From NCBI GenBank assembly GCA_021731145.1, contig JAKFXX010000005.1, forward strand, positions 18,821 to 82,820: a stretch of 64,000 nucleotides of DNA. The letters are read 5' to 3'. Source of the DNA: Gammaproteobacteria bacterium. Its GTDB lineage: Bacteria; Pseudomonadota; Gammaproteobacteria; Ga0077554; Ga007554. Position numbers and translations under genes: made by a program. Under the pieces are notes generated by a model. It was not told where the DNA came from. It saw nothing but the letters and a program-made list of their open reading frames with translations, and searched no databases. This document shows positions 1 to 64,000 of the stretch, piece after piece (positions within the stretch are counted from its first letter, which is position 1; each line of letters starts with the position of its first letter).

Positions 1-308
1 TTTCCATATCGTGCAGACTCACTTACTACGCTATTTCCCCAACCACTGGCATCGCCAGCTACATTGCCAGGCAGCATAAAATGATTCATTCCACCTATTC
101 CAAAGACCGTATCCCTGATGCAGGCTGAGATACATGACCCAAGCACAGTAGCGATCATTTCATTGCGTGCCGTCACATAATATTCTCCAGGTAGAATTTT
201 GGCCCCGTAGGCGTTCCGGGTGGGATCCCAGTAGTGGTTGACGTGCTCAAAACCGGGCAACACGTCCGGAAAATCGTCCGAAACACCTTCAGCTTTACGG
301 ACTCTCAT
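1..308 (-). CDS. cheD: chemoreceptor glutamine deamidase CheD, N-terminal part (gene runs off the window start)
   Basis: Manual minus-strand translation from ATG at 306-308: [29 protein letters not shown]...[25 protein letters not shown]...[10 protein letters not shown], open to position 1. CheD-like motifs. Start is 7 nt downstream of the cheR stop. Not in the ORF track because the frame is open at the window edge. Confidence 0.6.
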
Positions 309-315
309 ACCACCC

Positions 316-1178
316 CTACTTCACCCTTTTATATATTGTTTTTCCAAGCAGATCAAAGCGATCCGTCACCCTATGCAACGATTCGGAATGCCCTATAAAG
401 AGATGCCCTGCCATATCTATCAGGTCGGCAAACCGGTTAAAAATCTTCTTTTGCGTTTCCTTGTCAAAATAGATAACGACATTCCTGCAAAAAATGATGT
501 CCAGCGGCCCATGAACCGGCCATTTCTCCATGAGGTTCAACTGCTGAAATGAGATTATGTCTCGCAATTCGGACGAAACCCGCACCACTCCCGCGTTAGT
601 TCCCTTCCCTTTCATAAACCATCGTGTCAAATGGCTCTGCTGCATTCCCTTGATTCTATCTTCGTTATAGATGCCTTGCTTCGCAGTAGCGAGCACATTG
701 GAGTCAATGTCGGTAGCCAGTATCTTGACATCCCAGTCTCGCGGCACACTTTCCTTGAGGACCATCGCTATCGAATAAGGCTCCTCTCCCGTTGAACACC
801 CGGCAGACCATATACGCAGCCGCCGGGTATGGGCTTTTTTTTTAACAGTTCAGGAAGAACAACTTTTTTCATATGATCAAAATGATGCATCTCTCTGAAA
901 AAGGCCGTAAGATTAGTCGTAATGGCGTTAGTGAAATTTATCATCTCCCCTTCATCACCCTCTTGCAGCAATATGCAATAATCTTTAAAACTATCCAGCC
1001 CGACCTGCCTCAACCTCCTCGACAAGCGGCTGTATACCAGTTCCTTCTTGGATTCCGACAGTGTGATGCCCATCCGTTGGTAAGCCAGCTCACGGAGCCA
1101 GTTGAAATCCTTGTCGGTGAATACGAATTCCCGATCTTTTTCCATTCCACATGTTTCCATGTTTAAAACTCTTCCCAT
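316..1178 (-). pseudogene. cheR: CheR-family chemoreceptor methyltransferase (Che2 type) split by a 1-nt frameshift inside a T9 (coding-strand A9) homopolymer at 835-843
   Basis: ORF 768-1178 is the CheR N-terminal all-alpha domain (FVFTDKDFNWLRELAYQRMGITL...LVYSRLSRRLR). ORF 316-765 is the SAM-methyltransferase domain. Reading the C-terminal frame back across the A-run gives [31 protein letters not shown], the conserved CheR motif. An A10 tract would give one continuous ORF. Could equally be a homopolymer sequencing error. Confidence 0.65.
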
Positions 1179-4078
1179 TCGCCATCATCCTTGCTGGATT
1201 TGGGAGATGGGTTAGCCTTCGCACTGCTGCGCGAGGTACTGGAAAACTTCTCTCTCAATGATGGCGCCATTCCCTGCCTTCCAGAAGGGCTTTTATTGAC
1301 GCCGCCATTTCCACGCACTGCCGATGCGGCCTTGCCATTCACACTCCTACCCATACTTGCCGAACCTTGGCGGGAGGATTTTGCGGAAAGTCTGTCGATC
1401 TGCGAGACTCCCTGCCCCTCTTCATCAACTTTGAAAAATTCCATTAATTGCCCAAGACCCTGTGCCTGTTCATCCAGGGATTCACTGGCCGCCGCAGCTT
1501 CTTCCACTAAAGCGGCATTCTGTTGCGTCACCTCATCCATCTGCATGATTGCCTTATTGACTTGTTCAATACCGGCAGACTGCTCCTGGCTGGCCGACGC
1601 GATTTCGGCAATAATGTCGCTGACTTTTTTGACGGAACCGACGATCTCTTCCAGCGTCTTGCCAGAGGCATCAACCAAACGGCTTCCCTCCTCAACCTTC
1701 TCCACGCTGTCCTTGATAAGCGTCTTTATCTCCTTGGCCGCTGTCGCGCTACGTTGCGCCAGATTACGCACTTCGGCAGCCACAACTGCAAAACCGCGTC
1801 CTTGCTCTCCGGCACGCGCGGCTTCCACCGCAGCATTCAGCGCCAGAAGATTGGTCTGGAAAGCGATCTCATCAATAACTCCGATGATATCGGCGATTTT
1901 TTTGCTACTGCTATTAATAGCAGTCATTGCAATAATTGCATTACCAACAACCGATCCGCCTTTTTCAGCCTGTTCGCGGGCGCTGGCAGCCAGTTGATTG
2001 GCCTGCCTGGCGTTGTCCGCATTCTGTTTCACGGTGCTGGTCAACTCCTCCATGCTGGAAGCGGTCTCCTCTAGCGAAGATGCCTGCTCCTCAGTCCTCT
2101 GACTTAGATCCGTGTTCCCTTGTGATATTTCAGAAGCAGATGAGGTAATGCTGGATGCCGACTCTCGGATTTCCCCAACCATCTTGAGAAGATTTTCGAC
2201 GGAGGCATTCATATTATCTCTAAGAACGGCGAACTCTCCCTTGTAGTCACCCTCCATCTTTCGGGTAAGATCACCATCGGCCAATGTTGTTGCAATCTGA
2301 GTCGCTTCTTTAATGGGTGCAACAACCGAATCCACCATCTGGTTTATGCCTTCACCCAAATTCTTCATGAATCCTTCATACCTGGAGGTATCAATACGCT
2401 TGCTCAAGTCGCCATTAGCAGCGCCTTCAATTAAACCCTGAATTTGACGCTCGGCATCCATTTGTTCAGTTATGTCATCCCACTGAACCATATTCCCCAC
2501 CCAGTTGCCATACTGATCAACAATCGCCGTGGCATTTACGCTGAATTCAACATCCAGGAGTTTGATGTTAGCCTTCGCTGGCAATCTGCTCTTGTCGGCA
2601 AGCAGTGACCTTTGATGCGCAGGGTTTTTATGGAATTTATCAATACACAGCCCAACCAAATTTTTTGCATCAAAACCAGGGAATACATGCCGCAATTTAT
2701 CCTGACGCTTTTCCAGCAAAGAAACTACGGATGGATTCACATAGGTAATGACAAGATTACTATCACAAAGCATGATCGGCGATGTTGATCCGGAAATCGC
2801 TGACTCAAGACGGGCCACATCCGTCTCCTTTGCTCTCTGCTCTGTTACATCCTGCCATTCGAGACAGTTACCGATATAAGCGCCCTCTGAATCTTTAATC
2901 GCTGTAACATTGATGCGAAATATCAAAGGACCCACTTTGATATCCGTAGAATAAGGTAAATTCTTTGGATCCCCCAGCAGATTTCTCTGATGGGAGGGGT
3001 TTTTATGGAAAATATCGATGCAGGTTCCAACCACCTTCCCCACATCAAATGCAGGGTACAATGCCTTTAGCGCATCCGCGTTCTTTGTCAGAAGTTTCCT
3101 GGTGGCCTCATTGGCATACGTTATCACAAGGTCACGGTCGATCATCATGATAGCCGTCATTGCGCCCTCAACCGATGAATGCAGCCTGACCACCTCGTTT
3201 TCCTTTGATCGAAGAGAGGTTACATCGGACCATTCAAGACAATTCCCTATATAGTCGCCATGATCATCATTAATGGCCGTGACATTAATTCTGAACTTCA
3301 ATGGGCCGACTTGAATATCCGTTGAATAGGGAAGGTTTCTCGGGTCTCCAAGGATTCTTCTCTGATGAGAGGGGTTCTTATGGAAGATGTCTATACATGT
3401 CCCAATCAGATTGTCGACGCTGAATCCGGGGTACTGCCTTTTCAAGGTATCTTCATGCTCTCTTAAAAGGTTAACCGTTGATTGATTCGCATAGGTCACC
3501 ACCAGATCCCTGTCTATCATCATGATCGAAGTCATGGCTCCGTCCACAGCGGATTTCATTTTAATAGACTCCAAATCCTTCACGACAGGCGAGGATTTGA
3601 CATTTACCGCTTTCTTAACCTGTGCCATCTTTGTATTCTCCTTTGAGTAGGCCTTCAACATGATAGAAGCAACTGAATTTAACGCATTTGACCAAGCCGA
3701 ATGAACCTCATCTGTCCAAGTATTGCCAGCAAATTCCCGCATCACATCGAGCAATGTCACTGCAACAGCCTGGTAATATTCAGGCTCGGCGCCATAACCC
3801 TGGTGTCTTTTACCAAGAGCCGAAAGAATCCGTGTCATCTCCACGGGATTTCTCATATTTTTCACAACAAGACCAAGCGCGGAAAGCAATTTTTTCTGCT
3901 GATCCTTTATTGGAACACCTGAAAAAAGAGGCTTTACTACGGGGTATCGCCTAAACAATTCATCATAAAATCGTTTGGCAATAAGATCGCCTTTAGGGGA
4001 GAGCGCATTAAATGTTTTTTCAATCAATGCGACATCATTATTTTTACTTTCTTTCCTTGAAATAACAGACCTTACCAT
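1163..4078 (-). CDS. soluble methyl-accepting chemotaxis protein: N-terminal globin + three tandem PAS domains + MCP signalling domain, with C-terminal EWEEF pentapeptide (Aer2/McpB-like)
   Basis: 971-aa ORF with GGAG RBS. Residues ~15-145 look like a bacterial globin ([31 protein letters not shown]). Three ~110-aa PAS repeats each carry FHKNPxHQR. C-terminal methylation/signalling region: [45 protein letters not shown]. No hydrophobic TM stretch seen. Ends ...[11 protein letters not shown]. Confidence 0.85.
2468..3550 (-). repeat. three diverged tandem PAS-domain repeats (~375-nt period) inside the MCP gene
   Basis: Protein repeats: [22 protein letters not shown].../[22 protein letters not shown].../[22 protein letters not shown]... 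Each ends ...GNCLEW.DVT. Coordinates derived from residue positions 177-537. Confidence 0.6.
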
Positions 4079-4117
4079 GATATATTTTCTCCGAAACAGG
4101 AATTCTGGTATTGTTAA

Positions 4118-4285
4118 CTAACCGTTCCACGCCATAGATGAAAATATCTCATCAAGAAACTCATCATCATAAACAGATAATTCGTCACCTTTATCAACAG
4201 TTAAATGATCGGCATTATTTAAAATATCATTTATGTCATTTAGAGAAATTTCACGCGACAGGTCGGCGTGATCTTTAATAATCAT
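4118..4285 (-). CDS. hypothetical small acidic protein (55 aa) between the MCP gene and cheW; below the ORF-track size cutoff
   Basis: ATG at 4283-4285 with GAGG upstream. Translation: MIIKDHADLSREISLNDINDILNNADHLTVDKGDELSVYDDEFLDEIFSSMAWNG. No recognisable domain. AT-rich like the neighbouring che genes. Confidence 0.3.
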   Translation of the reverse strand: MIIKDHADLSREISLNDINDILNNADHLTVDKGDELSVYDDEFLDEIFSSMAWNG

Positions 4286-4304
4286 ATTGACAACCTCTCA
4301 ATAA

Positions 4305-4820
4305 CTAATGGATCTGACCATCATCGGACACCATCACTCCAGCGTTAAGGAGATGGTCAATATCAAGAATAATCACCATCTTCTCGGAAACTGCCGCCAG
4401 GCCTTTTATAAAATCGACACTAACAACCTTTCCGAAATCTGGCGGCTGCTTCATCTCATCCAGCGAGACGTTATACACATCCGACACGGCATCGACCACA
4501 ATACCCATGATGCGATTCCCGCCCCCTCCAACTACCTTTAGCACAATTACAACTGTGGTTGGACCATAAGAAATATTCTCCAGGCCAAAACGGCAACGCA
4601 GATCAATGATAGGTATAATCGTTCCACGCAGATTTATCACGCCTTGTATATACTCCGGGGTGTTAGGGATCGGCGTCACCTTGTTCCATCCCTTTATTTC
4701 CTGAACCCTTAGAATATCGACACCATATTCTTCGCCAGCAAGAATGAATGTAAGATATTGATTTGCACCAGAGTTTATTTCTGATTTCTCATCATTTGTT
4801 ATATTCTGCATTACGCTCAT
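4305..4820 (-). CDS. cheW: chemotaxis coupling protein CheW
   Basis: CheW-domain sequence (QYLTFILAGEEYGVDILRVQEIKGW...INLRGTIIPIIDLR...). Start moved from track position 4919 to MSVMQNITNDEKSE (codon index 34, GGAG 4-8 nt upstream) to remove overlap with cheA. Confidence 0.85.
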   Translation of the reverse strand: MSVMQNITNDEKSEINSGANQYLTFILAGEEYGVDILRVQEIKGWNKVTPIPNTPEYIQGVINLRGTIIPIIDLRCRFGLENISYGPTTVVIVLKVVGGGGNRIMGIVVDAVSDVYNVSLDEMKQPPDFGKVVSVDFIKGLAAVSEKMVIILDIDHLLNAGVMVSDDGQIH

Positions 4821-4833
4821 AACGAACTCCTTA

Positions 4834-6912
4834 TTAGGCCGCGCTCTTGACATGATCAAGAGCCACTCTATTATTTGATGGTGAATATTGGTGGGACAAT
4901 CTGATAAGACCGGAAACATCCATTATCAGAGCTACGGTCCCATCCCCGAGAATTGTCGCACCGGATACCCCGTCCATTCTTTTGAAGTTTGTTTCCAGAC
5001 TTTTAATTACAACCTGCTGCTGCCCCAATAAATCATCAACGAATATTCCAGCTCTCTTTCCGTCGCCTTCTACGACGACAAGAAGTCCACCTGACAATTT
5101 TTTGTTTTTTGGAATGATATTGAATACTTCGTGAAGCCTGACGATAGGTATATATTCATTCCTAAGCTTGTAGACCTCAGCTCTTCCGGCAATGATATTT
5201 ACATTTTCTTCGTCAATCTGAAGCGACTCTATGATTGATACCAATGGGGTTATATATGTCTCATCACCAACACTGACAAGCTGCCCATCAAGTATTGCCA
5301 GCGTTAAAGGAAGGCGTACTGTAAAAGTCGTTCCTTTACCTTCAAAGGATGACACTTCTATTTTACCGCCAAGATCATTAATATTTCTTCGTACAACATC
5401 CATCCCAACACCACGACCGGAAACATCGCTGACTATTTCTGCGGTTGAAAATCCTGGCAAGAATATTAAATCGTTAATTTGTTCTTCGGACAGGGATTCA
5501 TCATCTTTGATGAGTCCTCGATCTTTTGCCTTTTTCGTAATTTTTTCCTTATTAAGGCCTCCCCCATCGTCTCGTATTTCTATAATAATGTTTCCACCCT
5601 TATGATAGGCATTAAGATGGAGTAACCCGGTTGATGGCTTACCTGCCGCCTTTCTATCGTGCGGCAGCTCAATTCCATGATCAATGGAGTTGCGCACCAA
5701 ATGTACAAGAGGGTCTCCTATCTTTTCCATTACCGTCTTGTCCATCTCCGTGCTTTCTCCAGACATCTTTAACTCTATTTCTTTACCAAGCTTCTTGCTA
5801 AGGTCATGAACCATGCGAGGGAAACGATTAAATGCAAAACTGATGGGCAACATGCGAATACGCATAACGCTTTCCTGGAGCTCTCTTGTATTACGCTCCA
5901 GTTGTGACAGCCCATCTCGCAACTTCATTATCTGGCTGTTATCAAAATCCTTTCCTAACTGGGCCAGCATGGATTGAATGATGACCAGCTCTCCGACCAT
6001 GTTGATAAGGTCATCAACCTTATCTATACTTACTCTAATAGAGCTATTTTCCACCGAACTTGAAGACACCCTCCTATCGGAAGAAAGCCTTTTTTCTTCA
6101 ATTTTAGGAAGATCATGAGAATGATCGTCTTTATTTTTTATGCCATCATAATGATCAGGATTATCATCATTACTTGCTATTAATTCTTTGTCTGATTCAT
6201 TTAATATTTGTGTTATTTTTAAATCACATTCGCCATCAACCCAATCGAATATTTCTGATATTTTTTCACTTGAAACATCTGTTTTTATAGATATTTTCCA
6301 TGAAAAATAGCACTCTTCTGGATTCATATCATTGAACCCTGTCATCTTTGAAGAGTCTACTTTTACTGACATATCGCCTAAAGAACTTAGCTCCCCGAAC
6401 ATCCTCACAGGGTCGTTCCCTGTTATGAGCATATTCACATACGGAATGAATTCTATATCCCATCCTTTACCGTGTTCTTTTTCTACTTTGGAATGTTGAT
6501 CAACGCATGTCCCGCCTTCTTTTTTATCAGAAAGGAGATTTTCTAGTTTTTTTTGCATATCAACCACTCTGGGAGCATCCACAGGAGATCCATCACGCGC
6601 CGATATAAGCAGGTCACGCAGACAATCCACTGACAGCAATAACAGGTTAACAGCCTCTTCGGTTACCTTTCTGCGTTGATCACGCATCTCATCAAGCAAT
6701 GTTTCCATTACATGAGTAAAACCTGCCACACTGGAGAATCCAAAGGTTGCCGCCCCTCCTTTTATGGAGTGCGCCGCGCGAAATATGGCATTCACCACAT
6801 CGACATCCGCCGTGCCAACATCAAGATTAAGGAGGCCTGACTCCATAACCCCAAGTCCTTCGAAGCTTTCTTCAAAGAACGTCTGGTGAAATTGAGACAT
6901 ATCTATCGACAT
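4834..6912 (-). CDS. cheA: chemotaxis histidine kinase CheA
   Basis: HPt domain (AAHSIKGGAATFGF), long acidic linker, dimerisation/HATPase region (GRGVGMDVV...GKGTTFTVRLPLTLAI), CheW-like C-terminal domain. Start set at MSIDMSQFHQTFFEE, 5 nt after the cheY stop. Confidence 0.9.
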   Translation of the reverse strand: MSIDMSQFHQTFFEESFEGLGVMESGLLNLDVGTADVDVVNAIFRAAHSIKGGAATFGFSSVAGFTHVMETLLDEMRDQRRKVTEEAVNLLLLSVDCLRDLLISARDGSPVDAPRVVDMQKKLENLLSDKKEGGTCVDQHSKVEKEHGKGWDIEFIPYVNMLITGNDPVRMFGELSSLGDMSVKVDSSKMTGFNDMNPEECYFSWKISIKTDVSSEKISEIFDWVDGECDLKITQILNESDKELIASNDDNPDHYDGIKNKDDHSHDLPKIEEKRLSSDRRVSSSSVENSSIRVSIDKVDDLINMVGELVIIQSMLAQLGKDFDNSQIMKLRDGLSQLERNTRELQESVMRIRMLPISFAFNRFPRMVHDLSKKLGKEIELKMSGESTEMDKTVMEKIGDPLVHLVRNSIDHGIELPHDRKAAGKPSTGLLHLNAYHKGGNIIIEIRDDGGGLNKEKITKKAKDRGLIKDDESLSEEQINDLIFLPGFSTAEIVSDVSGRGVGMDVVRRNINDLGGKIEVSSFEGKGTTFTVRLPLTLAILDGQLVSVGDETYITPLVSIIESLQIDEENVNIIAGRAEVYKLRNEYIPIVRLHEVFNIIPKNKKLSGGLLVVVEGDGKRAGIFVDDLLGQQQVVIKSLETNFKRMDGVSGATILGDGTVALIMDVSGLIRLSHQYSPSNNRVALDHVKSAA

Positions 6913-6916
6913 TGTT

Positions 6917-7279
6917 TTATCCCAATACTTTCTTGATGGTGGCAATAAGCTGCTCTGGATTAAACGGCTTCACCAGCCACCCAGTGGCCCCTGCCGCTTT
7001 GCCTTCATTCTTTTTATTATCAGCCGACTCTGTGGTCAGCATCAGCATTGGAGTGAATTTGTAGCTGGGAAGGGCTCTTAATTGGCGAATCAAGGTTATC
7101 CCATCCATATTCGGCATATTCACATCCGTCAAGACAAGATTCACCTTTTCTGTTTGTGCTTTTTTCAAGGCATCTTGCCCATCAACCGCTTCTACAACAT
7201 CAAATCCTGCCCCTTTAAGAGTGAAGGACACCATTTGACGCATGGATGCGGAATCATCAACCGCCAGTATCTTTGCCAT
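6917..7279 (-). CDS. cheY: chemotaxis response regulator CheY
   Basis: Single receiver domain (KILAVDDSASMRQMV...LVLTDVNMPNMDGI...KPF). Start set at MAKILAVDD. Confidence 0.85.
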   Translation of the reverse strand: MAKILAVDDSASMRQMVSFTLKGAGFDVVEAVDGQDALKKAQTEKVNLVLTDVNMPNMDGITLIRQLRALPSYKFTPMLMLTTESADNKKNEGKAAGATGWLVKPFNPEQLIATIKKVLG

Positions 7280-7324
7280 TTCTATTTCCCCGACCAACAA
7301 GAACTTACCATCTGAAATCCATAA

Positions 7325-7633
7325 TTATTTCAGCCTAAGTGCCTCATCAACTCCAATTAATCGTGCTGACAAACGCAGCTTCTCAGATGGATTATCCCAA
7401 GACACATCTACTCCTTTAAGGGATGCCTCCAAAAAGAATGAATACAGAACCTGCAATATTGCAGTATCTGCCCTCTCAACATTATTAGCTTCAATCATGA
7501 TTGGAGCGTTAATTTCCAATGATTTTTTTAATTTTTTATAGAATTCACTTGCGATTGATATATCCATCACATCTTCGCAGGATATTTTTTCAATCGTTCC
7601 TGATTGGCTTTTAATCATGGATCCCTCCGTCAT
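7325..7633 (-). CDS. STAS-domain protein (anti-sigma-factor-antagonist fold) at the head of the che operon
   Basis: 102 aa. The pattern ...IEANNVERADTAILQVLYSFFLEASLKGVDVSWDNPSEKL is typical of SpoIIAA/STAS proteins. AT-rich like the che genes. Confidence 0.55.
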   Translation of the reverse strand: MTEGSMIKSQSGTIEKISCEDVMDISIASEFYKKLKKSLEINAPIMIEANNVERADTAILQVLYSFFLEASLKGVDVSWDNPSEKLRLSARLIGVDEALRLK

Positions 7634-7695
7634 TTAATATTTAAAATAATTACCTTACAAATCGTTAACATTTATTAAATAATCTTATGCTGTTA

Positions 7696-7722
7696 ATATC
7701 GGCATCCTTGACGGCAACCTTA
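7696..7722 (-). promoter_or_regulatory. putative sigma28 (FliA) promoter for the STAS-cheY-cheA-cheW-...-cheR-cheD operon
   Basis: Minus strand reads cTAAGg-N15-GCCGATAT against consensus TAAA-N15-GCCGATAA. Lies immediately after the fliJ stop. Confidence 0.4.
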
Positions 7723-8166
7723 GCTGTTTTTACTTTTTTCTTTGATCTGACAGGCTCTTTCGTCCTCCGCGCTCTGCTCTCGCCGTGTTGCGGCGCGCAT
7801 ATCGTCCTGATGATACCTTTCAACAATACCGTTTAGTGCCTTAACCCTGCCACGCACCTGATGCCAGATGCGCAACTTGTCTTCAAATTCACGTTGGCCA
7901 TTTTCAACCAGCTTTTCCTGATAGGTGATCGCGGCATTCAAGTTGGCAAGGAATACCCGGTATTCATTCAACTGGATTGCAGAAATTCCGTTTTTCCCCC
8001 ATGTGCTGAAACGCGCCGTGTATTCTTCGCGGTAGGCGTTAAGATCAACGAGCCTGGCCTGCCGTTCCACAAGCATGTGCTTGCTTTCCGCCAACGCTCT
8101 GGCAGCATCACGTTCTCTGGTTTCCGACACCTTAATGACTGGCTTCAGGCGTTGTGATTTGGTCAT
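7720..8166 (-). CDS. fliJ: flagellar export chaperone FliJ
   Basis: Coiled-coil ~148-aa protein directly downstream of fliI. Start set at MTKSQRLKPVIKV. Confidence 0.7.
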   Translation of the reverse strand: MTKSQRLKPVIKVSETRERDAARALAESKHMLVERQARLVDLNAYREEYTARFSTWGKNGISAIQLNEYRVFLANLNAAITYQEKLVENGQREFEDKLRIWHQVRGRVKALNGIVERYHQDDMRAATRREQSAEDERACQIKEKSKNS

Positions 8167-8182
8167 AAGCAATCCAACAGTG

Positions 8183-8217
8183 CAATGTTGGGTCCGCTTC
8201 GCTTGACCCAACCTACA
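8183..8217. repeat. REP-like palindromic element (family A: GTTGGGTCC...GACCCAACCTACA), single hairpin
   Basis: Sequence caatgttgggtccgcttcgcttgacccaacctaca has an 8-bp stem gttgggtc/gacccaac. The same core recurs at ~13339, ~30020-30110 and ~59895-60090. Confidence 0.5.
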
Positions 8218-8238
8218 TTTAGCTACATTTCACTTTAG

Positions 8239-9603
8239 TTACTGCGCCCTTATCAGCATATTCAGCTCATTGATACTCTCTGCCAATGGCACAGGCTGGT
8301 GCATACCCTGATGGAGAAAGTCCAGGAGGCGCGGATGGTAGTCGATAGCCTGATCAATATTGGCGTCATTGCCGCGACTGTAAGCACCTATGGATATCAG
8401 GTCGCGGTTTTGTTGGTATGCGGAATAGAGCTGCTTGAAACGGCGCGCCGAGTTTTGGTGGACCGAGTCTGTAACTTCCGTCATGACACGGCTGATGGAT
8501 GCTTCGATATCAATCGCCGGATAGTGGCCCGCTTCCGCCAACTGGCGGCTTAATACCACATGGCCGTCGAGTATGGCGCGCGCGGCGTCGGCGATGGGGT
8601 CTTGCTGATCATCGCCTTCGGCAAGCACGGTGTAGAATGCCGTGATGGAACCCCCGGTTTCGTCGCTATTCCCGGCACGCTCCACCAGTTGCGGAAGCTT
8701 GGCAAATACTGAGGGCGGATAACCTTTGGTCGCAGGGGGCTCGCCTATCGCGAGCGCAATCTCGCGCTGGGCCTGGGCAAAGCGCGTCAGAGAATCCATC
8801 AACAGCAACACTTGCTTGCCCTGGTCGCGGAAATACTCGGCAATGCTGGTCGCCAGCATTGCACCGTGCAGACGCATCATCGGCGTGTGATCGGCCGGAG
8901 AGGCAACCACCACCGACCGCGCCATGCCCTCGGCGCCGAGGATGTTTTCAATAAATTCCTTCACTTCTCGGCCACGCTCGCCGATCAGTCCGACGACGAT
9001 GACATCGGCATTGGTGAAGCGCGTCATCATGCCCAGCAAGACGCTTTTGCCTACACCACTGCCGGCGAACAGGCCCATGCGCTGGCCGCGCCCCACTGTC
9101 AGCAAGGCGTTTATGGCGCGCACACCGACATCCAGGGGTTCACGTATCGGGCGGCGTGCCAGCGGGTTTAGAGGGCGCCCGGATAGTGGGATGGTTGCCT
9201 CGGTGCGTAACGGACCGCCACCATCCAGTGGCCGGCCGCCACCGTCCAGCACGCGGCCCAGCAATGCGTCGCCCACCGCCACATCATAGGCGCGCCGTAC
9301 CGGGATAACCCGCGAGTTGGGCATCAAACCACGGATTTCCCCGGTGGGCATAAGAAAGGTTTTGTTTCCGGAAAAGCCTACCACTTCGGTTTCCACCCGT
9401 TCGCCGCCCGGGCCTATCACCAGGCAACGCTCGCCTATTGCCGCCTGGCATCCCACTGCCTCCAGCGTCAATCCGACCATGCGGGTCAGTTTTCCTTCCA
9501 CGATGAGCGGCGGTGGTGAGTCAAGACGTGCGCGATGCCATGCTAAACGTTCGCGCCACGCCGCGCCGCGCTGCGCATCAATGACCGGGGTTTTCGTGTC
9601 CAC
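8239..9603 (-). CDS. fliI: flagellum-specific ATP synthase FliI
   Basis: Walker [15 protein letters not shown]1/T3SS ATPase family. Confidence 0.9.
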
Positions 9604-10237
9604 GCGCGCCTCCCAGTATGGATGCGGCGATTGCCGCTATGCGGCTGTCGAGACTGGCGTCAATCTGCGAGGTATCGGTCACAATGCGGCAGCCGCCCCG
9701 CGTCAATACCGGGTCTTCGACAATCCTCCAGATTTTATCGCCTTCCGTCAGTGACAGAGCGGCACGCACCAGTGCTGCATCTTCGGGATGAAGGTGCAGG
9801 TGAATATTGCGTGAAGCCAGCGGCAAACTTGCAACTCCCTCACGCACCACTGCGACAATCTGGCCTGGGTCTGTTTTGATCTCGCGCCGCACAATCTGAC
9901 GCGCGATGGATATGGACAGGGACACCAGTTCCTTTTCAACATCCTCGTCGAGCTGCGCCAATGGCTCGACTAGCGTGCTCAGCAACTGCTCCAGACGTTG
10001 CGCCTGCGCCTGCATTTCCGCCAGTCCTGCGATATGCCCTTTTTCGCGTCCTTGCTGCAATCCCTGGGCATATCCCTCTTCATAGGCTTGTTTCTGGATC
10101 TGTTCGATTTGGTCGGCCGTTGGGAGTGGTTTCACGGGAGCTGGGAGCACGTCCGCTTGCATAAGCGGTGCTTCCCAGCGCTGATAGGCGCTCAGATCAT
10201 CACCCGTGATGATTCTATTGGGAATGATTTTAGACAA
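9578..10237 (-). CDS. fliH: flagellar assembly protein FliH
   Basis: FliH-like sequence in the position between fliG and fliI ([17 protein letters not shown]...). Confidence 0.75.
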
Positions 10238-11240
10238 AATCCTCTCCTTTTCCGCCTAGCGATATTTCTCCTGCCTCGGACATGCGCCGTGCAATGGCGA
10301 GGATCTCTTTCTGTGCGGCCTCTACTTCGCTGAGGCGCGCCGGACCTTTGGCCTCCAGGTCGTCACGCAGCATTTCCGCAGCGCGCTTGGACATATTCTT
10401 GAAAATCTTCTCCTTGAGATCTTCGTCCGCACCTTTCAGTGCCAAAACCAATACCTCGCCCGATATCTCGCGCAATATCGCCTGCATGCCGCGATCATCC
10501 ACTGAAGCCAGATCATCGAACACAAACATCAAATCTTCAATCTTCTGACCAATATCGGCATCGACATCCTTGATGGTTTCCATAATCTTTACTTCACGTG
10601 CGCTGTCTATGAAGTTGAGGATATTCGCTGCTGTTTTGATGCCTCCGACACTGGCCGATTTAACATTGTCGCTATTTCCTGCGAACTGTCTTTCCATGAT
10701 GTCATCCAGTTCACGCAATGCAGATGGCTGAATCCCGTCCAGCGTGGCGATACGCATCAGCAAATCCGACTGCATGCGCTCCGGCATCTGCTTCAGAACC
10801 TCGGCGGACTGATCGCTATCAAGATAGGACAAGACAATGGCAATGATTTGCGGATGCTCCAGGCGAATGATTTCCGCGACTGCGCGCGGATCCATCCATT
10901 TCAGGGCTTCCAGCCCTTTGGTGTTACGGCCGATCAGGATGCGGTCAATCAAACCACTCGCTTTATCCGCACCGAGCGCCTGGTTCAGCACTTTACGAAT
11001 ATAATCTTCCGAGCCTACCCCCAGGGATGTCTGGCCATCCACCGAGGATATCAACTCATCAAGAACCTCCGATACCTGAGCCTTGCTAACATTGCTTAAT
11101 CCCGCCATGGCCTGCCCCAGCTTCTGCACTTCCTTGGGTCCCATATGCTTCAATATTTCAGCGGCGTCCTTCTCGCCCAGGCTCATCAGGAGAATGGCCG
11201 CGCGCTCCGTGCCGGATAACTGTGCATTGTTCTCAGGCAT
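10230..11240 (-). CDS. fliG: flagellar motor switch protein FliG
   Basis: FliG family (ERAAILLMSLGEKDAAEILKHMGPKEV...MFVFDDL). Start set at MPENNAQLSG. Confidence 0.9.
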   Translation of the reverse strand: MPENNAQLSGTERAAILLMSLGEKDAAEILKHMGPKEVQKLGQAMAGLSNVSKAQVSEVLDELISSVDGQTSLGVGSEDYIRKVLNQALGADKASGLIDRILIGRNTKGLEALKWMDPRAVAEIIRLEHPQIIAIVLSYLDSDQSAEVLKQMPERMQSDLLMRIATLDGIQPSALRELDDIMERQFAGNSDNVKSASVGGIKTAANILNFIDSAREVKIMETIKDVDADIGQKIEDLMFVFDDLASVDDRGMQAILREISGEVLVLALKGADEDLKEKIFKNMSKRAAEMLRDDLEAKGPARLSEVEAAQKEILAIARRMSEAGEISLGGKGEDFV

Positions 11241-12939
11241 CGCTGGCCACCCAACCTTTAACAACTTGCGCAACACGCTTCGGATCTTGCCCTACCAGCG
11301 TTCTGGCAGCATCAAGCTGCGACTCATAATTTTGCGAGGGTGAGGATGCAGGCGCGGCAAGTTGTGCAGCGCCTTGTGCTGTTGAGCTCGAACCAGGCAG
11401 GCTAATGCGATCCTCCATCATGCCTGGTAATTCCTCCATGTGTGCCGTAGCGTATTGCGAAGCAACGCGTGAAGATTCCTTGCCCTTTTCCGCAAGACTA
11501 CGCAGCACCGGGCGCAGCACGCCGAATATCAGGAACAATACCGCCAAACCACCCAGCGCCTGTTTCGCCACATCCCAAATCCACGGCTGCTCCAGCAACT
11601 TGGGCTCCGGTATGGGCGTTTCCGCCGCCACTGTAAACGGGGCATTAATCACATTCACACTGTCACCGCGTTGCGTGCTGAAACCCACCGCTTCCTTGAC
11701 CAGCGAGGTGATGCGCGCAAGCTCTTCAGGCTTCAGCGCGGTACGCACCACTTCGCCTTTTTTATTCACTTTCTGGTGGTCATCGACAACCACAGCCACC
11801 GATAATTTACGCACCGAGCCACTCGGCATTTGGGTATGACTGATGACTTTGTCCAGCTCGAAATTGCGCGTCGCACGTTTGGTGCTGTTGAGCGGCGTCT
11901 GCGCGGCAGGCACCGTATTTGCGGCAGGCACGGCACCCTTGGCATTCGGCGCGGCAGGGCTGGGAGTGGACACTGTCCCTCCCGCCGGTGGTTGATTGGT
12001 CAATGCTCCCGGCACACCTGCCACTGCGGCGGCTCCCGCCGACTGCTCATCCAGCGTCTGCTCGCTGCGTATCGCCGGTTGATCGGGATTGTATGTTTCC
12101 TGTGTCTGCTCAGTGACACTGAAGTCCAGATCTGCCACTACCTGTGCCCGAACACCGCCAACGCCGGCAATGGGCGAAATGATGTCTTCGATGCGCTTGA
12201 TGTAGTTTTCCTCAAGCCGGCGCCGGTAATCGAACTGGCTGGCAGTGAGCTGCATGCTTTTAGATGTTTCCGGTGAAGTCAGCAGACGGCCCTTCTGGTC
12301 GATAACTGTCACATGCTCTGCATTCAGGTTGGGAACACTGGAGGCTAGCAAATGCACTATCGACGCGACCTGCCCTTCTTCAAGATTGCGCCCTGGATAG
12401 AGGTTGATCAGCACCGAGGCGCTGGGTGGTTCGCGGTTGCGAATAAACACCGACTGCTTGGGGATGGCCAAATGCACACGCGCTCCCTGCACATTGCCCA
12501 ATTCGGAAATCGTGCGCCCCAGCTCGCCCTCCAACGCATGCTGGTAGCGCGCGTTTTCCATGAACTGGCTGGTCCCGAAGGTGGGCTGATCGTTGAGCAA
12601 GGCAAAGCCTTCCACCGTCCCTTTGGGCAGCCCCTGCGAAGCCATCTTGAGGCGAGCTGTATGCACCTGATCGGCGGGCACCATCACAGCGCCGCTGTTT
12701 TCATCGACCTTGTAGACAATGCCATCCTTCTGCAAGGCATCGGCGATCTGGGTTGCGTCCTGCGCGGCAAGACCACTGTACAAGACGCGATAATTCGGCG
12801 CCTGAGACCACAAAACAACGGCTACGCCCAGCGCCACGCTGGCCGCCAGGCCAATCATCAATCCCATTTGGCGCAGCGCTGGCAGACCGCTAAAGCCGCG
12901 CATCTGGGCTGTCATGTTTTCTGCTTTTATTAGCGCCAT
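11233..12939 (-). CDS. fliF: flagellar MS-ring protein FliF
   Basis: 568 aa. N-terminal TM segment, FliF/YscJ region, proline/alanine-rich linker, C-terminal TM segment. Confidence 0.9.
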   Translation of the reverse strand: MALIKAENMTAQMRGFSGLPALRQMGLMIGLAASVALGVAVVLWSQAPNYRVLYSGLAAQDATQIADALQKDGIVYKVDENSGAVMVPADQVHTARLKMASQGLPKGTVEGFALLNDQPTFGTSQFMENARYQHALEGELGRTISELGNVQGARVHLAIPKQSVFIRNREPPSASVLINLYPGRNLEEGQVASIVHLLASSVPNLNAEHVTVIDQKGRLLTSPETSKSMQLTASQFDYRRRLEENYIKRIEDIISPIAGVGGVRAQVVADLDFSVTEQTQETYNPDQPAIRSEQTLDEQSAGAAAVAGVPGALTNQPPAGGTVSTPSPAAPNAKGAVPAANTVPAAQTPLNSTKRATRNFELDKVISHTQMPSGSVRKLSVAVVVDDHQKVNKKGEVVRTALKPEELARITSLVKEAVGFSTQRGDSVNVINAPFTVAAETPIPEPKLLEQPWIWDVAKQALGGLAVLFLIFGVLRPVLRSLAEKGKESSRVASQYATAHMEELPGMMEDRISLPGSSSTAQGAAQLAAPASSPSQNYESQLDAARTLVGQDPKRVAQVVKGWVASDA

Positions 12940-12997
12940 TTTTAAGTGTCTAGTTCTGAGTTTCGTGTTCGAGACGGGAGCTGTAGTGCCTTAATTA

Positions 12998-13324
12998 TTA
13001 AATCGGCATGCTCATGACTTCTTGATAGGCCGACACCAGCTTGTTGCGCACCTGCGTCATGGCCTGAAAGGAAAGACTCGACTTCTGTAATGCCACCATC
13101 ACTTCGGTAAGCTCGACCTTGGAGTCGCCCGCTTCAAAGGCCTGCGCCAAATTTCCGGCTTGCTGCTGTACATCGTTGACTTTCTCAATGGCGCTTTTAA
13201 ACAGGCTGGAAAAATCCGTGTTAGCCGCAGCATCTGTTTCCGTGACGGACGGCTTTGCCTGCGCCTGCGCAGCCATGGCGCGCATTTGCGCCAGTAATTG
13301 GGTTGTGTCTATGGTGTTGCTCAT
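12998..13324 (-). CDS. fliE: flagellar hook-basal body protein FliE
   Basis: 108 aa, FliE family (..FSSLFKSAIEKVNDVQQQA...). Confidence 0.85.
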   Translation of the reverse strand: MSNTIDTTQLLAQMRAMAAQAQAKPSVTETDAAANTDFSSLFKSAIEKVNDVQQQAGNLAQAFEAGDSKVELTEVMVALQKSSLSFQAMTQVRNKLVSAYQEVMSMPI

Positions 13325-13338
13325 AAGATCTCCTTATT

Positions 13339-13375
13339 GTTGGGGCCGGAGCAAAGCCCCTTGGCCCAACCTGCA
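13339..13375. repeat. diverged REP-like element (family A) in the fliE-fleR intergenic region
   Basis: Sequence gttggggccggagcaaagccccttggcccaacctgca. Compare gttgggtccggagcttgcgctccttgacccaacctaca at ~60055. Confidence 0.35.
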
Positions 13376-13383
13376 TTTACTTT

Positions 13384-13402
13384 CATGCACATTCCGCACC
13401 AG
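13384..13402 (-). promoter_or_regulatory. putative sigma54 promoter upstream of fliE
   Basis: Minus strand reads cTGGtgcggaatgtGCAtg, with GG and GC spaced as in TGGCAC-N5-TTGCA. Weak -24 match. Confidence 0.3.
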
Positions 13403-13407
13403 CCCCG

Positions 13408-14760
13408 TTAGTCAGGTATCGCCACGCCTGATTCGCGCAGTCGCGCCAATTTGTAACGCAATGTGCGCGGGCTAATGCCAAGCCGTTCTGCAACCTCCTT
13501 GCGATTGCCCCTTGCCGTATGTAATGCCTCGATAATCAGTTGTTGCTCATGGGACTTAAGGTCGTCATCGAGGCATGCTTCTTCACCTGGGGCTTCCTGG
13601 CTCGACGAGGTAAGCGGCGCGATACGTGGCGAGTCTGTTTCGAAGTGCAAATCGGCCGGATTAATTATTGCGCCCGATTTCATGATCAAGGCGCGCTGGA
13701 TCACGTTATCCAGCTCACGCACGTTGCCAGGCCAGGCATGCGCCCGCAGACGCTGCGCCGCTTCATCAGACAACACAGGCAAGGGAAACGCACCATGGCT
13801 ATGGCGCTCGATGAGGCGTCGCGCGATGGGAAGGATGTCTTCCTTGCGTTCGCGCAACGCGGGCAGAGGCAATGGAAACACATTCAAACGATAGAACAGA
13901 TCCTCACGGAAACGCCCAGCAGCGACTTCCGCACGCAGATTGCGGTTGGATGTCGCCAGTACGCGCACATTCAGCGGGATCATCTTCTGTGCGCCAAGAC
14001 GCTCCACCTCGCGCTCCTGCACTACACGCAACAATTTGGCCTGTAGCGCCAGACTCATCTCGGAGATTTCATCGAGTAATAATGTTCCATTTTGCGCTTG
14101 CTCGAATTTACCCGGCGCGGCATGGTACGCACCGGTGAATGCGCCTTTTTCATAGCCAAACAACACCGCTTCCAGCATGTTCTCTGGTATCGCCGCGCAG
14201 TTGATAGCGACAAACGGGCCTGACGCGCGATGGGAATGGCGGTGAATAAAACGGGCGAAAACCTCCTTTCCTGTGCCGCTTTCCCCGGTTATCAATACAG
14301 TGGCATCACTTCCCGCCACACGCTGCGCGAGCTCTGCCGCCTCGCGCGTGCGCGCGTCCACCGCTACCAGATCGGCGTCTTCTGTATCAGCGCCTGGTGA
14401 CGAGATATAGCGGCTTACCATCGAAATCAGCACTTCGGCTTCAAATGGCTTGACCATGTAATCCGCGGCGCCCTCGTGCATAGATTCGACTGCCTTGGGA
14501 ATCGATCCATGGGCAGTCATTAAAACCACCGGCATATCCGCGCGCCGGGCCTTGATGCGTTTGAGCAAGGTATGGCCATCCATGGGGCGCATCTGCACAT
14601 CGCTCAATACCATGCCCACTTCGCCCGACTCCAACCGGGCCAGTGCGGCCTGCCCGTCTTCCGCAACAATAACGCGATACCCCGCCAATTCCAGCGTATC
14701 GCACAGCGCCTCGCGTAACGCCGCATCGTCTTCTACAACCAGCACAGTCGCTGAACTCAT
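13408..14760 (-). CDS. fleR: sigma54-dependent response regulator FleR/FlrC (receiver + AAA+ + HTH)
   Basis: Receiver domain (VLVVEDDAALREAL...VLSDVQMRPMDG), sigma54-interaction domain ([12 protein letters not shown]... GAFTGA), C-terminal Fis-type HTH. Confidence 0.85.
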   Translation of the reverse strand: MSSATVLVVEDDAALREALCDTLELAGYRVIVAEDGQAALARLESGEVGMVLSDVQMRPMDGHTLLKRIKARRADMPVVLMTAHGSIPKAVESMHEGAADYMVKPFEAEVLISMVSRYISSPGADTEDADLVAVDARTREAAELAQRVAGSDATVLITGESGTGKEVFARFIHRHSHRASGPFVAINCAAIPENMLEAVLFGYEKGAFTGAYHAAPGKFEQAQNGTLLLDEISEMSLALQAKLLRVVQEREVERLGAQKMIPLNVRVLATSNRNLRAEVAAGRFREDLFYRLNVFPLPLPALRERKEDILPIARRLIERHSHGAFPLPVLSDEAAQRLRAHAWPGNVRELDNVIQRALIMKSGAIINPADLHFETDSPRIAPLTSSSQEAPGEEACLDDDLKSHEQQLIIEALHTARGNRKEVAERLGISPRTLRYKLARLRESGVAIPD

Positions 14761-15941
14761 GTGATACCTCGTTCTTCTTTTATGACGGGTAGCCGCAACG
14801 TAAACGTGCAGCCTGATCCAGGCTGCGTATCCAGCCAGATCTCACCACGGTGCCCTTCCATCACTGCTCGCACCACCGCCAACCCCAGCCCCGTACCGGA
14901 GGACTTGGTAGTAAAAAAGGGCTCAAAAATGCGATCCCGGATTTCCTCGGCGATGCCAGGGCCGTTGTCGCTCAACTGTAAATACACCACCTCATCGCCA
15001 TCACTCACCGCCATCAGGCGCAATTCGACGCCGGTACCGCAAGCCTGTATGGCGTTGGTAGCAAGGTTCAATAGCGCGCCTAGCAATGCTTCACGATTAC
15101 CGCGCATCATCACACCGGATGCCCCGTCCATCACGTCCAGGTGTCCTGTGCAGGCCTGCAACTGAGGCTCCAGCATTTGGCGGAATTCGCTTATCAAATC
15201 TGACAGCGCAATATCATCCCCGCTCACGCCTCCACCGCGCACAAACATCAGCATGTCATTCACCATCTTTTCGATGAGGCGCAGGCTGGCAAGACTTTTT
15301 TCGGAAAAACGGCGGATATCAACGCCATCAAGATTGGCGCGGGAGAAGTGAGAGGTATAAAGCAATTCGGAAGACAAAGGTGTGCGGATCTGATGGGCCA
15401 GGGAGGCGGCCATCTCGCCCATCGCGGACAATCGTTGGTGACGGCTGAGATTTTCCTGCAGGGCGCGCGTTTCGGTGAGGTCGGTAATGAGCAGAATCTG
15501 GCCTGGCTCATCACCCAGCGAACTGGTGGAGATGCCGACGCGCCGGCCATCGCGCAACGACACTTCATGGCCGTCATCGGAACGCGGCGCGAAGGCACGT
15601 CTGATCACTTCACGCCACACCATGCCTTGCAGGGGCTCCCCCAGCAATTCCAGCGCAGCGGGGTTGCACTCCTGAACGCATCCGCCGCCATCCAGTACCA
15701 CTACCCCACCGGGCAAGGCATTCAGCAAGCGCGTAAGACGATTTGCCAGACGTTCTTTTTCGGCGGCAGCACTGGTCTGCTCAAGACGCGCGGCAGCAAG
15801 ATCCGCATTGAGCTGATCAACACGTTTTTCAAGAATCTGATAGGAGGCGGCGAGCTGCTGCGAAAGCTGATTGAAGGTATGAAAAGCGCCCGCCAGGTTC
15901 TGAGGCGAATCCTGATTTTGTTGCGCGCCTTGTAGAGCCAT
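14757..15941 (-). CDS. fleS: flagellar sensor histidine kinase FleS/FlrB
   Basis: PAS region, HisKA (SAMGEMAASLAHQIRTPLSS), HATPase_c (GTGLGLAVV). ATGA-type overlap with fleR. Confidence 0.8.
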   Translation of the reverse strand: MALQGAQQNQDSPQNLAGAFHTFNQLSQQLAASYQILEKRVDQLNADLAAARLEQTSAAAEKERLANRLTRLLNALPGGVVVLDGGGCVQECNPAALELLGEPLQGMVWREVIRRAFAPRSDDGHEVSLRDGRRVGISTSSLGDEPGQILLITDLTETRALQENLSRHQRLSAMGEMAASLAHQIRTPLSSELLYTSHFSRANLDGVDIRRFSEKSLASLRLIEKMVNDMLMFVRGGGVSGDDIALSDLISEFRQMLEPQLQACTGHLDVMDGASGVMMRGNREALLGALLNLATNAIQACGTGVELRLMAVSDGDEVVYLQLSDNGPGIAEEIRDRIFEPFFTTKSSGTGLGLAVVRAVMEGHRGEIWLDTQPGSGCTFTLRLPVIKEERGIT

Positions 15942-16087
15942 GCCGATTCTTGCTCCCGCCGTTCTGAGAAACCATGAGTACGGGGACTACCCCCTTTGCA
16001 CAGAGGGGGTGAGCAAGAATCGCGCCTAACCTACAAAATAATAAAAATCATTGTGTTATATATGTCTCAACAAAAAAACAGTCAAAA

Positions 16088-17515
16088 TTACGGCGCGTCG
16101 TCACCGCGATGCAAGCCATATTTACGCAGCTTTTCAACCAGGGTGGTACGACGCAGCTTGAGCCGTTCGGCGGCGTGAGCCACCACCCCACCCGCATCGT
16201 CCAGCGCCTGGCGGATCAGATCATACTCCAGGGTATTGAGATGCTCTTTGAGATCCAGACCTTCGCGCGGCAGGCGCGGCGGCACTTCAAAGGGGCGCGG
16301 AAGCGCTTCTTCCGGCAATACAAGATGGGGCGGCAGCGTGGCGCCGGCAGCTCCTCCCCGGAATTTTTCCGGAAAGTCCTGCACATCCACGACGCCATGC
16401 GGGTGCATGATCACCAGGCGCTCTATGAAATTGGCAAGCTCGCGCACATTGCCCGGCCAGCGATAATGGCACAATGCGATCACCGCCGCAGGCGTGAGCC
16501 GGACCGAACCGCGGTTTTCGTGTTCAAGACGGGTAATCAGCTCATTTATCAGCAGCGGAGTATCCTCAAGACGCTCGCGCAGCGGGGGCATTTCTATCGG
16601 AAAGACATTAAGGCGGTAATACAGATCCTCGCGGAACTTGCCCTCCTTGATAGCCTCCTCAAGGTTACGGTGCGTGGCGGCAATGATCCGCACATTGGCG
16701 GAAATGGTTTTATTGCTGCCGACCCGCTCAAAGGTGCGTTCCTGAAGCACGCGCAACAGTTTGACCTGCATGTGCAGGCTCATGTCGCCAATCTCGTCGA
16801 GAAACAGCGTGCCGCCTTCGGCCATTTCAAAACGCCCCTGCCGGGCACTGATGGCCCCGGTAAATGCGCCCTTCTCATGGCCAAACAGCTCGCTTTCCAG
16901 CAGTTCGGCAGGGATTGCACCGCAATTGATGGGGACGAAAGGCTTGTTACGGCGGGTGGAATAATAATGCAGGTTACGCGCAACCACCTCTTTGCCCGTG
17001 CCTGATTCACCCAGGATCAATACAGTGGCATCAGAACTGGCCACCTGCTCAATCAATTTGCGAACCTGGCGAATCACCGGGCTGTTGCCCACCAGGCTGC
17101 GGAACAACTCCAGCGAGCGATCCACAGGCTTTTGCCGTGGGGATTCGCGGGATGCCTGCGCCTGTTGCAGCAGTGCCGTCAATTGCCGCTGCTTCGGCGG
17201 CGTATCGACATAACCAAATACGCCCGCCTTTATCTCTTCGGGAGATGGCGCTTCTTCCCTGGCGTCGCTCAACAGCAGGATAGGCATTTGCGGATCCCAC
17301 GTCTTGATAGCATTAAATACCTTTATTAATGCTTCTTCAGAACCACAGTTGCCAAGCAAAACCGCAAGAACGGCATCGGCCGGCGGCAGCCCTTCCCGCC
17401 AGGTCTCGCCGCTGGCCAAATGCACCGGCCCATATTCTATAAACTCAAGTATGGCCTTGAGATTCAGACGCCTTTGCTCATCCGCATCAACAATCAATAC
17501 ACCGGATGACGACAT
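16088..17515 (-). CDS. fleQ: sigma54-dependent master flagellar regulator FleQ/FlrA
   Basis: Atypical receiver-like N-terminal domain followed by an AAA+ sigma54 activator domain ([18 protein letters not shown]... GAFTGA) and a C-terminal HTH. Confidence 0.85.
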
Positions 17516-17763
17516 TGAAACACCACCTCACACTACATATACAATTATGTATTGTAGTTAAACACCGACCGGGGAAGAAGTCAAAATTTTGTCGCTTGAT
17601 GGTATAGTGATAAAGAACAGGGGGACAGGAACTGTAGATCGGGGCTAGATTTGGTGCGCACATTGTGCCCTCATTGTGCCCTTCACGGGCATCATGGGTA
17701 CGGCGCACCCTACATTTCTGGCGATCACGCCAGGCAGCTTGCACATGCAATGAAAGATTGCTC

Positions 17764-18321
17764 CTAGCCCCGGCGGGAATGGGCAATACTGCGGCGGTGA
17801 TGCCGGAAAATAAACTTCTCAAGCCAGTCCCGAACCACCTCGCTCATTCCCTCAAGCGCCACCGTCGTCCTGAAACCACCAGGCACGGTGTTCACCTGCT
17901 GAACCTGTCCATAAAACATGATGGGGCGAGGGTATTTACGGCTGAGAAAAAATTCAACATTAAGATGGCTTCCCAGATCCGGCGCAACCTGCGCATCCCA
18001 CTGTATGGCTTTGGCACTCAAGCTGACGGGCAGCGGTTCGGGCAAGGTTGAATGGTGCGCAAGCACCTGCCCCACCAGATCCAGCAGCAGGTTAATCTTG
18101 AAATCCATACGCTGCAGCTCTTGGGTGATGGGATCATGTTCTAAGACAGCTTCGCCCTGGTGTTCCTCCAAAAACGCGACCGCGCGCAAAACCTCCGCGT
18201 TGGACTCCTGGATGCGCACCTGCTGAGCGTCTGAAGGCGCCACGGTTGCCGCTACCCAGCGCAACGGCAGGGTATCTTCATAAGTCAGACCGGTAATGCT
18301 GTGGTTTGATGTATCGCTCAT
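17764..18321 (-). CDS. hypothetical protein with a PilZ-like C-terminal fold but degenerate c-di-GMP-binding motifs
   Basis: 185 aa. The C-terminal half (LNVEFFLSRKYPRPIMFYGQVQQVNTVPGGFRTTVALEGMSEVVRDWLEKFIF) resembles the second half of PilZ/YcgR domains. The RxxxR and DxSxxG motifs are absent or degenerate (SLSAKA). Sits between fleQ and the fliT-like gene. Confidence 0.35.
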   Translation of the reverse strand: MSDTSNHSITGLTYEDTLPLRWVAATVAPSDAQQVRIQESNAEVLRAVAFLEEHQGEAVLEHDPITQELQRMDFKINLLLDLVGQVLAHHSTLPEPLPVSLSAKAIQWDAQVAPDLGSHLNVEFFLSRKYPRPIMFYGQVQQVNTVPGGFRTTVALEGMSEVVRDWLEKFIFRHHRRSIAHSRRG

Positions 18322-18364
18322 ATATTGACAACATACCAGCAGGCGGGGCGAGTTTCAAATTTTC

Positions 18365-18727
18365 TCACTCACCCTGTTCATAGGCGAGTGCCGCGCGGTG
18401 GGCATAATTAAGCTGCCGTATCCCGTCGGCAGCCTCCTTATATGCTACTTCGCTCAAAGCTATAATCTGTTTGTCTATTGCCAGAATATCCGCAACCCCG
18501 GCCCCAACCGCCGCCGCTTCCTGTGCTGGAACCGGTTGAGAAAAAAAAGCGGTCAGACTGCGACTCCGGCTTTCCTCCAGCGACGCCAGAGTTTGCCAAT
18601 CCTTGATCTGGGCCGTAAGCAGCATATTCCGGCTTAACTCAAGAATGACATCAAGTTGCTCGCCATGTGAGCAGGAATCCAACTGCAAGATATCTTGTAC
18701 CGTCAAGGGCCATGCTCCCGCGTCCAA
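18365..18727 (-). CDS. FliT-like flagellar export chaperone (hypothetical)
   Basis: 120-aa helical protein immediately downstream of fliS, the position of fliT/fleP in Pseudomonas-type loci. Confidence 0.4.
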   Translation of the reverse strand: MDAGAWPLTVQDILQLDSCSHGEQLDVILELSRNMLLTAQIKDWQTLASLEESRSRSLTAFFSQPVPAQEAAAVGAGVADILAIDKQIIALSEVAYKEAADGIRQLNYAHRAALAYEQGE

Positions 18728-18736
18728 TGCCGCTAA

Positions 18737-19180
18737 TTATACCGAAGCGCCGCCGGATAACACTCGCACGCCAGGGACGGAATTTTTCGCCGTTTCTGAT
18801 ATGGCGTCCCAGGCTCCCTTGATCTGATGCAACAACCCGCAAACCTCATTGAGCATATCAGGATCATTTTTGAGATTGGCCTCAAGCAGGCGGGTCTCCA
18901 TATAGTCGTACAAGGCACCCAGGTTCTGGGCGACCTCCCCGCCAGCCTGCTGGTCGAGGCTCGCGCGTAGCCCTTCAATAATCGAAATCGCCCAACTGAT
19001 ATGGCTGCCCTTCTGGGCGATATCACCCCGCAACATATGCCCACGGGCAAGGGCGATTTTATCCAGGGCACCGTCCAGCAACATCTGAATCAAGCGATGT
19101 GGACTCGCATAGGCCACGCCTGTTTGTGCCCCCACCTGGCTGTATTGCTGCAAGGCAGCTTGCGGTTTTGAATAACTCAC
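18737..19180 (-). CDS. fliS: flagellin-specific chaperone FliS
   Basis: 147 aa, FliS family (..VAYASPHRLIQMLLDGALDKIA...). Confidence 0.85.
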   Translation of the reverse strand: MSYSKPQAALQQYSQVGAQTGVAYASPHRLIQMLLDGALDKIALARGHMLRGDIAQKGSHISWAISIIEGLRASLDQQAGGEVAQNLGALYDYMETRLLEANLKNDPDMLNEVCGLLHQIKGAWDAISETAKNSVPGVRVLSGGASV

Positions 19181-19237
19181 GCGTTTCCCCTCTTATCGAA
19201 CTGTGTGTATGCCTATGGCAAATGTTTTACTAAAGAA

Positions 19238-19456
19238 TCATCTCGTAGCCGACAACTGACGAGTCAAAAAATCACTGGTGCTGCGTAACTTACCCAACAG
19301 GCTATCCAATGCCGTGAATTGATCCCGATAACGTTTTTCAATGTCGTCAAGACGCCGGTTCAAAACATCGCGCCTGTCGCCAAGTGTCTGGATGCTGCTA
19401 TTAATGCCACCCGCCCAGCTGGAAATTGAGCCGGAGCTGCCTAAAAGTTTGCCCAT
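19238..19456 (-). pseudogene. relic C-terminal fragment of a second, diverged fliD copy
   Basis: SIQTLGDRRDVLNRRLDDIEKRYRDQFTALDSLLGKLRSTSDFLTRQLS aligns with the FliD C-terminus SLKSLDENRQRLTDRLADTEKRYRAQFTALDMIISRMTTASNFLTQQLA (~50% identity). Confidence 0.5.
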
Positions 19457-19629
19457 AAGTTTATCCAGTTGATATGCGTAACCTTGCGAATAACTGACTG
19501 TGCCGTGGCTGCTGAAACTGTAGCGATCGCACCATCGAAGAGCCCCAAAATCAGCTTGTAGGCGACGGCGGATTCTACGCCGACATCAACCCCAAACTTG
19601 TTGTATGTGCTCAATACGCTGTTGGCCAT
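19441..19629 (-). pseudogene. relic N-terminal fragment of a second, diverged fliS copy, fused upstream of the fliD' fragment
   Basis: YNKFGVDVGVESAVAYKLILGLFDGAIATVSAA ... THINWIN aligns with the FliS N-terminus YSQVGAQTGVAYASPHRLIQMLLDGALDKIALA...SHISWAI. Confidence 0.45.
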
Positions 19630-19671
19630 AGTGCTCTTATTGTTTCCAGATCGACTTGCATTCTAACTGCG

Positions 19672-21693
19672 CTATCTTGGGTTAAGATTGGCCAGATTGG
19701 CTAATTGTTGCGTCAAAAAATTGCTGGCTGTGGTCATTCTGCTGATGATCATGTCAAGCGCAGTGAATTGGGCACGATAGCGCTTCTCCGTGTCGGCCAG
19801 CCGATCGGTCAGACGTTGCCTGTTCTCGTCAAGGCTTTTCAGGGAGGCGTTGATGCCATTAGTACGTGATGAAATCGGGCCATCCGTGCCGAGCTGCGAG
19901 TTCGCGAGATTGTCAAGCTGGTAGGCATAGCCTTGCGAGTAATTGACCGTGCCACGGATACCGATACTACCGCCGGTGATTTGTACTCTGAGTCCCTCAG
20001 ACGGATCACCCTTGGCGCCAGTGAGAAATTGTCCGGCGCCAGTCACAGCCACGCCGTTGATAGTGCCCATCGTGTCCAGGCCAGCCGCGACCGTGGCAGC
20101 GGCACCCAGAAGATTGGTCATGCCAGTGCCACCGATAACGCTGGCGCCGGATGTCGAGCCATAACGATTGGATGTGATCGTCAACACACCCGCTGATTCA
20201 GTCACTGTCGCCGATGATCCGGCGGCAACGAATGCGGCTGCGCCATTGATCTTTGATTGTACTTCTGCCGCCAGCGCAGCAGCGGTCGCATAGGTTCCCC
20301 CCGCCAACGTAATTGTTGAGGTAACACCATCCAACAGCACTTGGAGAGAATCGTTAGTGCCAGGAGTAATAGTAAGGCCAGCGGCTGCCGAGCCAATGGT
20401 ATTGCCTTGGGTGGCGAGTTGACTGACATTGAGGCTATACGCGCCAGATACTGTCTTGGCCGTGGCACTGGAATAACTGGCAAGGCTATCGCTCGCTTTA
20501 CCGACGGTGGCAAAAAGCCCTGCAATGTCGCTGAACTTGGTGTCCATGGCACTCTGTAATTTGGTGTTATCCACGGCCAGAGAACCGTCTTTTTGTAAGG
20601 TGATGCCGACTTGAGACAGTTGCGTGAAGGCGCTGGCACCCCCTGGAACGGGTGCCGATATCACGCTACGGATCTGGGTTTGGATCGAGCGCACTGAGGA
20701 CTCACCGTTCAGAATGGCAGCCTGTTTGGTAGCGGCATTAAAGGCCGATGCATCATTGAGCGTCTTGTTAATGTCGTTGTAAGACTTAACGAAGACACCC
20801 ACGGCAGCTATCACCGAACTGGTGTCGCGCGCCACCGTAATATTGGTAGGACTACCGGCATTGGTCTTTGCCAGATTGAGGGTGACGCCTTGAATCACAT
20901 CACTGGCCGTGTTGGTAGCCTTGGAGACGGCAATGCCATCCACCTTGAAAGCAGCGTTTTGGGCGCTGACCGTTTCAGAGAAAGCTTGACCTGTATTATT
21001 GGCAGGGTCTTGGCTGAGCAGGGTGGAGAGGGCCGCATCGCCCGCTACCGATATCTTCATGCTTTGGGTCTGGCCAGTGGCGTTCACGGTCAACGCCAGA
21101 CGATAAGGTGAAGCGCTGCCATCGTTCACAATAGTGGCGTTCACACCGATACTGGCCTTGTTAATCGCATCGCGGATGCCGGAGAGTGAGTTATTGGTTG
21201 CGTCTATGGTAACGGTCTTGACGCCCGCGCCATTGGTGGTAAAGCTGGCACCGGAATAGAGTCCGGTTGCACTATTAAAGGTGCCGCCGACAATCGTGCC
21301 GAAGTCGAAGCTAAGCGTAGTGGCAACGCCAGTGCCTATTGTTGCGCTATCACTAACCTGTCCTGCGGAAGCCAGTTTTTGCGCTTGTGCGAGTTTTGTC
21401 ACTTCCAGTGAATACGTACCAGGTGCCACACCTGCACTGCCGCTGGCGGATACAATACTCGCGTCAGCAGGTGTAACGCGCACCCCTTGAAACTTGCTGA
21501 TATCGGAGAGACCTCGCACCGCCGTTTGGAATTGCGAGAGCGCACCCTTAAGCGTGCCTAAACCGGAAAGTTTCGCTTGAAAGTTCGCTTCTTTCTTGTT
21601 TAGCTGGCTGAGAGGCTGCTGTTCAACACTCATCAACTGGCTGACGATGCTGTTGACATCAAGGTTCGAGCCAATGCCTGGGGAAGAAATCAT
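19672..21693 (-). CDS. fliD: flagellar filament cap protein FliD
   Basis: 673 aa with conserved FliD N- and C-terminal coiled-coil regions. Confidence 0.85.
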   Translation of the reverse strand: MISSPGIGSNLDVNSIVSQLMSVEQQPLSQLNKKEANFQAKLSGLGTLKGALSQFQTAVRGLSDISKFQGVRVTPADASIVSASGSAGVAPGTYSLEVTKLAQAQKLASAGQVSDSATIGTGVATTLSFDFGTIVGGTFNSATGLYSGASFTTNGAGVKTVTIDATNNSLSGIRDAINKASIGVNATIVNDGSASPYRLALTVNATGQTQSMKISVAGDAALSTLLSQDPANNTGQAFSETVSAQNAAFKVDGIAVSKATNTASDVIQGVTLNLAKTNAGSPTNITVARDTSSVIAAVGVFVKSYNDINKTLNDASAFNAATKQAAILNGESSVRSIQTQIRSVISAPVPGGASAFTQLSQVGITLQKDGSLAVDNTKLQSAMDTKFSDIAGLFATVGKASDSLASYSSATAKTVSGAYSLNVSQLATQGNTIGSAAAGLTITPGTNDSLQVLLDGVTSTITLAGGTYATAAALAAEVQSKINGAAAFVAAGSSATVTESAGVLTITSNRYGSTSGASVIGGTGMTNLLGAAATVAAGLDTMGTINGVAVTGAGQFLTGAKGDPSEGLRVQITGGSIGIRGTVNYSQGYAYQLDNLANSQLGTDGPISSRTNGINASLKSLDENRQRLTDRLADTEKRYRAQFTALDMIISRMTTASNFLTQQLANLANLNPR

Positions 21694-21714
21694 TACGACG
21701 TGCCTCGAGTGAGC

Positions 21715-22062
21715 TTAGGCCTGAGTTCTGATGACAATACCTTGCAGCTTGTCCAGCGCTTTAGAGATCGCCAACACTTCCTGTGAAGGGATTTGCCGCA
21801 GAACAGCCTGGGTCTCCGTATCAATAACCTTGACCAAGGTTCTGCCAGTATCCTGGTCAGTACTAAATTGAACGCCGCTGGCAATCGGCTTGAGTGATTT
21901 ATTTATCGTTTCTACCGCCTGTTTCAACTCCGCAGTACTGACAACAGTAGCTTGTGCGGGGCCGGGCTCTGGAGCACTCTGCACGTTTTTCGATAAAATG
22001 TGCGTAGCAGCCTGTGTTGCATTGGGCGCCTGCCCTGTATTTGAAATCGAATTAATGTCCAT
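21715..22062 (-). CDS. flaG: flagellar protein FlaG
   Basis: 115 aa with FlaG C-terminal motif (TGRTLVKVIDTETQAVLRQIPSQEVLAI). Confidence 0.75.
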   Translation of the reverse strand: MDINSISNTGQAPNATQAATHILSKNVQSAPEPGPAQATVVSTAELKQAVETINKSLKPIASGVQFSTDQDTGRTLVKVIDTETQAVLRQIPSQEVLAISKALDKLQGIVIRTQA

Positions 22063-22149
22063 GATTTATCCCCTCACAGTGGGTAGACGGAAAGTGGTTT
22101 CCCACCTTCCGTCCTGTTAAAACGACCCAAAAGGATCGTTTTTTACTGA

Positions 22150-23670
22150 TTAGCGTAACAGTGCCAATACGCCATTAGGCAACGAGTTAGCTTGCGCCAA
22201 CATCGCAGTACCGGCTTGCTGCAGGATCTGGCCACGGGTCAGGCTGGCGGTTTCAGCAGCGAAGTTGGTGTCTTGAATCCGGCTACGTGCTGCACTCAGG
22301 TTTTCCGAGGTGGCCTGCAAATTGCTGACCGTGGTAGAGAATCGATTCTGCAAGGCGCCGAGCGAAGCACGCGAATTGTTGATGTTGGCCAGTGCAGAAT
22401 CGATTACCTGCAATGCGTTGTTGGCGCCGGTGGGGATGCCGCTGGTCATCGTTGTGATATCGACGGATGCCACCGAAGACAGCCCGCTGGAAAGGGTAAC
22501 TGCTCCGCCTGCAAGTATACCGGCAGCACTGGCCGTGGCCGTGAAGGCCGAGGCAGAGTTAAAGGTAACCTTGCCACCTACAGTCCCCGTGTCGCCAGCA
22601 GAGCCACTAGCGGCAAAGGTGATTGCGGTTCCGGTTCCACCGTCAGCGGTTGGTGCGCCGGTATAGGTGATTGTAGTTTGCGCGGTGTTGTTTTTCACGC
22701 CAATATCATAGCCTTGGGCTTGGGTCAGCGCGATTTTCCCGGTGGTCGTGTCGGCGACTGCGGTGATGCCGGTTGAGCCAGTCTGTGCATTAATCGCCGT
22801 GGTCAAGGCGCCTACGTCGGTGGCAGAAGCGAGCGTGGCGCTAATCGTTACCGGGTTAGCTGCACCAGCAGAGGTGGGGGCACCCTGCAAGGTCAGAGAA
22901 ACTGTACCTGCAACGAAGCCTCCCAGCGTCGATACTGTAGTGGCAGAGGCAGATACCCCTGTAGAGCCGGCTGCGGCATTTACCGCATCTGCGATGGCTT
23001 TACCCGAGGCGCCAGCGGCGATAGTGAGAGCTCCGCTACTCGCGCCGTTGCCCTGAATCGTCAGGGTTCCCGCTGCAACATTGTTGGCTGGGATTGTTCC
23101 TGCGGCAGTACCTGCTTTAGAATCTACCATGGTACCCCCGCTGGCCTTTGCAAGCGTGTTATTACCGATTGCGGACCCCTGGGCGCTGCCGATAGAGAAG
23201 TTAATTGTTTGGTTGGCGTTGGCGCCGACCTGGAACTGGGCGTTGTTAAGTGAACCATCCAAGGTATTCAGGCCATTGAACTGGGTCGTATTGGCCACGC
23301 GATTAATTTCCTGCTGGATTTGGCTAACTTCCTGTTGCAGGGAAGCGCGATCCGAGGCGGAGTTGGTGCCGTTGGCAGCCTGCACGGCCAATGAGCGCAT
23401 ACGTTGCAGCAGGTCAGTGGTGGTGGCCAAGCCGCCTTCAGCGGTCTGGGCCAGCGAGATGCCATCGTTGGCATTACGGGATGCCTGATTGAGACCATTG
23501 ATCTGGCTGGTCATCCGGCTGGAGATCGCAAGTCCGGCGGCGTCATCTTTGGCGCTGTTGATGCGCAAGCCAGAAGACAGGCGTTGCAGAGAGGTGGCTA
23601 ATTCTGACGACGATGTCATGAGGTTGCGTTGAGCATTTAACGAAGCGACGTTGGTATTGATAACTGACAT
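22150..23670 (-). CDS. fliC: flagellin FliC (506 aa, Ala/Thr/Gly-rich central region)
   Basis: Conserved N-terminus MSVINTNVASLNAQRNLMTS...LQRLSSGLRINSAKDDAAGLAIS and C-terminus ...RGQILQQAGTAMLAQANSLPNGVLALLR. RBS GGAGAA. Confidence 0.9.
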   Translation of the reverse strand: MSVINTNVASLNAQRNLMTSSSELATSLQRLSSGLRINSAKDDAAGLAISSRMTSQINGLNQASRNANDGISLAQTAEGGLATTTDLLQRMRSLAVQAANGTNSASDRASLQQEVSQIQQEINRVANTTQFNGLNTLDGSLNNAQFQVGANANQTINFSIGSAQGSAIGNNTLAKASGGTMVDSKAGTAAGTIPANNVAAGTLTIQGNGASSGALTIAAGASGKAIADAVNAAAGSTGVSASATTVSTLGGFVAGTVSLTLQGAPTSAGAANPVTISATLASATDVGALTTAINAQTGSTGITAVADTTTGKIALTQAQGYDIGVKNNTAQTTITYTGAPTADGGTGTAITFAASGSAGDTGTVGGKVTFNSASAFTATASAAGILAGGAVTLSSGLSSVASVDITTMTSGIPTGANNALQVIDSALANINNSRASLGALQNRFSTTVSNLQATSENLSAARSRIQDTNFAAETASLTRGQILQQAGTAMLAQANSLPNGVLALLR

Positions 23671-23778
23671 GATAGTTCTCCTCTTGCCGTGGAAAAGCCT
23701 TAATGTAGTGACTTGATCACGGAGATTGATAATTAGCGGATATGTTTCCTAAGTTGAAACATTTACCGCTTCCGATTA

Positions 23779-23808
23779 GGTTATCGGTTAGCTGGCAATC
23801 AAACTTTA
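23779..23808 (-). promoter_or_regulatory. sigma28 (FliA) promoter of fliC
   Basis: Minus strand reads TAAAGTTT-gattgccagcta-ACCGATAA, a near-consensus class III flagellar promoter ~110 nt upstream of the fliC ATG. Confidence 0.55.
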
Positions 23809-23849
23809 GGTAATTTTTGGGGGGAATAGCTACAGAGAGTAAAAATTAT

Positions 23850-24179
23850 CTATGCTGACAAGCCACGCGCCAACGCCATCACTTCTTCGCAAGGAATCTG
23901 CCGAATAACCTCATGGGTTTCCATATCAATGACTTTGACCACCACCCGGCCACTACTTTCGTCGATGCTGAATTGCATATCGCGTCGATAATTTTGAATG
24001 AACCGGTTTAAACTGCTGACCACTCCTTTCAAAGAAACATCGGCCTGTCCGTCCTGCTCACCATAGATTTGTTGTGGTAAAGGACCCTGCAACCCATTTT
24101 CCGAGTCCGCGCTTAAACCACTTGCTGCCTGTCCCGCAGGCTGGGACACTGCGACCATTTCAGAGATGTCAGGAACCAT
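23850..24179 (-). CDS. second FlaG paralogue
   Basis: 109 aa. SGRVVVKVIDMETHEVIRQIPCEEVMAL matches the FlaG C-terminal motif. Lies downstream of the decayed fliC copy. Confidence 0.7.
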   Translation of the reverse strand: MVPDISEMVAVSQPAGQAASGLSADSENGLQGPLPQQIYGEQDGQADVSLKGVVSSLNRFIQNYRRDMQFSIDESSGRVVVKVIDMETHEVIRQIPCEEVMALARGLSA

Positions 24180-24243
24180 TATATCTACCTCATATCACTG
24201 CGTAAAAACTCACCCGGACGTCCCAACCCGAATGATCCCATCA

Positions 24244-24566
24244 TCAACTTACCGCAACACCGGCAACACTCCGCTGGGTAACGCATTGGCCTGGGCCAAC
24301 ATCACCGTACCCGCCTGCTGCAGGATCTGGTCGTGGGTAAGGATGTTGCAAAGAGGGCACGATCGAAAATTTTGCCGTGGTGAGATTAAACTGTGCATTG
24401 CGCCAGGAAATATTGATATTATTAACTAGCACATGAAATTATAAATTACGAAACATGATTCGAATCCCATGTAGGTCTGGCTTTAGCCAGACATGTCGGC
24501 CTGAAGGCCGACCTACAATCGTGCGGCATTATGCTGCACGATTTATGTGTTCATATACTAGGCACA
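24244..24566 (-). pseudogene. decayed second flagellin gene (fliC'): RBS + ATG, MITE insertion, ~28 N-terminal codons, an internal deletion (out of frame), then ~30 C-terminal codons
   Basis: VNNINISWRNAQFNLTTAKFSIVPSLQ corresponds to fliC VINTNVASLNAQRNLMTSSSELATSLQ. The 3' end encodes LTHDQILQQAGTVMLAQANALPSGVLPVLR*, 24/30 identical to the FliC C-terminus, in a different frame. The GAGGAGAAAGCACC-ATG start is at 24564-24566. Confidence 0.55.
24431..24561 (-). mobile_element. 131-bp MITE-like element, copy 1, inserted at the 5' end of fliC'
   Basis: Near-identical inverted copy at 61344-61474. Contains nested hairpins (gtaggtctggc-ttta-gccagacatg; tcggcc-tgaa-ggccga; gtaggtc...gacctac). Possible CTAG flank duplication. 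Confidence 0.5.
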
Positions 24567-24678
24567 TGGTGCTTTCTCCTCGTCCCGCGAGCGCGCAGAT
24601 TTTAAACCTGTCCACTTGCGGATGGGTTGATATTTAACGGACATATTTCTCATACGAAATATTCACTGCGTCCGGTTT

Positions 24679-24708
24679 GGTTATCGGGCTGGAGGGGATG
24701 AAACTTTA
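24679..24708 (-). promoter_or_regulatory. orphan sigma28 promoter upstream of the fliC' pseudogene and flaG'
   Basis: Minus strand reads TAAAGTTT-catcccctccagc-CCGATAA. It retains both consensus elements despite decay of the gene it served. Confidence 0.5.
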
Positions 24709-24764
24709 GGGGATGTTCATGCTGTTGGTAGGGATGCGGTTGAAACCGGCCCCTACGAAAAGAT

Positions 24765-25973
24765 TTATCTGAGAAAATTAAACAGCGACAATCCCTGTAT
24801 TTTGATAAAAGATTGCTGTGCCGCCTGCAGGCCGGTCAATTGCAAATTGAGGCGGCTGACAGCTTCTGTATAATCGAGGTCCTGTAGCGTGGAAAGGGTT
24901 GTTTGAACCTGAAGCTTAAAGCCATCGTTGATGCCTTTCTGAGCATCAATGGCATTGATCCTGGCACCGGCTTTCGCGCGAACATCAAGAATATTTCCTA
25001 ACCCTTGATCCAGATCGACAAGGGTGCGATTGATGGCATTGTTCAAATGCGCACGGGATGCCGCGCCGCTTACCGGTGTCTCCAAGGCGTTAGCAAGACT
25101 TTGCAGTGTGGTGAAAATATCCTGGTTGGCACTGGGGGTGACCGTGAAACTGTCGCCATTGGCGGGCGTGCCCGTGACATTAGTTTGCACCCCATTGAAG
25201 GCAATGGTGCTGTCACTGGTATACGTACCAGAGGTTACCACACCGCTCACCGCACCCGTCACCGTGTAAGTGATCGGCGCAGTGGGCAACGCCTGGGTAA
25301 AAGCGAGAGTGTAGGTGTCTGGGACAAATCCGCTGGTTGCAGTGCCCGGATCAATCACTCCACTGCCAGTATTAAGCAGATTTTCCTGCGTTGTAAAAAC
25401 GCCATTGCCATTACGGATGGCACGAAACACGTCCGTTCCCGAATCGCCCACCGCCACTTGCCTCGCAGGGCCGATCTGCAAATAGCGCTGCCCCTCATCG
25501 CCACTATAGGAAAAACCTCCCGCAGCATTCCGGCTAAAGGGCTGAGTACTCCCTTGGTAACCGGAAAACAGATATTCGTTGTTAGCATCCTTTACATTCG
25601 CCAGGCCCAACAAGCTATCCAGGCTTTGACGCACTTCTTGCGCGATGGAAGCGCGGTTTTCGTTACTCAAAGTCGCGTTATTGGCCTGTACGGCCAGCCC
25701 CCGTACCCGTTGCAGGAGATCACCGATGCCACTTAGTGTCTGGTCTTCCAGAGAGAGCCGCGAATTTGCCGCGTCCGCATTTGACTGATACTGTCCGGTG
25801 ACTGCCTTTTCCTGCGTCAAGCTTAGCACTTGTGCCGCGGCGGCGGGATCATCCGCCGGGGTGAGGATGCGCTTGCCGGTGGAAACCTGTAATTGCGTTT
25901 TGGCGAGCAAGGCTTGCTGCTCCAGCATGGAATTTACACCTTGCTGCTGCATTTGATTGGTGGAGATGCGCAT
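24765..25973 (-). CDS. flgL: hook-filament junction protein FlgL
   Basis: 402 aa, flagellin-like N- and C-termini (FlgL family). Confidence 0.85.
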   Translation of the reverse strand: MRISTNQMQQQGVNSMLEQQALLAKTQLQVSTGKRILTPADDPAAAAQVLSLTQEKAVTGQYQSNADAANSRLSLEDQTLSGIGDLLQRVRGLAVQANNATLSNENRASIAQEVRQSLDSLLGLANVKDANNEYLFSGYQGSTQPFSRNAAGGFSYSGDEGQRYLQIGPARQVAVGDSGTDVFRAIRNGNGVFTTQENLLNTGSGVIDPGTATSGFVPDTYTLAFTQALPTAPITYTVTGAVSGVVTSGTYTSDSTIAFNGVQTNVTGTPANGDSFTVTPSANQDIFTTLQSLANALETPVSGAASRAHLNNAINRTLVDLDQGLGNILDVRAKAGARINAIDAQKGINDGFKLQVQTTLSTLQDLDYTEAVSRLNLQLTGLQAAQQSFIKIQGLSLFNFLR

Positions 25974-25976
25974 AAA

Positions 25977-27896
25977 TTATCTCCTGATGGCACCCATAAG
26001 GGTTTGGAAGAGATTATCTGTCATCGAAATTACCTGTGCGGATGCCTGATATGCCTGTTGCAGGCGCACCATGTTGGCGGCCTCTTCGTCAAGATTGACG
26101 CCGGACACGGCATCGCGCGCCTCTAGCGACTGCTTGCGCAAAACATCCTGCGCATTGCGGGTAATATCCGCTTGATGGGCTTGTGTTCCCACATTGGCCA
26201 CCAATTCACCATAGGCGTCCTGATAGGTGGCTGTGCCGCCTCCCAGCATTTGCTGTTTCTGCAATTGACCCAGCAGCAATGCATTACGGTTGTCACTCAC
26301 GCCGCTGGTATTCGCGCCGACAGAAAATACATCGCCTGTTGCGGCAGCGCCGCTGATCTTTGCCGTCCAGCCGTTGTAGCTGATGGCTTGACCAGAGACA
26401 TAGGGAACATTCGTCGCAAGTGTACCGTTGGTTGCGTCAACGACATTAAATAGGCCGGGCGAAGTGAACGTGATGCTTACTGTGTTGCGCAGATCAGGGT
26501 CTTGCGCATTCGCCACGCCCGGGCTGATGGTGGCGGCACTTGTGTTCGTCAACGCGGCGGATGTGCGTATCGGCGCACCGGCGGCGATACTTTTGGCGTC
26601 GTTGATCACCATACCGATGGTCTGCGCGCCCTGGCGCGTGGGCTGGATCAAAAAGCTGTCGTTGACTGCCGCACCTGCGGTGATATTCAGCGAAAACCCA
26701 TCAATCGCCGCGCTGGTATAGGGATAGCTGCCGCCGGTATTTATGGCGGATGTTTGATTGTCGGAAAGCCGGGTGAGCGTGTAATTGTTGCTGCCCGTAT
26801 AGGTCAATCGGTAATCGCTGGTAGTCAACCCATTGGCATCCGCCAGCGCGGCTGTCACCGCACTGGTGCCGGTATTGAGCGATCTGGCCTGAACCTGGAG
26901 GCTGGGCGCCTTGAAAAAATCACTGCCCAGCGCGCCGTTCAAATCCTGGCCGAGTTTATGCTGGTCATTAAAGTTATCTGCCAGGCCAATCGCTACGCGG
27001 CCCAGGGTATTTTGCGCCACATCAAGCACGCGGTTGCGGAAATCCAGCACACCGCCCAACTTTCCGCCGCTCAATTGATTCGAAATATTGATCGTATCCG
27101 TGCCCATTTGATAACCGACTTCCAGGCGCGTCGCATCGAACTGGTTGTTCATCACACTCAGGGGTTGCGCACGGAAACCGGCAACCAGCGGCTGCCCGTT
27201 GCCGATAAACACATTAAGAGAGCCATCGTCTTGCGGCACGGTAGTGACGGCGACACGTTCCGACAATTGCGCAATCAACGCATCACGTTTATCAAGCAAA
27301 TCATTGGGCAGTGTTCCCGATGCCCTGCCGGGGGCGACAGAAATATCGCGGTTTACACTGGCGATCGACTGGGCAAGGCCGTTAATTTCGGTGACGCGGT
27401 TTTGCACCTCGGCATTCGCACCGTTACGCAACTCGCCAAGGCGTTGGTCCATATAATGAAATCGATCAACCAGCGTGCCTGACTCGCTCAGCAACACCTG
27501 ACGCGCCGCACCTGAACTTGGGTCGTTTGCGACGCCCTGAACGGCGTTGAAAAAACTTTGCAAGCTGGGCGTGAGGCCTGCCTGGGGATCAGCCAGCAGG
27601 TTGTCGATACGGCTGGTTAGCGTGTAAAAATTTTCCGTCTGGTTATAGGACGCCGTGTTCGTTTGCACCTGGGCAGTGAGAAAGTCGTCATACAGGCGCC
27701 GCACGCCGCCGACCGCCACACCCGTGCCCACATAGCCACCGCCGGAAAATTGCGGCGTGTTAGTAACAACATCCACGCGCTGACGGCTATAGCCTTCAGT
27801 GTTGACGTTAGTGATGTTCTGGCTCACTGTCGACAGTGAGCGCTGCGATGTCAACAGACCTGAAATACCTATGGCAAGTGAATCACCGACGGGCAT
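25977..27896 (-). CDS. flgK: hook-associated protein FlgK
   Basis: 639 aa. N-terminal rod/hook domain and C-terminal ...ANMVRLQQAYQASAQVISMTDNLFQTL. Confidence 0.85.
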   Translation of the reverse strand: MPVGDSLAIGISGLLTSQRSLSTVSQNITNVNTEGYSRQRVDVVTNTPQFSGGGYVGTGVAVGGVRRLYDDFLTAQVQTNTASYNQTENFYTLTSRIDNLLADPQAGLTPSLQSFFNAVQGVANDPSSGAARQVLLSESGTLVDRFHYMDQRLGELRNGANAEVQNRVTEINGLAQSIASVNRDISVAPGRASGTLPNDLLDKRDALIAQLSERVAVTTVPQDDGSLNVFIGNGQPLVAGFRAQPLSVMNNQFDATRLEVGYQMGTDTINISNQLSGGKLGGVLDFRNRVLDVAQNTLGRVAIGLADNFNDQHKLGQDLNGALGSDFFKAPSLQVQARSLNTGTSAVTAALADANGLTTSDYRLTYTGSNNYTLTRLSDNQTSAINTGGSYPYTSAAIDGFSLNITAGAAVNDSFLIQPTRQGAQTIGMVINDAKSIAAGAPIRTSAALTNTSAATISPGVANAQDPDLRNTVSITFTSPGLFNVVDATNGTLATNVPYVSGQAISYNGWTAKISGAAATGDVFSVGANTSGVSDNRNALLLGQLQKQQMLGGGTATYQDAYGELVANVGTQAHQADITRNAQDVLRKQSLEARDAVSGVNLDEEAANMVRLQQAYQASAQVISMTDNLFQTLMGAIRR

Positions 27897-27949
27897 GGCA
27901 AAACCTCATTAAGTTACACAGGGGCAGGTTTGGAACCTGTCCCTACTGT

Positions 27950-28837
27950 TCATGTTATCGGCCTGCTGTTTAACATCTTGAGCGCGCCATTCAGGGTGTC
28001 GCCGTGCAGAATCGCGCCGATCTTGCGCGCGTAGGCCGGATCAGTGGCATAGCCGGCATTCTGCAAGGCATTGGCAAACGCCTGTGGATCGCCCGCCACA
28101 GCCAATGCCTGACCGTAGCGCGGATTGGCACGCAGAAAATTGGCATAATCGGTGAAGCTGGCAGCGAAAGAATCATACGCGCGGAATGGCTCGTTACGCC
28201 TGCCCGCCTTGCCCTCGGCATACTCCAGCGTCGGCATGACGAGGCGCTCTCCCTGCCAACGGGCATCGGCCTTGATACCGAACAGGTTGTGGCTGCTGCG
28301 GCCATCGGGATGGCGCATGACAGACTGCCCCCAACCGCTTTCCAGCGCCGCCTGTGCCAGCAGAGCAGAGGGTGAAACACCGAGTTCCTTGCCCGCCTGT
28401 TGTGCATGGGGCCAAAGTGATTTTACGAATTCCTCGGGTGAGCCGAATGAGGACGGTGATGAAGCCACCGCTGCCGCTGGAAGATCCTGTGACGTGGTCA
28501 TCCCGGAAATATTTTTATTGTCATTTTTCGTTGTCGCGGCAGGAAGACTACCGCCAAGCTGCTTCACCAGCATATCCGCCAGTCCCATGCCGCGCCCCTG
28601 ACTGAGGGTCGTGGACAATTGCTGATCGAACATTCCCTGGTAAAACTCAGTCTGCTCGCTGTCCATAATGCCGTCACCCAGACTGGCCTCGCGCATCCCT
28701 TTCAGCATCATCTGCAAAAAAATCCCCTCAAACTGCTTGGCCACGGCACGCAATGCCTCGGGGGAATTTTCGCGCGCCTGGGTACGAAGGCGCGCGAGGC
28801 TTTGAAAGTCGGTGTAAATTTCCGGGTTGGGTATCAT
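27950..28837 (-). CDS. flgJ: rod-assembly protein / peptidoglycan hydrolase FlgJ
   Basis: N-terminal rod-binding region (AVAKQFEGIFLQMMLKGMRE) plus a C-terminal glucosaminidase-like domain. Confidence 0.8.
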   Translation of the reverse strand: MIPNPEIYTDFQSLARLRTQARENSPEALRAVAKQFEGIFLQMMLKGMREASLGDGIMDSEQTEFYQGMFDQQLSTTLSQGRGMGLADMLVKQLGGSLPAATTKNDNKNISGMTTSQDLPAAAVASSPSSFGSPEEFVKSLWPHAQQAGKELGVSPSALLAQAALESGWGQSVMRHPDGRSSHNLFGIKADARWQGERLVMPTLEYAEGKAGRRNEPFRAYDSFAASFTDYANFLRANPRYGQALAVAGDPQAFANALQNAGYATDPAYARKIGAILHGDTLNGALKMLNSRPIT

Positions 28838-28850
28838 TTGGGTTCGCGCT

Positions 28851-29981
28851 TCAAATTACGATCAGTTCCGCGCGCAACGCGCCCGCTTGTTTAAGGGCCT
28901 GGAGTATCGCCACCAGGTCGCCTGGCGCCGCGCCCACCTGGTTGACGGCACGCACGATATCACCCAGCGACACGCCGGGGTCAAACAAAAACATGCGGCG
29001 GTTTTCCTCTTTAACCTGAATCTCCGAGGTGGGCACGACCACTGTGGAGCCGCCTGAGAACGCGCCAGGCTGGCTGATGCGCGGCCTTTCCGAGATAGTG
29101 ACCACCAGATTGCCGTGCGACACGGCGGCTGGCGTGACGCGCACATGACTGCCGATCACCACGGTGCCGGTGCGCGAGTTGATGATTACTTTGGCTGCAC
29201 CTTCACCCGGCTCCAGCGTCAGATTTTCCAGAACGGATATAAACGCCACGCGCTGCGCCTGATCCTGTGGGGCGGCAACCTTGATTGATGAGCCATCCAG
29301 CGGTTGGGCCGTACTCGCACCGATGGCGGTGTTGATGGATTCCGCCAAACGTTTGGCGGTAGTAAAATCCGGTGTATGCAGGTTAAAAATCAGCGAATCA
29401 GCTTCACCAAACGAGGTCGGCGCGGGACGCTCCACGGTGGCGCCGTTGGGAATGCGCCCCACGCTGGGAACATTCACAGTGATTTTCGACCCGTCGCTGC
29501 CCGACACGCCCAGGCCACCCACCGCCAGATTGCCCTGGGCGATGGCATACACCTGACCATCCGCGCCCTTCAGCGGCGTCATAAGCAGGCTGCCGCCGCG
29601 CAGGCTTTTGGCATTGCCCAGCGACGAGACGGTGATATCCACAGTCTGTCCCGGCTTGGCAAACGGCGGCAATTCGGCGTGGATGGAAACTGCCGCGACA
29701 TTCTTGAGCTGGGGATTCACGGTGGGCGGCAACACAATACCGAATTGCGACAACATGCTTTTCATGCTTTGCACGGTAAATGGCGCTTGCGTGGTCTGAT
29801 CGCCGCTGCCGTCCAGCCCCACCACCAGACCGTAGCCCACCAGTTGGTTGACGCGCACGCCATCCACGGATGCTACATCCTTGATGCGCTCGGCATGGGC
29901 GAAGCCGGTCCATGAGACCAGCCAGGACAGCCAGGACAGCCAGAACAGCAGTATCGGTAATTTCAGGGAAAATCTATTCAT
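28851..29981 (-). CDS. flgI: flagellar P-ring protein FlgI
   Basis: FlgI family with signal peptide. Track ORF extends to 30014 from a GTG. Start set at the ATG of [13 protein letters not shown]. Confidence 0.85.
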
Positions 29982-30150
29982 CCCGGATTGTCCATTAGCC
30001 CCAAAATTGTTCACTTAAAGTAGGTTGGGTCAAGCGAAGCGGACCCAACATTGCCTGAAGCAATGATTTTGTTGAGTCCGGAGCTTGCGCTCCTTGACCC
30101 AACCTACACATTGAGCCTGTCGAGGGGCCGTTCATGTACCCAACTTGTCA
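29982..30150. repeat. composite REP/MITE-like element (family A) in the flgH-flgI intergenic region
   Basis: Sequence cccggattgtccattagcccc...taggttgggtcaagcgaagcggacccaacattgc-ctgaagcaatgattttgttgagtccggagcttgcgctccttgacccaacctacaca-ttgagcctgtcgaggggccgttcatg. The same element with a nested insert occurs at ~59867-60092. Coordinates approximate. Confidence 0.5.
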
Positions 30151-30154
30151 TTTT

Positions 30155-30865
30155 TTAAAAAGGCCACCAACCACTGTTAAAGAATCTCGCCAGCCATCCT
30201 GAAGTATTCGAGTCGGCAATCACGCCGTCACCGGCATAGGTGATTTTGGCATCCGCCACCAGACTCGACAGCAAGGTATTGTCGCGTTGAATATCGACCG
30301 GGCGAACGATTCCGGAAAACCGCACATATTCGTTGCCCTGATTGATGGCCAGCAGCTTTTCACCGCGCACCACCAGATTGCCGTTAGGCAAGACCTCGGA
30401 TACCGTGACGCTGATGCGTCCATTCAGGCTGTTGCTTTGGCTGCTATCGCCTTGACCCGAAAAATTCTGGTCGGAATTCAGTTTGGCACTCAAATCATTA
30501 TTGGCATTGCTGGCCAGCGGGATCAGCCCCGGCGCACCGAACGTCAGCGCAGACCCCAGAATGACGGGAGCGGAAACATCCACCCCGGTCTTCTTCTTGG
30601 AATTCGTGCCCGCCTTCTTGCTGGCATCGGTCTTCTCTACCAGTATCACGGTAAGTATGTCGCCGACACGGCGCGCCTTGTTGTCCTCGAACAGCGCAAG
30701 CCCATACCCTGCCTGATAAATGGCGCCATTGCTTCTCGTGGCAGGCGGCGGCGTGGCGGGGCGCACCGGCGCATAGGCGGGATCACTCTGCGGAGGCGTG
30801 GTGGTGCAACCCGCCAGCATCAGCAGCCCCAGCAAGACAAGCAAATTTTTCTTGATCTGCTTCAT
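30155..30865 (-). CDS. flgH: flagellar L-ring lipoprotein FlgH
   Basis: Lipoprotein signal with LAGC lipobox. FlgH family. Confidence 0.85.
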   Translation of the reverse strand: MKQIKKNLLVLLGLLMLAGCTTTPPQSDPAYAPVRPATPPPATRSNGAIYQAGYGLALFEDNKARRVGDILTVILVEKTDASKKAGTNSKKKTGVDVSAPVILGSALTFGAPGLIPLASNANNDLSAKLNSDQNFSGQGDSSQSNSLNGRISVTVSEVLPNGNLVVRGEKLLAINQGNEYVRFSGIVRPVDIQRDNTLLSSLVADAKITYAGDGVIADSNTSGWLARFFNSGWWPF

Positions 30866-30939
30866 GTGTGATCTCTCTGCTCACTTAAAACCCGTCGATG
30901 CCTGGAAATATGCAACATCCTTGCCGTCGGCCACTATTT

Positions 30940-31725
30940 TTACAAATTATTTGTCACAAACTTCAACATCTGATCCGCAGCGGCAATCGCCTTGGAATCC
31001 ATTTCATAGGCACGCTGGGTTTCGATCATATTGACCAGCTCTTCCACAACATTGACATTGGAGCTTTCCACTGACCCCTGCGCCAATGTGCCCAAGCCTG
31101 TTACACCCGGCGCGCCCGTTTGTGGTGAACCGCTGGAAGCAGACTCGCGGTATACATTCTGGCCAACCGGCATCAAACCGACGGGATTGATGAAATCCGC
31201 CAATTGGATTGAACCCACCTGCGTCGGCGCGGTTGAACCCGGCAACAGCACGCCCACCGTGCCATCGGAGCCTACGGTGATGCTCTGCGAATTCTCAGGG
31301 ATGCTGATTGCGGGTTGCACTACATAGCCGCTGGCGGTAACAAGTTGCCCTTGTGCGTTCACCTGAAATGAACCATCGCGCGTGTACCCCAGCGTGCCAT
31401 CCGGTGTCAGCACCTGGAAAAAACCGCGCCCCTGAATCCCCATATCCAGGGGATTGCCGGTTTGCACGATATTGCCTTGCGTGAACAGCTTTTCCGTGGC
31501 CACCGTGCGCACGCCAGTACCGAGCAACAAGCCGGATGGCAATGCTGTTTCCTGAGTACTCTGAGCACCCACTTGACGCACATTCTGATAAAGCAAATCC
31601 TCGAACACCGCCCTGCCGCGCTTAAAGCCGGTGGTGTTGACGTTGGCCAGGTTATTGGAAATCACCGCCATGCGCGTCTGCTGTGCGTCAAGGCCGGTCT
31701 TGGCAATCCATAGTGCGGGATTCAT
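30940..31725 (-). CDS. flgG: distal rod protein FlgG
   Basis: 261 aa with conserved rod N- and C-termini ([14 protein letters not shown]...). Confidence 0.9.
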
Positions 31726-31782
31726 TGGGTATTCCTTATTTTTAAAAAATATTTCTGGTCAAAGAGAAAGCGGGATAAATTT

Positions 31783-32523
31783 CTAACCCATTCTCATCAA
31801 TTGTGCCGAAGCGGCGTCGTTTTCCTGCGCGGCGCGCATCATCTTGATCTGCGTTTCAAACTGGCGCCCCAGTTCGATCATCCTCACCATCGCCTCTATG
31901 GCGTTGACATTGCTCGACTCGAGCACGCCGCTGGACAGTTGTACCGTCGCATCTGCTACCGCATCCTTCCCGTCCTTGACGCGCATCAGACCATCCGTGC
32001 CTTTTTCCATTTGTCCTTGCGGCGGCTTAACCAATTTAATTCTGTCTACCACTGCCAATGCGTTCGCCGCCTGCCCCACGGGCCGGATCGAGATCGTACC
32101 GTCGGCACCGATCTCCAGTTTCTCGAAGGGCGGCACGGCAATTGGTCCGCCGTTACCCATCACCGCACGTCCCGCGCCGGTCTCCAGTCGACCATTGACT
32201 GTCACACGCAAATCACCGGCGCGGGTGTATGCTTCTCTGCCATCGGCGTCCTGCACGGCGATCCATCCCTCACCATTAACCGCGACATCAAGTTCGCGTC
32301 CGGTGGTGGAAAATGTCCCTGCAAGCAAATCCATGCCCGGCTTTTCCGTCTGTGCATACACCCGGCTGGGGTAGCCTGGGCCATACACTGGCAGGCTGCG
32401 AAACGCCTCAAGATCGGCGCGAAATCCTGTGGTATTCACATTCGCCAGATTATTGGTGTTCACCGCCTGCGCCAGCATGGTCTGCTTGGCGCCGGACATT
32501 GCGACATAAAGCATGCGGTCCAT
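31783..32523 (-). CDS. flgF: proximal rod protein FlgF
   Basis: 246 aa, FlgF family. Confidence 0.85.
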   Translation of the reverse strand: MDRMLYVAMSGAKQTMLAQAVNTNNLANVNTTGFRADLEAFRSLPVYGPGYPSRVYAQTEKPGMDLLAGTFSTTGRELDVAVNGEGWIAVQDADGREAYTRAGDLRVTVNGRLETGAGRAVMGNGGPIAVPPFEKLEIGADGTISIRPVGQAANALAVVDRIKLVKPPQGQMEKGTDGLMRVKDGKDAVADATVQLSSGVLESSNVNAIEAMVRMIELGRQFETQIKMMRAAQENDAASAQLMRMG

Positions 32524-32548
32524 GGTTATCGCTCGCGATTAATTATTT

Positions 32549-33826
32549 TCAACGGATATTGATAATGGTCTGGGTAATCGCATCCGCAGTGGTGATCACC
32601 TGTGCATTGGCCTGGAAATTACGTTGCGCCGTAATCATGGTGACCAATTGCTCAGTGAGATCCACATTCGATCCTTCCAGCGCGCCCGATTGCACCAGTC
32701 CCAGGCTACCCCCGCCCGGTGGGCCAACCAGTGCCGCACCCGAATCATAGGTTTCCCCCCAGGCGGTGTCGCCCAACTGGCGCAGCCCCTGAGGATTGCT
32801 GAAATTGGCCAGGGCGACTTGTCCCAGCGCGCGCGACTGGCCATTGGTATAACGTGACTGCACAATACCTGTGTCGCCGATATCAATCCCGCTCAATCGG
32901 CCCGTGGCAAAGCCATCTTGCGTAAGGGCATTGACACTGAAAGGGCTACCATACTGTGAAGTTTTGGAATAATCCACATCAAATGACATGTCCGCCGCGC
33001 CGGTCTGCGGATTAACCGGGGCGTAGTCAACCGTCAGCGTGCCCGCCAGAGAAGGTGTGACTGACGTGATTCCACCGCTAGACGAAAAGTTCAGTTTGGC
33101 GGGCTGCCCCGCCACATTGCCGTTCGGGATAACCTCAATCGGCGTACCCGCGCCATTGGTCAGCCACAGATGAGTTTCATACTCGTTGAGATTGCTTGTT
33201 TTGCGGTAATACATCGTACCGAGATTCGCGTTACCCAAAGAATCATAGAGAGTCACCGCAGTTGAATTGGTGTAGCTTGTCGGATCGGTGCGATCAAATG
33301 CCGGCAAGGCTGGATACGGTGCAAACGGTGTGGCATTGGCGTTGAGATTGGCGGCTACAGATACAGCCGTCGAAGCACGCGGCGCGATATCCGACGTACT
33401 TAACTGCAAGTCACCACGCGAGCCGGTAATATTACCATTCACATCGGCCTGAAATGCCGTTAAACGCTGATTCTGGCTATTGACTATATAGCCGTCACGA
33501 TCCGCTTGAAATGCACCGGAGCGGGTATAAGCCGGCACGCCGCCGTCATTCAGCACGAAGAATCCCTGTCCGTTAATGGCTAGATCGAGATTGTTGTTGG
33601 TAAAGCCGATGTTCCCCTGGGTAAACTGCTGCGCCACCGCCGCCACCCGCGCACCGCTGCCGATGGCGTTCTGGGAAATGCCCAGGTTGCTTGTTGCATA
33701 AACGTCCGCAAACTCGGCGCGCGATTTTTTGAATCCGGTCGTGCTGGCATTGGCAACGTTGTTGCCTATGACTTTCAGTTCGGCTGATGCTGCATTTATA
33801 CCGCTTAAAGCTATACGGAATGGCAT
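32549..33826 (-). CDS. flgE: flagellar hook protein FlgE
   Basis: 425 aa, FlgE family. Confidence 0.9.
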   Translation of the reverse strand: MPFRIALSGINAASAELKVIGNNVANASTTGFKKSRAEFADVYATSNLGISQNAIGSGARVAAVAQQFTQGNIGFTNNNLDLAINGQGFFVLNDGGVPAYTRSGAFQADRDGYIVNSQNQRLTAFQADVNGNITGSRGDLQLSTSDIAPRASTAVSVAANLNANATPFAPYPALPAFDRTDPTSYTNSTAVTLYDSLGNANLGTMYYRKTSNLNEYETHLWLTNGAGTPIEVIPNGNVAGQPAKLNFSSSGGITSVTPSLAGTLTVDYAPVNPQTGAADMSFDVDYSKTSQYGSPFSVNALTQDGFATGRLSGIDIGDTGIVQSRYTNGQSRALGQVALANFSNPQGLRQLGDTAWGETYDSGAALVGPPGGGSLGLVQSGALEGSNVDLTEQLVTMITAQRNFQANAQVITTADAITQTIINIR

Positions 33827-33853
33827 ATCATTTATCCTCTTGTAAAAACCTAA

Positions 33854-34528
33854 TCACATAATTTGCCGGACGTTGGACAACTCCAACGGACCCAGTCCAG
33901 TTACATTCAACGTCGGCCCCTGAGCTCCTCGTCCGAGCGTGACACTCTCAACCTTCGCAGACATCAGCGTGTCAACGGCCGTCGTCTTGCCCTCCATCAC
34001 CGCGCTGGCAGCGACCTTGTATTTTCCTGCCGGCGCGGTATCACCCGCATCGGTCTTGCCATCCCATGTGAAGCTGGCCAACCCAGCGGGCTGCGGCCCC
34101 ATTTCCAGACGCCTGACCACCTGGCCGGACTGGTTATATACCGCCAGCGAAACACCCGAGGTACTGGCAGGCAAATCCACCGCCCCACCCAGATTGTCAC
34201 CTTGCGCCAGCACGCCCGCCTCGCCCGGCACCAGCACCGAACGTCCCACCAGCGCCGAGGCCTGTAGCGCCTGACTGGATTGCATTGCAGTTGCGAACTG
34301 GCTGAAAGAGGTTTGCAATTCCTTAATACCCGTCACAGCACTAAACTGCGCCATCTGCCCCATAAATTCGCCATTCTGCATAGGCTTCATGGGATCCTGA
34401 TTCTTCAACTGGGTAACCATCAGCTTCAAAAACTCATCCTGTCCCAGACGATCTTTTTTGACCGTCTGCTCAGGTTTCTTCGTCAGGCCAAGACTTTCCA
34501 GCGCGCCGGTATCAATTTTTGTACTCAT
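33854..34528 (-). CDS. flgD: hook capping protein FlgD
   Basis: 224 aa, FlgD family. Confidence 0.8.
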   Translation of the reverse strand: MSTKIDTGALESLGLTKKPEQTVKKDRLGQDEFLKLMVTQLKNQDPMKPMQNGEFMGQMAQFSAVTGIKELQTSFSQFATAMQSSQALQASALVGRSVLVPGEAGVLAQGDNLGGAVDLPASTSGVSLAVYNQSGQVVRRLEMGPQPAGLASFTWDGKTDAGDTAPAGKYKVAASAVMEGKTTAVDTLMSAKVESVTLGRGAQGPTLNVTGLGPLELSNVRQIM

Positions 34529-34552
34529 AACTTTTCTCCTTGGACGACTTGC

Positions 34553-34963
34553 TTACTGGCCCAGCCTCAGCGTTGCCAGCAAAAGTTGTTTGGAGGTATT
34601 CATCACCTCCACGTTGTTCTGATAAGAGCGTGAGGCAGAAATCATATTGGCCATTTGCTCAACCACATTCACATTCGGCAGATAGATATAGCCCTGCGCA
34701 TCCGCCAGCGGGTGGCCCGGCTCATAACGGCTTTGCACCGGCGCGTCATTTTCAACCACACCCAAAACACGCACACTGGCCGCATCATCGCCGGACAGCT
34801 TATCCATCACTGCCGAAAAAACCGGCTCGCGCGCCCTATACACACCTGCCGCATTGCCGCTGATGCTCTCGGCATTAGCCAGATTGCTGGCCGTCACGTT
34901 GAGGCGCAGCGACTGCGCACTCATTCCCGACCCTGCAATATCAAATATTTTGAAAGAAGACAT
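34553..34963 (-). CDS. flgC: rod protein FlgC
   Basis: 136 aa, FlgC family. Confidence 0.9.
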   Translation of the reverse strand: MSSFKIFDIAGSGMSAQSLRLNVTASNLANAESISGNAAGVYRAREPVFSAVMDKLSGDDAASVRVLGVVENDAPVQSRYEPGHPLADAQGYIYLPNVNVVEQMANMISASRSYQNNVEVMNTSKQLLLATLRLGQ

Positions 34964-34966
34964 GGA

Positions 34967-35371
34967 TTAATCTCCCCTGATCGCCGTCATCAAACCCTTG
35001 ATGCGGCCATTGAGAAAAGTGAGTGTGGCCTGATACTGAATCGCATTGCGGGTAAATTCAACCTGCTCTGTCTCCGTATCCACCGTATTGCCATCCAGTG
35101 ACGACTGCTCCGGAACGCGATATTTCACCGACCCCGACACCAAATCCAAACCAGAGGGAAGATGGGTCGCATGGGTACGCGCCAAAACGGAAGAACCACT
35201 GCTTGATTGATCCCTGGCCTGATCCAGAGCTGCTTTGAAATCAATATCCTTGGCCTTGTAATTCGGCGTATCCGCATTGGCCATATTGGCCGCCAGAATT
35301 TCCGCGCGGTGCGCGCGCAAGGAAAGCGCCTGCGGATATATTCCTAATGCTTTGTCGAGATTGATTGGCAT
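34967..35371 (-). CDS. flgB: rod protein FlgB
   Basis: 134 aa, FlgB family. Confidence 0.9.
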   Translation of the reverse strand: MPINLDKALGIYPQALSLRAHRAEILAANMANADTPNYKAKDIDFKAALDQARDQSSSGSSVLARTHATHLPSGLDLVSGSVKYRVPEQSSLDGNTVDTETEQVEFTRNAIQYQATLTFLNGRIKGLMTAIRGD

Positions 35372-35409
35372 CGATTGACTCCATCCTTACTGTACCTGCC
35401 AAGGATCAA

Positions 35410-35425
35410 TGCAGAGTCTGTGCCA
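35410..35425 (-). promoter_or_regulatory. sigma54 promoter of the flgBCDEFGHIJKL operon
   Basis: Minus strand reads TGGCAC-agact-cTGCA against consensus TGGCAC-N5-TTGCA. Sits ~40 nt upstream of the flgB ATG in the cheR-flgB gap. Confidence 0.55.
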
Positions 35426-35533
35426 AAACTTATATGATATTTTAAAACAATGAGTTACATTACAAATGGAGGGGAGGGTTCGTGTCCTGCGGCAATATAC
35501 TTCCGCTTTGCGGCAAACCTTGCAGGGGGCAGA

Positions 35534-36427
35534 TTACTTCTTTTTGAGACGATACACCATTCCGCCTTGGCAGCGAACGGTGTCAAAAGCATCCGAATAG
35601 CTCGATACGGATTCGGATGCCCCAAGAAACAGATAACCTTCCGGCGCCAGCACCTGAGCAAAACGCGCGATGATGTCTCGCTTTAAATCGTTTGAAAAAT
35701 AGATCAACACGTTGCGGCAGAAAATCACGTCAAACTTGCCCAGTGCGGAATAATCCTTTTTCATCAGATTTAATTCCGTGAAAGTGACACGTTTGCGTAT
35801 TTCATTTTTGACCTCCCACAGGGATCCTTTTGGGTCAAAAAATCGCCTTCTGCGTTCATCAGACATGCCCCGCGCCAACGTCATGGAATCGTACAGACCC
35901 GCCTTGGCGTCCTTGAGCATGGTGGGTGAGATATCAGTGGCGGATATCTGCACCCCTGCGGGAAAACTGCCCGGTTTACTGTTCAAGTATTCCTGAGCGA
36001 CGATACTGATAGAATAAGGCTCCTGCCCCGATGAGCAAGCCGCCGACCAGATCCGCATCGGACGTGCAGACTTTCCCGCCAGCTCCGGCAAAATGTGTCC
36101 CTTGAGAATTTCGAAAGGCGACTGATCACGAAACCAGAGGGTTTCGTTGGTCGTCATGGCGTCCACAATACGTTCACGCAAACCGGATTTTACGTCACGT
36201 TCAAGACGCTCCACGAGCTCACCAATTGACAGGATGCCTGCCTCCTCCAACAGGCGGTTAAGGCGACTGATCACCAAATAGTGTTTGTTGTCGCCGAGCG
36301 TAATACCGCAGGCAGACTCAAGAAAGCCGCAAAAGGCCGCATACTCTTGATGAGGGATGGTTTGGTTTGGCACGGGACTCCCTGGCATTTTATCGACCAT
36401 TGCGCCTTGGCAATCTGCATACACCAT
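35534..36427 (-). CDS. cheR: CheR-family MCP methyltransferase (flagellar-locus copy, intact)
   Basis: Carries MRIWSAACSSGQEPYSI and a SAM-methyltransferase C-terminal domain. An alternative start at MVDKMPG is possible. Confidence 0.8.
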   Translation of the reverse strand: MVYADCQGAMVDKMPGSPVPNQTIPHQEYAAFCGFLESACGITLGDNKHYLVISRLNRLLEEAGILSIGELVERLERDVKSGLRERIVDAMTTNETLWFRDQSPFEILKGHILPELAGKSARPMRIWSAACSSGQEPYSISIVAQEYLNSKPGSFPAGVQISATDISPTMLKDAKAGLYDSMTLARGMSDERRRRFFDPKGSLWEVKNEIRKRVTFTELNLMKKDYSALGKFDVIFCRNVLIYFSNDLKRDIIARFAQVLAPEGYLFLGASESVSSYSDAFDTVRCQGGMVYRLKKK

Positions 36428-36452
36428 GCAACAGATGGCGCTTATGAAATAC

Positions 36453-37400
36453 TCAAGCAGCCTGTATTTTCCCGGCGCTGTACGACTTTATCCTCTTCAA
36501 GGCCGCCGCCGCAAGGTCATCCGCACTGAATTTTGCGATAAACTCATCCGCGCCAACCTTTTTCACCATGGCGTCGTTGAATACGCCGCTTAATGACGAA
36601 TGCAGCATGACATAGAGGCCGCGTAAACGTTCGTCCTTGCGGATCTCGGTCGTCAACGTATAACCATCCATTTCTGGCATTTCAATGTCGGAAATCACCA
36701 GACTCAGACGCTGCAGGAGAGGATCTTGCGTATCAGCCCATTTTTTCAACAACTCCAGCGCCTCACGGCCATCCGGCGCCAGGGTATATGAAATTTTCAT
36801 CTGATCAAGAGTGCGCTTGATCTGATTTCGCGCCACACTGGAATCATCCACAATCAACACATGGGGTTGCATGCCATGTTGTGCAACACCTTCTTCAACC
36901 AGATCCTCGGAAATCACCGTGGAACAGTGGATGATCTCGGCAAACACCTTCTCCACATCAAGGATCTCGATCAATTGGTCATTGAGCCGCGTCACCGCCG
37001 TCAGATAACTGCTGGAACCCGTGCCTTTTGGCGGCGCCAGCACCGACTCCCAATTCATATTGACGATACGTTCCATGCCATTTACCAGCAATCCCTGAAC
37101 CGATCGGTTATATTCCGTGACAATCACATAGCCACGCGTCGGATCTACCATGGGCGTCTGGCCTATAGCCATGGATAGATCAATCACAGGGATGGTTTTT
37201 CCGCGTATCGTGGCAACACCGCAGACTGAAGGATGGGATTTGGGCAAATGCGCCAGCGGCGGGCATTGAATAACTTCACGGACCTTAAAGACATTGATAC
37301 CAAAGTGCTGCGTGTCATTCAGCCGGAACAACAACAGCTCCAGCCGATTCTGCCCCACCATTTGGGTTCGTTTGTCCACACCATCCAATACGCTTGCCAT
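36453..37400 (-). CDS. cheV: CheV (CheW-like domain + receiver domain)
   Basis: CheW-like N-terminal half, receiver-domain C-terminal half (VLIVDDSSVARNQI...VISDIEMPEMDG). Start set at MASVLDGVDKRTQ; the track ORF begins at a GTG at 37448. Confidence 0.8.
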   Translation of the reverse strand: MASVLDGVDKRTQMVGQNRLELLLFRLNDTQHFGINVFKVREVIQCPPLAHLPKSHPSVCGVATIRGKTIPVIDLSMAIGQTPMVDPTRGYVIVTEYNRSVQGLLVNGMERIVNMNWESVLAPPKGTGSSSYLTAVTRLNDQLIEILDVEKVFAEIIHCSTVISEDLVEEGVAQHGMQPHVLIVDDSSVARNQIKRTLDQMKISYTLAPDGREALELLKKWADTQDPLLQRLSLVISDIEMPEMDGYTLTTEIRKDERLRGLYVMLHSSLSGVFNDAMVKKVGADEFIAKFSADDLAAAALKRIKSYSAGKIQAA

Positions 37401-37476
37401 GCCATTCTCCTTAAGAACGTCATTTATTGATATGCGAAGTATCGGCACGGTACTCCGATACTTAAGCAGTACCTGA

Positions 37477-37683
37477 GAAACAGACGCTGCTTTTCATAAG
37501 TTCTTGTTCTTTCATACACTGAAAACCGAGCTGGTTCACCATCGTCGCTACCAGACCCGGGCCGAGGCCAAGCAGGAAATATTTGAATACATCGAGGTGT
37601 TTTATAACCGCCAGAGACTGCACTCGACTATCGATTATCAAACCCCATCGGGCCATGAAGAACAAAACCGAAATGCCGCGTGA
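37477..37683 (+). mobile_element. IS3-family transposase C-terminal remnant (~60 codons, no start)
   Basis: Plus frame reads ...[60 protein letters not shown], matching the conserved OrfB C-terminus of IS3-family elements. Confidence 0.5.
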
Positions 37684-37965
37684 AATTTTGTCCGGAAAAG
37701 GCTTGCCAGATCACATTTTTATGAAGGGCGAGATGCTGGGGCATCAGTTGGCGTATCGCCCACAAGGTCGTTCGAGAAAGGCTGGTAGCGCGCCTTATTT
37801 TTTCTTCTCTTTTGTGAAAAAGCCCACTAACTCCGAAGAATTAGTGGGCTTTAATGTGCTGGCGGTACGCCAGCACCAGGCACTATCTGTTTACTGTTCC
37901 GCACCCACTTCCACCCCTCAAGTAAAGGGGGGGGAAAGACAAGTACTTGGTTTACTGAAAACCGC

Positions 37966-39636
37966 TTACCAGGAGAAGCCAACACCTACGCCATACACCG
38001 TGGTGCGGCCGCCGTTGTTGGTGGCAACGGAAACTTTGACCACAGCATTCGTAGCCATCCGGTAGGAAGCGCCAAGTGCCAGCGCGGCCCGGCTCTGGAA
38101 GTTGCCGAGGCCGAGGCCTACCCCGAAAGTCTTGTTCTGGTCAACCTGCGGAATGTTGGCCATGGCGGAAACTCCGGCTACACCAGCAGCAACTTGCTGC
38201 ATCTGACGATAGTTGACCGCGTCGAAAGGCTGCGTACCGTCGGCTACGCCATGCACTTGAACTGGCGCACCCGTGGCGGAATTGCTGAAAGAGGCCCCAT
38301 TATCGTCAAGCGTCAGGCTGGTGGAATTGGCGCCGCCAGACAGGGTCGCCTGGGATTCCGTTACGACCAGACCATGGGTATTTCCGATTCCGTTGGTTAC
38401 CGTCAGGGATGCAGTGGTTTGCGCAACGTTGCCGGTGGTAATCTTGCCATTAGCATCCACCACGGCGCCTCTTGAACCCGTGTTGGCAATCGATGTCTGG
38501 CCACTGGTGACTTGAGTCGCGCCGCCGAGTACCGAGGTGCCAGATGTTACAGTGGTCGACGCCGAGCCATTACCGACGAACATGGTGCTATTACCGCCAA
38601 CTGCCCTCACCGTCGTGCCAGCGTTGGTGCTGCCCAACACGTTGGTGCTGGCGAATGCTGCGTTATTGCCGATGTTGTTGGTGCTGATGGCGCCGCCATT
38701 GCCGATATTATTCGTCGTTACATACGCATTGACGCCAATATTGTTGGTAGCGCTATTCAGGCTGGTGGTATTTGTCAAGTTACCCATCGTCACCGCGCCG
38801 GTGCTGCTGCCGGTGTTGATGTTGGTTGCCGCATTGATGCTGGCATTGATGCTCGTCGTGCCGGCGATATTGTTGGTGCCGCCGAGCATCCCGATGCTCG
38901 TCGTCGCGGCAGCACCTGTGGCGATATTGGTTGCCGCGCCGCCCAGCGCATTGATATTGGTGGTACCCAAAACGGTATTGGTCGCACCGGTGATGGCTGT
39001 GGTACCTGTCGTATTACCAATGTTAGTGTTGCCCGTTCCTGCGGCAGAGATATTGGTTGTGCCTGCGCCGGCGTTGTTGATATCAACCGTACCACCCGCG
39101 CCGCTCAGGGTCGTGGTTGCGGTGCCGGTGGTGTTGACGTTGGTCGCGCCCAAAACCGTGTTGGTCGCACCGGTGATGGCAACGGCGCCAGTGGTGTTAC
39201 CAATGTTGGTGTTGCCCGTTCCTGCGGCAGAGATATTGGTTGTGCCTGCGCCGGCGTTGTTGATATCAACCGTGCCGCCCGCGCCGCTCAGGGTCGTGGT
39301 TGCAGTGCCGGTGTTGTTGATTTTGGTCGCGCCGATCACATCCACGGTACCTGTACCCACCGTCACCTCTACGTCACCAGCACCGGCGTTAATTGTGGTC
39401 GCGGCCTCCACTTTCACTGCGTCAGTGCCGATCGTCAGTTCCACAGCACCGGCACCGACGTCGTTGGTAATGCCTGCTGCAGCTGCATCTGCGGTCAAAT
39501 TTATGTCGGCCTTACCAGCGGTGGCGGTATGGGTAGCCGCATTAATATCAGAAGCAGCCATGACCTTCCCACCACCCAATGATGCCACTATAGCCAGTGC
39601 CAGCGCGCTCTTACGAAACTGAAATTTACTTTGCAT
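37966..39636 (-). CDS. trimeric autotransporter adhesin (YadA-like) with signal peptide, Gly/Thr/Asn-rich repetitive passenger and YadA-type membrane anchor
   Basis: 556 aa. The C-terminus AGVAGVSAMANIPQV...NKTFGVGLGLGNFQSRAALALGASYR...VKVSVATNNGGRTTVYGVGVGFSW matches the YadA anchor domain. Confidence 0.75.
   Translation of the reverse strand: MQSKFQFRKSALALAIVASLGGGKVMAASDINAATHTATAGKADINLTADAAAAGITNDVGAGAVELTIGTDAVKVEAATTINAGAGDVEVTVGTGTVDVIGATKINNTGTATTTLSGAGGTVDINNAGAGTTNISAAGTGNTNIGNTTGAVAITGATNTVLGATNVNTTGTATTTLSGAGGTVDINNAGAGTTNISAAGTGNTNIGNTTGTTAITGATNTVLGTTNINALGGAATNIATGAAATTSIGMLGGTNNIAGTTSINASINAATNINTGSSTGAVTMGNLTNTTSLNSATNNIGVNAYVTTNNIGNGGAISTNNIGNNAAFASTNVLGSTNAGTTVRAVGGNSTMFVGNGSASTTVTSGTSVLGGATQVTSGQTSIANTGSRGAVVDANGKITTGNVAQTTASLTVTNGIGNTHGLVVTESQATLSGGANSTSLTLDDNGASFSNSATGAPVQVHGVADGTQPFDAVNYRQMQQVAAGVAGVSAMANIPQVDQNKTFGVGLGLGNFQSRAALALGASYRMATNAVVKVSVATNNGGRTTVYGVGVGFSW
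38956..39315 (-). repeat. two near-identical 180-nt (60-aa) tandem repeats within the adhesin passenger domain
   Basis: Residues 108-167 and 168-227 (NNTGTATTTLSGAGGTVDINNAGAGTTNISAAGTGNTNIGNTTG.AITGATNTVLG.TN.) are nearly identical at nucleotide level. Confidence 0.7.
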
Positions 39637-39783
39637 TTTTTATTTCTCCTGAAAAGTCAACCCTTACACTCAGACTGAAACTGTATCATACACGGAATGG
39701 ATACCCACTTCCCACTACGGCATCAAAGTGCCAAAGTAGTGGTTGTTTAACGGGCCACTCAACATAAGGAAGGCGCATCCGAA

Positions 39784-39888
39784 ATGAAGATTACGACACT
39801 GGGTATCGATTTGGCAAAGACTATTTTTGACCGCCCAGGCAAATGCGGTTCGAGCAAGGTCCAATGTTTGTCAGAGATGTCGTGTCGA
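39784..39888 (+). mobile_element. IS110-family transposase N-terminal remnant (34 codons, then stop)
   Basis: AGGAAGG RBS then MKITTLGIDLAKTIFDRPGKCGSSKVQCLSEMSCR*. The GIDLAK..F motif is the hallmark N-terminus of IS110/IS1111 transposases. Followed by short inverted repeats. Confidence 0.35.
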
Positions 39889-40052
39889 TGAAGGGTGTCT
39901 AGCATTCGGTTATGGACTCTTGAACGAAAACCGCATTTTGACACATCTTGTGACGACAGTATCTAGTAGATGTCTGTGACAACCGGATAAGCATAATTTC
40001 TTTGATTGTGCTTTTACATTTCTATTGGCTCACATTTTGCTTACTCAAGGAC

Positions 40053-40766
40053 ATGCCATACCGTACATATTTTTGGATAGCTATACTTTTCGCAGCATTC
40101 ACATCACTGCCACAGCAAGCTCGTTCCGAAACGTATCAATCACACGATTCGCTGCGCGAAACCGCCAGAACTTTTGTGCAGCAACAAATTCAAAGCACGT
40201 CTGCAACGCCATATATAGAGGTTGGCATCCTGGACACCCGACTACGCCTTCCGGTTTGCGCAGACAAACCGGAGGCTTTCCTGCCACCCGGCAGCCGTAT
40301 CCTGGGATCATCCAGCGTTGGGATCCGTTGTCATAGCCCTAAACCCTGGTCATTGTATGTGCCGGTCACTGTCAAGATTTTTGCGCCGGTCTTGGTCGCC
40401 AGCCACGCACTGAACCGCGGCAGCCAGATAACCGCCCAGGATTTCCAGACCGCCGAACTGAACATCGCCGCCCTTTCTGGCGGTTACCTGAGCATCCCCG
40501 AACAAATCCTCGGCATGACACTGAAGCGCTCAATAGACGCCGGTGCCGTATACACTCCCGCCATGCTTGAGGCTCCGAACATGGTCCGCCGGGGACAACA
40601 AGTCACCCTTCTCGCGGAAATCGCAGGAATCGAGGTGCGCATGGCCGGCAAGGCGCTCATGGACGGCAGCGCCGGGGCCTTAATCCAGGTCCGCAATCTC
40701 GCATCACAACGGGTTATTGAGGGAACGGTAATTGCTGAGGGGATAGTAAAAGTGACGGGGAATTGA
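40053..40766 (+). CDS. flgA: flagellar P-ring chaperone FlgA
   Basis: FlgA family with SAF-like C-terminal region, divergent from the cheV-flg operon. Start set at MPYRTYFWIAILFAAF (signal peptide). The track ORF begins at 40002. Confidence 0.7.
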   Translation: MPYRTYFWIAILFAAFTSLPQQARSETYQSHDSLRETARTFVQQQIQSTSATPYIEVGILDTRLRLPVCADKPEAFLPPGSRILGSSSVGIRCHSPKPWSLYVPVTVKIFAPVLVASHALNRGSQITAQDFQTAELNIAALSGGYLSIPEQILGMTLKRSIDAGAVYTPAMLEAPNMVRRGQQVTLLAEIAGIEVRMAGKALMDGSAGALIQVRNLASQRVIEGTVIAEGIVKVTGN

Positions 40767-40798
40767 CCACTTTAATTGCTGTGCATGTGCTTTTAATT

Positions 40799-40825
40799 TA
40801 AAGTAATGCCTGAATCTGCCGCTAT
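40799..40825 (+). promoter_or_regulatory. sigma28 promoter of flgM-flgN
   Basis: TAAA-gtaatgcctgaatct(15)-GCCGCTAT, located 31 nt upstream of the flgM ATG. Confidence 0.45.
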
Positions 40826-40856
40826 CCTATGCACAGCATCTGAAGAGGTATAGAAC

Positions 40857-41177
40857 ATGCCCATTGAAATCACCGGAAAACCACCCGTAAATGCAACTCC
40901 ACCCGCCGTTGCCGAAGCGTCTACTGTCCGCCAGCCCAACGCGGCACAGCGGGAGACCGGCAAATCTTCCACGGTGGATACCATCAGCTTCACGGACACC
41001 GCCGCACGGCTGCGTGGCCTGGAAAAAACCCTGTCTGCTTTGCCCGTGGTCGATATTCACCGCGTCGAAGGCGTCAAGCAAGCCATCGCCAGCGGCACAT
41101 TTGAAATTGACCCAATGCGCGTGGCCGATAAACTCTTGAGCTTCGAAAGCTCACTACACCTCCGGCGCGCCGCGTAA
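40857..41177 (+). CDS. flgM: anti-sigma28 factor FlgM
   Basis: 106 aa. The C-terminal helices [28 protein letters not shown] are typical of FlgM. Confidence 0.75.
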
Positions 41178-41192
41178 ATCAAGGATATGTAA

Positions 41193-41684
41193 ATGGCCGA
41201 GGCGGAACATCAACAGTTAATAAGTGCGTTGTTCAAGCATGAAATCAACGCCGCCTCGGCTCTGCTTGATACCTTGCGGCAAGAACATGCCGCCCTTGCC
41301 GGCAACGATATACCTGCCATCGAGCAGGCGGTTGTCGGCAAACAACCCTTGGCCTCCCGGCTGGACATACTGATCAAACAGCATGAAGAGATACTGCGCG
41401 CAGCAGGCTATTCCACCAACCCGGCAGGCATCGAAAGCTATATTCGTGACCATGACACGCATGGCGTCCACCGTCTTAGCCTCACCTGGGGGAAGCTTCG
41501 CGCGCTGAGTGCCGAGTGCCAGCACCAGAATCAGGTCAACGGTGCAGTCATCGCCATCAACCGCCTCAATGTCCAGCGGGCGCTCTCCATCTTGCGCGGC
41601 CATCCTCCTGAAAGCGAGGCTTGTTATAACGCCACCGGCGCTACGCAACCCAAATCCCGCGCACAATCACTGGGACGGGCATAA
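41193..41684 (+). CDS. flgN: FlgK/FlgL export chaperone FlgN
   Basis: 163 aa, helical, immediately after flgM. Confidence 0.65.
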   Translation: MAEAEHQQLISALFKHEINAASALLDTLRQEHAALAGNDIPAIEQAVVGKQPLASRLDILIKQHEEILRAAGYSTNPAGIESYIRDHDTHGVHRLSLTWGKLRALSAECQHQNQVNGAVIAINRLNVQRALSILRGHPPESEACYNATGATQPKSRAQSLGRA

Positions 41685-41719
41685 GAGCCTATCTGTGCTT
41701 TATTATTAGCGGGAGAATC

Positions 41720-42424
41720 ATGGACAGAATCACTCTTGCCCCCTTCATTCTGGGCCTTTTAAAGCGCATCCAAAATCAGCGCGCAATGCTCACTATCACC
41801 CTGCCCGGCTCAGACAAGAACTACAACAGCGCCGTACTTGAAATAAACGAAGAACAAGCGTATCTCGTCATAGATGAACTTAGCCCGGAAAGCGGCCACC
41901 CCTTGCTCCTAGATATCAAAGAATTGCGCGCACGGACACGTGTGGAAGGCGCCAGAATCAGTTTTTCCACCACACTGATCGACGCCGGCCGCGAATCCGG
42001 CATTGCCTATTACAACCTGACACTGCCCACAGAGATCGACTACCTGCAACAACGCGCTTCTTACCGCGTTAAAACAAAGGTGGCACAACCCATTCCAGTA
42101 ACCCTTATCCATGCGGAAGGCCAGACAATAAAGGGGGAGTTGCAAGACCTTTCCGTAGGCGGCCTTTCCATCAGGATCGCGCACAAGCAACTGCCCGCCG
42201 CACTCAAAACAACCGACACCCTGCCCTGCCGCTTTCGCCTGGCGCAGGATGAAGAGATAACGTGCACCCTGGAAATCCGCTCCATCCGCAGCAAGGACAA
42301 CAACACCCCTGTCCGCCTTGGCTGCCGCTTCGTCAATCTAGCTGCGCAACAACAGAAAATGATCCAGCGCTATGTCATCGCACTGGAACGGGAGCAGATC
42401 AAAAAAATGCCCAAGGGTGGATAG
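41720..42424 (+). CDS. flgZ: YcgR/FlgZ-type flagellar brake protein (YcgR-N + PilZ domain, canonical c-di-GMP motifs)
   Basis: RASYRVKTKV matches RxxxR and DLSVGGLSI matches DxSxGG. N-terminal YcgR-type domain. Position after flgMN as in Pseudomonas flgZ. Confidence 0.7.
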   Translation: MDRITLAPFILGLLKRIQNQRAMLTITLPGSDKNYNSAVLEINEEQAYLVIDELSPESGHPLLLDIKELRARTRVEGARISFSTTLIDAGRESGIAYYNLTLPTEIDYLQQRASYRVKTKVAQPIPVTLIHAEGQTIKGELQDLSVGGLSIRIAHKQLPAALKTTDTLPCRFRLAQDEEITCTLEIRSIRSKDNNTPVRLGCRFVNLAAQQQKMIQRYVIALEREQIKKMPKGG

Positions 42425-42503
42425 CCTCCGGCATATCCCAATGGTACAATGCCGCATTATTTTAGATGTCCGGCTTTTTTGTCACACAAGCCAACCCACT
42501 TTT

Positions 42504-42579
<76 letters not shown>

Positions 42580-42619
42580 ATCCCGCCCAAGCCGGGGCAT
42601 CATTGACTCCTCTCTTCAC

Positions 42620-42696
42620 GCCCCGGTAGCTCAGCTGGATAGAGCATCCCCCTCCTAAGGGGAAGGTCACACGTTCAAATCGTGTTCGGGGCACCA
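42620..42696 (+). tRNA. tRNA-Arg (anticodon CCU); its 3' half is the integration site of the downstream element
   Basis: 77 nt with cloverleaf and encoded CCA. Anticodon loop ctCCTaa. The 3' 45 nt (plus 4 nt beyond) are repeated at 49879-49927. Confidence 0.85.
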
Positions 42697-42700
42697 ATAA
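42652..42700 (+). repeat. attL: 49-nt direct repeat (tRNA-Arg 3' end)
   Basis: ctcctaaggggaaggtcacacgttcaaatcgtgttcggggcaccaataa, compared with the 49879-49927 copy: 45/49 identical, with mismatches compensatory in the T-stem. Confidence 0.8.
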
Positions 42701-42753
42701 AATCAATAAGTTAATAACTTGTGCCCGGTGCGAATTTTTTCATTTTCGTAAAA

Positions 42754-42783
42754 TGTAACCAGTTTGTAACCGCATTTGTTCAC
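42754..42783 (+). promoter_or_regulatory. putative integrase arm-type sites (TGTAACC x2 + TGTTCAC) next to attL
   Basis: Sequence aaaTGTAACCagtTTGTAACCgcatTTGTTCACtgg. A matching TTGTAACC x2 lies just upstream of int at ~49719-49736. Confidence 0.35.
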
Positions 42784-42825
42784 TGGCGCGGCCTCTCGCA
42801 TTTCGAGTGTGCGCGGAACGCCGGA

Positions 42826-43104
42826 TCAATGCTGCTCATCGCCATGCCGCCTGATGACGAATTTGAACTCGCTGGGGGTATCATCTTCCCCGACGATGGT
42901 TTGGATCGGGGTCGGCTTGCCGTCCAACCGGTCGGCAATCTCCCTGATCGCGGCCAGGTCGCCCTCTCCGGCCCGCATGACCAAGGCACGGGCGATGCGC
43001 TCCAGAGCGCCCTTGTCACGCGCCAAGACCTTATGCAGGGCGTCGCGGAACATTGAGCCTTTCTTCGCGTTGCTATTGCCCTTTTGCCCGCCTTTCCTAA
43101 CCAT
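42826..43104 (-). CDS. hypothetical phage-associated protein (92 aa)
   Basis: Basic N-terminus (GGQKGNSNAKKG) then ALHKVLARDKGALERIARALVMRAGEGDLAAIREIADRLDGKP. Resembles small conserved phage proteins of unknown function. Confidence 0.35.
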   Translation of the reverse strand: MVRKGGQKGNSNAKKGSMFRDALHKVLARDKGALERIARALVMRAGEGDLAAIREIADRLDGKPTPIQTIVGEDDTPSEFKFVIRRHGDEQH

Positions 43105-43149
43105 TCGATTCGAATCCCATCACCTTGTTCCGGTTGATGATTATAGCAC

Positions 43150-43632
43150 TCAAGCGCCGGGCAGTTCCGCCGCCGCCCGCCCGGTGAAGTAGTCCCGCGC
43201 ATCCGCATCTTGCTGGCACTGGCCCAACACGTCGTCGATGATCTCTTGATCGGCCTCACCGATATGTGCCAGCCATGCCCGGATTGCTTGATCTTCGTCG
43301 GCGGTCATGGCGTCGGTCGGTTGCCGCCGGATCGGCTCGAAGGGTTCAGCCGCTACCGCGTCCGGGTGCCAGGCCAGAATGTCGGCATGGGTCGCCTCGG
43401 GGCAGCAGGTCAGTTCCACAGGGTCGCGCTCTGGGTAATGAATCAGCCAGCAGCGGGAAGCGGTCGCCGTATCGCCAGCGCCGACATTCACCACGTCATT
43501 GATTATTTGTGACGTAACAGCCGTAACAGGCGTACAAGCCTGTACTGGTGCAGGTTCCGGTGTTACGTCATCCAATGTGGCAGGCGTAACAGCCCGGCCT
43601 TTCAACCTCACCAGCAGCGCATCAAGCCCCAT
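43150..43632 (-). CDS. hypothetical protein (161 aa) downstream of the primase; the track ORF 43150-44031 is trimmed
   Basis: Start set at MGLDALLVRLKG. The upstream 133 codons of the track ORF overlap the primase gene in another frame and are R/S/C-rich. Contains the V-T-P repeats that come from the iteron cluster. Confidence 0.4.
   Translation of the reverse strand: MGLDALLVRLKGRAVTPATLDDVTPEPAPVQACTPVTAVTSQIINDVVNVGAGDTATASRCWLIHYPERDPVELTCCPEATHADILAWHPDAVAAEPFEPIRRQPTDAMTADEDQAIRAWLAHIGEADQEIIDDVLGQCQQDADARDYFTGRAAAELPGA
43511..43591. repeat. iteron cluster 1: about five TGTTACG/CGTAACA heptamers at the 3' end of the primase gene
   Basis: Sequence gacgtaaca gccgtaaca ggcgtacaa ... gtgttacgtc ... 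ggcgtaaca. Confidence 0.45.
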
Positions 43633-46165
43633 GGTCGCCACCCAGCTTGTCAGCAATGATCTGGTACAACCGCACCAGGCGCCCACCAATGCGTTGCGCT
43701 TTGGCACGTTCGCCGCTGGTTGCTGGTAGCGCGCCGACTTCCTGCAAGATATCCAGCGCCCGCTTGAAGTCGAAGCCCTTGACGGCCTCGCGCAGCCCTT
43801 CGGCGTTGAACAGATAGACGCGCGCGAGGCCGTCATCACGCCACCAGCCTGCCCGATTGATACGCATGGCGTCCGCTGTCTCGTAGGCATCGGCACTGGA
43901 GAATCGGCTATCCCCATGAAGCGAAATAAACCCGGCAACCTGCTCCAATATCTGCCGCCGCTCATCGTTACCGCGTCCGCGTGTGGATCGCCACGCCTTA
44001 AAGCCCACCACTGCCGCTTCGATTGCCGCACCCTCCGGCCAGCCGGTTATGCCGTATTCAGTCGCCACCTCACCCGCCAGCGCCACCAAGGCGAAACGTG
44101 CCGCCCCTCGTTTGTCCTGCCCCTCGCCACCTTCGGCGGATAACTCCGGCAATGACTTGATCAGCTCCAGACGTTCGGCAAAGTTGCGTTTATCGCGGGT
44201 CAGCTTTTCGAGGAATGCCCGCCCAGCGTGTCCGTGGTTCGTTGCCGCTGCTTTCTTGATCGCATCGGAAAACGCCGCACCATCCTTGAAACCGTGCAAG
44301 TTATCCAGTACGCCAAAGCCCCGCACCGCCGGAATATCCAGCAGCCGCACCGACTGCCCAGCCTTAGCCCGGTGTCCTGCTTCTGCCATCGTGGTTGCTA
44401 TTGTGCGCTCGCCATTCGACAAGACAGCACAGCGCCAGCGGGTCACTGCCCGCGCATTGCCGGTGCGGCTTGCCCTCTGTTTGCCAGTGCCATTGCCCAG
44501 TGCGTAGACGATAGTACCTATTTCCTTGGGTTCGGCTTCGCTGGTGTCATCCAAGGCCAGCAGGCAATCACTGAACAGTGCCGCCACGCCCTCCATGCCG
44601 TTTGCTGTTGCTCGCCAGCTTCGGCGGAAATTCGGCCCGCCCCAGGTTGAACAGCCTGCGTCGGCTATCGTACTCTTGCCGATAGACGACTCACCGACAA
44701 AGTGAAGTCCGCCGCTCTCGGCGTTGCATAGCTTGAGCATTGGCCCCGCGAATGATACCGACATACCCAGTACCATCATGGGATTGCCAACAGCCCGTGC
44801 CGCTATATTAGCCTGCCACCCGGCCAACGTGCCGCCCTTGGTGTGTTCGTCATGTCCGCGCTCGCCACTCTGGAAGATCACGTCCGAAGCCTTCGGCCCG
44901 ATTACCGCATCCGGCAGCACAAACGAATCACCGCACCATCCCACTTGCAGCGCACAACGAATACGCCGTTTCGGTGGTATGGCTTGCAGGTAATGCCCCA
45001 GCAATGTCCGCCCGGCGTGTGGGTCAATCTCTACACCCATCGCCAGCAGCTCGCCGCGCAGTTCATCGCCCGCACCGCGCAAAAGTTCCATCGGCATAGC
45101 CCATTCGCGCCACTTGCCGACGGTGGTTTTAAATCGCAGCAGCCGCCCAAAATTATTATCCTGTCCGTCAAAAGTCACAGCCTCAACATGCACGGGTGAG
45201 CATACCCATTGTTGAGTAAGCGCGGGTGGTTCTTCACCTTTGCCGTGCTTGACCGTGAAAGACCATACCCCCGGTTTCAACTCGGCACCACCGGGCAGCT
45301 TCTGCCAATCGTCAAACACTTTGAAGCATGGCCGTTTGCTTTCGTCGGGGATAATTGGCTCAGGTGTTACGCCTGTTACGCCATCCGTTTCATCAGACGT
45401 AACAACAGAAAGCCCGCCGTTATTGGGCTGTACGTCTGTTACGCCTGTTACGTCATTTTTTATCAATGCCGCATCGTGTACCGGTGTTGCCGTGTCCACC
45501 ACGTCCGGGCTTGCGGCGTTTTCTTCGTCGGCTTGATGCTCTGACCTTGCCGATGTTTGCGCGGCCTGTAGAGCTTCTACGGTCGGCAGTGCGGCTATAT
45601 CCGCCATCGTTGCGCCGGGGTTCGCCTTCAACCAGTCCACAGCGTCGCCCTTGGAAGGAAGGTTCAAGGCATCCACGTCGATGATGCGCACCGTGCAGCC
45701 CATTGCCAACAGGATGGAAGCCACCGCATCGGCATAACGCCGCCCGGCGCCATCATTGTCCGGCCAGATCGTCACGGTTCGCCCGGCCATGATTGACCAG
45801 TCGGCTTTTTCTGCCGAATCCGCCGCGCCGCTGGTGGTGGCCAGCGCTCCGGCCTTCGGCAGCGCATCGGCGCACCATTCGCCTTCTACTACGATCACCG
45901 TATCATCGGGCCGGGTTGCCAGATCATGCAGGCGGTACAGCGGCTTGCCGTCTGGGTATTCCGGTTCGCCCAGTGTGTAACCTGCACCATTCAGCTTCAT
46001 GGGACGAATCCATTTTTCACCAGTGGTGGGATGTTTCAGGCGGATGCGCCAGTGCAGCGTGGTGCCGTCGCGGTCGGTGTATTCGTGCAGGGCTTGTGGC
46101 TTGCAACCTTTACTGATCGCTCCATCCGCCAGACGCCGCGCGGCTTGTTGGGGTGTCTCACTCAT
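43622..46165 (-). CDS. primase-helicase (Toprim domain + P4-family/D5-type C-terminal NTPase), alpha-like replication protein
   Basis: Toprim motifs IVVEGEWCADAL and IWPDNDGAGRRYA. C-terminal Walker A GESSIGKSTIA. Start set at MSETPQQAARRL, an ATGA overlap with the upstream zinc-finger ORF. Track ORF extends to 46267. Confidence 0.8.
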   Translation of the reverse strand: MSETPQQAARRLADGAISKGCKPQALHEYTDRDGTTLHWRIRLKHPTTGEKWIRPMKLNGAGYTLGEPEYPDGKPLYRLHDLATRPDDTVIVVEGEWCADALPKAGALATTSGAADSAEKADWSIMAGRTVTIWPDNDGAGRRYADAVASILLAMGCTVRIIDVDALNLPSKGDAVDWLKANPGATMADIAALPTVEALQAAQTSARSEHQADEENAASPDVVDTATPVHDAALIKNDVTGVTDVQPNNGGLSVVTSDETDGVTGVTPEPIIPDESKRPCFKVFDDWQKLPGGAELKPGVWSFTVKHGKGEEPPALTQQWVCSPVHVEAVTFDGQDNNFGRLLRFKTTVGKWREWAMPMELLRGAGDELRGELLAMGVEIDPHAGRTLLGHYLQAIPPKRRIRCALQVGWCGDSFVLPDAVIGPKASDVIFQSGERGHDEHTKGGTLAGWQANIAARAVGNPMMVLGMSVSFAGPMLKLCNAESGGLHFVGESSIGKSTIADAGCSTWGGPNFRRSWRATANGMEGVAALFSDCLLALDDTSEAEPKEIGTIVYALGNGTGKQRASRTGNARAVTRWRCAVLSNGERTIATTMAEAGHRAKAGQSVRLLDIPAVRGFGVLDNLHGFKDGAAFSDAIKKAAATNHGHAGRAFLEKLTRDKRNFAERLELIKSLPELSAEGGEGQDKRGAARFALVALAGEVATEYGITGWPEGAAIEAAVVGFKAWRSTRGRGNDERRQILEQVAGFISLHGDSRFSSADAYETADAMRINRAGWWRDDGLARVYLFNAEGLREAVKGFDFKRALDILQEVGALPATSGERAKAQRIGGRLVRLYQIIADKLGGDHGA
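45363..45455. repeat. iteron cluster 2: about six TGTTACG(C/T)C heptamers inside the primase coding region
   Basis: Sequence ggtgttacgc ctgttacgc ... gacgtaaca ... ctgtacgtc tgttacgc ctgttacgtc. Translated as ...GVTPVTP...DVTT...TSVTPVTS... in the primase. Confidence 0.5.
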
Positions 46166-46479
46166 GGTGTGACCTCCCACGCTCCCAACGCCTTGGCGGC
46201 GCCGATGAAACGCAGCCCATGACGCAGCATGTGAAATGCCAGCACATCGCCCCCATGCGCACCGCATACCATGCAGCGAAAACCGCCGGTGTCCAGTCGA
46301 ACGCGCAGGCTGGGTTGGGTGTCGTTATGAAAGGGACAAAGAGCATTTCTCCATTCGCCGCCGCCGATCAGCTTCAAGCCCTGTTCGTGGTAATACTCGG
46401 CGGGGATGGGCAGAAGGTTGCGCTTGAATCCAAAGGGTTTGCGGGTGTGTTGTCCCCGCGTGGGGTTCGCGTAGCTCAT
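46162..46479 (-). CDS. CHC2-type zinc-finger domain of DNA primase, encoded as a separate ORF
   Basis: CPFHNDTQPSLRVRLDTGGFRCMVCGAHGGDVLAF is a zf-CHC2 motif. Its stop overlaps the start of the Toprim-helicase ORF as ATGA. Confidence 0.6.
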   Translation of the reverse strand: MSYANPTRGQHTRKPFGFKRNLLPIPAEYYHEQGLKLIGGGEWRNALCPFHNDTQPSLRVRLDTGGFRCMVCGAHGGDVLAFHMLRHGLRFIGAAKALGAWEVTP

Positions 46480-46491
46480 GGTGGCGCCCCC

Positions 46492-46707
46492 TTATTGAGA
46501 TTGAGACAGCAGCGCACGGATTTCAGCAACAGGCCAAGCCAGACGGCCATTTATGCGAATGGGGCGGATGGGGCCATTCTCAAGGCACGCATATGCACGC
46601 ATTGTTTGTGGTTTGCGTAGCAGATGGAAAGCGGCGCACGCAGTTTCCACGTGGCTGCGCGTTTCCATTTCAATCGGTGGGAAAGTGTGAACGGTTGCGG
46701 TTAGCAT
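46492..46707 (-). CDS. alpA: AlpA-family phage transcriptional regulator / excisionase-like protein
   Basis: Start set at MLTATVHTF. C-terminal region PIRPIRINGRLAWPVAEIRALL resembles the AlpA HTH (..GRAVAWRESEV..W.). Confidence 0.55.
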   Translation of the reverse strand: MLTATVHTFPPIEMETRSHVETACAAFHLLRKPQTMRAYACLENGPIRPIRINGRLAWPVAEIRALLSQSQ

Positions 46708-46827
46708 TTTGTAATCCTCGTTTATGTTGATGAGGATTACTACTTTAACCATGCGTTAAAAGTTTTAAAGAGACTGATTAGGCTTGGCTGAAACCCGCGC
46801 CGCTATTGGGCTATAGGGTGGTTTTGT

Positions 46828-46862
46828 GTTAAAACTTTCGCTGAAAGTATGAAAGTTTTAAC
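46828..46862. promoter_or_regulatory. 12-bp perfect inverted repeat (GTTAAAACTTTC-N11-GAAAGTTTTAAC) over the stop codon of ORF 46858-47445, with a third half-site ~70 nt away
   Basis: Arms gttaaaactttc / gaaagttttaac. A further aaaagttttaaag lies at ~46750 in the alpA promoter region. Not followed by a T-tract, so more likely an operator than a terminator. Confidence 0.35.
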
Positions 46863-47445
46863 TCAGAACTACGTTGGCAAACGCTTTCAATATCGTTTCA
46901 CTACCAAAGTTTTTTCTATTGCCACGCTTTTTAACGCCAGCATTACTTAGCGACTGGACAACTTTATCAGCCAATATATTCCGCTTCGTAAGCAAGGTTG
47001 TATCGTCCCTGATAAGTTGACGCGCAAAGTGACGGGCCGGGGTGTACCAAGGTTGTTCTGGCGCGGGGTCGTTGGGGTCTACGATTTCCCATGGTTTCGG
47101 TGCTACGGCCTGTATCACTGGCACGGCTTCAACCTTCCCGGTAGTGGATTTGGTGACGGTTGAAAGAGTGTTGCCTGGGTGGACATCAGTGCCCGCCGTG
47201 ACTCCATGCAATTCGCATAATTCTCGTGAAATGAAATAGCCATTTTTGATAGCCCATTCAATCGCAGTACCCGCCGGGAACCATAGACCCAATTCATCCT
47301 GTATCACCAGCTCAAGGGTTCTCCCATCTGAGACTTCATTACCTGAGCCACTGATAACTGTTAGCAGTGTCGTTGGCCTCCATATTGTCTCTTGGCCAAG
47401 CCACAGTGAAGCGGATTTTAGAGCTGTAATCATATTCACATCCAT
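46858..47445 (-). CDS. hypothetical protein (195 aa), no recognisable domain; sits between the TA pair and alpA in the satellite hotspot position
   Basis: MDVNMITALKSASLWLGQETIWRP...GYFISRELCELHGVTAGTDVHPGNT...PEQPWYTPARHFARQLIRDDTTLLTKRNILADKVV... No signal peptide. Confidence 0.5.
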   Translation of the reverse strand: MDVNMITALKSASLWLGQETIWRPTTLLTVISGSGNEVSDGRTLELVIQDELGLWFPAGTAIEWAIKNGYFISRELCELHGVTAGTDVHPGNTLSTVTKSTTGKVEAVPVIQAVAPKPWEIVDPNDPAPEQPWYTPARHFARQLIRDDTTLLTKRNILADKVVQSLSNAGVKKRGNRKNFGSETILKAFANVVLS

Positions 47446-47501
47446 TTAAAATAGAGACCCCATTACGCCAGTGAGGGCGTCCGGCGTTTCCCCCGCCCAA
47501 G

Positions 47502-47954
47502 TCAGGCGGCCATCCGCCACCCCTTGGCGGTTTCCTGGAATATTTGCTTGGCCCCTTCTTCCAGTTTTTCCAGGCGGTCTATGTCGTTCCATTGGGCAAT
47601 CATTTTCGCCACCTTGGTTTCGCCGTCCGCATGTTCCAGGTAAAGCAGGCGCAGCATCCTTTCGGCGGCCACTGTTGGGCGGCGTTTGCTTCGTTCCCAT
47701 AGGGAAATGGTTTGCTCGTCAACGCCCAGGCAGTCGGCCAGTCGTTTTTGCGACATGCCCATTTCTACCCGAAGAAAGCGGATTTCCGCGCCAGACAATC
47801 GCTCGCGGTAATTTACCAAATGGTGCGCGATGGAACGATGCAGCCCGTTTATGTCGTCTATCTCCAGGCACTTGCCATGCCCTTCGATTTCCTCATATTG
47901 GTAGCCATTTTTCAGCCAGATATTCCGCAGCCCACAGTCGTCATATTTCAGCAT
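47502..47954 (-). CDS. MqsA/HigA-2-like antitoxin (degenerate N-terminal zinc-finger region + XRE-family HTH)
   Basis: HTH region GMSQKRLADCLGVDEQTISLWERSKRRPTVAAERMLRLL. Only two of the usual four Cys are present in the N-terminal domain. Follows the toxin after a 4-nt gap. Confidence 0.6.
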   Translation of the reverse strand: MLKYDDCGLRNIWLKNGYQYEEIEGHGKCLEIDDINGLHRSIAHHLVNYRERLSGAEIRFLRVEMGMSQKRLADCLGVDEQTISLWERSKRRPTVAAERMLRLLYLEHADGETKVAKMIAQWNDIDRLEKLEEGAKQIFQETAKGWRMAA

Positions 47955-47958
47955 TTCT

Positions 47959-48282
47959 TCATTCCTCGAATACCGTTGCGATGATTACCCATTCGCCATT
48001 TTCATGCAGCTTGAATACCGCTCCCACAGTAACGCGCAGCCCCGCATGTTGCCAACGGATGTTACAGCGCCAATCCGCTTTAATATCCTGGTGAAGCGGC
48101 TCGCTGATGGTTCCATGCTCCAAGGTTTCCAACACCTGTCTACGCCCAATTTTACGTTGGCGCATTCGCAGTTCGGCATGTGCGGAAAAGAGCAGGCGCC
48201 GTTTTCCCTGGGCAGCCTCCTTGAGCCATTGTTTAGCCAGTTTTTCGCTTGGCTTGTAGGGCTTAATGTTTTTCATTAACAT
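47959..48282 (-). CDS. DUF4258-like small toxin (107 aa)
   Basis: SAHAELRMRQRKIGRRQVLETLEHG...WRCNIRWQHAGLRVTVGAVFKLHENGEWVIIATVFEE matches the DUF4258 toxin pattern. It is upstream of the HTH antitoxin, the toxin-first order seen in mqsRA. Confidence 0.5.
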   Translation of the reverse strand: MLMKNIKPYKPSEKLAKQWLKEAAQGKRRLLFSAHAELRMRQRKIGRRQVLETLEHGTISEPLHQDIKADWRCNIRWQHAGLRVTVGAVFKLHENGEWVIIATVFEE

Positions 48283-48318
48283 ACATTGTATGGGTATATC
48301 GGGAAGATTTCAAGGGTA

Positions 48319-49704
48319 TTATTTTGTCACCACCCGCAACCCTGCTTGCACTGGCACAAACCCGATTCCGGCCTGCTCCAATATCCACGCTTCAATCTTG
48401 ACGTGCCACAGGTGCAGCAAGTCGAGTTCACGCTGTATGTAGTGCTTTTCTGCAATGGCGCTTGGCTTGTGCCCCATGATTTGCGCAACGATTCCAGTGG
48501 GGACTTCCACCCACTCAGACAAGGTGCCAAAGGAACGGCGCAAACCATGCAGGGACAGCGCGGGAAGTGCAGCAGCATTCAATGCCTTGACGTGTTGAAT
48601 GCGCGGTTCCTCTATCCTTCCCGATGCGGCGGTGGGGCTTGAGAATACATATTCATTGCGGCGCGGCAGTGCGGATATTAAATGCTCCAGGTAGGGTGTC
48701 AGCGGAATGGTGCGCTCGCCTTCCACTTTGTCGCGGATGGTTAAACTTTTCCACTGAAAGCCAACATCGCACCAACACAGCGTGGCCAGTTCGTTGCGGC
48801 GTGCGCCTGTCAATAACAGGCCTTGCAGATAGGCAGCAATTACCGGGTTCCCAATCTTTCGCACCGCTTCAAACCATGGCTTGATTTGCGCACGTCTCAG
48901 GCTGTCATTTTTCTTGATTTGTGGTGAAGGAACCTTCTTTCTCACGTCATCAGACTGGCACGCATCAGCGTGAACGGCGGCGCGGTAGCTGTCTTGCTTG
49001 GCGCACCATGTAAGGAAGGCACGCAAAAAGCGGAAGGCTTTGGCGGCAGAGGTCGGGGCTTGTTTGATTTCCTTGGCTAACCATGCCGCAATGGCCTTTG
49101 CGTCCAAGTCAATTAGGCGCATTGTCATCAGTGGCACCAACATGCCGGGGCGTGTTTTTTTAGATTCGCCGGGGCGGCTTCCACGTTTGCGCTTTACCCC
49201 ACCGGCTTGAACAAAATAAGCGTGGTGCGCTTTATGTCTTTCGCCCCATTCAGGCTTACCGTCAACGATAGAGGCGCTACGCTCTGCAATATAGGCTTGC
49301 CATGCTTCGGCCACGGTCACGGATTCGCGCGCCTCCTGCACCACCAGCGCGGCGGCTTGCGCCTCCTTGGCTAACTTCGCAGCTTTCTTGCTGGCTTCAT
49401 TCTCTGCTACCACTTGGCGCGGGTCATTGCCTTGGTCTATCAAGACTTGAAGGCGGCGGGCTTCGGTTTGGGCGGCATCAATACTCCATGCCTTCACCTT
49501 GCCAATCGTAACGCGCATTGTTTGCCCGTTTACCTTGGCTTGGAAAATGTAACGCTTGCGGGCCAGTGGGTCGCTATCTTTCGCGCCACCTGTCGCACGC
49601 ACCCCCAGCCCCGGCACTTCGGCACACCATAGGAAGGCTTGGGATTTACCTTCATCGCACTTAAAGCCTGCAATCCGTCCGGCTGTTAGTTTGACCTTTG
49701 CCAT
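48319..49704 (-). CDS. int: P4-type tyrosine integrase
   Basis: 461 aa. N-terminal DUF4102-like arm-binding region. Catalytic region ends HGLRRSFGT...GHKPSAIAEKHYIQ (R...HxxR...Y). Adjacent to attR. Confidence 0.85.
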   Translation of the reverse strand: MAKVKLTAGRIAGFKCDEGKSQAFLWCAEVPGLGVRATGGAKDSDPLARKRYIFQAKVNGQTMRVTIGKVKAWSIDAAQTEARRLQVLIDQGNDPRQVVAENEASKKAAKLAKEAQAAALVVQEARESVTVAEAWQAYIAERSASIVDGKPEWGERHKAHHAYFVQAGGVKRKRGSRPGESKKTRPGMLVPLMTMRLIDLDAKAIAAWLAKEIKQAPTSAAKAFRFLRAFLTWCAKQDSYRAAVHADACQSDDVRKKVPSPQIKKNDSLRRAQIKPWFEAVRKIGNPVIAAYLQGLLLTGARRNELATLCWCDVGFQWKSLTIRDKVEGERTIPLTPYLEHLISALPRRNEYVFSSPTAASGRIEEPRIQHVKALNAAALPALSLHGLRRSFGTLSEWVEVPTGIVAQIMGHKPSAIAEKHYIQRELDLLHLWHVKIEAWILEQAGIGFVPVQAGLRVVTK

Positions 49705-49878
49705 GATGCGCCCTTTTTTGTAACCAATTTGTAACCACGTTTTCAGTATATCGCGGCATACCTATCAACACAACAAACAAGGGTATTTTTAATAACTAAT
49801 TGTTTTAATTGGAAACATGATTTTTGCGGAATGGCAATCAACGGTAAAGTATGCTTATTTTTTAAGCATTTTCACGCA

Positions 49879-49927
49879 CTCCTAAGGGGAAGGTCGTACG
49901 TTCAAATCGTATCCGGGGCACCAATAA
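49879..49927 (+). repeat. attR: 49-nt direct repeat of the tRNA-Arg 3' end; overlaps the last 8 codons and stop of the hydrogenase protease gene
   Basis: ctcctaaggggaaggtcgtacgttcaaatcgtatccggggcaccaataa. Positions 49902-49927 encode ...IIGAPDTI* on the minus strand. Confidence 0.8.
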
Positions 49928-50387
49928 TCGGCAAAAGTTCTTCTTTGATCCGCTCCACCAACATGGGCAACGCCCCGGCAGTTTCGGGCGTTAAAGTGTC
50001 GCATGGCTCAAGGTTGCACGCCTCCACGCCGTAGAGCACCAGTCTCGCTGGCAGCATCCCCAGCGTTCCACCCAGCGCCAGGCTTTCGGCCACACCAAAA
50101 CCATGGCTGGAGAGCAACGCCGCCTCCATCTCGATCTCTTCATCCTGCAAGCGGCGGATTGTGCCGGGCACGGCGCCGCTGCGCATGGCATCAATGAGAA
50201 TGACGTGGGCGGCGCCCTCCATGAGCATGAGCAATCCGCTGGCCGGCCGGTCACAGGTTTGCACACTCACCAGACCTTGCGGAAAACGCCCCAGCAACCC
50301 CGATCCGCGGATAGCCTCGACCGCCTCCCAACCAAGCTGATCGTCACCGAAGGGCGAACCGATGCCGATGATGCGGATCGGCGTCAT
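49902..50387 (-). CDS. NiFe-hydrogenase maturation endopeptidase (HoxW/HycI/HybD family)
   Basis: 161 aa. IRIIGIGSPFGDDQLGWEA...VILIDAM is the hydrogenase protease signature. ATGA-type overlap with the large-subunit gene. Confidence 0.8.
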   Translation of the reverse strand: MTPIRIIGIGSPFGDDQLGWEAVEAIRGSGLLGRFPQGLVSVQTCDRPASGLLMLMEGAAHVILIDAMRSGAVPGTIRRLQDEEIEMEAALLSSHGFGVAESLALGGTLGMLPARLVLYGVEACNLEPCDTLTPETAGALPMLVERIKEELLPIIGAPDTI

Positions 50388-51682
50388 GGGCGGCTTACGG
50401 CAAGCTTTAGAAAATGCGTAGCGCAGGAAATGCAGGGGTCGTAGTTTCTGATCACCGTCTCGGCGCGGCGGCGCAGCTCTTCATCGCTGCTGGCAAGCCC
50501 GAAAGCATCCAGTGACCGGCGCAGATCCTCTTCGATGCGCGCCTGATTCTGGCTGGTGGGCGGCACGATGCGTGCGCTTGTGATCAGACCCTGCTCGTCG
50601 GTTTCATAGCGGTGCCAGAGTATGCCGCGCGGCGCCTCGGTGCAACCATACCCAACACCCGCGCGCGGCACTACGGGAACATAAGGTGCAAATGGATATT
50701 CATAGCCTTCCAGCAATCGCACTGCCTCGCTCAGGGCATAGTAAACCTCGATGGCGCGCGCCACAATGCTGTGGAACATGTTGCTACTGGGGAAGGCAAT
50801 GCCCGTCGCCTGTACAGCGCGCGTCACCTGTTCCGGAAGTTTGTCCAGATTGAGATTGAGGCGTGCCAGCGGCCCCACCAGATAAGGCTGGTCATGCAAC
50901 AAGCTGTGCAACGCAGTGGAATGCGGCACCTGGAATTCGCGGAAGTGATGCTGGTATTCGGCAACCGGAATATCCAGACCAGCGCTTGAGACGATGCGGC
51001 CTTCGTTCATGGGGTATTCATCGGTGTGGCGCAGGGCGACGCTGGTAAAGGTCTGGTCGTCCCGAGGCAGGTTCAGCGAGGCCGTCCAGGCGACTAGCGC
51101 CTCGGCATCGGGCAAGGCGCAGCGTAGTTTTTCCAGTAGCGCACTCACGTCTTGCTGATCCGGCGCACGGTAAAATCCGCCGACGCGCACGCCCACTGGA
51201 TGCACCGAGCGCCCGCCGAACAGCCGGATAATGGCGTTGCCCAACCCTTGCAGGCGCAGGCCACGGCGCACCTCATCAGGATAATCGCGCGCCATGGCGA
51301 TGGCGTTGTCATAGCCCAGAAAATCCGGCGCGGCCAACAGGTGAATATGCAGGCTGTGGCTTTCCATCCACTCGCCACAATACAACACCCGGCGCATGGC
51401 GCGTACCCAAGAACCGGGCTGCGCACCGAAAATGCCCTCCAGGGCATGCACCGCGCTCATCTGGTAGGCCACCGGGCAGATGCCGCAAATGCGCGCCACC
51501 ATGTCCGGCACTTCATTGTAATCGCGCCCTTCCAGAAACTTCTCGAACAGACGCGGCGGTTCGTAGATACGCAGCTTCAGGTCGGCGATGTGACCGTCGC
51601 GGATGGCGATGTCGAGCGCGCCCTCGCCTTCTACACGCGCCAGCACCGGCACATGGATGTTGATTTCACGGTTTTCCGCCAT
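50384..51682 (-). CDS. NiFe hydrogenase large (alpha) subunit, cytoplasmic group 3 type
   Basis: N-terminal RICGICPVAY and C-terminal DPCISCATH nickel-binding motifs. Start set at MAENREINIHVPVLARVEGEG. The track ORF begins at 51733. Confidence 0.85.
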   Translation of the reverse strand: MAENREINIHVPVLARVEGEGALDIAIRDGHIADLKLRIYEPPRLFEKFLEGRDYNEVPDMVARICGICPVAYQMSAVHALEGIFGAQPGSWVRAMRRVLYCGEWMESHSLHIHLLAAPDFLGYDNAIAMARDYPDEVRRGLRLQGLGNAIIRLFGGRSVHPVGVRVGGFYRAPDQQDVSALLEKLRCALPDAEALVAWTASLNLPRDDQTFTSVALRHTDEYPMNEGRIVSSAGLDIPVAEYQHHFREFQVPHSTALHSLLHDQPYLVGPLARLNLNLDKLPEQVTRAVQATGIAFPSSNMFHSIVARAIEVYYALSEAVRLLEGYEYPFAPYVPVVPRAGVGYGCTEAPRGILWHRYETDEQGLITSARIVPPTSQNQARIEEDLRRSLDAFGLASSDEELRRRAETVIRNYDPCISCATHFLKLAVSRP

Positions 51683-52460
51683 GCGCCTCTCCCTTGGCGC
51701 GCAACCCTGCTTCATGGAAGGCGGGTGCGGCATTATTGATAAACAGGAAGCGCCTGGCGATATCGTCCGGCGCTAACCCCAGCCCCTCCAGGCGCCGCGC
51801 AATGCCTAACGTGTTGGGGTTCTCGGCAGGGCCGTAACAGGCATAGCAATCCCGCCCGAAAGCCGGACACAACGCACCGCAGCCGGTACGCGTCACCGGC
51901 CCCATACAGGGGATGCCCTTGGCAACCATCACGCACACGGTTTGGTTACGTTTGCATTCCATGCACACTTTATCCTGCTCCTCCACTGGCACCACACCGA
52001 AGAGCAATGCCCGCAACGCGCCCAGCACCTGACGGCTGCTGACCGGACAGCCCCACAGCTCCAGATCGACCTTGATGTGGCTGGCGATGGACGTCACCGT
52101 GGCCAGGCTGTGGATATATTCAGGCTGGGCGTATACCGCAGCGATCCATTTGCCACCATCCGCCAGATTACGCAGCGCCTGTACGCCACCCGCAGTTGCA
52201 CAGGCTCCCAAAGTCACCACAAAACGGCTATTCGCACGCACCTGTTGGATACGCGCTACCTCGTCAGGCGTAGAGATACTGCCTTCCACGAAAGCGATAT
52301 CCACTTTGGCGTGCGGTTCTACCGGACCCGCTTCGGCAAAATGCACGAAATCGACCCGCTCCGCCACGCGCAGCAGATCCTCGCCGAGATTCAAAAACGC
52401 GAGCTGGCATCCATCGCAGGAGCTGAATTTGTGAACTGCAACCTTGGGTTTCCCGCTCAT
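51666..52460 (-). CDS. NiFe hydrogenase small (delta) subunit
   Basis: Cys pattern of the NuoB-like small subunit (SCDGCQ...GACATAGG...WGCP...CMEC...GCGALCP). Confidence 0.8.
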   Translation of the reverse strand: MSGKPKVAVHKFSSCDGCQLAFLNLGEDLLRVAERVDFVHFAEAGPVEPHAKVDIAFVEGSISTPDEVARIQQVRANSRFVVTLGACATAGGVQALRNLADGGKWIAAVYAQPEYIHSLATVTSIASHIKVDLELWGCPVSSRQVLGALRALLFGVVPVEEQDKVCMECKRNQTVCVMVAKGIPCMGPVTRTGCGALCPAFGRDCYACYGPAENPNTLGIARRLEGLGLAPDDIARRFLFINNAAPAFHEAGLRAKGEAHGGKP

Positions 52461-52461
52461 C

Positions 52462-53412
52462 TCAAAAGCCTCTTACACCCAGCAGTTCTTTAATCTGGGA
52501 ATAGGCAAACACCGGCCCCTGTCGACAGATAAAACTCGTGCCAAACATGCAATGCCCGCATTGGCCGATGGCGCATTGCATGTTGCGTTCCATGCTTAGA
52601 TAGATGCTGTCCTCAGCAAGTCCACGCTCCGTCAGGTTACGCACCGCCGCGCGCATCATGCCTTCCGGCCCGCACATCATCGCCACGGTGCGCTCCGGCA
52701 TAATCTCCATTTGATCGAATACCTCCGTCACCAAACCGACATGCCACGGCCAAAGCGGACCGCCATGATCGGCAGCGAGCAGCACTTGGGTATCGGGCAG
52801 GGTATTCCAATAGGCATAACGTTCACGCCAGATCAGCTCCTCGGCATGCTTTACTCCCTGAATCACCGTGAGCCTGCCAAACCGCTCGCGGCGCATGATG
52901 ATGTAATTGATCACAGCCACCACCGGCGCGCAACCCAAACCACCCGTGACGACCACAATGTCCTTACCCTCTGCCTCCGCCGTGCAGGGATGCACAAGTG
53001 CTGGTCGCTTCCAGCATCCTGCTTCTGGCGACACTTGTGCATCCCTGCACGGCGCAGGAGGCACGATGCCAGGAGCGGCCGCCAGCGGCCAACCGCGCCC
53101 ATACGGCCCACGCAGACCCAGCCGCTCACCCACATTGAGGCGGGAAAGCCCCTCCGTCACCCGCCCCACGGCACGGATGGTGTGCCCGAGCAGGTTTGTA
53201 TCCTGCGGATCGGACGCAATCGAAATCGGTATTTCGCCTACCCCGTACAGATACACCATGTTGAATTGACCCGGCGCAAAGCGATAAGCCTTGCGTGCTT
53301 CATCGTCAACAAGGCGCAGGCGCAAAGTAAAAATCGTGGGCGACTCCTGGATGCGCTCAACGACTTCCGCCTCCCAGGGCAAATGAGGATTCATGTTGCC
53401 ACCCCGCTGCAA
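52462..53412 (-). CDS. hydrogenase gamma subunit (FAD/NAD(P)-binding oxidoreductase with C-terminal 2Fe-2S motif)
   Basis: FNR-like fold (RFAPGQFNMV...GPYG...VTGGLGCAPV) and C-terminal CAIGQCGHCMFG. Contains a ~24-codon insertion encoded by a perfect palindrome. Confidence 0.75.
   Translation of the reverse strand: MQRGGNMNPHLPWEAEVVERIQESPTIFTLRLRLVDDEARKAYRFAPGQFNMVYLYGVGEIPISIASDPQDTNLLGHTIRAVGRVTEGLSRLNVGERLGLRGPYGRGWPLAAAPGIVPPAPCRDAQVSPEAGCWKRPALVHPCTAEAEGKDIVVVTGGLGCAPVVAVINYIIMRRERFGRLTVIQGVKHAEELIWRERYAYWNTLPDTQVLLAADHGGPLWPWHVGLVTEVFDQMEIMPERTVAMMCGPEGMMRAAVRNLTERGLAEDSIYLSMERNMQCAIGQCGHCMFGTSFICRQGPVFAYSQIKELLGVRGF
52978..53054. repeat. perfect 23-bp inverted repeat with 31-nt spacer, embedded in-frame in the gamma-subunit gene
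   Basis: Left arm ccgccgtgcagggatgcacaagtg, right arm cacttgtgcatccctgcacggcg (RC-identical). Encodes PCRDAQV-SPEAGCWKRP-ALVHPCT between the conserved GPYG and VTGGLG motifs. Confidence 0.6.
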
Positions 53413-54521
53413 ATGGCCGTCGCCTCCTCAGTAATGTCGATACCCGTCGGACACCAGGTAACACAACGCCCACACCCCACACAGCCGCTGCGTCCGTATT
53501 GCTCGTGCCAACTGCCAAGCTTGTGGGTCAGCCACTGGCGATAGCGTGTCCGGGTATCGCTGCGCACCACGACACCATGAATATAACTGTGCCCACGGGT
53601 AAAACAGGAATCCCACTCGCGCGAATGTTCTGCATTGTCGCCATCGAGACTGGGTTGCTCGATCGCACTGGAACAAAAACAGGTAGGACAAACCGATGTG
53701 CAATTGCCGCATGACAGACAGCGCTCCGCCACCTCTTCCCAGCGCGGATGCTCAAGATTGGCAAACAAGGCATCGCGTAAATTACGTCCCGGCAGGCGGC
53801 GGGACTGCGAACGGGCGGCATGGGCAATCTCATCCTCCGCCTGCGCAATCTGTTCCGCTGCCGCCACTGAACATTCAAGCGCATCGAGCAACACCTTACC
53901 GCGCACACTCCCCGCCTCCGCGACAAAACCGTCATCAAGCTCAGAAAGTGCAATATCAAAACCACGCGTGGCGCGCGGCCCGTCGCCCGTCGAAACGCAA
54001 AAGCACGTCGCAGCCGGATGGCTACAATGAACCGCCACGACAAAAAGATTGTCCCGCCGTTGGGCATAAGCAGGGTCGGGATAGGCACCACCTAAAAAAT
54101 GTTGATCCTGCAAGGCAAGCGCCGCCAAATCGCAGGCACGCACGCCGATCACCGCAATCGGTTTGACATCCGGTTGCACTTCACGAAAAGTAAGGCGTCC
54201 TTTGTCATCACGCACCACACGCCATAAAGCCTCGCGCGGCGCAAACAGAAAGGGCTTGAGCGCCTGCGGCCCATTGGCCCAAGCGAACTGGCGCGGGCTC
54301 GATACCTGCTCAGCACTATATTCACCCGGCGCCTGTCGATCATGCACCCCCTGCGGCAGCGCAGCCGTCTCAGCCAAGGTTTCGTAGACGATCACGCCTT
54401 CCTTGAGCCGTGGACCGACACAGAGGAAACCACTGCCGGTCAGCGCATCAAGCACACGCTGAAGCGCATCGCGCGGTAGAAATACCCGGCTTACATCAGG
54501 CGCACCCTCCAGCATCGTCAC
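53391..54521 (-). CDS. hydrogenase beta subunit (4Fe-4S dicluster protein, sulfhydrogenase HydB-like)
   Basis: CxxCxxCxxxCP motifs (CLSCGNCTSVCPTCFC; CVGCGRCVTWCPTGI). First gene of the four-subunit operon. Confidence 0.7.
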   Translation of the reverse strand: MTMLEGAPDVSRVFLPRDALQRVLDALTGSGFLCVGPRLKEGVIVYETLAETAALPQGVHDRQAPGEYSAEQVSSPRQFAWANGPQALKPFLFAPREALWRVVRDDKGRLTFREVQPDVKPIAVIGVRACDLAALALQDQHFLGGAYPDPAYAQRRDNLFVVAVHCSHPAATCFCVSTGDGPRATRGFDIALSELDDGFVAEAGSVRGKVLLDALECSVAAAEQIAQAEDEIAHAARSQSRRLPGRNLRDALFANLEHPRWEEVAERCLSCGNCTSVCPTCFCSSAIEQPSLDGDNAEHSREWDSCFTRGHSYIHGVVVRSDTRTRYRQWLTHKLGSWHEQYGRSGCVGCGRCVTWCPTGIDITEEATAICSGVAT

Positions 54522-54591
54522 ACCTCCTCAGTTACCCTTCATTTATATAGGCTATCATACAATTATCCTGACACCACCAAGGAGTCCACCC

Positions 54592-54930
54592 ATGCACGAA
54601 TCTTCAATTTGCCGCGGCCTGCTGCAACAAGTCGAAACCCTGGCGCATGAACAAAACGCAGCATCTATTAAGCGCATCACCGTGAGGCTCGGGCCACTGT
54701 CCGGCATCACACCCTGGCAACTCGAAGAAGCCTACAACCATACACGCCAGGGCACCACAGCAGAATACGCTGAACTCATCATCGAACACGCCCCTATCCG
54801 CGTAAAATGCAAGCAATGCAATGCGGAAAGCGAAGTCACCCTGGATGATTTAAACTGCACCCACTGCGGCGACAGCCAAACGACCTTGCTTTCAGGTGAA
54901 GAATTGATACTGGTCGGGATTACGGTGTGA
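54592..54930 (+). CDS. hypA: hydrogenase nickel-insertion protein HypA
   Basis: 112 aa. MHE..ICRGLL N-terminus and CKQC...CTHCG zinc site. Confidence 0.85.
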   Translation: MHESSICRGLLQQVETLAHEQNAASIKRITVRLGPLSGITPWQLEEAYNHTRQGTTAEYAELIIEHAPIRVKCKQCNAESEVTLDDLNCTHCGDSQTTLLSGEELILVGITV

Positions 54931-57242
54931 CAATAGAGACACAACGACTGCGCCTGCAATTGTGCGGCGTGGTGCAGGGTGTGGGGTTTCGGCCGTTTGT
55001 CTATCGTCTGGCGGTGGAATTGGGGCTTGCCGGCTGGGCGGCCAACACTGCGCAGGGTTTGACTATCGAGGTGGAAGGCACCACGGACGCGATTGACCGC
55101 TTTCTCGAACGGCTGGTGCGGGAAAAACCACCGCACGCGATTATTCAGCAACAGGAAACAATGTTCATCGAAGTTGGCGGTGACACGGGCTTCACGCTGC
55201 GCGAGAGCTTTGCCGAAAGGAGCGTGGATCGTCACGCGTTGATCTTGCCAGACCTGGCGGCCTGCCCGGATTGCATCAAGGAAATCTTTGATGCTGACAA
55301 CCGCCGTTACCGTTATCCTTTCACCAATTGCACCCAATGCGGCCCGCGCTACAGCATCATCACGGCACTGCCTTATGATCGCGCCCATACCACCCTGCGG
55401 CATTTCGCTCTGTGCCCGGCCTGCACGGCTGAATACAATGACCCGCATGACCGGCGCTTTCATGCCCAGCCCATCGCCTGCCCACACTGCGGCCCCCAGC
55501 TTGCGTTGTGGAATAGAGCAGGAGCACCTCTGGCATCAGGCAACAAAGCCTTGCTCAATGCGGCAGAGGCGATTCGCGCGGGTGCAATCGTAGCCATGAA
55601 GGGCTTGGGCGGTTTTCATCTCATGGTCGACGCGCGCAACGAGGCGGCTGTGCGCCGCTTGCGTGATCGCAAACAACGCAAGAGTAAACCGTTTGCCGTG
55701 ATGTTCTCTACCTTGGACGGGATCAAAGCGCACTGTGAGGTGTCGGGCATTGAAGAGCATCTGCTGCTATCAGCGGCAAGCCCTATCGTGCTGTTGAAGC
55801 GTCAGCACGGCGGGGACATTGCGTCTTCCGTTGCGCCAGAGAATCCCTATCTTGGCGTTATGTTGCCTTACACGCCGTTACATCATCTGCTGCTTGAAGA
55901 GCTTGGCTTTCCCGTGGCGGCGACCAGCGGCAACCTTTCCGGCGAGCCGATCTGCACCGATGAATTCGACGCACTTGATCGGCTGCGCGACATCGCCGAT
56001 TTTTTTCTGGTGCATGATCGCCCTATTGCCCGGCCCGTGGACGATTCCGTGGTGCGCGTGATGATGGGACGGGCGCTGATATTGCGCCGTGCGCGCGGTT
56101 ATGCGCCGCTGCCTATTGAGGTAGACACGCCTTTGCCTGCAATACTTGCCGTGGGTGGCCACTTAAAGAACACGGTGGCGCTCTCCTTAGGTAATAGCAT
56201 TATACTCAGCCAGCCGGTCGGCGACCTTGGAACGACACAGGCTGCTAAGGCGCTGGGAAAAACCGTGGCCGATCTTAACGGGCTTTATGCCGCAACACCC
56301 TGTACTGTCGCCTGCGACGCCCATCCCGACTACTATTCCTCGCAGTTTGCAAACGGGCTGGGACTGCCGCTGATCGCCGTCCAACACCACTACGCCCATG
56401 TGCTATCCTGCATGGCGGATAACCGACTGGACGAGCCGGTGCTGGGGGTGGCGTGGGACGGCACGGGCCTGGGAACAGACGGCACACTGTGGGGCGGGGA
56501 GTTTTTGCGGGTGACGGCAGCAGGTTTTGAGCGGGCAGCTCATATGCGCACATTTATGCTGCCCGGCGCGGACCAGGCAATCAGGCAGCCGCGCCGTGCC
56601 GCCCTGGGACTACTTTATGAGCTTTTCCGCGACGATCTGATTACGATGAATGGACTCGCACCGATGAATGCCTTCGCACCGACGGAACTGGGGGTTCTGC
56701 GGCGCATGATGGAACGGGGCATCAACACGCCGCGCACCTCCAGCGCCGGGCGCCTGTTCGATGCAGTCAGCGCGTTGCTTGGCTTGTGTCAGATCAGCGA
56801 CTTTGAAGGGCAGGCGGCCATGGCACTGGAGTTCGCGGCACAGGCCCATGGCGCGGCAGACGAGGCGTATCCCTTCCGGCTCGAACAGCAGATATCCCCG
56901 CTCGTGGTGGATTGGGGGCCAATGATTCACGGCATCCTTGATGATCTGAAAAATGCCCTGTCAACAGGACGAATCGCCGTGAAATTTCACAACACCCTGG
57001 CCGACATCATCGCCACAGTTGCCACAACTCTCGGAGAGACACGCGTGGTATTAACCGGCGGCTGCTTTCAAAATAGCTATTTAACCTGTCGCACGGTAGA
57101 ACGGTTGCGCGCCGTCGGCTGCACGCCCTACTGGCACCAGCATGTTCCGCCAAATGACGGCGGGCTGGCGCTGGGGCAGATCATCGCTGCGGCGCGTGTG
57201 TTAAACTCAGATTGTCCCACGCCCCAAAATCGTTCGCCCTGA
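54927..57242 (+). CDS. hypF: carbamoyltransferase HypF
   Basis: 771 aa. Acylphosphatase domain, two CxxC zinc fingers, YrdC and Kae1-like domains. GTGA overlap with hypA. Confidence 0.9.
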   Translation: MTIETQRLRLQLCGVVQGVGFRPFVYRLAVELGLAGWAANTAQGLTIEVEGTTDAIDRFLERLVREKPPHAIIQQQETMFIEVGGDTGFTLRESFAERSVDRHALILPDLAACPDCIKEIFDADNRRYRYPFTNCTQCGPRYSIITALPYDRAHTTLRHFALCPACTAEYNDPHDRRFHAQPIACPHCGPQLALWNRAGAPLASGNKALLNAAEAIRAGAIVAMKGLGGFHLMVDARNEAAVRRLRDRKQRKSKPFAVMFSTLDGIKAHCEVSGIEEHLLLSAASPIVLLKRQHGGDIASSVAPENPYLGVMLPYTPLHHLLLEELGFPVAATSGNLSGEPICTDEFDALDRLRDIADFFLVHDRPIARPVDDSVVRVMMGRALILRRARGYAPLPIEVDTPLPAILAVGGHLKNTVALSLGNSIILSQPVGDLGTTQAAKALGKTVADLNGLYAATPCTVACDAHPDYYSSQFANGLGLPLIAVQHHYAHVLSCMADNRLDEPVLGVAWDGTGLGTDGTLWGGEFLRVTAAGFERAAHMRTFMLPGADQAIRQPRRAALGLLYELFRDDLITMNGLAPMNAFAPTELGVLRRMMERGINTPRTSSAGRLFDAVSALLGLCQISDFEGQAAMALEFAAQAHGAADEAYPFRLEQQISPLVVDWGPMIHGILDDLKNALSTGRIAVKFHNTLADIIATVATTLGETRVVLTGGCFQNSYLTCRTVERLRAVGCTPYWHQHVPPNDGGLALGQIIAAARVLNSDCPTPQNRSP

Positions 57243-57300
57243 GCCTGTCGAAGGGCCGTTCATGGTTCGACAAGCTCACCACGAACGGCGGTGTGCACTC
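57243..57300. repeat. REP-like hairpin (gagcctgtcgaagggccgttcatgg...cgaacgg) shared with the flgH-flgI composite element
   Basis: The same gagcctgtcgaggggccgttcatg motif ends the element at ~30115-30140. Could also serve as the hypF terminator. Confidence 0.35.
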
Positions 57301-57340
57301 TATTTCGCCTAATGGTCAATCTGGGTTAAAGGAGTGAACC

Positions 57341-57580
57341 ATGTGTCTGGCTGTCCCCGGCAAGATTCTCAGCATAACCGATGAAGATGACGCCCTGCTG
57401 CGCTCCGCGCGGGTGAGTTTTGGGGGCATTGTTAAAGAGATTAGCCTCGCAGGTGTGCCCGAGGCAAAGCTCGGCGACTATGTCATCGTGCATGCCGGTT
57501 TCGCACTGGCCCGGCTCGATGAACAAGAGGCGCAGCGGGTGTTCACCACGCTACAGCAAATGGAAGGATCGTCTCGATGA
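57341..57580 (+). CDS. hypC: hydrogenase maturation factor HypC
   Basis: [10 protein letters not shown]-terminus. Confidence 0.85.
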
Positions 57581-58701
57581 AGTTCGTTGACGAATACCGA
57601 GGCAAGGACGCCGCCGCGCGCATGGCGGCTGCAATCGCGCAGGTGACAACACGGCCCTGGACGATCATGGAGATATGCGGCGGGCAGACCCATGCCATCG
57701 TCAAATACGGCGTGGATCGCCTGTTGCCCGACACGATCACCCTGATACACGGTCCCGGCTGCCCGGTGTGTGTAACACCCGTGGAACTGATCGACAAAGC
57801 ACTTGAAATCGCCGCTCTCCCGGAGGTGATTTTCTGTTCTTTCGGTGACATGCTGCGCGTGCCCGGCTCACATAGCGACCTGCTCGCCGTCAAGGCCAAT
57901 GGCGGGGATGTGCGCATCGTCTATGCACCCCTGGACGCCGTCAAACTTGCACAGCGTCACCCCGAAAAACAGGTGGTATTTTTCGCGGTCGGCTTCGAGA
58001 CCACCGCGCCCGCCACGGCGCTGGCGGTGCTTCAGGCAAGCCGGCTGAACATCACCAATTTTTCCATGCTGGTTGCGCATGTGCGTGTGCCGCCAGCGAT
58101 GGAAGCGATTCTGGCCGCACCGCACAATCAGGTACAGGGCTTCCTCGCCGCCGGGCATGTATGCACCGTCATGGGCTACACAGAATATGAACCACTGGCG
58201 CAGCGTTACCGCACACCCATCATCGTCACCGGCTTCGAGCCGCTTGATATTCTGCACGGGATATACCTGTGCGTGAAACAACTCGAAGCAGGCCGCGCCA
58301 GCGTGGAAAACCAATACGCCCGTGCCGTGCGCAGAGAAGGAAGCCGCGAGGCGCAACAGCTCATCAGTGAGGTGTTTGAAGTGACCCACCGCCAATGGCG
58401 CGGACTGGGTGCCATTACAGACAGCGGCTTGGGATTACGCGAGCGCTACGCGGGGTTCGACACAGTACGGCGTTTCGGTGCAGCCGCCCCTGGCGCAACG
58501 ACACCTACTGAATGCATCAGCGGGCTGGTTTTGCAAGGGGTCAAAAAACCCCAGGAGTGCCCCGCCTTCGGCAAACGCTGCACGCCCGAACAACCGTTGG
58601 GTGCACCGATGGTTTCGACAGAAGGCGCCTGCGCGGCCTATTACCGTTACCGGCGTTCGCCGCCGCATTCACGCGCCACATTGCAAGAAACGAAGCCATG
58701 A
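57577..58701 (+). CDS. hypD: hydrogenase maturation factor HypD
   Basis: 374 aa. [13 protein letters not shown] and C-terminal [10 protein letters not shown] motifs. Confidence 0.9.
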
Positions 58702-59792
58702 CAGACGACATCGACACTGTAATCACATCAAGGCTCGTTCGCCCTGTAATCGAACCAGCACTCGTTTGCCCCGCCCCCATCAACCAGCATACACAAATCC
58801 TGCTGGCCCACGGTGGCGGCGGCAGGCTGATGCAGCAACTGCTCGACAGCGTGTTCCTGCCCGCCTTCGCCAACCCCTTGCTCAACGCGCGCCACGACGG
58901 CGCGGTGATCGAACTCGGCGCAACGCGGCTCGCCTTCACGACGGACTCTTACGTGGTACAACCGCTGTTCTTCCCCGGTGGCGATATCGGCAGCCTAGCG
59001 GTCAACGGCACCATCAATGACCTCGCCATGTGCGGCGCGCGGCCCTTGTTCTTGAGCGCGGGATTCATCATCGAAGAAGGCCTGCCCATGGAAACCCTGC
59101 AACAGGTGGTAACGTCGATGCGCCACGCCGCCCACGCCGCTGGTGTCACCATCGTCACGGGCGACACGAAAGTGGTGGACAAGGGCAAAGGCGACGGCCT
59201 GTTTATCAACACGGCCGGGATCGGCATCATCGAACACAGCTTGCGCATTGCACCTGATGCTGTGCAACCCGGCGACGCCATTCTGTTAAGCGGCGACATC
59301 GGACGCCACGGCATCGCCATCATGGCGATGCGCGAGGGATTGAATTTTGAAAGCGCGCTCGAAAGCGACTGCGCCGCGCTTGCCGCGCCCGTGCTGGAAC
59401 TCATTCACGCCGGCATCGGCATCCACTGCCTGCGCGACCTCACACGCGGTGGCCTGGCCGCCGCGCTCATCGAAATTGCCGAAGCCGCACGCCTGCAAAT
59501 CGACATTGAAGAAAGCCTCATCCCGGTGGTGCAAGAGGTACAAGGCGCCTGCGAACTGCTCGGCCTCGATCCGCTCCACGTTGCCAATGAAGGGCGCTTC
59601 GTCGCCTTTATTCCCGCCGCACACGTCAACCAAGCCCTCGACATTTTCCGTCTCCATCCATTGGGCCAAGAGGCCTGCCTGATCGGCCATGTGCAACACG
59701 GCATCGCCGGGCGGGTAACATTACAAAGCCGCATCGGCGTACAGCGTATCGTCGACAGACTCAGCGGCGAACAGCTACCGCGCATTTGTTGA
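58698..59792 (+). CDS. hypE: hydrogenase maturation factor HypE
   Basis: AIR-synthase-like fold. Ends ...PRIC (C-terminal Cys). Start set at [11 protein letters not shown], an ATGA overlap with hypD. The track ORF begins at 58512. Confidence 0.9.
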
Positions 59793-59866
59793 CAAGCCCG
59801 CAAGGCAAACCCCCGCTAAGGCTACATGTTCAAAAAAGCATACAGTTAAAGAGCGAGGCACCCATT

Positions 59867-60092
59867 AACCCGGATTGTCCATTAGCCCCAACACTGCTCA
59901 CTTAAAGTAGGTTGGGTCAAGCGAAGCGGACCCAACATTGCGCCCGTGACATTGTCACACCCGTAAAGGGCGCAATGCCTTTACGGTGAAAAGGGCACAA
60001 TGCACCCGTGAATCCCCGTGACCACCGTACACAACGCCTGAAGCGATGATTTTGTTGGGTCCGGAGCTTGCGCTCCTTGACCCAACCTACAC
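59867..60092. repeat. composite REP/MITE-like element (family A) carrying a nested ~95-bp insert of a second repeat family
   Basis: Same termini as the 29982-30150 element (cccggattgtccattagcccc...gacccaacctacaca). The insert gcccgtgacattgtcacacccgtaaagggcgcaatgcctttacggtg... has a relative at ~61559-61615. Confidence 0.5.
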
Positions 60093-60303
60093 ACTGCCAA
60101 CGCCCCTCTTCCCGCCCCCCATGAGTTTAGTCCATAAGCTTTTTCCAACATACCCCTAAAGCTCCTGTCCCACCCTGCCGATACTACCTTTGAGAGGAAG
60201 TATTTACAGTTTTCAGACTACCACGCAGGCCATTTTACAACCTATCAGTTACATATAGATGCCAACGGAAAGGCCACTGTCATTACGATGATTGAGGTGC
60301 GCT

Positions 60304-61347
60304 ATGACCAAAACAATTAATTTATTTGGCACGCTAAGCGTCTGGCTGCTGGTGACCATGGGCATACCAATCGCACAGGCGGACCACGCCGCCGGGCATG
60401 TCGACTTTAATTGGCAGCAGCGGGGCACCCTGAGCGGTACAGCGGACTTCAGTTGCGGGCGGGGCGTCTCCGACCCGGGGTGTAACATTGGCAGTTCCGC
60501 CGACCCCGACAAGACGGCATTTCTTCAGGAAATTGTTACCATCCAGGGGATCCAATATTTTCATTTGATCGTCGGCGGCGTCAACAGCAGCGGCAACCCG
60601 GTAAACCCGACCTCGGCCAACGAATCCACTGTTGCCTTCGGTCAGGAGGTCTTCATAAGAACACAAGGTGGTACGTTTTGTGTTGCAACAGTGTGCTCGT
60701 ACAGCGGCGGTAATGAGAGTGGTTTCAGCAATAACGGCAACGGCTATGATCCTCTTGCCAACAATATGACATCTAGCGGCACAGGAAATCGCTCTGGCTT
60801 TCCGACTCGGGTAATGATGAAGGAAGTAATGAACGATGGACAAATATCGCAAGTCTTTCTGAAAGACACCTTCGCCAATAAACCCATTATCACCCAGACC
60901 ATCACCTCGAAAGACACGGGTGGCACAACCGACATGACAGCCGAATTTAAAATTGACATGAGCAATAGTACATATAGCGATAATACCAAGGCCGGCTTAA
61001 TAACCAATAAGCTTACCTTCGCCGGGGCCAATGCCAAAATTCCTGGTAACTTTGATACCAATGGGCCAGATAATAGCTTTGTGACAGCCAACGCACAAAC
61101 GGGTAAAACCAATGTCACGGGCGGGCGCTATACCTTTGTTGAAGGCTCGGCGGGAAACAGCGGTACTTTTGGACAAGGAGTCTACACCTACATAAGCGGG
61201 GATGACGCCGCCACCACCCTGGATTGGAATGCCTTCCGTAATAACGTGGAGAACCCGCTTCAATATGGCACAACAACCTCTGTGCGCAAACGCTCTGGCG
61301 ATATCTGCAAATCCGCCAGCGCCGGCTCAATACCTGCCGGGTGCTAG
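60304..61347 (+). CDS. hypothetical secreted protein (Gly/Thr/Asn/Ser-rich), bounded by repeat elements
   Basis: Signal peptide MTKTINLFGTLSVWLLVTMGIPIAQA. No recognisable domain. The stop codon TAG is provided by the first bases (CTAG) of MITE copy 2. The track ORF starts at TTG at 60292. Confidence 0.5.
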   Translation: MTKTINLFGTLSVWLLVTMGIPIAQADHAAGHVDFNWQQRGTLSGTADFSCGRGVSDPGCNIGSSADPDKTAFLQEIVTIQGIQYFHLIVGGVNSSGNPVNPTSANESTVAFGQEVFIRTQGGTFCVATVCSYSGGNESGFSNNGNGYDPLANNMTSSGTGNRSGFPTRVMMKEVMNDGQISQVFLKDTFANKPIITQTITSKDTGGTTDMTAEFKIDMSNSTYSDNTKAGLITNKLTFAGANAKIPGNFDTNGPDNSFVTANAQTGKTNVTGGRYTFVEGSAGNSGTFGQGVYTYISGDDAATTLDWNAFRNNVENPLQYGTTTSVRKRSGDICKSASAGSIPAGC

Positions 61348-61474
61348 TATATGAACACATAAATTGTGCGGCGTAATGCCGCACGATTGTAGGTCGGCCT
61401 TCAGGCCGACATGTCTGGCTAAAGCCAGACCTACATGGGATTCGAATCATGTTTCGTAATTTATAATTTCATGT
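61344..61474 (+). mobile_element. 131-bp MITE-like element, copy 2 (inverted relative to copy 1)
   Basis: Near-identical to RC of 24431-24561. Both copies create the spurious ORFs beginning MIRIPCRSGFSQTCRPEGRPTIVRHYAA. Confidence 0.5.
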
Positions 61475-61748
61475 AATAGTCCAAAAGTAACGTCCCTACC
61501 CGCACGCGCCATCTTTAGGGGCCGTTAAGGAATAACCAGTGCTTTTCTGGTTAAGCCTCATTGTCACACCCGTGAAGGGCGCAATGCCTTACGGTGATTA
61601 CGGCCCCTTATGCCGTTCCCACCATTCTAAATGTACAGAGTAATTGTGAACGACGGCTTAATCATCACCGCTTAACGTCCCCAAACCCCACAATCCCTGG
61701 CGATCAGGTTATAATTTCACCCTGATCACTACATCAACAGTTATTAAA

Positions 61749-63800
61749 ATGCCTGCGACACCGCGAAAAATCCTCGTCACCAGTGCCTTACCCTACGCCA
61801 ACGGGCCGATCCACCTCGGCCATCTGGTCGAATATATCCAGACCGACATCTGGGTGCGCTTTCAGAAAATGCAGGGTAACCAGTGCATTTATGTGTGCGC
61901 CGATGACGCCCATGGCACGCCGATCATGCTGCGTGCCCAGCAGGAGGGCATTACGCCGGAGACGCTGATCGAGCGCATTGGCCAGGAGCACCGCGCCGAT
62001 TTTGCGGGCTTCGGCATCGGGTTTGACAATTATTACTCGACGCACTCGCCGGAAAACCAGGCGTTTGCGGGGCTGATCTACCAGCGCCTGCGCGAGGCCG
62101 GGCACATCACCACGCGCACCATCACGCAGGCTTACGATCCAGTAAAAAACATGTTCCTGCCGGACCGTTTCATCCGCGGCGAGTGTCCGCGTTGCGCGGC
62201 CAAGGATCAATACGGCGACAGTTGCGAGGTGTGCGGCGCCACGTATTCACCGACGGACCTGAAAAATCCAGTGTCGGCACTTTCCGGCGCGACGCCGGTT
62301 GAGAAAGAATCCGAACACTATTTCTTCAAGCTGGGCGATTTCGAGCCCATGTTGCGCGAGTGGACGCACGGTGGAGCATTGCAGAACGAAATTGCAAACA
62401 AGCTGAACGAATGGTTCGAGACGGGGCTCCAGGATTGGGATATCTCACGTGACGCGCCCTACTTCGGTTTCGAGATTCCGAACGCGCCGGGAAAGTACTT
62501 TTACGTATGGCTGGACGCGCCGATCGGCTACATGGCGAGTTTCAAGAACCTATGTGTCCGGGAAAACCATAGCTTTGACGACTACTGGGGGCCGGACAGC
62601 CAGGCAGAACTGTATCACTTCATCGGCAAGGATATCGTTTACTTCCATGCCCTGTTCTGGCCTGCCATGCTGGAGGGTGCCGGTTTCCGCAAGCCCACGG
62701 CGATCTTCGCGCACGGCTTTCTTACCATCAACGGCCAAAAGATGTCCAAATCGCGCGGCACGTTCATCAAGGCACGCACCTATCTGGATCACCTTGACCC
62801 CGAATATCTACGCTATTACTTCGCCAGCCGGATCAGCAACCGTGTAGAGGATATCGACCTTCAATTCGATGACTTCGTACAACGTGTCAATGCCGATCTC
62901 GTAGGCAAGGTAGTGAATATCGCCAGCCGCTGCGCGGGCTTCATCACCAAGCGCTTCGATGGCCGCCTGTCGGCCTACTGTAGCGAAGGCGGTTTATATG
63001 AGGTATTTTCCAGCGCGGGCAAGAGTATCGGTGAGCTTTACGAGGCGCGCGAATACAGCCGGGCGGTACGCGAGATCATGGCCCTGGCGGACCGCGCCAA
63101 CCAGTATATCGACGAAAAACAGCCGTGGGTAATCGCCAAGCAGCCAGAGCGCGAGACCGAATTGCAGAATGTGTGCAGTGCCGGCATCAACCTGTTCCGG
63201 GTATTGATGATCTACTTGAAGCCTATTCTGCCGGAGATGGCGGCCAAGGTTGAGGCATTCCTGGATATTCCGGAGCTTGCATGGAAAGACCTCCATACTC
63301 CGCTAACAGACCACCACATCAACACCTTTATCCCGCTTATGACACGCGTTGAGAAAGACAAGGTCGACGCCATGCTGGCCAGCGAAAAACCAGCGGAACC
63401 CGTTATCACAAGCGCGATTCAAACACAGAAGATCACGGAACACGCTGGTGCGCTGGCGAGCGATCCGATTAACGCCACGATCAATTTTGAAGACTTCGCC
63501 AAGATCGACCTGCGCATAGCACGTATCGCGCACGCCGAACACGTAGAGGGCGCGGAGAAGCTGCTCAAGCTGACGCTGGATCTGGGCGGCGAGACGCGCA
63601 CTGTGTTTGCGGGCATCAAATCAGCCTATGCCCCCGAAGATTTGGTAGGCAAGCTGACGGTGATGGCCGCCAACCTCGCGCCGCGCAAGATGAAGTTCGG
63701 CGTCTCCGAAGGCATGGTGCTGGCAGCCGGGCCGGGCGGCAAGGACATATTCCTGCTCTCGCCCGATGAAGGCGCACAGCCGGGAATGCGGGTGAAATAG
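61749..63800 (+). CDS. metG: methionyl-tRNA synthetase (with C-terminal tRNA-binding domain)
   Basis: HIGH motif (PIHLGH), KMSKS motif, zinc knuckle, C-terminal EMAP/Trbp111-like domain. Confidence 0.95.
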
Positions 63801-63804
63801 CCGT

Positions 63805-63885
63805 CCGCGTGGGCACGTTGTGCCCACCCTTCTTTTAAAAGCCGAGCCGAGTAGGGTGGGCACAGTTTTACCGTGCCCACGCGGT
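63805..63885. repeat. REP doublet (REPIN-like) of the GTGGGCAC family immediately upstream of a RAYT gene
   Basis: Hairpins ccgcgtgggcacgttgtgcccac and gggtgggcacagttttaccgtgcccacgcgg. The outer arms ccgcgtgggcac / gtgcccacgcgg are also complementary. Confidence 0.5.
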
Positions 63886-63909
63886 CGCAATGTCGTAAAA
63901 TACACCACC

Positions 63910-64000
63910 ATGTCACGTTATCGTCGCGCATCGGTTGCTGGTTCAACCTATTTTTTTACGGTGGTCGCTTATCGGCGGCAGCCGATTCTATGCAACGAAG
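63910..64000 (+). CDS. REP-associated tyrosine transposase (RAYT, IS200/IS605-like), N-terminal 30 codons (runs off window end)
   Basis: MSRYRRASVAGSTYFFTVVAYRRQPILCNE... matches the RAYT N-terminus (YRR...GGTYFFTV). Lies next to a REP doublet. Confidence 0.5.
   Translation, partial: MSRYRRASVAGSTYFFTVVAYRRQPILCNE

Follow-up and report, generated by a model that had tools for sequence, protein, structure and literature searches.

A 7.2 kb integrative replicon in a gammaproteobacterial tRNA-Arg gene, most likely a minimalist phage satellite

Introduction

The described elements closest to the locus analysed here are P4, the PICIs and SaPIs, the PICMIs of Vibrionaceae and phiAH14b. A second, distant iteron cluster is a feature of P4 (ori plus crr), and a second, mirrored cluster inside rep is not known from SaPIs. 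The SatelliteFinder PICI model comprises int, an alpA/regulator gene, pri-rep, a capsid morphogenesis gene and terS, and the median PICI size is 9.5 kb (PMC10085698). The defining features of PICMIs are AlpA (PF05930/PF12728), a DUF3987/DUF5906 primase and an insertion site beside fis, and they set a precedent for satellites that need no more than int, alpA and a primase (PMC10803314). phiAH14b, reported to be packaged in helper capsids, has no recognisable terminase (PMC4936722).

Here we describe a 7.2 kb island of an uncultured gammaproteobacterium, contained in a stretch of 64,000 nucleotides (the window). It lies within the 3' end of tRNA-Arg(CCU), and its identity as an integrative, self-replicating element is secure. 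The original prediction of such an element with its own replication module is strongly supported: the att sequence is duplicated, a relative has the native allele, arm-type doublets lie at both ends and the iteron origin is conserved.

Results

Insertion into tRNA-Arg

The features of the element are listed in Table 1. The target gene, preceded by tRNA-Ala, contributes its last 45 nt and four flanking nucleotides to a 49-nt direct repeat whose copies are identical at 45/49 positions; the runner-up match to the 49-mer on both strands of the window had 22 mismatches (mean 36.7, s.d. 2.95). The copies differ at tRNA positions 50, 51, 65 and 67 with pairing kept at all four: the change in the T-stem pair 51:65 (C-G to T-A) is truly compensatory, as had been proposed for the T-stem, while pair 50:66 goes from A-T to G.T and acceptor pair 7:67 from G.T to G-C. 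A tRNA-Arg(CCT) fold was obtained both for the present gene and for its 5' half joined to attR. Since the intact tRNA-Arg of a 94%-identical relative (L060) has exactly the attR-type 3' half (51/51 positions identical), and differs from the attL core at four positions, attR is the displaced native end. Integration duplicated the tRNA 3' end; the element's copy (45 nt) now completes the tRNA, with the native one 7.2 kb away.

The flanks are core chromosome, as originally described, with flgA/flgM/flgN/ycgR on one side and hycI/NiFe hydrogenase on the other, where the attR core adjoins the 3' end of hycI and shares nucleotides with it. In three relatives (L003-L005) homology to the window begins at 49929-49932. 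Sequence comparisons with relatives revealed neither an attP junction nor the exact empty site (tRNA-Arg abutting hycI), and sequence searches gave no excised form.

The integrase has the domains of a P4-type enzyme, in agreement with the original prediction, and the predicted arm-type repeats, putative sites of this enzyme, are also present: TGTAACCNNNNTGTAACC occurs exactly twice in the 64 kb (0 expected), just inside both ends of the element, the copy at 42754 falling within a 24-nt repeat (D9).

Table 1 Features of the element in the window
Feature	Position	Strand	Evidence
tRNA-Arg(CCU), integration target	42620..42696	+	ARAGORN; Rfam tRNA 64.8 bits; fold check
attL core, element-derived tRNA 3' end copy + 4 nt	42652..42700	+	direct-repeat search
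Arm-type doublet TGTAACC-N4-TGTAACC, putative integrase P' arm site	42754..42771	+	pattern count
92-aa DUF5681-family protein, candidate small-terminase-like packaging specificity factor	42826..43104	-	weak direct DUF5681 match
160-aa ORF overlapping rep stop codon, no assigned function	43150..43632	-	homologous N-termini in L040, L042, L053
Iteron cluster A, GTTACGYC-type, proposed origin or crr-like site	43511..43594		directly 3' of rep stop codon
847-aa Toprim + DUF927 primase/initiator-helicase (rep)	43622..46165	-	Pfam DUF927 3.5e-99
Iteron cluster B, in rep linker between Toprim and DUF927	45366..45456		inverted mirror of cluster A
105-aa CHC2 zinc-finger protein, split-off primase zinc-binding domain	46162..46479	-	Pfam Zn_ribbon_DnaG 1.1e-11
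71-aa winged-helix-like protein, AlpA/Xis position, candidate excisionase or activator	46492..46707	-	AF2 model, gene position
Perfect 12-bp palindrome GTTAAAACTTTC/GAAAGTTTTAAC, operator-like	46818..46872		inverted repeat I4, gap before replication operon
195-aa protein, no assigned function	46858..47445	-	called as gene in metagenome contig L001
150-aa HTH_3 protein, MqsA/HigA-like, putative antitoxin or repressor	47502..47954	-	Pfam HTH_3 1.8e-8
107-aa DUF4258 protein, putative toxin partner	47959..48282	-	Pfam DUF4258 2.8e-8
461-aa tyrosine integrase, arm-binding domain, P4-type architecture	48319..49704	-	Arm-DNA-bind_3 + Phage_integrase; phrog_1 1.6e-31
Second arm-type doublet TGTAACC-N4-TGTAACC, P arm	49719..49736	+	15 nt upstream of int start codon
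attR core, native tRNA-Arg 3' end, displaced	49879..49927	+	direct-repeat search, fold check

Replication module and iterons

Nine intact, tightly packed ORFs, all on the minus strand as first noted, lie between the repeats: the integrase, the DUF4258/HTH pair, the CHC2 gene, the Toprim-DUF927 replicase and four small genes. An ATGA overlap joins the CHC2 gene, whose product is 72% identical to its L040 counterpart, to the downstream rep, and the two are translationally coupled. A split zf-CHC2 plus Toprim primase with a P4-type helicase had been predicted; the CHC2 and Toprim parts stand, but the helicase carries DUF927 and is of the SaPI Rep/SCCmec Cch type, unlike P4 alpha (PDB 8TCH, a SaPI protein, 5e-16; 5DGK, Cch, 5e-10; NCBIfam Cch1, 2e-16). 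The Cch/CCPol cassette of SCCmec is likewise an integrative element carrying its own helicase, but SCC has serine recombinases (Ccr), the orfX/rlmH site and Gram-positive hosts, and has neither a Toprim-CHC2 primase nor a tRNA target.

The expected iteron clusters were also recovered, with 8/9 of the GTTACGYC sites in the 64 kb (2.3 expected for the whole window) falling in two clusters ~1.85 kb apart. Cluster B has the spacing 9-40-23-9 and coincides with an inverted repeat (I1; 76 nt, 72% complementary), while the four sites of cluster A (23-40-9) fit 4/5 sites of the 9-23-40-9 post-stop cluster of relatives. The position and geometry of cluster A recur in L040 and L042, where the spacings 9-40-23-9 and mirrored 9-23-40-9 are found but the iteron is GGTATC instead of GTTACG, the mirrored geometry being conserved, base-exact, across relatives with different iteron sequences. 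Rep would bind these iterons, melt the origin and prime replication.

Small regulators, cargo and unassigned proteins

The 71-aa ORF had been called an AlpA regulator, an assignment we could not sustain: neither an AlpA model nor any other model in Pfam or NCBIfam matched it, and it belongs to a family of 2,451 proteins without a Pfam domain. Its AF2 model (topology b-a-a-b-b-a, pLDDT 76) has small excisionases as best size-normalised matches in the PDB, none significant; the protein is compatible with AlpA only by fold and position, the assignment not being statistically supported. Acting with the integrase, it would release the element as a circle. The palindrome upstream of the replication operon (hairpin z = -3.35, without a U-tract) would serve as an operator that silences the operon in the absence of a trigger, probably a helper phage that infects or is induced.

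A toxin-antitoxin-like DUF4258/HTH pair (47502-48282), absent from the first description of the locus, is preceded by a promoter-like site (10/12) at 48313-48285, before the DUF4258 gene. The HTH_3 protein matches phrog_5119 (6e-34) and, under the cut-off, the NCBIfam MqsA family (2e-13). L040 carries a HigB-like toxin with an HTH partner in the equivalent slot, and the pair may be swappable cargo for stabilisation or defence. The 195-aa protein gave no match in Pfam, PHROGs, PADLOC, NCBIfam or phage genomes, and the 160-aa ORF none in Pfam, PHROG or phages; the latter has a conserved N-terminus, encodes V/D-T-P repeats where it crosses the iterons and ends in a variable C-terminus, a part with 92% nucleotide identity in the sibling element L048.

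Relatives and the state of the element

The gene order is shared by an element of a Thiobacillaceae MAG, inserted in tRNA-Ser with a 16-nt duplication, and by one of Thiobacillus denitrificans, where the slot equivalent to the 71-aa ORF holds an AlpA that Pfam recognises. A tail module 85-92% identical in nucleotides occurs in a sibling element with other iterons and another integrase, which argues for recent modular exchange. These relatives bear on whether the island has decayed into an immobile remnant of what was once a larger satellite or prophage, is now fixed in the chromosome and is kept for its toxin-antitoxin/defence cargo. Capsid, tail and lysis genes were not found with Pfam or PHROGs, the att repeats are imperfect and the searches gave no excised form, all of which would fit decay; we nevertheless consider it improbable, since every ORF is intact, both copies of the att cores, arm doublets and iteron clusters are preserved, the four att differences separate an element-borne from a native allele, relatives in other classes share the compact architecture, and the sibling element shares a recently exchanged module.

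A candidate packaging gene

The original prediction also held that capsid, tail and terminase genes were missing, which is true of the large terminase, capsid and tail, but the family of the 92-aa protein occupies the small-terminase slot of phages. Among its profile relatives 70/126 match DUF5681, and in 3/3 phage genomes the homologue immediately precedes terL. In IMG/VR the ORFs downstream of homologues (n = 72) comprised 46 Terminase_3 and 9 Terminase_6N, with overlapping starts in most pairs. This position, directly upstream of a large terminase in up to 55/72 viral cases, makes the protein a candidate small terminase, as judged from gene position only; its AF2 model has a three-helix core, and neither sequence nor fold resembles characterised small terminases. 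A DUF5681-like small gene is found directly after three replicase types, two of which differ from the present one and occur in int-bearing elements. L040 and L042, the closest architectural relatives, are without it, which marks it as accessory to this family of replicons.

Among database entries, the replicases most closely related to this one are those of phiAH14b (37% identity), pHS87b/vB_Pae_U10, an E. coli P4-like island and SaPIs. The rep match in pHS87b, which is circular and carries int, ogr/Delta and a P2-family capsid gene, is identical to that of the 'phage' vB_Pae_U10, and the E. coli island encodes Psu and Delta and uses a TOPRIM-DUF927 replicase instead of alpha. The same replicase type is also found on a plain plasmid, pTAO100 (6.4 kb, without integrase), and adjoining lysis genes in a phage contig (L054), so the replicase alone does not define satellites.

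The plasmid relatives raise the possibility of an integrated plasmid or episome, a phage-independent element that leaves the chromosome, uses its iteron origin to replicate and is passed on by transformation, in vesicles or through mobilisation by a conjugative element, the DUF5681 protein being a DNA-binding regulator or replication accessory. Small circular plasmids do use this replicase, 53/57 plasmids recorded with this rep were classed as non-mobilisable, the DUF5681-like genes behind three replicase types could equally mean a replication-linked role, and the 92-aa protein matches no known small terminase. We regard this explanation as possible but unlikely: no relaxase, oriT-associated or coupling-protein domain was found in any ORF (Pfam, PHROGs, NCBIfam), the systematic adjacency of DUF5681 genes and terL in viral contigs is hard to reconcile with a replication role, and the replicon's nearest characterised relatives are satellites.

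Discussion

The original prediction placed the element among P4-like or PICI-like satellites, but membership of the P4-like, PICI or PICMI families is in each case contradicted by one or more defining features. As in P4, a tyrosine integrase with an arm-binding domain targets a tRNA 3' end, a variable cargo slot lies beside int, and the order rep, iterons, att, int is accompanied by a distant second iteron set and core-flanking arm-type doublets (P4 record). This layout, and the TOPRIM-DUF927 replicase that replaces alpha in some E. coli P4-like islands, would suit a true P4-family satellite, one that uses Sid, Psu, Delta and epsilon to exploit a P2-like helper, but that reading is highly improbable. 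BLASTP of the nine proteins against all 14 P4 proteins gave a best E of 0.16; Psu, Sid, Delta, epsilon and ogr domains were found in no ORF (Pfam, PHROGs, NCBIfam); Rfam gave no P4-type immunity (cI) RNA, and there is no cos; and at most 3/7 SatelliteFinder core components are possible, while reported variants miss at most two (PMC10085698). Membership of the P4 family is therefore refuted.

With PICIs and SaPIs the element shares the order int, accessory slot, small regulator, primase-replicase and an iteron origin directly 3' of rep, the homologous Rep helicase, a candidate small-terminase-like gene at the distal end and the lack of tail and lysis genes. It differs in its smaller size, the lack of a capsid-morphogenesis gene, a regulator that fits no AlpA profile, a TerS candidate unrecognised by known TerS profiles and, from SaPIs, the second, mirrored iteron cluster within rep. 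PICMIs have a similar minimal set of ~6-7 kb with a core of int, small regulator and primase (PMC10803314), and likewise no capsid-remodelling genes, concatemer packaging being the likely answer to the size mismatch with the helper capsid; yet the element has 0/3 of their defining features, with an unclassified wHTH protein, a CHC2 plus Toprim-DUF927 replicase and a tRNA-Arg site, and carries a terS-like candidate that PICMIs lack. The int, AlpA/HTH, Toprim and DUF927-helicase backbone is also that of phiAH14b and pHS87b/vB_Pae_U10, whose helicases are 37-38% identical to this one over ~580 residues, but these are larger (10-17 kb), encode Toprim and helicase in separate genes, have no CHC2 or DUF5681 gene and possess additional helper-related genes (one for a tail assembly protein in phiAH14b; ogr/Delta and the capsid gene in pHS87b).

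A satellite rather than a prophage, as first proposed, is a plausible reading short of demonstration, strengthened by the replicase relatives in satellites and the terL-adjacent gene family. The DUF5681 protein, whose phage relative fills the small-terminase slot ahead of a Terminase_3-type terL, would steer the helper's large terminase to the element's DNA and so into helper capsids, probably as multimers because 7.2 kb is far below capsid capacity. With its own integrase, replication machinery and origin and a small gene akin to phage packaging genes, the most likely reading of the element is as a minimalist phage satellite that depends on a helper, related to P4 in design, not in sequence.

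Integration into tRNA-Arg and the chromosomal flanks

The element is inserted site-specifically into the 3' end of tRNA-Arg, between ycgR and hycI, and its insertion restores the tRNA. The repeat finder returned the same 49-nt direct repeat of the tRNA 3' end that the original prediction had placed at the two ends of the element, with 45 of the 49 positions identical, and since the next-best match to the att 49-mer anywhere in the 64 kb window, both strands included, has 22 mismatches (mean 36.7, s.d. 2.95) the repeat lies far beyond chance. The four differences between the att copies fall at tRNA positions 50, 51, 65 and 67, changing the T-stem pair 51:65 on both sides (C-G to T-A), the pair 50:66 from A-T to G.T and the acceptor pair 7:67 from G.T to G-C. 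The present gene and a reconstruction in which its 5' part is joined to the attR copy both fold as tRNA-Arg(CCT), so the earlier claim that the T-stem mismatches are compensatory was essentially right, although only 51:65 is a strictly compensatory pair. The flanks are indeed flagellar and hydrogenase genes, with flgA, flgM, flgN, ycgR and two tRNAs on one side and a HycI-type protease gene and a NiFe hydrogenase operon on the other.

Positions of the element's features, its flanks and related loci (window coordinates unless another sequence is named)
Feature	Sequence	Position	Strand	Assignment or remark
tRNA-Ala(CGC)	window	42504-42579	+	ARAGORN
tRNA-Arg(CCT)	window	42620-42696	+	ARAGORN
attL copy	window	42652-42700
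92-aa ORF	window	42826-43104	-	DUF5681 family
160-aa (post-rep) ORF	window	43150-43632	-	no assignment
Iteron cluster A	window	43511-43594		starts just past the rep stop codon
Replicase (rep), 847 aa	window	43622-46165	-	Toprim + DUF927
Iteron cluster B	window	45366-45456		within rep, Toprim-DUF927 linker
CHC2 zinc-finger protein	window	46162-46479	-	split-off primase zinc-binding domain
71-aa protein	window	46492-46707	-	AlpA/Xis position
12-bp palindrome	window	within 46818-46872
195-aa protein	window	46858-47445	-	no match in any library
HTH_3 protein	window	47502-47954	-	MqsA-family-antitoxin-like, NCBIfam score below cut-off
DUF4258 protein	window	47959-48282	-	putative toxin, Pfam DUF4258
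int	window	48319-49704	-	Arm-DNA-bind_3 + Phage_integrase
attR copy	window	49879-49927
hycI	window	49902-50387	-	overlaps attR at 49902-49927
Post-rep ORF	L040	12558-13085
Post-rep ORF	L042	8838-9167
Post-rep ORF	L053	4980-5426
Extra cargo	L040	13803-16346		between the small tail ORFs and tRNA-Ser
att-core variant	L059	2359-2407		without tRNA 5' half

Public metagenomes were scanned with the att core, its four variable positions being made degenerate. This recovered a relative (L060) that is 94% identical to the window over the end of ycgR, tRNA-Ala and tRNA-Arg, and whose intact tRNA-Arg has the attR-type 3' half, identical at 51 of 51 positions to window 49879-49929. Since this close relative has the pre-integration tRNA, the native end is the one now displaced to attR, and the element brought the attL copy with it. 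The 830 nt past the tRNA of L060 hold non-coding sequence and a convergent nitroreductase-like ORF with no element gene, and the downstream neighbour of this unoccupied tRNA-Arg is one other than hycI. The empty site that the original prediction proposed to seek in related genomes, with tRNA-Arg directly abutting hycI, appeared neither in a hydrogenase scan of the genome collection nor in the metagenome att-core scan, which did recover the native allele in L060. The metagenome scan with the degenerate core likewise yielded no attP junction or excised circle. Searches for exact copies of the hycI protein and for the NCBI copy of rep gave no match, and the ycgR contig stopped short of the tRNA. 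Short assemblies from runs SRR10388250 and SRR10388252 carry the same element (99.6-99.97% identity). A further contig of SRR10388250 (L048) was rejected as an attP junction, its integrase being different and truncated; it is a sibling element, not a circle.

The three closest genomes in the hydrogenase scan were uncultured Gammaproteobacteria MAGs (L003, L004 and L005) with ~90% DNA identity. Their alignments start at window 49929-49932, at most 5 bases from the end of attR, no tRNA follows hycI in any of them, and the sequences beyond hycI differ among the three. The missing tRNA and this mutual divergence indicate that 49929 is a general synteny break rather than a clean empty site. The flagellar cluster with its tRNAs adjoins the hydrogenase operon in the window genome only; in the closest MAGs other genes, without a tRNA, come after the operon, and the junction between tRNA-Arg and the island therefore coincides with a chromosomal rearrangement breakpoint.

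Two further observations concern this junction and its core. The hycI frame enters the tRNA fragment of attR, its last ~8 codons and stop being antisense to the tRNA 3' end, and the hycI products of the three ~90%-identical relatives differ right after a common ...KEELL (LLPEG, LLMAGCAAQKKL and LFPTSMAV..., each ending in a stop). Contig L059 (Ga0208244_100661) carries a third att-core variant (GGTCGGACG...CGTCTCC), followed by sequence resembling the left end of the element and with an IS3-family transposase ~400 nt away; this core could be left over from an att site, or belong to a tandem or decayed island.

Gene content, integrase and a variable cargo slot

All nine element genes lie on the minus strand, as had been read from the sequence beforehand. 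The element has an intact integrase together with arm-type sites. Both the catalytic domain PF00589 (2.5e-10) and the arm-binding domain PF13356 (7.1e-7) score above their Pfam cut-offs, in agreement with the P4-type integrase first proposed, and the predicted arm-type repeats correspond to the doublet TGTAACC-N4-TGTAACC, which occurs exactly twice in 64 kb (0 expected), once at each end of the element: 54 nt inside attL and 15 nt upstream of the int start codon. Analogous TGTTCCCA doublets are found at both ends of the element of Thiobacillus denitrificans ATCC 25259 (L042), and the sibling element L048 has GGGGTAAC doublets.

None of the nine ORFs has a capsid, portal, tail, lysis or large-terminase domain in Pfam, PHROGs or NCBIfam, a holin, connector or other component forbidden in PICIs (Pfam, PHROGs), or a relaxase or mobilisation domain (Pfam, NCBIfam, PHROGs). 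PADLOC identified no known defence system in the element, Rfam matched only the two tRNAs, with no P4-type immunity RNA or other family, and the promoter/terminator scan did not rise above shuffled background. The 195-aa and 160-aa proteins had no match in Pfam, PHROGs, PADLOC, NCBIfam or phage genomes.

The DUF4258 and HTH_3/MqsA-like genes lie 4 nt apart in the same operon, and judged from their sequences the pair fits the layout of a type II toxin-antitoxin system with DUF4258 as the putative toxin. The matching slot of a Thiobacillaceae MAG element (L040) holds a HigB/HTH pair, and across the relatives the interval between int and the regulator contains DUF4258/HTH, HigB/HTH or nothing. 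Because its contents vary, this slot behaves as a cargo site, here occupied by a swappable toxin-antitoxin-like cassette.

A coupled replicase with a bipartite iteron origin

The CHC2 gene ends and rep begins within a shared ATGA, so that the two genes are translationally coupled. The helicase part of rep matches DUF927 (3.5e-99), and this part also matches two proteins of known structure, the SaPI "pathogenicity island protein" 8TCH (5e-16) and the SCCmec helicase Cch (5DGK, 5e-10), as well as NCBIfam Cch1, whereas BLASTP of rep against P4 alpha gave nothing at E <= 1. By these comparisons rep is SaPI-Rep/Cch-like, not P4-alpha-like. The split primase of the original prediction (zf-CHC2 plus Toprim/P4-helicase) is therefore right in its CHC2 and Toprim parts but not in its helicase, which is DUF927.

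The iteron clusters that had been called were recovered as well, with eight of the nine GTTACGYC sites of the window (2.3 expected for the whole window) falling into two groups. Read on the rep strand, the internal cluster has the spacing 9-40-23-9 and the post-stop cluster of L040 and L042 is its mirror image, 9-23-40-9, four of whose five sites are present in the post-stop cluster of the window (23-40-9). The rep proteins of L040 and L042 are 67% and 66% identical to that of the window, and both elements keep the iteron geometry and the ~1.85 kb separation of the clusters with the hexamer GGTATC, versus GTTACG in the window. Geometry and position that are kept under a changed sequence are as predicted for a functional, co-evolving initiator-origin pair. 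The element thus couples CHC2 to a Toprim-DUF927 replicase with a conserved bipartite iteron origin, and it is almost certainly an integrative replicon.

The start of the post-rep ORF overlaps the rep stop by 11-14 nt in four elements (those of the window, L040, L042 and a further rep-relative contig, L053). Its N-terminus, a conserved helix, is kept (MGLDALL, MGLEALL, MALADLL, MALDALL), and its C-terminus, past the iterons, is unrelated between elements. Both iteron clusters lie within coding sequence, in the rep linker and the post-rep ORF, and are translated as V/D-T-P/G repeats.

Relatives of the replicase

At E <= 1e-20, 1,473 relatives of rep were found among the 8,000 candidates scored. 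In L040 the genes run from int through a HigB-like toxin, HTH, a gene of 283 aa, an uncalled winged-helix-like ORF, CHC2 and Toprim-DUF927 to two genes of 175 and 103 aa; this element lies downstream of tRNA-Ser, with a 16-nt copy of the tRNA 3' end just outside int, and its topology matches that of the window in having int at the tRNA-distal end. L040 also carries ~3 kb of extra cargo next to tRNA-Ser (a Trypsin_2/TPR protein and two unknown ORFs), which indicates that cargo can be inserted at the tRNA-proximal end too. The L042 element is a minimal version of ~5.9 kb, comprising int, AlpA, an 80-aa gene, Toprim, DUF927 and a 109-aa gene.

The phage-database entries that match rep best are tiny "phages", vB_Pae_U10 (10.2 kb, 38% identity) and phiAH14b (16.8 kb, 37% identity), and SaPIpT1028 is also among the matches. 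phiAH14b, which has its own primase and no recognisable terminase, has been reported to be induced together with a helper and packaged in helper capsids (PMC4936722). The circular 11.2 kb P. aeruginosa record pHS87b, whose rep match is identical to that of vB_Pae_U10, encodes int, HTH, Toprim, DUF927, an ogr/Delta-like gene and a P2-family capsid gene; the two records (NZ_KR106191.1 and PP003922.1) are essentially one ~10-11 kb element, deposited once as a plasmid and once as a phage. A locus of E. coli (NZ_CP128951.1, 459475-470894) with int, AlpA, Icd-like, DUF5375, TOPRIM-DUF927, polarity-suppression protein, ogr/Delta and retron genes is a P4-like satellite with a TOPRIM-DUF927 replicase in place of alpha. 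Apart from genes of the Psu family and of the ogr/Delta type it has retron St85 in its cargo position. The 655 kb "plasmid" record in which it lies has chromosomal genes such as lptG and may be a mis-assigned chromosome fragment. The same replicase type also occurs on pTAO100, a plasmid without integrase, and beside an endolysin-like gene in the viral contig L054, so it is typical of satellites without being exclusive to them.

A DUF5681 gene whose family fills the small-terminase slot of phages

The 92-aa protein has a weak direct match to DUF5681; a profile of its homologues gave 6,494 clusters, and 70 of 126 sampled relatives match this family. Its matches in the phage genome database are three genomes of uncultured podoviruses (MW202674.1, MW202691.1 and MW202647.1), each with the homologue directly ahead of a Terminase_3 large-subunit gene; the two genes overlap in two of the genomes, and a P22-like portal gene then follows in two of the three. 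IMG/VR holds at least 536 relatives, and for the best 80 loci (L063-L142) we asked for a downstream ORF on the same strand, of at least 150 aa and within 500 nt. Such an ORF was present in 72 of the 80, most overlapping by 3-79 nt and being 413-500 aa long, and at E <= 1e-5 it matched Terminase_3 in 46 of the 72 and Terminase_6N in 9. This systematic adjacency to terL places the family in the small-terminase slot and suggests that DUF5681 is an unrecognised small terminase. The absence of terminase genes in the original prediction thus holds for large-terminase domains, but the 92-aa gene belongs to a family that fills the small-terminase position in phages.

No TerS profile or PHROG matched the 92-aa protein itself, a TerS PHROG was touched by one of the 126 relatives, and neither BFVD folds (best E 1.3) nor PDB profiles gave a match; none of the characterised small terminases resembles it in sequence or fold. 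With PHROG, BFVD and PDB profiles all silent, it is gene neighbourhood that argues for the proposed role. The three-helix model of the protein is confident for residues ~20-60 only.

Outside phages, close homologues are encoded directly after the replicase in small integrase-bearing elements with two other replicase types, one Prim-Pol/DUF3631 (beside tRNA-Met in Bradyrhizobium) and the other Prim-Pol/PriCT + D5_N/DUF5906. L040 and L042 have no DUF5681 gene. The tail module of L048, in which the 92-aa gene is joined by the C-terminal part of the post-rep ORF, shares 85-92% DNA identity with that of the window, and L048 (1-1250) has different iterons after its rep (TAGCAA/GCGAC-type repeats) and the different, truncated integrase, a pattern that points to a recent exchange of the module between backbones. 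The adjacency of DUF5681 and terL offers a concrete, testable function hypothesis for a domain of unknown function, and suggests how a 7 kb element without structural genes could direct its own packaging.

The 71-aa gene and an operator-like palindrome

The family of the 71-aa protein numbers 2,451 members, and none of the 120 listed relatives, which share 60-92% identity with this protein, has a Pfam domain. The protein itself has no Pfam match even at E <= 5, PF05930 included, and none in NCBIfam, and AlpA was rejected as an assignment by sequence. Its AlphaFold2 model (pLDDT 76) has a b-a-a-b-b-a topology; Foldseek against the PDB gave nothing significant (best E 0.7), the best size-normalised matches being the excisionases RdfS, Pukovnik Xis and GIsul2 Xis, plus BldC (TM 0.5-0.64, non-significant). 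In L042 a Pfam-recognised AlpA occupies the same slot. The AlpA label first given to this gene is thus compatible with its position and modelled fold but is not established, as no AlpA model matches it.

The gap before the 71-aa gene contains a perfect 12-bp palindrome (GTTAAAACTTTC / GAAAGTTTTAAC), with a third half-site closer to the gene start. Lacking a U-tract, the palindrome resembles an operator more than a terminator.

Comparison with known satellite families

SatelliteFinder models P4-like satellites with seven core components and PICIs with five (PMC10085698). On the P4 side the element has Toprim-DUF927 as a functional analogue of alpha, like some E. coli P4-like islands, but it lacks psu, delta, sid, epsilon, alpha homology and a recognisable alpA. 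No ORF matched psu, delta or sid in Pfam, PHROG, NCBIfam or BLASTP against P4 Sid, Delta and Psu, the best BLASTP hit to epsilon (E = 0.62) is not meaningful, and neither is the best E of 0.16 between the nine element proteins and the fourteen proteins of the annotated P4 record. The layout does parallel that of P4, in whose record alpha is succeeded by the crr iterons, attP and int in turn, with a second iteron set (ori) at a distance of 4.7 kb. With PICIs the element shares int and a primase-replicase, rep being homologous to the SaPI protein 8TCH, and the absence of tail, holin, portal and connectors, but none of its ORFs has a capsid morphogenesis domain. For terS and alpA it offers candidates, the 92-aa gene through the neighbourhood of its phage homologues and the 71-aa gene through position and modelled fold, neither of which a TerS or AlpA profile recognises. 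The PICMI model comprises AlpA (PF05930/PF12728), a DUF3987/DUF5906 primase and integration next to fis (PMC10803314); the element has no AlpA profile match, its primase is CHC2 + Toprim + DUF927, and it sits in tRNA-Arg.

The relaxase or mobilisation protein of integrative mobilisable elements is missing as well. In contrast, the element fits a tRNA island with a P4-type integrase, through its integrase domains and the duplicated tRNA 3' end that restores the tRNA, and an iteron origin with a SaPI-Rep/Cch-like initiator, its repeats adjoining rep in a kept position with co-varying sequence. In its overall working it comes closest to a PICI or PICMI reduced to essentials, with origin, att and int laid out as in P4. 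The element agrees with the PICI model in integrase and replicase, but core genes of both the P4-like and the PICI model are absent, and since the PICMI model does not fit either, current satellite finders would miss this element. We regard a satellite lifestyle as somewhat favoured.

Proposed life cycle and implications

In the cycle that we propose, Int and the 71-aa protein would excise the element, Rep would drive replication from the iterons, and the palindrome would control the replication operon. The DUF5681 protein, as a small-terminase mimic, would direct packaging into helper capsids in the manner of SaPI/PICI TerS, and at 7.2 kb its DNA would probably enter them in multimeric form, the mode of packaging shown for PICMI (PMC10803314).

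A more far-reaching reading, which is tentative and on balance doubtful, is that the element represents an undescribed, widespread class of minimalist satellites of environmental Beta- and Gammaproteobacteria. They would exploit podovirus-like helpers through a single gene, the DUF5681 small-terminase mimic, which would capture a large terminase of the Terminase_3 type. Small integrase elements with at least three unrelated kinds of replicase (Toprim-DUF927, Prim-Pol/DUF3631 and Prim-Pol + D5_N/DUF5906) would each have recruited this tail gene independently, and a mirrored bipartite iteron origin would be embedded in coding sequence. If this were true, DUF5681 would gain its first functional assignment, as a small terminase.

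The individual modules of the element are already familiar. What goes beyond the original prediction and can be tested is the association of DUF5681 with terL and its recruitment by small elements, and the base-exact iteron geometry, which with its changing sequence provides a natural specificity-swap series for initiator-origin recognition by SaPI-Rep/Cch-like proteins. Relatives number more than 1,400 for the replicase family and more than 2,400 for the small regulator family, mostly on short environmental contigs, and if these are satellites they would constitute a large uncounted reservoir of phage parasites in uncultured proteobacteria.

What the first reader, a model, noticed from the sequence alone, without database searches (positions are those of the whole stretch)
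43511..45455. Two clusters of TGTTACG iterons bracket the primase gene (ori/crr-like arrangement)
Heptamer TGTTACG (or its complement CGTAACA) occurs about 6 times within 45363-45455, inside the primase coding sequence where it translates as repeated VTPVT. It occurs about 5 times within 43511-43591 at the primase 3' end, ~1.9 kb away. Phage P4 has the same logic: its alpha primase-helicase binds octamer iterons (TGTTCACC) in ori and in a second site, crr. The heptamer here is different, so this would be a distinct iteron specificity. A TGTTCAC half-site also sits next to attL.
Basis: seen in the sequence. Interest (0 to 1): 0.55.

Follow-up and report, generated by a model that had tools for sequence, protein, structure and literature searches.

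The report
Twin mirrored origin repeats flanking helicase
Two mirror-image sets of a 7-base repeat, written into protein-coding DNA on either side of the helicase part of a small mobile island's replication gene, are very probably the docking sites that this helicase uses to start copying the island, because the repeat and two amino acids of the helicase change together across dozens of relatives.

Summary
Nine of the 13 exact TGTTACG/CGTAACA copies in the 64-kb window lie in two ~100-bp clusters, 43494-43592 and 45355-45471. The clusters are inverted copies of one module: two or three direct iterons at 9-bp period, a spacer, one inverted iteron, then two direct iterons. Both are translated. 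One lies in the Toprim-DUF927 interdomain linker. The other lies in the first 45 codons of the next ORF. They sit in a 7.2-kb island integrated in tRNA-Arg.

Among 80 related genome loci, 52 have the same mirrored geometry. The heptamer differs between loci (CGTAACA, GGTATCA, GGTTTCA, GGTTCCA and others) but always matches between the two clusters of one locus. The inverted copy changes the peptide as reverse-complement logic predicts (VS becomes DT, ET or GT).

Two residues in the predicted C-terminal winged-helix hairpin track the iteron. Residue 819 tracks base 1 (E with C; K/R with G). Residue 830 tracks bases 4-5.

The protein is a homologue of SaPIbov1 Rep and SCCmec Cch, not of P4 alpha.

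Best reading: these are Rep-binding iterons forming a split or two-site origin. The logic is P4 ori/crr-like, the family is SaPI-type. This is a new variant of a known kind. Binding and replication are inferred, not shown.

The parts
45355..45471 (-). Iteron module B, inside the Toprim-DUF927 gene in the interdomain linker (codons ~235-270, KNDVTGVTDVQPNNGGLSVVTSDETDGVTGVTPEP). Read on the minus strand it is: CATTGATAAAAAATGA, CGTAACA, CGTAACA, degenerate CGTACAG, spacer, inverted TGTTACG, spacer, CGTAACA, CGTAACA.
43494..43592 (+). Iteron module A, the mirror image of B. It lies 34 nt beyond the primase stop, inside the first ~45 codons of the downstream ORF (MGLDALLVRLKGRAVTPATLDDVTPEPAPVQACTPVTAVTSQ). 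Read on the plus strand it is: CATTGATTATTTGTGA, CGTAACA, CGTAACA, degenerate CGTACAAGCC, spacer, inverted TGTTACG, spacer, CGTAACA. One iteron of the last pair is lost through a 9-bp deletion relative to the family consensus.
43622..46165 (-). Toprim-DUF927 primase/initiator-helicase gene (847 aa). DUF927 spans residues 297-575. The C-terminal 577 aa are a full-length structural homologue of SaPIbov1 Rep and SCCmec Cch.
43655..43714 (-). Codons 818-837 (GERAKAQRIGGRLVRLYQII), the predicted beta-hairpin 'wing' of the C-terminal winged-helix-like domain. It contains invariant R820, R825 and R829. It also contains the two specificity-tracking residues: E819 (codon 43709-43711) and L830 (codon 43676-43678).
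43150..43632 (-). Downstream ORF (160 aa, no family match). Its start ATG overlaps the primase stop (ATGGGGCTTGA). Its N-terminal ~45 aa are the translation of module A. Position and start are conserved in at least 28 related loci.
46162..46479 (-). CHC2 zinc-ribbon ORF, the split-off DnaG-type primase zinc finger. Its stop overlaps the start of the Toprim-DUF927 gene.
48319..49704 (-). P4-type tyrosine integrase of the island.
42652..42700 (+). attL: the 3' part of tRNA-Arg(CCT). It is a 49-nt direct repeat (92%) of the copy at 49879-49927.
49879..49927 (+). attR: the second copy of the 49-nt tRNA-Arg 3' segment. The island spans about 42701-49927 (7.2 kb).

Best explanation
The two clusters are mirror-image copies of a ~100-bp iteron module. 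They are the specific binding sites of the island's own initiator helicase.

The initiator is the DUF927 part of the Toprim-DUF927 protein. It is a SaPIbov1-Rep/Cch-type, MCM-like, self-loading helicase. I infer that the beta-hairpin wing of its C-terminal winged-helix-like domain reads the heptamer N-G-T-W-H-C-A. Residue 819 reads base 1 and residue 830 reads bases 4-5.

After excision of the 7.2-kb island, Rep would assemble on the two oppositely oriented modules and start replication. Module A, just 3' of the gene, occupies the position of the canonical SaPI-type origin. Module B, 1.83 kb upstream in the interdomain linker, would be its inverted partner. The pair then acts either as one split, quasi-symmetric origin or as an origin plus a cis-acting auxiliary site like P4 crr.

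The iteron period is 9 bp, which equals 3 codons. Both modules can therefore sit in frame inside translated sequence and impose x-Val-Thr repeats on the proteins.

Shown here: the repeats, their mirror geometry, their co-variation between the two clusters and with the protein, and the homology and fold of the protein. Inferred: binding, melting, helicase loading, and the division of labour between the two sites.
For: (1) Local enrichment and inverted-module structure in the window.

(2) Comparative geometry. Of 77 analysable relatives, 52 carry at least 3 copies of one hexamer both in the linker and just after the stop.
- Linker positions are fixed at 0, 9, (18), 49 inverted, 72, 81.
- Downstream positions are fixed at stop+34, 43, 66 inverted, (97), 106, 115, which is the exact mirror.
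- The locus-specific hexamer is 57 times denser in the clusters than in the rest of the loci.

(3) The heptamer differs between loci: CGTAACA, GGTAACA, TGTAACA, GGTATCA, GGTTTCA, GGTTACA and [CGT]GTTCC. It is the same in both clusters of a locus. The classes are polyphyletic on the helicase tree.

(4) Reverse-complement logic is visible in the proteins.
- Forward GTA-TCA gives Val-Ser, and the inverted copy GAT-ACG gives Asp-Thr.
- The GGTTTCA class gives Val-Ser and Glu-Thr.
- The GGTTCCA class gives Val-Pro and Gly-Thr.
- In the window, the clusters use only 2 of the 16 possible Val-Thr dicodons.

(5) Protein-DNA co-variation.
- Residue 830 carries 1.86 of 2.02 bits of information about iteron bases 4-5. 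That is z = 5.2 against 131 variable columns; the next best column has 1.18 bits. AA goes with L, AT with G (12 of 12), TC with K/R, TT with P, TA with V/S.
- Residue 819 tracks base 1: C with E in 20 of 20, G with K/R in 24 of 24.
- Among helicases at least 75% identical, residue 830 differs in 115 of 115 pairs of different class. It is the same in 115 of 123 pairs of the same class.
- The pattern holds in 120 further proteins.

(6) The AF2 model (pLDDT 80.5) places both residues in or next to a C-terminal beta-hairpin that follows two helices.

(7) Homology. Foldseek finds Cch 5dgk (E 4e-20) and SaPIbov1 Rep 8tch (E 7e-18) over the whole length. phmmer against the PDB finds the same two entries.

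(8) Literature. SaPI Reps recognise iterons immediately 3' of rep through a C-terminal winged-helix domain (PMC9371898, PMC7581432).

(9) More distant DUF927 genes in small plasmids and satellite-like elements carry one non-coding iteron array downstream of the gene, directly after the stop in two cases. Examples are 10 copies of GGTAACA at 9-bp period in a 7-kb Salmonella plasmid, and TGGGACA arranged >>> < >> <<< in a Legionella plasmid.

(10) P4 has iterons in two sites of opposite overall orientation on either side of alpha. Its ori has a 3 + 1 inverted + 2 pattern.
Against: - No experiment supports this. Binding, melting and replication are all inferred.
- There is no sizeable AT-rich unwinding element. 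Only an ~8-14-nt W-tract preceded by CATTGAT lies on the outer flank of each module, whereas SaPI origins have a central AT-rich region.
- Nothing shows which module, if either, is the initiation site, or that both are needed.
- The co-variation of the two clusters would also be expected from long-range RNA pairing. The predicted B x A duplex is -114 kcal/mol, against -51.5 for shuffles.
- Exceptions to the residue code exist. L036 (TT class) has G at 830. The Nitrosoglobus plasmid has M at 830 with a TGTATCA-like iteron.
- Cluster A of the window lacks one iteron.
Confidence: 0.8

Rival explanations
1. The sites bind Rep, but their main role is regulatory rather than initiation. Binding inside the rep-orf160 operon would act as a transcription roadblock (autoregulation). 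Pairing of the two clusters would act as copy-number handcuffing. The real origin would lie elsewhere in the island.
For: Both modules lie inside one transcription unit, with no terminator-like site between the primase and orf160. Neither module has a long AT-rich unwinding element. Iterons of plasmids are known to serve both initiation and control (PMC3401445 abstract).
Against: No other repeat array exists in the island: the heptamer has no further copy between 42.7 and 49.9 kb. Module A sits where SaPI-type origins sit, and where two plasmid relatives have their only iteron array (PMC9371898). Regulation and initiation are not mutually exclusive.
Confidence: 0.1
2. The two inverted clusters pair with each other in the rep-orf160 mRNA. 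This long-range RNA duplex would control translation of the helicase domain or of orf160. The co-variation between clusters would then be compensatory base-pair change.
For: The predicted B x A duplex is -114 kcal/mol, against -51.5 +/- 5 for shuffles. Both clusters are on one transcript. Cluster A starts 34 nt after the orf160 start.
Against: RNA pairing does not explain three things. First, the same heptamer recurs 5-6 times within each cluster, including one internal inverted copy. Second, iteron bases track residues 819 and 830 of the protein, with E pairing to C and K/R to G. Third, distant relatives have a single non-coding array with no partner. No Rfam family matches.
Confidence: 0.04
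3. The repeats are protein-level features: a Val-Thr-rich flexible linker conserved in homologues. The DNA similarity between clusters would be a by-product.
For: The linker peptide DVTGVTDVQ..VT..DVTGVT is conserved across about 120 homologues.
Against: - The two clusters are in opposite orientation relative to the coding strand.
- Only 2 of the 16 possible Val-Thr dicodons are used.
- In other classes the inverted copy codes for a different dipeptide (DT, ET or GT), exactly as the reverse complement predicts.
- The downstream cluster sits in an unrelated ORF. In several loci only the iteron-bearing first ~45 aa of that ORF are conserved.
- Distant relatives carry the same repeats in non-coding DNA.
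Confidence: 0.02
4. The clusters are sites for another protein of the island (orf160, the HTH protein, or the integrase) or for recombination, such as inversion or cassette exchange of the helicase segment.
For: Inverted repeats 1.83 kb apart could in principle recombine. Homology to relatives begins at the linker cluster while the N-terminal primase domains vary, which suggests a module junction there.
Against: - Inversion would destroy the gene.
- Other island genes are not conserved across loci that keep the clusters.
- The putative integrase arm sites are a different word (TTTGTAACC) located at the island ends.
- The co-varying residues lie in the DUF927 protein itself.
Confidence: 0.03

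Closest known systems
SaPI-type origins with their self-loading Rep helicases (SaPIbov1 Rep, PDB 8tch; SCCmec Cch, PDB 5dgk; DUF927 family)
   Same: The helicase is a sequence and fold homologue: DUF927 E 3e-99, 8tch E 5e-16, Foldseek TM about 0.6 over the full length. Short iterons in both orientations lie immediately 3' of the rep gene. They are recognised by a C-terminal winged-helix domain (PMC9371898, PMC7581432). The initiator specificity co-varies with the iteron.
   Different: Here there are two ~100-bp modules 1.83 kb apart, as mirror images. Both are inside translated sequence, one of them within the initiator's own interdomain linker. There is no central ~80-bp AT-rich region. The helicase is fused to a Toprim primase domain. 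The host is a betaproteobacterium with a P4-type integrase.
Satellite phage P4 ori / crr with the alpha primase-helicase
   Same: There are two separate clusters of one iteron on either side of the initiator gene, with the second directly 3' of the gene (crr 4291-4590; alpha 4636-6969). Their overall orientations are opposite. P4 ori has a 3 direct + 1 inverted + 2 direct pattern. The first two crr repeats are 9 bp apart. The origin-binding domain is C-terminal (my recollection; the P4 alpha papers are not in the searchable library). The integrase is P4-type, with up to 44% identity in related loci.
   Different: There is no detectable homology to alpha (BLASTP E 1.1). The iteron differs: a heptamer NGTWHCA against the octamer TGTTCACC. 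P4 sites are non-coding, about 4.7 kb apart, and crr is a tandem duplication. The sid, delta and psu genes are absent here.
Lambdoid ori inside the O gene
   Same: Initiator-binding iterons are embedded in the initiator's own coding sequence between two domains, so that iteron number and sequence shape the protein (PMC7466680).
   Different: Lambda O is not a helicase and is unrelated. Lambda has one cluster with an adjacent AT-rich tract and no mirrored second site.
Single downstream iteron arrays of DUF927 rep genes in small plasmids and PICI-like elements of Gammaproteobacteria (found here)
   Same: The protein family is the same (31-43% identity). The iteron style is the same, including GGTAACA at 9-bp period in Salmonella plasmid OX345456. 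The pair + GTACAAGC + inverted + pair module is present in the Nitrosoglobus plasmid.
   Different: There is one array, it is non-coding, and there is no linker cluster.

Membership tests
SaPI-type Rep/iteron origin (DUF927 initiator helicase) | Initiator is a DUF927 / SaPIbov1-Rep / Cch-type AAA+ helicase | tested here: met
   Pfam DUF927 E 3.2e-99. phmmer against the PDB: 8tch E 5e-16, 5dgk E 5e-10. Foldseek: 5dgk E 4e-20, 8tch E 7e-18, about 580 aligned columns.
SaPI-type Rep/iteron origin (DUF927 initiator helicase) | Cluster of short repeats in both orientations immediately 3' of the rep ORF | tested here: met
   Module A starts 34 nt after the stop. It has 4 exact copies plus 1 degenerate copy, one of them inverted. 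The position is conserved in 52 loci.
SaPI-type Rep/iteron origin (DUF927 initiator helicase) | C-terminal winged-helix domain that determines iteron specificity | tested here: met
   The AF2 C-terminus is strand-strand-helix-helix followed by a beta-hairpin. Residues 819 and 830 in or next to the hairpin co-vary with iteron bases 1 and 4-5. This is a statistical inference, not a binding assay.
SaPI-type Rep/iteron origin (DUF927 initiator helicase) | Central AT-rich region flanked by oppositely oriented iterons | tested here: not met
   Only an 8-14-nt W-tract lies on the outer flank of each module. Opposite orientation is achieved mainly between the two distant modules.
SaPI-type Rep/iteron origin (DUF927 initiator helicase) | Rep binds and melts the site, and the site supports replication | not testable with these tools
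   Needs EMSA or footprinting and replication assays.
P4 ori/crr system | Initiator homologous to P4 alpha | tested here: not met
   BLASTP of the window protein against P4 alpha gives a best E of 1.1.
P4 ori/crr system | Same iteron in two separated cis sites on either side of the initiator gene, with the second site just 3' of it | tested here: met
   Window. P4 annotation and motif scan.
P4 ori/crr system | Type I octamer TGTTCACC | tested here: not met
   The iteron here is CGTAACA. The single TGTTCAC near attL is at chance level.
P4 ori/crr system | Both sites required in cis for replication | not testable with these tools
   Needs deletion or recoding experiments.
Lambdoid ori-in-initiator-gene | Iterons inside the initiator ORF between two domains | tested here: met
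   Module B occupies codons ~235-270, between Toprim (PHROG primase hits at residues 20-227) and DUF927 (297-575).
Lambdoid ori-in-initiator-gene | O-type initiator with an adjacent AT-rich tract | tested here: not met
   Different protein family. No long AT-rich tract.
Phage satellite (P4-like / PICI / cfPICI) | Small island with integrase plus primase/rep, integrated at a tRNA | tested here: met
   A 7.2-kb island between 49-nt repeats at tRNA-Arg, with an integrase and Toprim-DUF927. A P4-type integrase lies 3-5 kb upstream in 52 of 80 loci.
Phage satellite (P4-like / PICI / cfPICI) | Genes for hijacking a helper (capsid remodelling, small terminase, capsid or protease, psu/delta/sid) | tested here: not met
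   No such Pfam or PHROG hit in any island ORF. The only hint is a sub-threshold DUF5681 match for orf92. More distant DUF927 relatives do sit in capsid-encoding elements.

The most novel reading that the evidence does not exclude
The pair of modules is one split, mirror-symmetric origin for an MCM-like self-loading helicase. Two oppositely oriented loading sites lie 1.9 kb apart, with the helicase's own coding region between them. This would be analogous to quasi-symmetric two-site MCM loading in eukaryotes, or to cis looping as proposed for P4 ori-crr.

Because the iterons are translated and are read by a two-residue code in the wing (819 for base 1, 830 for bases 4-5), the cassette [module B - helicase - module A] would be a self-contained unit. 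It could be swapped between elements, and its specificity could be switched. That would define incompatibility-like groups among co-resident islands. Natural intermediates exist: L002, L003 and L007 have mixed GGTAAC/GGTATC linkers.
Probability: 0.3. Interest if true: 0.75.

Novelty: new variant of a known kind. Interest (0 to 1): 0.62.

Why it matters
- It gives a concrete, testable origin and initiator-specificity model for a widespread but unstudied group of small P4-integrase islands. These occur in Betaproteobacteria such as Thiobacillus, Gallionella, Nitrosomonas/Nitrosospira, Thauera, Accumulibacter and Polaromonas.
- It shows a rare case where origin repeats are embedded in frame in two different ORFs in opposite orientations. 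DNA-level selection can therefore be read directly from protein alignments.
- It provides a natural recognition code for the winged-helix wing of DUF927 / SaPI-Rep / Cch helicases (E with C, K/R with G, L/G/P/K with the central dinucleotide). This code could guide specificity engineering and origin prediction in SaPIs, SCC elements, PICIs and small plasmids.
- The mirrored two-site layout offers a bacterial system for asking how MCM-like helicases are loaded in opposite orientations.

Tried and rejected
- P4 alpha homology: none.
- TGTTCAC 'P4 half-site' at attL: chance level.
- One-mismatch heptamer enrichment across the window: none. Only the exact word clusters.
- A classical AT-rich unwinding element, DnaA or IHF boxes next to the clusters: only a short W-tract preceded by CATTGAT. 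I checked the IHF and DnaA consensus by eye only.
- Known RNA families in 42.0-50.2 kb: only the two tRNAs.
- Promoter and terminator scan: nothing above the shuffle expectation and nothing at the clusters.
- Packaging or capsid genes in the island: none found.
- Conservation of the island's other genes across related loci: not conserved apart from the integrase type and orf160.
- IMG/VR scan: only 4 related viral contigs, not analysed further.
- Literature on P4 ori/crr biochemistry: the primary papers are not in the searchable library. I used the P4 GenBank annotation instead.
- Papers mentioning DUF927: 19 in all. None of the 17 listed titles/abstracts concerns this subfamily; I read two of them and neither describes it.
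- Simple top-hexamer pipelines mis-register in some loci. For example, L012 and L049 were flagged 'no second cluster' but are clearly positive. The 52/77 and 53/70 figures are therefore lower bounds.


Full report
**Observation**

The exact heptamer TGTTACG/CGTAACA occurs 13 times in the 64-kb window. Dinucleotide-preserving shuffles give 4.7 +/- 2.2, and none of 100 reaches 13. Nine of the 13 copies lie in two places.
- Cluster A, 43513-43591, has 4 copies with strands -, -, +, -.
- Cluster B, 45365-45452, has 5 copies with strands +, +, -, +, +.

With one mismatch allowed there is no window-wide excess, so the signal is local clustering of the exact word. Each cluster also has a degenerate copy, CGTACA(A/G), next to a tandem pair.

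The new point is that the clusters are not just two groups of the same word. They are inverted copies of one ~100-nt module. The repeat finder reports 76-nt arms at 72% complementarity. A gap-free alignment of A on the plus strand with B on the minus strand runs for about 98 nt. The aligned module reads: CATTGAT, a W-tract, TGA, CGTAACA, n2, CGTAACA, n2, CGTACA, ~22 nt, TGTTACGTC, ~14 nt, GGCGTAACAG.

**Setting**

The clusters lie in a 7.2-kb island bounded by a 49-nt direct repeat of the 3' part of tRNA-Arg(CCT), at 42652-42700 and 49879-49927. All island genes are on the minus strand:
- a P4-type tyrosine integrase (48319-49704);
- a DUF4258 plus HTH pair;
- small ORFs;
- a CHC2 zinc-ribbon ORF (46162-46479);
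- the 847-aa Toprim-DUF927 protein (43622-46165);
- orf160 (43150-43632);
- orf92.

Cluster B lies in the linker between the Toprim and DUF927 domains. There it is translated as KNDVTGVTDVQPNNGGLSVVTSDETDGVTGVTPEP. Cluster A is not in the primase. It begins 34 nt after the primase stop, within the first 45 codons of orf160, whose ATG overlaps that stop. The GTWAC core is its own reverse complement class, so both orientations read Val-Thr: GTA-ACA and GTT-ACG. All 9 Val-Thr dipeptides in the clusters use these two dicodons. Elsewhere only 3 of 49 do.

**Comparative evidence that the DNA is the selected object**

A protein search found more than 1,400 relatives, mostly from Betaproteobacteria. 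Their homology to the query typically starts at the linker. The linker peptide is conserved but comes in classes: VT...VT, or VS with a central DT or ET, or VP with GT.

I fetched 80 genome loci and compared the DNA.
- In 52 of 77 analysable loci, one hexamer occurs at least 3 times in the linker and at least 3 times just after the stop.
- The geometry is fixed. Linker copies start at 0, 9, (18), 49 (inverted), 72 and 81. Downstream copies start at stop+34, 43, 66 (inverted), (97), 106 and 115. This is the exact mirror, with spacings of 9, 23, 40 and 9.
- The locus-specific hexamer is 57 times denser in the clusters than in the remaining 603 kb of locus sequence.
- The word differs between loci: CGTAACA, GGTAACA, TGTAACA, GGTATCA, GGTTTCA, GGTTACA and [CGT]GTTCC. 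The general form is N-G-T-W-H-C-A. The word is always the same in the two clusters of one locus, and the classes are polyphyletic on the helicase tree.
- The peptide classes follow reverse-complement logic. GTA-TCA (Val-Ser) inverted is GAT-ACG (Asp-Thr). GTT-TCA inverted is GAA-ACC (Glu-Thr). GTT-CCA inverted is GGA-ACC (Gly-Thr).

Parts of the spacers are also conserved in both orientations: GT(A/G)CAAGCC and GGCGCGGGTTTCGCTG. In several loci only the iteron-bearing first ~45 residues of the downstream ORF are conserved. This rules out a protein-level repeat as the cause.

**Which protein reads the repeats**

I computed mutual information between iteron class and each column of the helicase alignment. 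One outlier emerged.
- Window residue L830 carries 1.86 of 2.02 bits about iteron bases 4-5. The next best column has 1.18 bits, and z = 5.2 against 131 variable columns. The pairings are AA with L, AT with G (12 of 12, in at least three clades), TC with K/R, TT with P, and TA with V/S.
- Base 1 is tracked by residue 819: C with E in 20 of 20, G with K/R in 24 of 24. These pairings fit the usual preferences of Glu for cytosine and Lys/Arg for guanine, which is general knowledge rather than something tested here.
- Among helicases at least 75% identical, residue 830 differs in 115 of 115 pairs of different class. It is the same in 115 of 123 pairs of the same class.
- The rule holds in 120 further proteins classified from their linker peptides alone. 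VS+DT goes with G830 in 19 of 21. Asp-preceded repeats go with E819 in 46 of 46.

Both residues lie in GERAKAQRIGGRLVRLY, which contains the invariant R820, R825 and R829. An AlphaFold2 model of residues 271-847 (pLDDT 80.5) folds the C-terminus as two strands, two helices and a beta-hairpin. That is a winged-helix-like domain. Residue 830 follows the GG turn and residue 819 precedes the first hairpin strand.

**Family**

The protein has a DUF927 domain (E 3e-99). It matches SaPIbov1 Rep (8tch, E 5e-16) and SCCmec Cch (5dgk) by sequence. It matches both over its full length by fold (E 4e-20 and 7e-18, TM about 0.6), followed by MCM proteins.

Published work states that SaPI Reps are self-loading initiator helicases. 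Their C-terminal winged-helix domain recognises 6-12 short iterons placed immediately downstream of rep, in both orientations around an AT-rich centre. Cch is the DUF927 relative in SCCmec (PMC9371898, PMC7581432). Module A therefore sits exactly where a SaPI-type origin is expected.

More distant relatives (31-43% identity) occur in small plasmids and satellite-like elements. They carry a single, non-coding iteron array downstream of the gene:
- 10 copies of GGTAACA at 9-bp period right after the stop in a 7-kb Salmonella plasmid, whose C-terminus also fits the code (R with G1, L with AA; the alignment is uncertain);
- TGGGACA arranged >>> < >> <<< in a Legionella plasmid;
- TGAACCAAC arrays in a Klebsiella capsid-encoding element;
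- the same pair + GTACAAGC + inverted + pair module in a Nitrosoglobus plasmid.

The 9-bp period is thus a property of the system, not of coding. Being a multiple of three, it allows in-frame embedding. The twin, mirrored, translated arrangement is specific to the betaproteobacterial subfamily.

**Comparison with P4**

The P4 GenBank record and a motif scan show the following.
- crr (4291-4590) lies directly 3' of alpha (4636-6969, minus strand). Its type-1 repeats are arranged + + - - + per 120-bp unit, and the first two are 9 bp apart.
- ori (9310-9413) has repeats arranged - - - + - -.

So P4 also has two sites of opposite overall orientation on either side of the initiator gene, and its ori has a 3 + 1 inverted + 2 pattern. 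However, the window protein shows no similarity to alpha (E 1.1), the iteron differs, and the P4 sites are non-coding. A third precedent is lambda ori, which lies inside the O gene (PMC7466680).

**Mechanism proposed**

Shown here: the repeats, their mirror geometry, the cluster-cluster and protein-DNA co-variation, and the homology and fold of the protein.

Inferred: the DUF927 helicase binds the heptamers through the wing of its C-terminal domain, assembles on the two oppositely oriented modules of the excised island, and initiates replication. Each module is strongly asymmetric (4-5 copies one way, 1 the other). Single-site relatives and SaPIs carry both orientations within one ~200-bp origin. 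I therefore favour a split, quasi-symmetric origin, or an origin plus a crr-like auxiliary site, rather than two independent origins. This step is the least supported.

**Rivals**

- A mainly regulatory role for Rep binding (roadblock or handcuffing) is possible and not exclusive.
- A long-range mRNA duplex between the clusters is thermodynamically plausible (-114 against -51.5 kcal/mol). It does not explain the intra-cluster repetition, the protein co-variation or the single-array relatives.
- Protein-level repeats and recognition by another island protein are contradicted by the evidence above.

**Context of the element**

A P4-type integrase lies 3-5 kb upstream, in the same orientation, in 52 of 80 loci. 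No capsid, packaging or helper-manipulation gene was found in the window island, so satellite status is not shown. Only 4 relatives were found among 2.9 million viral contigs.

**Novelty**

Only 19 papers in the library mention DUF927, and none describes this subfamily or its origin layout. The components are known: a Rep-type helicase, iterons, a two-site origin and an origin inside a gene. The combination is new. It consists of twin mirror-image modules embedded in frame in two ORFs in opposite orientations, with a readable two-residue specificity code. I class it as a new variant of a known kind.

Noticed in passing
window 42752-42771 and 49717-49736: Doublets of (T)TTGTAACC sit just inside both ends of the island: TGTAACCAGTTTGTAACC near attL and TTTGTAACCAATTTGTAACC next to the integrase start. 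All three exact TTTGTAACC copies in the window are here. They are probably integrase arm-type sites, comparable to the attP arm repeats annotated in P4.
   Followed up: partly
window 42652-42700 vs 49879-49927: The two att copies differ at 4 positions. The differences keep the tRNA T-stem paired (ACACG/CGTGT against GTACG/CGTAT). The island therefore supplies its own slightly different tRNA-Arg 3' end, as expected for integration into a tRNA gene.
   Followed up: partly
window 47502-48282 (minus strand): A DUF4258 protein (47959-48282) is followed by an HTH_3 / MqsA-like protein (47502-47954). This looks like a toxin-antitoxin-like or regulatory pair inside the island. It is not conserved in related loci.
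   Followed up: partly
window 46162-46479 / 46165: The DnaG-type primase is split. The CHC2 zinc ribbon is a separate 105-aa ORF whose stop overlaps the start of the Toprim-DUF927 gene. In relatives the N-terminal primase part varies (Toprim_4, PriCT, or none), while homology begins at the linker iterons.
   Followed up: partly
L002, L003, L007 (linker ~170 nt upstream of the RPCFKVFDDW codons): These loci have mixed iterons in the linker. GGTAAC copies occur together with GGTATC/GATACC copies (peptide EVSEVT, ADTP), while the downstream cluster is almost uniformly GGTAAC. They are possible intermediates or recombinants of a specificity switch.
   Followed up: no
window 42826-43104 (minus strand): orf92 (MVRKGGQKGNSNAKKGSMFRDALHKVLARDKGALERIARALVMRAGEGDLAAIREIADRLDGKP...) has a sub-threshold DUF5681 match (E 0.006). 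I did not resolve whether it is a packaging-related or regulatory protein.
   Followed up: partly
window 1-8000: GC content is 41-47%, against 52-62% in the rest of the window. This may be another horizontally acquired segment.
   Followed up: no
L086 (Legionella fallonii plasmid III) ~4640-4840 and L084 (Salmonella plasmid OX345456) ~6340-6600: Dense non-coding iteron arrays lie directly after the DUF927 genes. The Legionella plasmid has TGGGACA as >>> < >> <<<, and the Salmonella plasmid has 10 copies of GGTAACA at 9-bp period. These are likely unannotated plasmid origins.
   Followed up: partly
L083 (Pseudomonas 'phage' vB_Pae_U10, 10.2 kb) and L087 (Klebsiella plasmid, 16 kb): These records carry an integrase or Icd-like genes, a Toprim/DUF927 rep, and a major capsid protein (plus a prohead protease in L087). 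They look like capsid-forming satellite-type elements deposited as a phage and as a plasmid.
   Followed up: no

Follow-up and report, generated by a model that had tools for sequence, protein, structure and literature searches.

A perfect palindrome within a hydrogenase gamma-subunit gene as the probable junction of two nested 51-nt REP-like repeat units

The window analysed here, a 64-kb stretch of gammaproteobacterial DNA (64,000 nucleotides), contains a perfect 23-bp inverted repeat with a 31-nt spacer, embedded in the gene for the gamma subunit of a group 3b [NiFe]-hydrogenase (Table 1). We conclude that this palindrome very probably formed at the junction between two copies of a non-autonomous, REP-like mobile unit of 51 nt, one nested inside the other, as a by-product of selfish DNA. 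A sequence-only reading of the region had proposed an in-frame REP or MITE insertion as one explanation; the REP-like part of that proposal is borne out, but the element is no classical MITE, because hairpins are present and terminal inverted repeats absent, and it consists of two nested 51-nt units in opposite orientations, not of a single palindromic element.

The gamma-subunit gene and its insertion

The gamma subunit carries the Pfam domains NAD_binding_1 (PF00175) and DHODB_Fe-S_bind (PF10418), with an FNR-like FAD/NAD(P)-binding fold followed by a C-terminal 2Fe-2S domain; its best solved relative is the gamma subunit of P. furiosus sulfhydrogenase I (9nez_C, E = 9e-42), and its fold matches 9nf0_C with a TM score of 0.79. 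Adjacent genes of the operon contain Fer4_22, Oxidored_q6 and NiFeSe_Hases domains, the operon has the group 3b composition (4Fe-4S beta, small delta and large NiFe alpha subunits and a maturation protease), and syntenic loci carry HycI and HypA/HypF. The gamma gene has its conserved start at 53394, an ATG overlapping the stop of the beta subunit (ATGA); the TTG at 53412 is where both the mechanical open reading frame and the NCBI protein (P0122) begin. Compared with the orthologue in an independent assembly, L001 (GCA_947085925.1), the gene shows a pN/pS of 0.09, indicating purifying selection.

The two arms were verified as exact reverse complements, and the inverted repeat can be extended to 27 nt at 96%; the sequence-only reading had the pairing right, but its string for the first arm bore one surplus leading c. 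Its judgement that such a palindrome is improbable by chance also holds, as shuffled sequences are expected to yield no arm copies in 64 kb. No further arm copies were found in the window with up to three mismatches, and the window has no second inverted repeat of comparable quality. Structure prediction, a check suggested with the original observation, gave a very stable RNA stem for the palindrome region (-75 kcal/mol, z = -8.7).

Alignment of orthologues, likewise suggested at the outset, revealed an empty site in close relatives, so that the loop is not common to all gamma subunits: seven orthologues that are ~93% identical in DNA each lack exactly 102 nt and encode proteins of 276 aa with 96% identity. 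The insertion lies between GPYGRGWPL and VVVTGGLG, in agreement with the earlier placement between the GPYG and VTGGLG motifs, and it is in frame as proposed, but its size, given before as ~24 aa (~72 nt), is in fact 34 aa (102 nt), with the peptide AAAPGIVPPAPCRDAQVSPEAGCWKRPALVHPCT. The flanking CCGCC repeat leaves up to 5 nt of ambiguity in where the insertion is placed; the empty site in L002 reads ...CCTCCGCC followed by AACGG on the + strand.

A half-filled allele occurs in the sister genome L125, a third assembly (GCA_947085955.1), whose gamma subunit (P0121, 293 aa) holds the outer, antisense unit alone (+17 aa, peptide AAAPGIVPPAALVHPCT) as one complete unit, with no palindrome; here the two segments of the outer unit that are separated in the window, 52978-53003 and 53055-53079, are contiguous. 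The window and L001 have 51 nt more than L125, CGCC...GCGAC, located between CCTCC(C/T)G and CAGCAC. The first segment of the outer unit lies antisense to the gamma gene, is the source of the left arm and codes for ...ALVHPCT, whereas the inner unit is sense to the gene, provides the right arm and most of the spacer, and codes for PCRDAQVSPEAGCWKRP. On the gene strand, the second segment of the outer unit codes for AAPGIVPP(A), resembling AASGILPLA, which single antisense units encode in other proteins, and its diverged B module is found unchanged in L001 and L125.

These alleles very probably record two steps. First, an antisense unit entered the gene at a CCGCC in the stretch that codes for the link between the FAD- and NAD-binding domains, adding 17 aa and giving the state kept in L125; a sense unit then entered the first unit between its B and A modules, adding another 17 aa and giving the state of the window and L001. 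Since module A is almost invariant, two A modules that face each other give a perfect 23-bp repeat, with the inner B module as the 31-nt spacer, and since the unit is exactly 17 codons long and free of stops in all six frames, the reading frame is preserved at each step. The beta-subunit gene of the same operon has an insertion hot spot in a loop at ~53638/53639, where sister genomes carry between 1 and 4 nested modules: L001 carries one in-frame 51-nt unit and L125 up to four nested modules.

Table 1. Coordinates of the hydrogenase genes, the insertion and its components in the window.
Feature	Position	Strand	Sequence, evidence or remark
Gamma (diaphorase, FNR-like FAD/NAD(P) + 2Fe-2S) subunit gene, group 3b [NiFe]-hydrogenase	52462..53394	-	310 aa with insert
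Beta-subunit gene (Fer4_22), same operon	53391..54521	-	No insertion in the window
Whole insertion, 102 nt / 34 codons	52978..53079		DNA alignments with L001, L125 and seven empty alleles; protein alignment
Left arm of perfect 23-bp inverted repeat	52978..53000		CGCCGTGCAGGGATGCACAAGTG; A module of outer unit
Right arm of perfect 23-bp inverted repeat	53032..53054		CACTTGTGCATCCCTGCACGGCG; A module of inner unit
Outer unit, segment 1: CGCC tag, A hairpin (GTGCA-GGGA-TGCAC), AAGTG, CTG	52978..53003	+	Match to family consensus
Inner unit, 51 nt	53004..53054	-	CGCCGTGCAGGGATGCACAAGTGTCGCCAGAAGCAGGATGCTGGAAGCGAC; nhmmer E = 3e-12; present in window and L001, missing in L125
Outer unit, segment 2: diverged B module	53055..53079	+	CAGGAGGCACGATGCCAGGAGCGGC; 23/28 identity to consensus B module (by eye)
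CCGCC, left copy of 5-nt direct repeat bounding the insertion	52977..52981		Overlaps the unit's own CGCC tag
CCGCC, right copy of direct repeat	53079..53083		Native CGCC is 53080-53083
A module sequence			GTGCAGGGATGCACAAGTG
Loop peptides encoded by the gamma gene			PCRDAQVSPEAGCWK, PALVHPCTAEAEGK

A dispersed family of two-hairpin units

The repeat to which both units belong is ~51 nt long and comprises a CGNC tag, a near-invariant hairpin A (GTGCA-GGGA-TGCAC), an AAGT and a two-tier hairpin B. The outer stem of hairpin B covaries (UA:20 versus CG:16) and its inner stems vary (GGCA/TGCC, GCACA/TGTGC, GCGCA/TGCGC and others), with loops that are always (N)GGA; as single-stranded DNA, the unit folds into two hairpins (-12.1 kcal/mol). 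At the border, where a CGNC tag is always present, the family shows CGCC, CGAC, CGAT or CGTC, the exact CGTC occurring in a minority, for instance in some Thiodiazotropha copies.

A 19-mer from the arm matches more than 116 loci in other genomes, which are metagenome-assembled genomes (MAGs) of Ca. Thiodiazotropha, Sedimenticola, Acidiferrobacterales, Thiohalomonadales and unclassified Gammaproteobacteria. The unit is dispersed through many uncultured Gammaproteobacteria of sulfur-oxidiser type. Several lineages have many copies per MAG, with 2-6 per 9-21 kb in sister genomes; no second unit site was found within the 64-kb window. In-frame copies occur in at least 10 different proteins, including EtfB, PolA, CoaX, GpsA, QueC, QueE and the hydrogenase beta subunit of relatives. 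In other MAGs, units are embedded in proteins labelled ETF, PolA, Pan_kinase, Chorismate_bind, HisKA, GpsA, QueC and Radical_SAM, in both orientations and several frames, and sense and antisense genic copies are about equally frequent. A nest of similar arrangement, B'-A-B-A', is present at another locus (L011). The unit is open in 6/6 frames; this openness was rejected as a special adaptation and is unremarkable on its own, because 10.5% of shuffled units are equally open.

The composite of two units is without support as a multi-copy element in its own right, because two metagenome scans for its junctions gave 0 matches and 4 chance matches, respectively. A plasmid collection contained no match to the unit, and viral contigs contained one ordinary unit. 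Rfam searches of the palindrome region, the whole window and eight family loci returned only sub-threshold matches to generic hairpins (miRNA precursors). We also considered long Thiodiazotropha elements as mobile 5'-UTRs and rejected this idea, since a same-strand ORF follows downstream in 27/54 cases, versus 50% at random positions. No published description of the repeat family was found in the literature searched.

Junction overlaps amount to 0-1 nt at the nested event, 3-5 nt at two genic events and 10 nt at one event, and a target-site duplication of fixed length was rejected on the basis of these differing overlaps in four empty/filled pairs. When all ORFs of the window and ~120 loci were searched with E. 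coli RayT in phmmer, there was one match, in L040, where the RAYT homologue is flanked by an unrelated classical GTAG REP and not by the 51-nt unit. When the ORFs within 2.5 kb of units were clustered, no transposase recurred and the groups that emerged were paralogous host families fused to translated repeat; no TnpA was found in the examined loci. Because terminal inverted repeats and a fixed target duplication are lacking, and because nesting takes place in or beside hairpin loops, we infer that the units may be mobilised in trans by an enzyme that works on hairpins in single-stranded DNA, in analogy to the HUH/Y1 transposases of REP/RAYT and IS200/IS605 systems.

Conservation of the insert and rival explanations

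Between the window and L001, the insert differs at 1/102 positions, compared to a pS of 0.24 in the gamma gene (P = 3e-11); it lies within the 2.9% most conserved 102-nt windows across 7.4 kb, and it has no non-synonymous differences. This degree of conservation is not predicted for a purely neutral, old insertion and needs either constraint or a recombination history. Carriers do not form a clade in the gene tree, and carriers and their relatives are recombination mosaics. A recent large recombination tract common to the carriers was rejected, as flanking SNPs within ~25 nt differ and the SNPs closest to the insert are not carrier-specific. The low divergence can nonetheless be explained without constraint, because the lineages are mosaic and any carrier is by definition one in which no recombination with an empty allele has crossed the site.

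Co-option of the hairpin as a functional RNA or DNA element, such as an RNase III or other processing site, an interdomain translational pause or a protein-binding site that employs the GGA-loop hairpins, would account for the near-invariance of the insert through that function. The great stability of the stem, an insert far more conserved than synonymous sites, GGA loops that are conserved family-wide on covarying stems, and a beta-subunit unit that is identical between L001 and L125 (51/51) despite differing nearby flanks are in line with such a role. However, seven close genomes keep the operon without the insert and one keeps it with half, genic copies are found about equally in sense and antisense, the region matches no Rfam family, and recombination mosaicism could account for the low divergence. 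No terminator or promoter signal was found at the palindrome. We therefore regard co-option as unlikely, and found no support for the regulatory mRNA hairpin offered by the sequence-only reading.

An adaptive role of the inserted peptide, whether as a metal or redox site or as a docking loop of the diaphorase, is very improbable, even though the frame has been maintained in a gene under purifying selection and the insert has accumulated no amino acid changes between the window and L001. The three Cys residues noted earlier are a by-product of TGC codons inside the GTGCA/TGCAC palindrome, and the same peptides, PPCRDAQVSPEAGCRKRP and ...ALVHPCTA, recur in unrelated PabB-like, QueC, GpsA, EtfB and kinase proteins. 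As to conservation of the loop in close relatives, which had been put forward as a check, the loop is missing from almost all of the 120 listed orthologues, among which the P0001 cluster alone carries it. In the AlphaFold model, residues 107-138 have pLDDT values below 50 (~30 for the segment) and lie between strands 91-98 and 145-151, and in alignment with the P. furiosus SHI gamma subunit the insert falls between residues 115 and 117. The insert maps to the linker that joins the FAD domain to the NAD domain, where it is predicted to form a disordered loop at the protein surface; the 34 extra residues are probably tolerated functionally and not useful.

Two further origins can be set against the allele series. 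A local origin, through template switching or through inverted duplication while the DNA was being replicated or repaired, could leave perfect arms, as is typical of quasi-palindrome correction, and the CCGCC at the borders offers microhomology; yet neither arm originates in local sequence, the arms match a repeat dispersed over more than 116 loci elsewhere, and the L125 intermediate consists of one complete unit without a palindrome, making this explanation, and with it the recombination footprint of the earlier reading, scarcely tenable. Assemblers can create palindromes by error and the sequences come from metagenome-assembled genomes, but an assembly or chimera artefact has a negligible likelihood: the 102-nt insert recurs with one substitution in L001, an independent assembly, a half-size allele recurs in L125, and all three alleles preserve the frame. 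The read-assembly artefact that the sequence-only reading had named as grounds for abandoning its observation can accordingly be dismissed.

Somewhat more room, though still on the doubtful side, is left for a broader reading in which modules of 48-51 nt may constitute an undescribed superfamily of self-nesting hairpin repeats of codon length and without stops, whose inserted copies are actively kept invariant. Such a superfamily may include at least three related types with a CGNC tag, an NGGA-loop hairpin and a second hairpin, across several orders of Gammaproteobacteria of the sulfur-oxidiser type, and may be mobilised without a flanking RAYT or target duplication, with hairpin loops and gene interiors as targets. 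If this were true, the GGA-loop hairpins would be bound or used by a conserved factor of the host or the element, and would be more than passive junk.

Relation to known repeats and significance

The nested-unit explanation that we favour places the palindrome among known kinds of small repeats. Like intragenic REPs and REP dimers, including those of the CGTC-tagged superfamily (Di Nocera, De Gregorio & Rocco 2013, PMC3733652), the units are short and GC-rich, fold into hairpins and carry at one end a tetranucleotide tag that stays unpaired, they often form inverted pairs that can fold into one large stem-loop, and a fraction lies wholly inside ORFs in frame, where REP dimers code for 20-30 aa. 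Repeats of the CGTC type, which have no dedicated transposase, are defined by an unpaired terminal CGTC (or TGTC/CCTC), a stem of 8-9 bp with A/T pairs at positions 1-2, a loop of 4-5 nt and a CCA tail (PMC3733652). The GGGA loop (4 nt) fits this definition, whereas the tag is CGCC, CGAC or CGAT and only sometimes CGTC, the stem has 5 bp (GTGCA/TGCAC), and there is no CCA tail; moreover, the unit continues with AAGT and a second, covarying two-tier hairpin to reach 51 nt in total, and its pairs are nested (B'-[A-B]-A') instead of head-to-head or tail-to-tail.

With REPIN-RAYT systems (Bertels & Rainey 2011, PMC3116915) and the REP/BIME repeats of E. coli, the family shares the character of a non-autonomous hairpin repeat whose inverted pairs form long hairpins and which persists in lineages. 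It lacks the GTAG (GYAG/GTRG) tetranucleotide of REPIN-RAYT systems, no RAYT flanked by the unit was found in the examined loci, and, unlike in either system, copies are frequent within genes and not just between them. Bacterial MITEs (Coxiella QMITEs, PMC5896051; Delihas reviews, PMC3184786) likewise include small non-autonomous repeats that are open to read-through and can supply proteins with extra peptide segments, but here the unit ends, CGCCGTG... and ...AGCGAC, are not inverted and thus differ from terminal inverted repeats of 15-30 bp, there is no target-site duplication of fixed length, and no parent IS is recognisable. The 23-bp inverted repeat is not a terminal repeat, because it arises only through the nesting of two units.

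The palindrome-associated elements of the IS200/IS605 group, with their single-stranded 'peel and paste' movement, resemble the unit in having two similar small hairpins, no terminal inverted repeats and a constant short motif at one border, here CGNC; the cleanest (nested) event has no target duplication. IS200/IS605 elements are mobilised by the Y1 transposase TnpA and insert 3' of a specific tetra- or pentanucleotide, with no duplication produced. The unit is nevertheless much smaller than known PATEs, and no TnpA/TnpB partner was found in the loci. Rickettsia palindromic elements (RPE), reportedly described by Ogata et al. in 2000, are palindromic selfish repeats residing in frame within many housekeeping genes. 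The likeness to them is behavioural only and consists of in-frame insertion into many protein-coding genes with the addition of fold-compatible surface peptides; the hosts here are free-living or symbiotic Gammaproteobacteria and not obligate intracellular Alphaproteobacteria, the unit has 51 nt compared to ~100-150 nt for RPE-1, and self-nesting is prominent. The 51-nt family appears to be new, while its kind, intragenic selfish DNA similar to REP and RPE, is already known.

In-frame repeat insertion has mostly been documented in Rickettsia and a few REP-rich species, and its host range now extends to uncultured environmental and symbiotic Gammaproteobacteria. Three sister genomes display one and the same site empty, with a single unit and with nested units, alongside 0, 1 and 4 modules in the neighbouring gene, and this allele series is an unusually clean natural record of how tiny repeats remodel protein loops step by step. 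A palindrome in the gene of a redox enzyme is in this case most probably ordinary selfish DNA and does not warrant annotation as a regulatory element or metal-binding motif; it is the repeat family, more than the single palindrome, that would be of interest for follow-up by specialists in mobile DNA.

The palindrome and its host gene

The perfect inverted repeat with a 31-nt spacer described by the sequence-only reading was recovered, with exactly reverse-complementary arms lying 31 nt apart and extended by a repeat finder to 27 nt at 96%. An inverted repeat of such quality is a single case in the window, and no further arm copies were found in these 64 kb with up to three mismatches, shuffles expecting none. 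The RNA structure prediction proposed in that reading gave a strongly folded region (−75 kcal/mol, z = −8.7). Two other imperfect inverted repeats are AT-richer and show no kinship to the repeat unit described below. At gathering score, Rfam matches nothing in the window apart from two adjacent tRNA genes.

The enclosing gene adjoins genes with Fer4_22, Oxidored_q6 and NiFeSe_Hases domains, and the closest solved structure to its product is the Pyrococcus furiosus sulfhydrogenase I (SHI) gamma subunit (9nez_C, E = 9e-42). Its own Pfam domains, these neighbours and the structural match identify the product as the diaphorase subunit of a group 3b [NiFe]-hydrogenase, bearing out the earlier gamma-subunit assignment. 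The gene is under purifying selection (pN/pS = 0.09 against the gamma gene of L001, a related carrier locus in GCA_947085925.1). The conserved start, ATG at 53394, is used by all orthologues and overlaps the beta-subunit stop (ATGA), which suggests translational coupling; the NCBI protein (P0122, 316 aa) begins further upstream, with the TTG at 53412, and the mechanical ORF likewise has a TTG start.

Alignment with orthologous gamma subunits confirmed the insertion. Nearly all of the 120 best listed homologues are 274–296 aa long, the closest insert-free ones (P0002–P0016, 96% identical) being 276 aa, and among these 120 the extra segment is common only to P0001, the 310-aa protein of L001. 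DNA alignment of the window, L001 and the empty allele L002 delimited a clean insertion of 102 nt (34 codons) with a 5-nt direct repeat at its borders (gene strand GGCGG, plus strand CCGCC), and six more empty alleles came from other assemblies and metagenomes. The insertion first proposed therefore stands, but not its size of about 24 residues.

When aligned to the P. furiosus SHI gamma chain, the 34 inserted residues fall between residues 115 and 117, in the short linker joining the FAD-binding barrel to the NAD(P)-binding domain. Modelling with AlphaFold (79 aligned sequences; pTM 0.77) rendered both domains confidently (superposition on 9nf0_C, TM 0.79) and placed residues 107–138, between strands 91–98 and 145–151, at pLDDT ~30–40. 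The insert has three cysteines because TGC codons lie within the GTGCA/TGCAC palindrome.

Features of the window (coordinates) and parts of the repeat unit
Feature	Position	Strand	Description
Hydrogenase gamma gene	52462–53394	−	Pfam NAD_binding_1 + DHODB_Fe-S_bind; contains palindrome
Left arm	52978–53000	+	CGCCGTGCAGGGATGCACAAGTG; exact reverse complement of right arm
Right arm	53032–53054	+	CACTTGTGCATCCCTGCACGGCG; exact reverse complement of left arm
Outer unit, first portion	52978–53003	+	tag, A module, start of B
Inner unit	53004–53054		complete, 51 nt; orientation opposite to outer unit
Outer unit, remainder	53055–53079	+	diverged rest of B module
Imperfect inverted repeat	46818–46872		22-nt arms at 86%, 11-nt gap
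Imperfect inverted repeat	40766–40849		21-nt arms at 81%, 42-nt gap
tRNA gene	42504–42576	+	
tRNA gene	42620–42693	+	
Unit part 1			CGNC tag
Unit part 2			hairpin A, GTGCA-GGGA-TGCAC
Unit part 3			AAGT
Unit part 4			two-tier hairpin B, G(T/C)CGC ... inner hairpin ... GCG(A/G)C

The repeat unit and its nesting

The palindrome arm is part of a dispersed repeat family. In a scan covering one genome per species, the 19-mer GTGCAGGGATGCACAAGTG was found at no fewer than 116 loci, against a chance expectation of a handful, mostly in MAGs of Ca. Thiodiazotropha, Sedimenticola, Acidiferrobacterales, Thiohalomonadales and unclassified Gammaproteobacteria. Aligned copies share a module of ~51 nt, whose hairpin structure is supported by covariation of the outer B stem (UA in 20/37 and CG in 16/37 sequences; 99.5% of cells paired vs 10–45% with the register slid), by variants of the inner B hairpin (GGCA/TGCC, GCACA/TGTGC, GCGCA/TGCGC, GGGCA/TGCCC and GGCCA/TGGCC, the loop almost always (N)GGA) and by folding of the unit as single-stranded DNA into exactly hairpins A and B (−12.1 kcal/mol). 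No Rfam family matches the unit, and its sequence strings did not occur in the literature searched.

The insert is two nested units, for which the intermediate allele of L125, a related carrier locus in GCA_947085955.1, is the proof. Its 293-aa gamma subunit, P0121, falls in the 90% cluster of P0001 and has AAAPGIVPPAALVHPCT as its whole insert; the DNA at the site reads GGCCGCTCCTGGCATCGTGCCTCCCG/CAGCACTTGTGCATCCCTGCAC, the slash marking where the window and L001 hold 51 more nt (CGCC...GCGAC). The alleles therefore form a series from 276 aa (empty) through 293 aa (one antisense unit) to 310 aa, in which a sense unit is nested within the antisense unit of the 293-aa state. The 23-bp palindrome is perfect because the family hardly varies in module A and two A modules are opposed, and the 31-nt spacer is the B module of the inner unit. 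The peptide is nested likewise (AAPGIVPPA + PCRDAQVSPEAGCWKRP + ALVHPCT), single antisense units giving AASGILPLAALVHPCTA and single sense units PPCRDAQVSPEAGCRKRP in other proteins. In another MAG (L011), a histidine-kinase gene contains a comparable B'-A-B-A' nest with a third unit within A'.

Every hairpin loop of the unit holds GGA (GGGA, AGGA/TGGA, often RGGA in a 3' internal loop), ~26 nt apart; these loops look like CsrA/RsmA-type binding hairpins, a likeness that is only a lead, genic copies having no strand bias. At least two further module types follow the same plan of CGNC tag, NGGA-loop hairpin and second hairpin (L125 ~6850–7090; L017 2016–2200; L001 12214–12330 and 12810–12922; L040 819–900): one of 51 nt, with hairpin GCCA-GGGA-TGGC / CCGCCATGGATGGCGG, and one of 48 nt, CGAC-(T/G)GCA-TGGA-TGC(A/C)-GGAGGTAGAG..., which lands in loops of the first type. 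In Ca. Thiodiazotropha the A/B module is embedded in a longer intergenic element of ~230 nt that is highly repeated and ends in ...CCAACTGATCTTTTTAGG (L007 ~2400–2620 and ~60 other loci of this taxon, L003–L118), for which a crude test gave no signal of placement just upstream of genes (27/54 vs 50% random). One ordinary unit, with tag CGAT, lies at 2752–2805 of a viral-classified 5.6-kb IMG/VR contig (L132); the plasmid collection yielded none.

Genic copies and proposed mobilisation

The family is habitually found in genes, in frame. Its 51 nt, or 17 codons, are stop-free in all six frames, an openness not unusual for this composition (10.5% of shuffles likewise). An independent 51-nt unit in the beta-subunit gene of L001 (6162–6213) adds GRFRHPASGDTRASLHS at a site that is empty in the window (~53638/53639; loop span ~53630–53648). 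This loop lies between the two Fe-S cluster motifs and is a hot spot for insertions: there is no module in the window and L002, one in L001 and four nested in L125 (6005–7331; two related module types among them, 51 and 48 nt; 441 aa vs 374), and in L126 (1–663) the loop is scrambled by deletion, with native residues gone. In other MAGs, Pfam recognises unit-bearing proteins across the insertion, namely ETF, DNA polymerase I, type III pantothenate kinase, a chorismate-binding enzyme, histidine kinase, GpsA, QueC and a radical-SAM (QueE-like) protein. Sense and antisense units are about equally frequent in genes, which speaks against genic copies acting at the RNA level.

The unit lacks terminal inverted repeats, and its junction overlaps vary from 0–1 nt (nested event) through 3–5 nt (CGCC/CCGCC, two genic events) to 10 nt (one related-module event); nested copies are found within the loops of host hairpins or immediately next to them. 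No transposase was found recurring near units, and E. coli RayT, used as query against all retrieved DNA, matched a single homologue. This truncated homologue (L040 3925–4299, minus strand; E = 5e-12) is followed not by the unit but by a doublet of an unrelated, classical GTAG REP (GTAGGGCGGCTTTAGCC...GGCTAAAGCCGCCCCTAC); a separate canonical REP/RAYT system thus shares a genome with the unit. The outcome resembles that for CGTC-tagged REPs, which were concluded to have no dedicated transposase, and REP singles and dimers are documented in frame within ORFs (Di Nocera et al., PMC3733652); the 5-bp stem and the lack of an A/T start and a CCA tail exclude the unit from CGTC-1..4 as defined there. 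Our working inference is that the unit may be moved in trans by an enzyme recognising single-stranded DNA hairpins.

Conservation and meaning of the insert

Divergence between the window and L001 is 7.3% of sites over the gamma gene (pS = 0.24) but only 1 of 102 sites in the insert (P = 3e-11 against pS, 0.004 relative to the gene mean). Across the 7.4 kb that were aligned, 102-nt windows as similar as this make up only 2.9%. SNPs occur within ~25 nt on either side, and the beta-subunit units of L001 and L125 are identical though their flanks differ. Such a pattern could reflect nucleotide-level constraint on the insert, or the insert could mirror a shallow clonal frame whose flanks were overwritten by imports necessarily stopping at heterology; both readings remain. 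Outside the insert (831 nt), the three carriers are not closer to one another (52–61 differences) than to non-carriers (46–63). L001 (~7900–10000) and L002 (~11350–13450, equivalent to window 49875–52000) share more than 2 kb of identical sequence in the hydrogenase delta/alpha/hycI region, bordered by segments of 7–10% divergence, and are 6–10% divergent just upstream; near hypA the pattern is reversed between the window and L001. This indicates strong recombination mosaicism in these lineages, or MAG chimerism.

The suggestion that the palindrome is regulatory gained no supporting evidence, and nothing supported a catalytic role. The in-frame REP-type insertion offered alongside it was upheld by the empty orthologues, the dispersed family and the L125 intermediate. 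The finding is real and explained by two in-frame insertions of a REP-like mobile unit, one nested in the other; the kind is already known from intragenic REPs and Rickettsia RPEs, and the particular repeat family appears to be undescribed.
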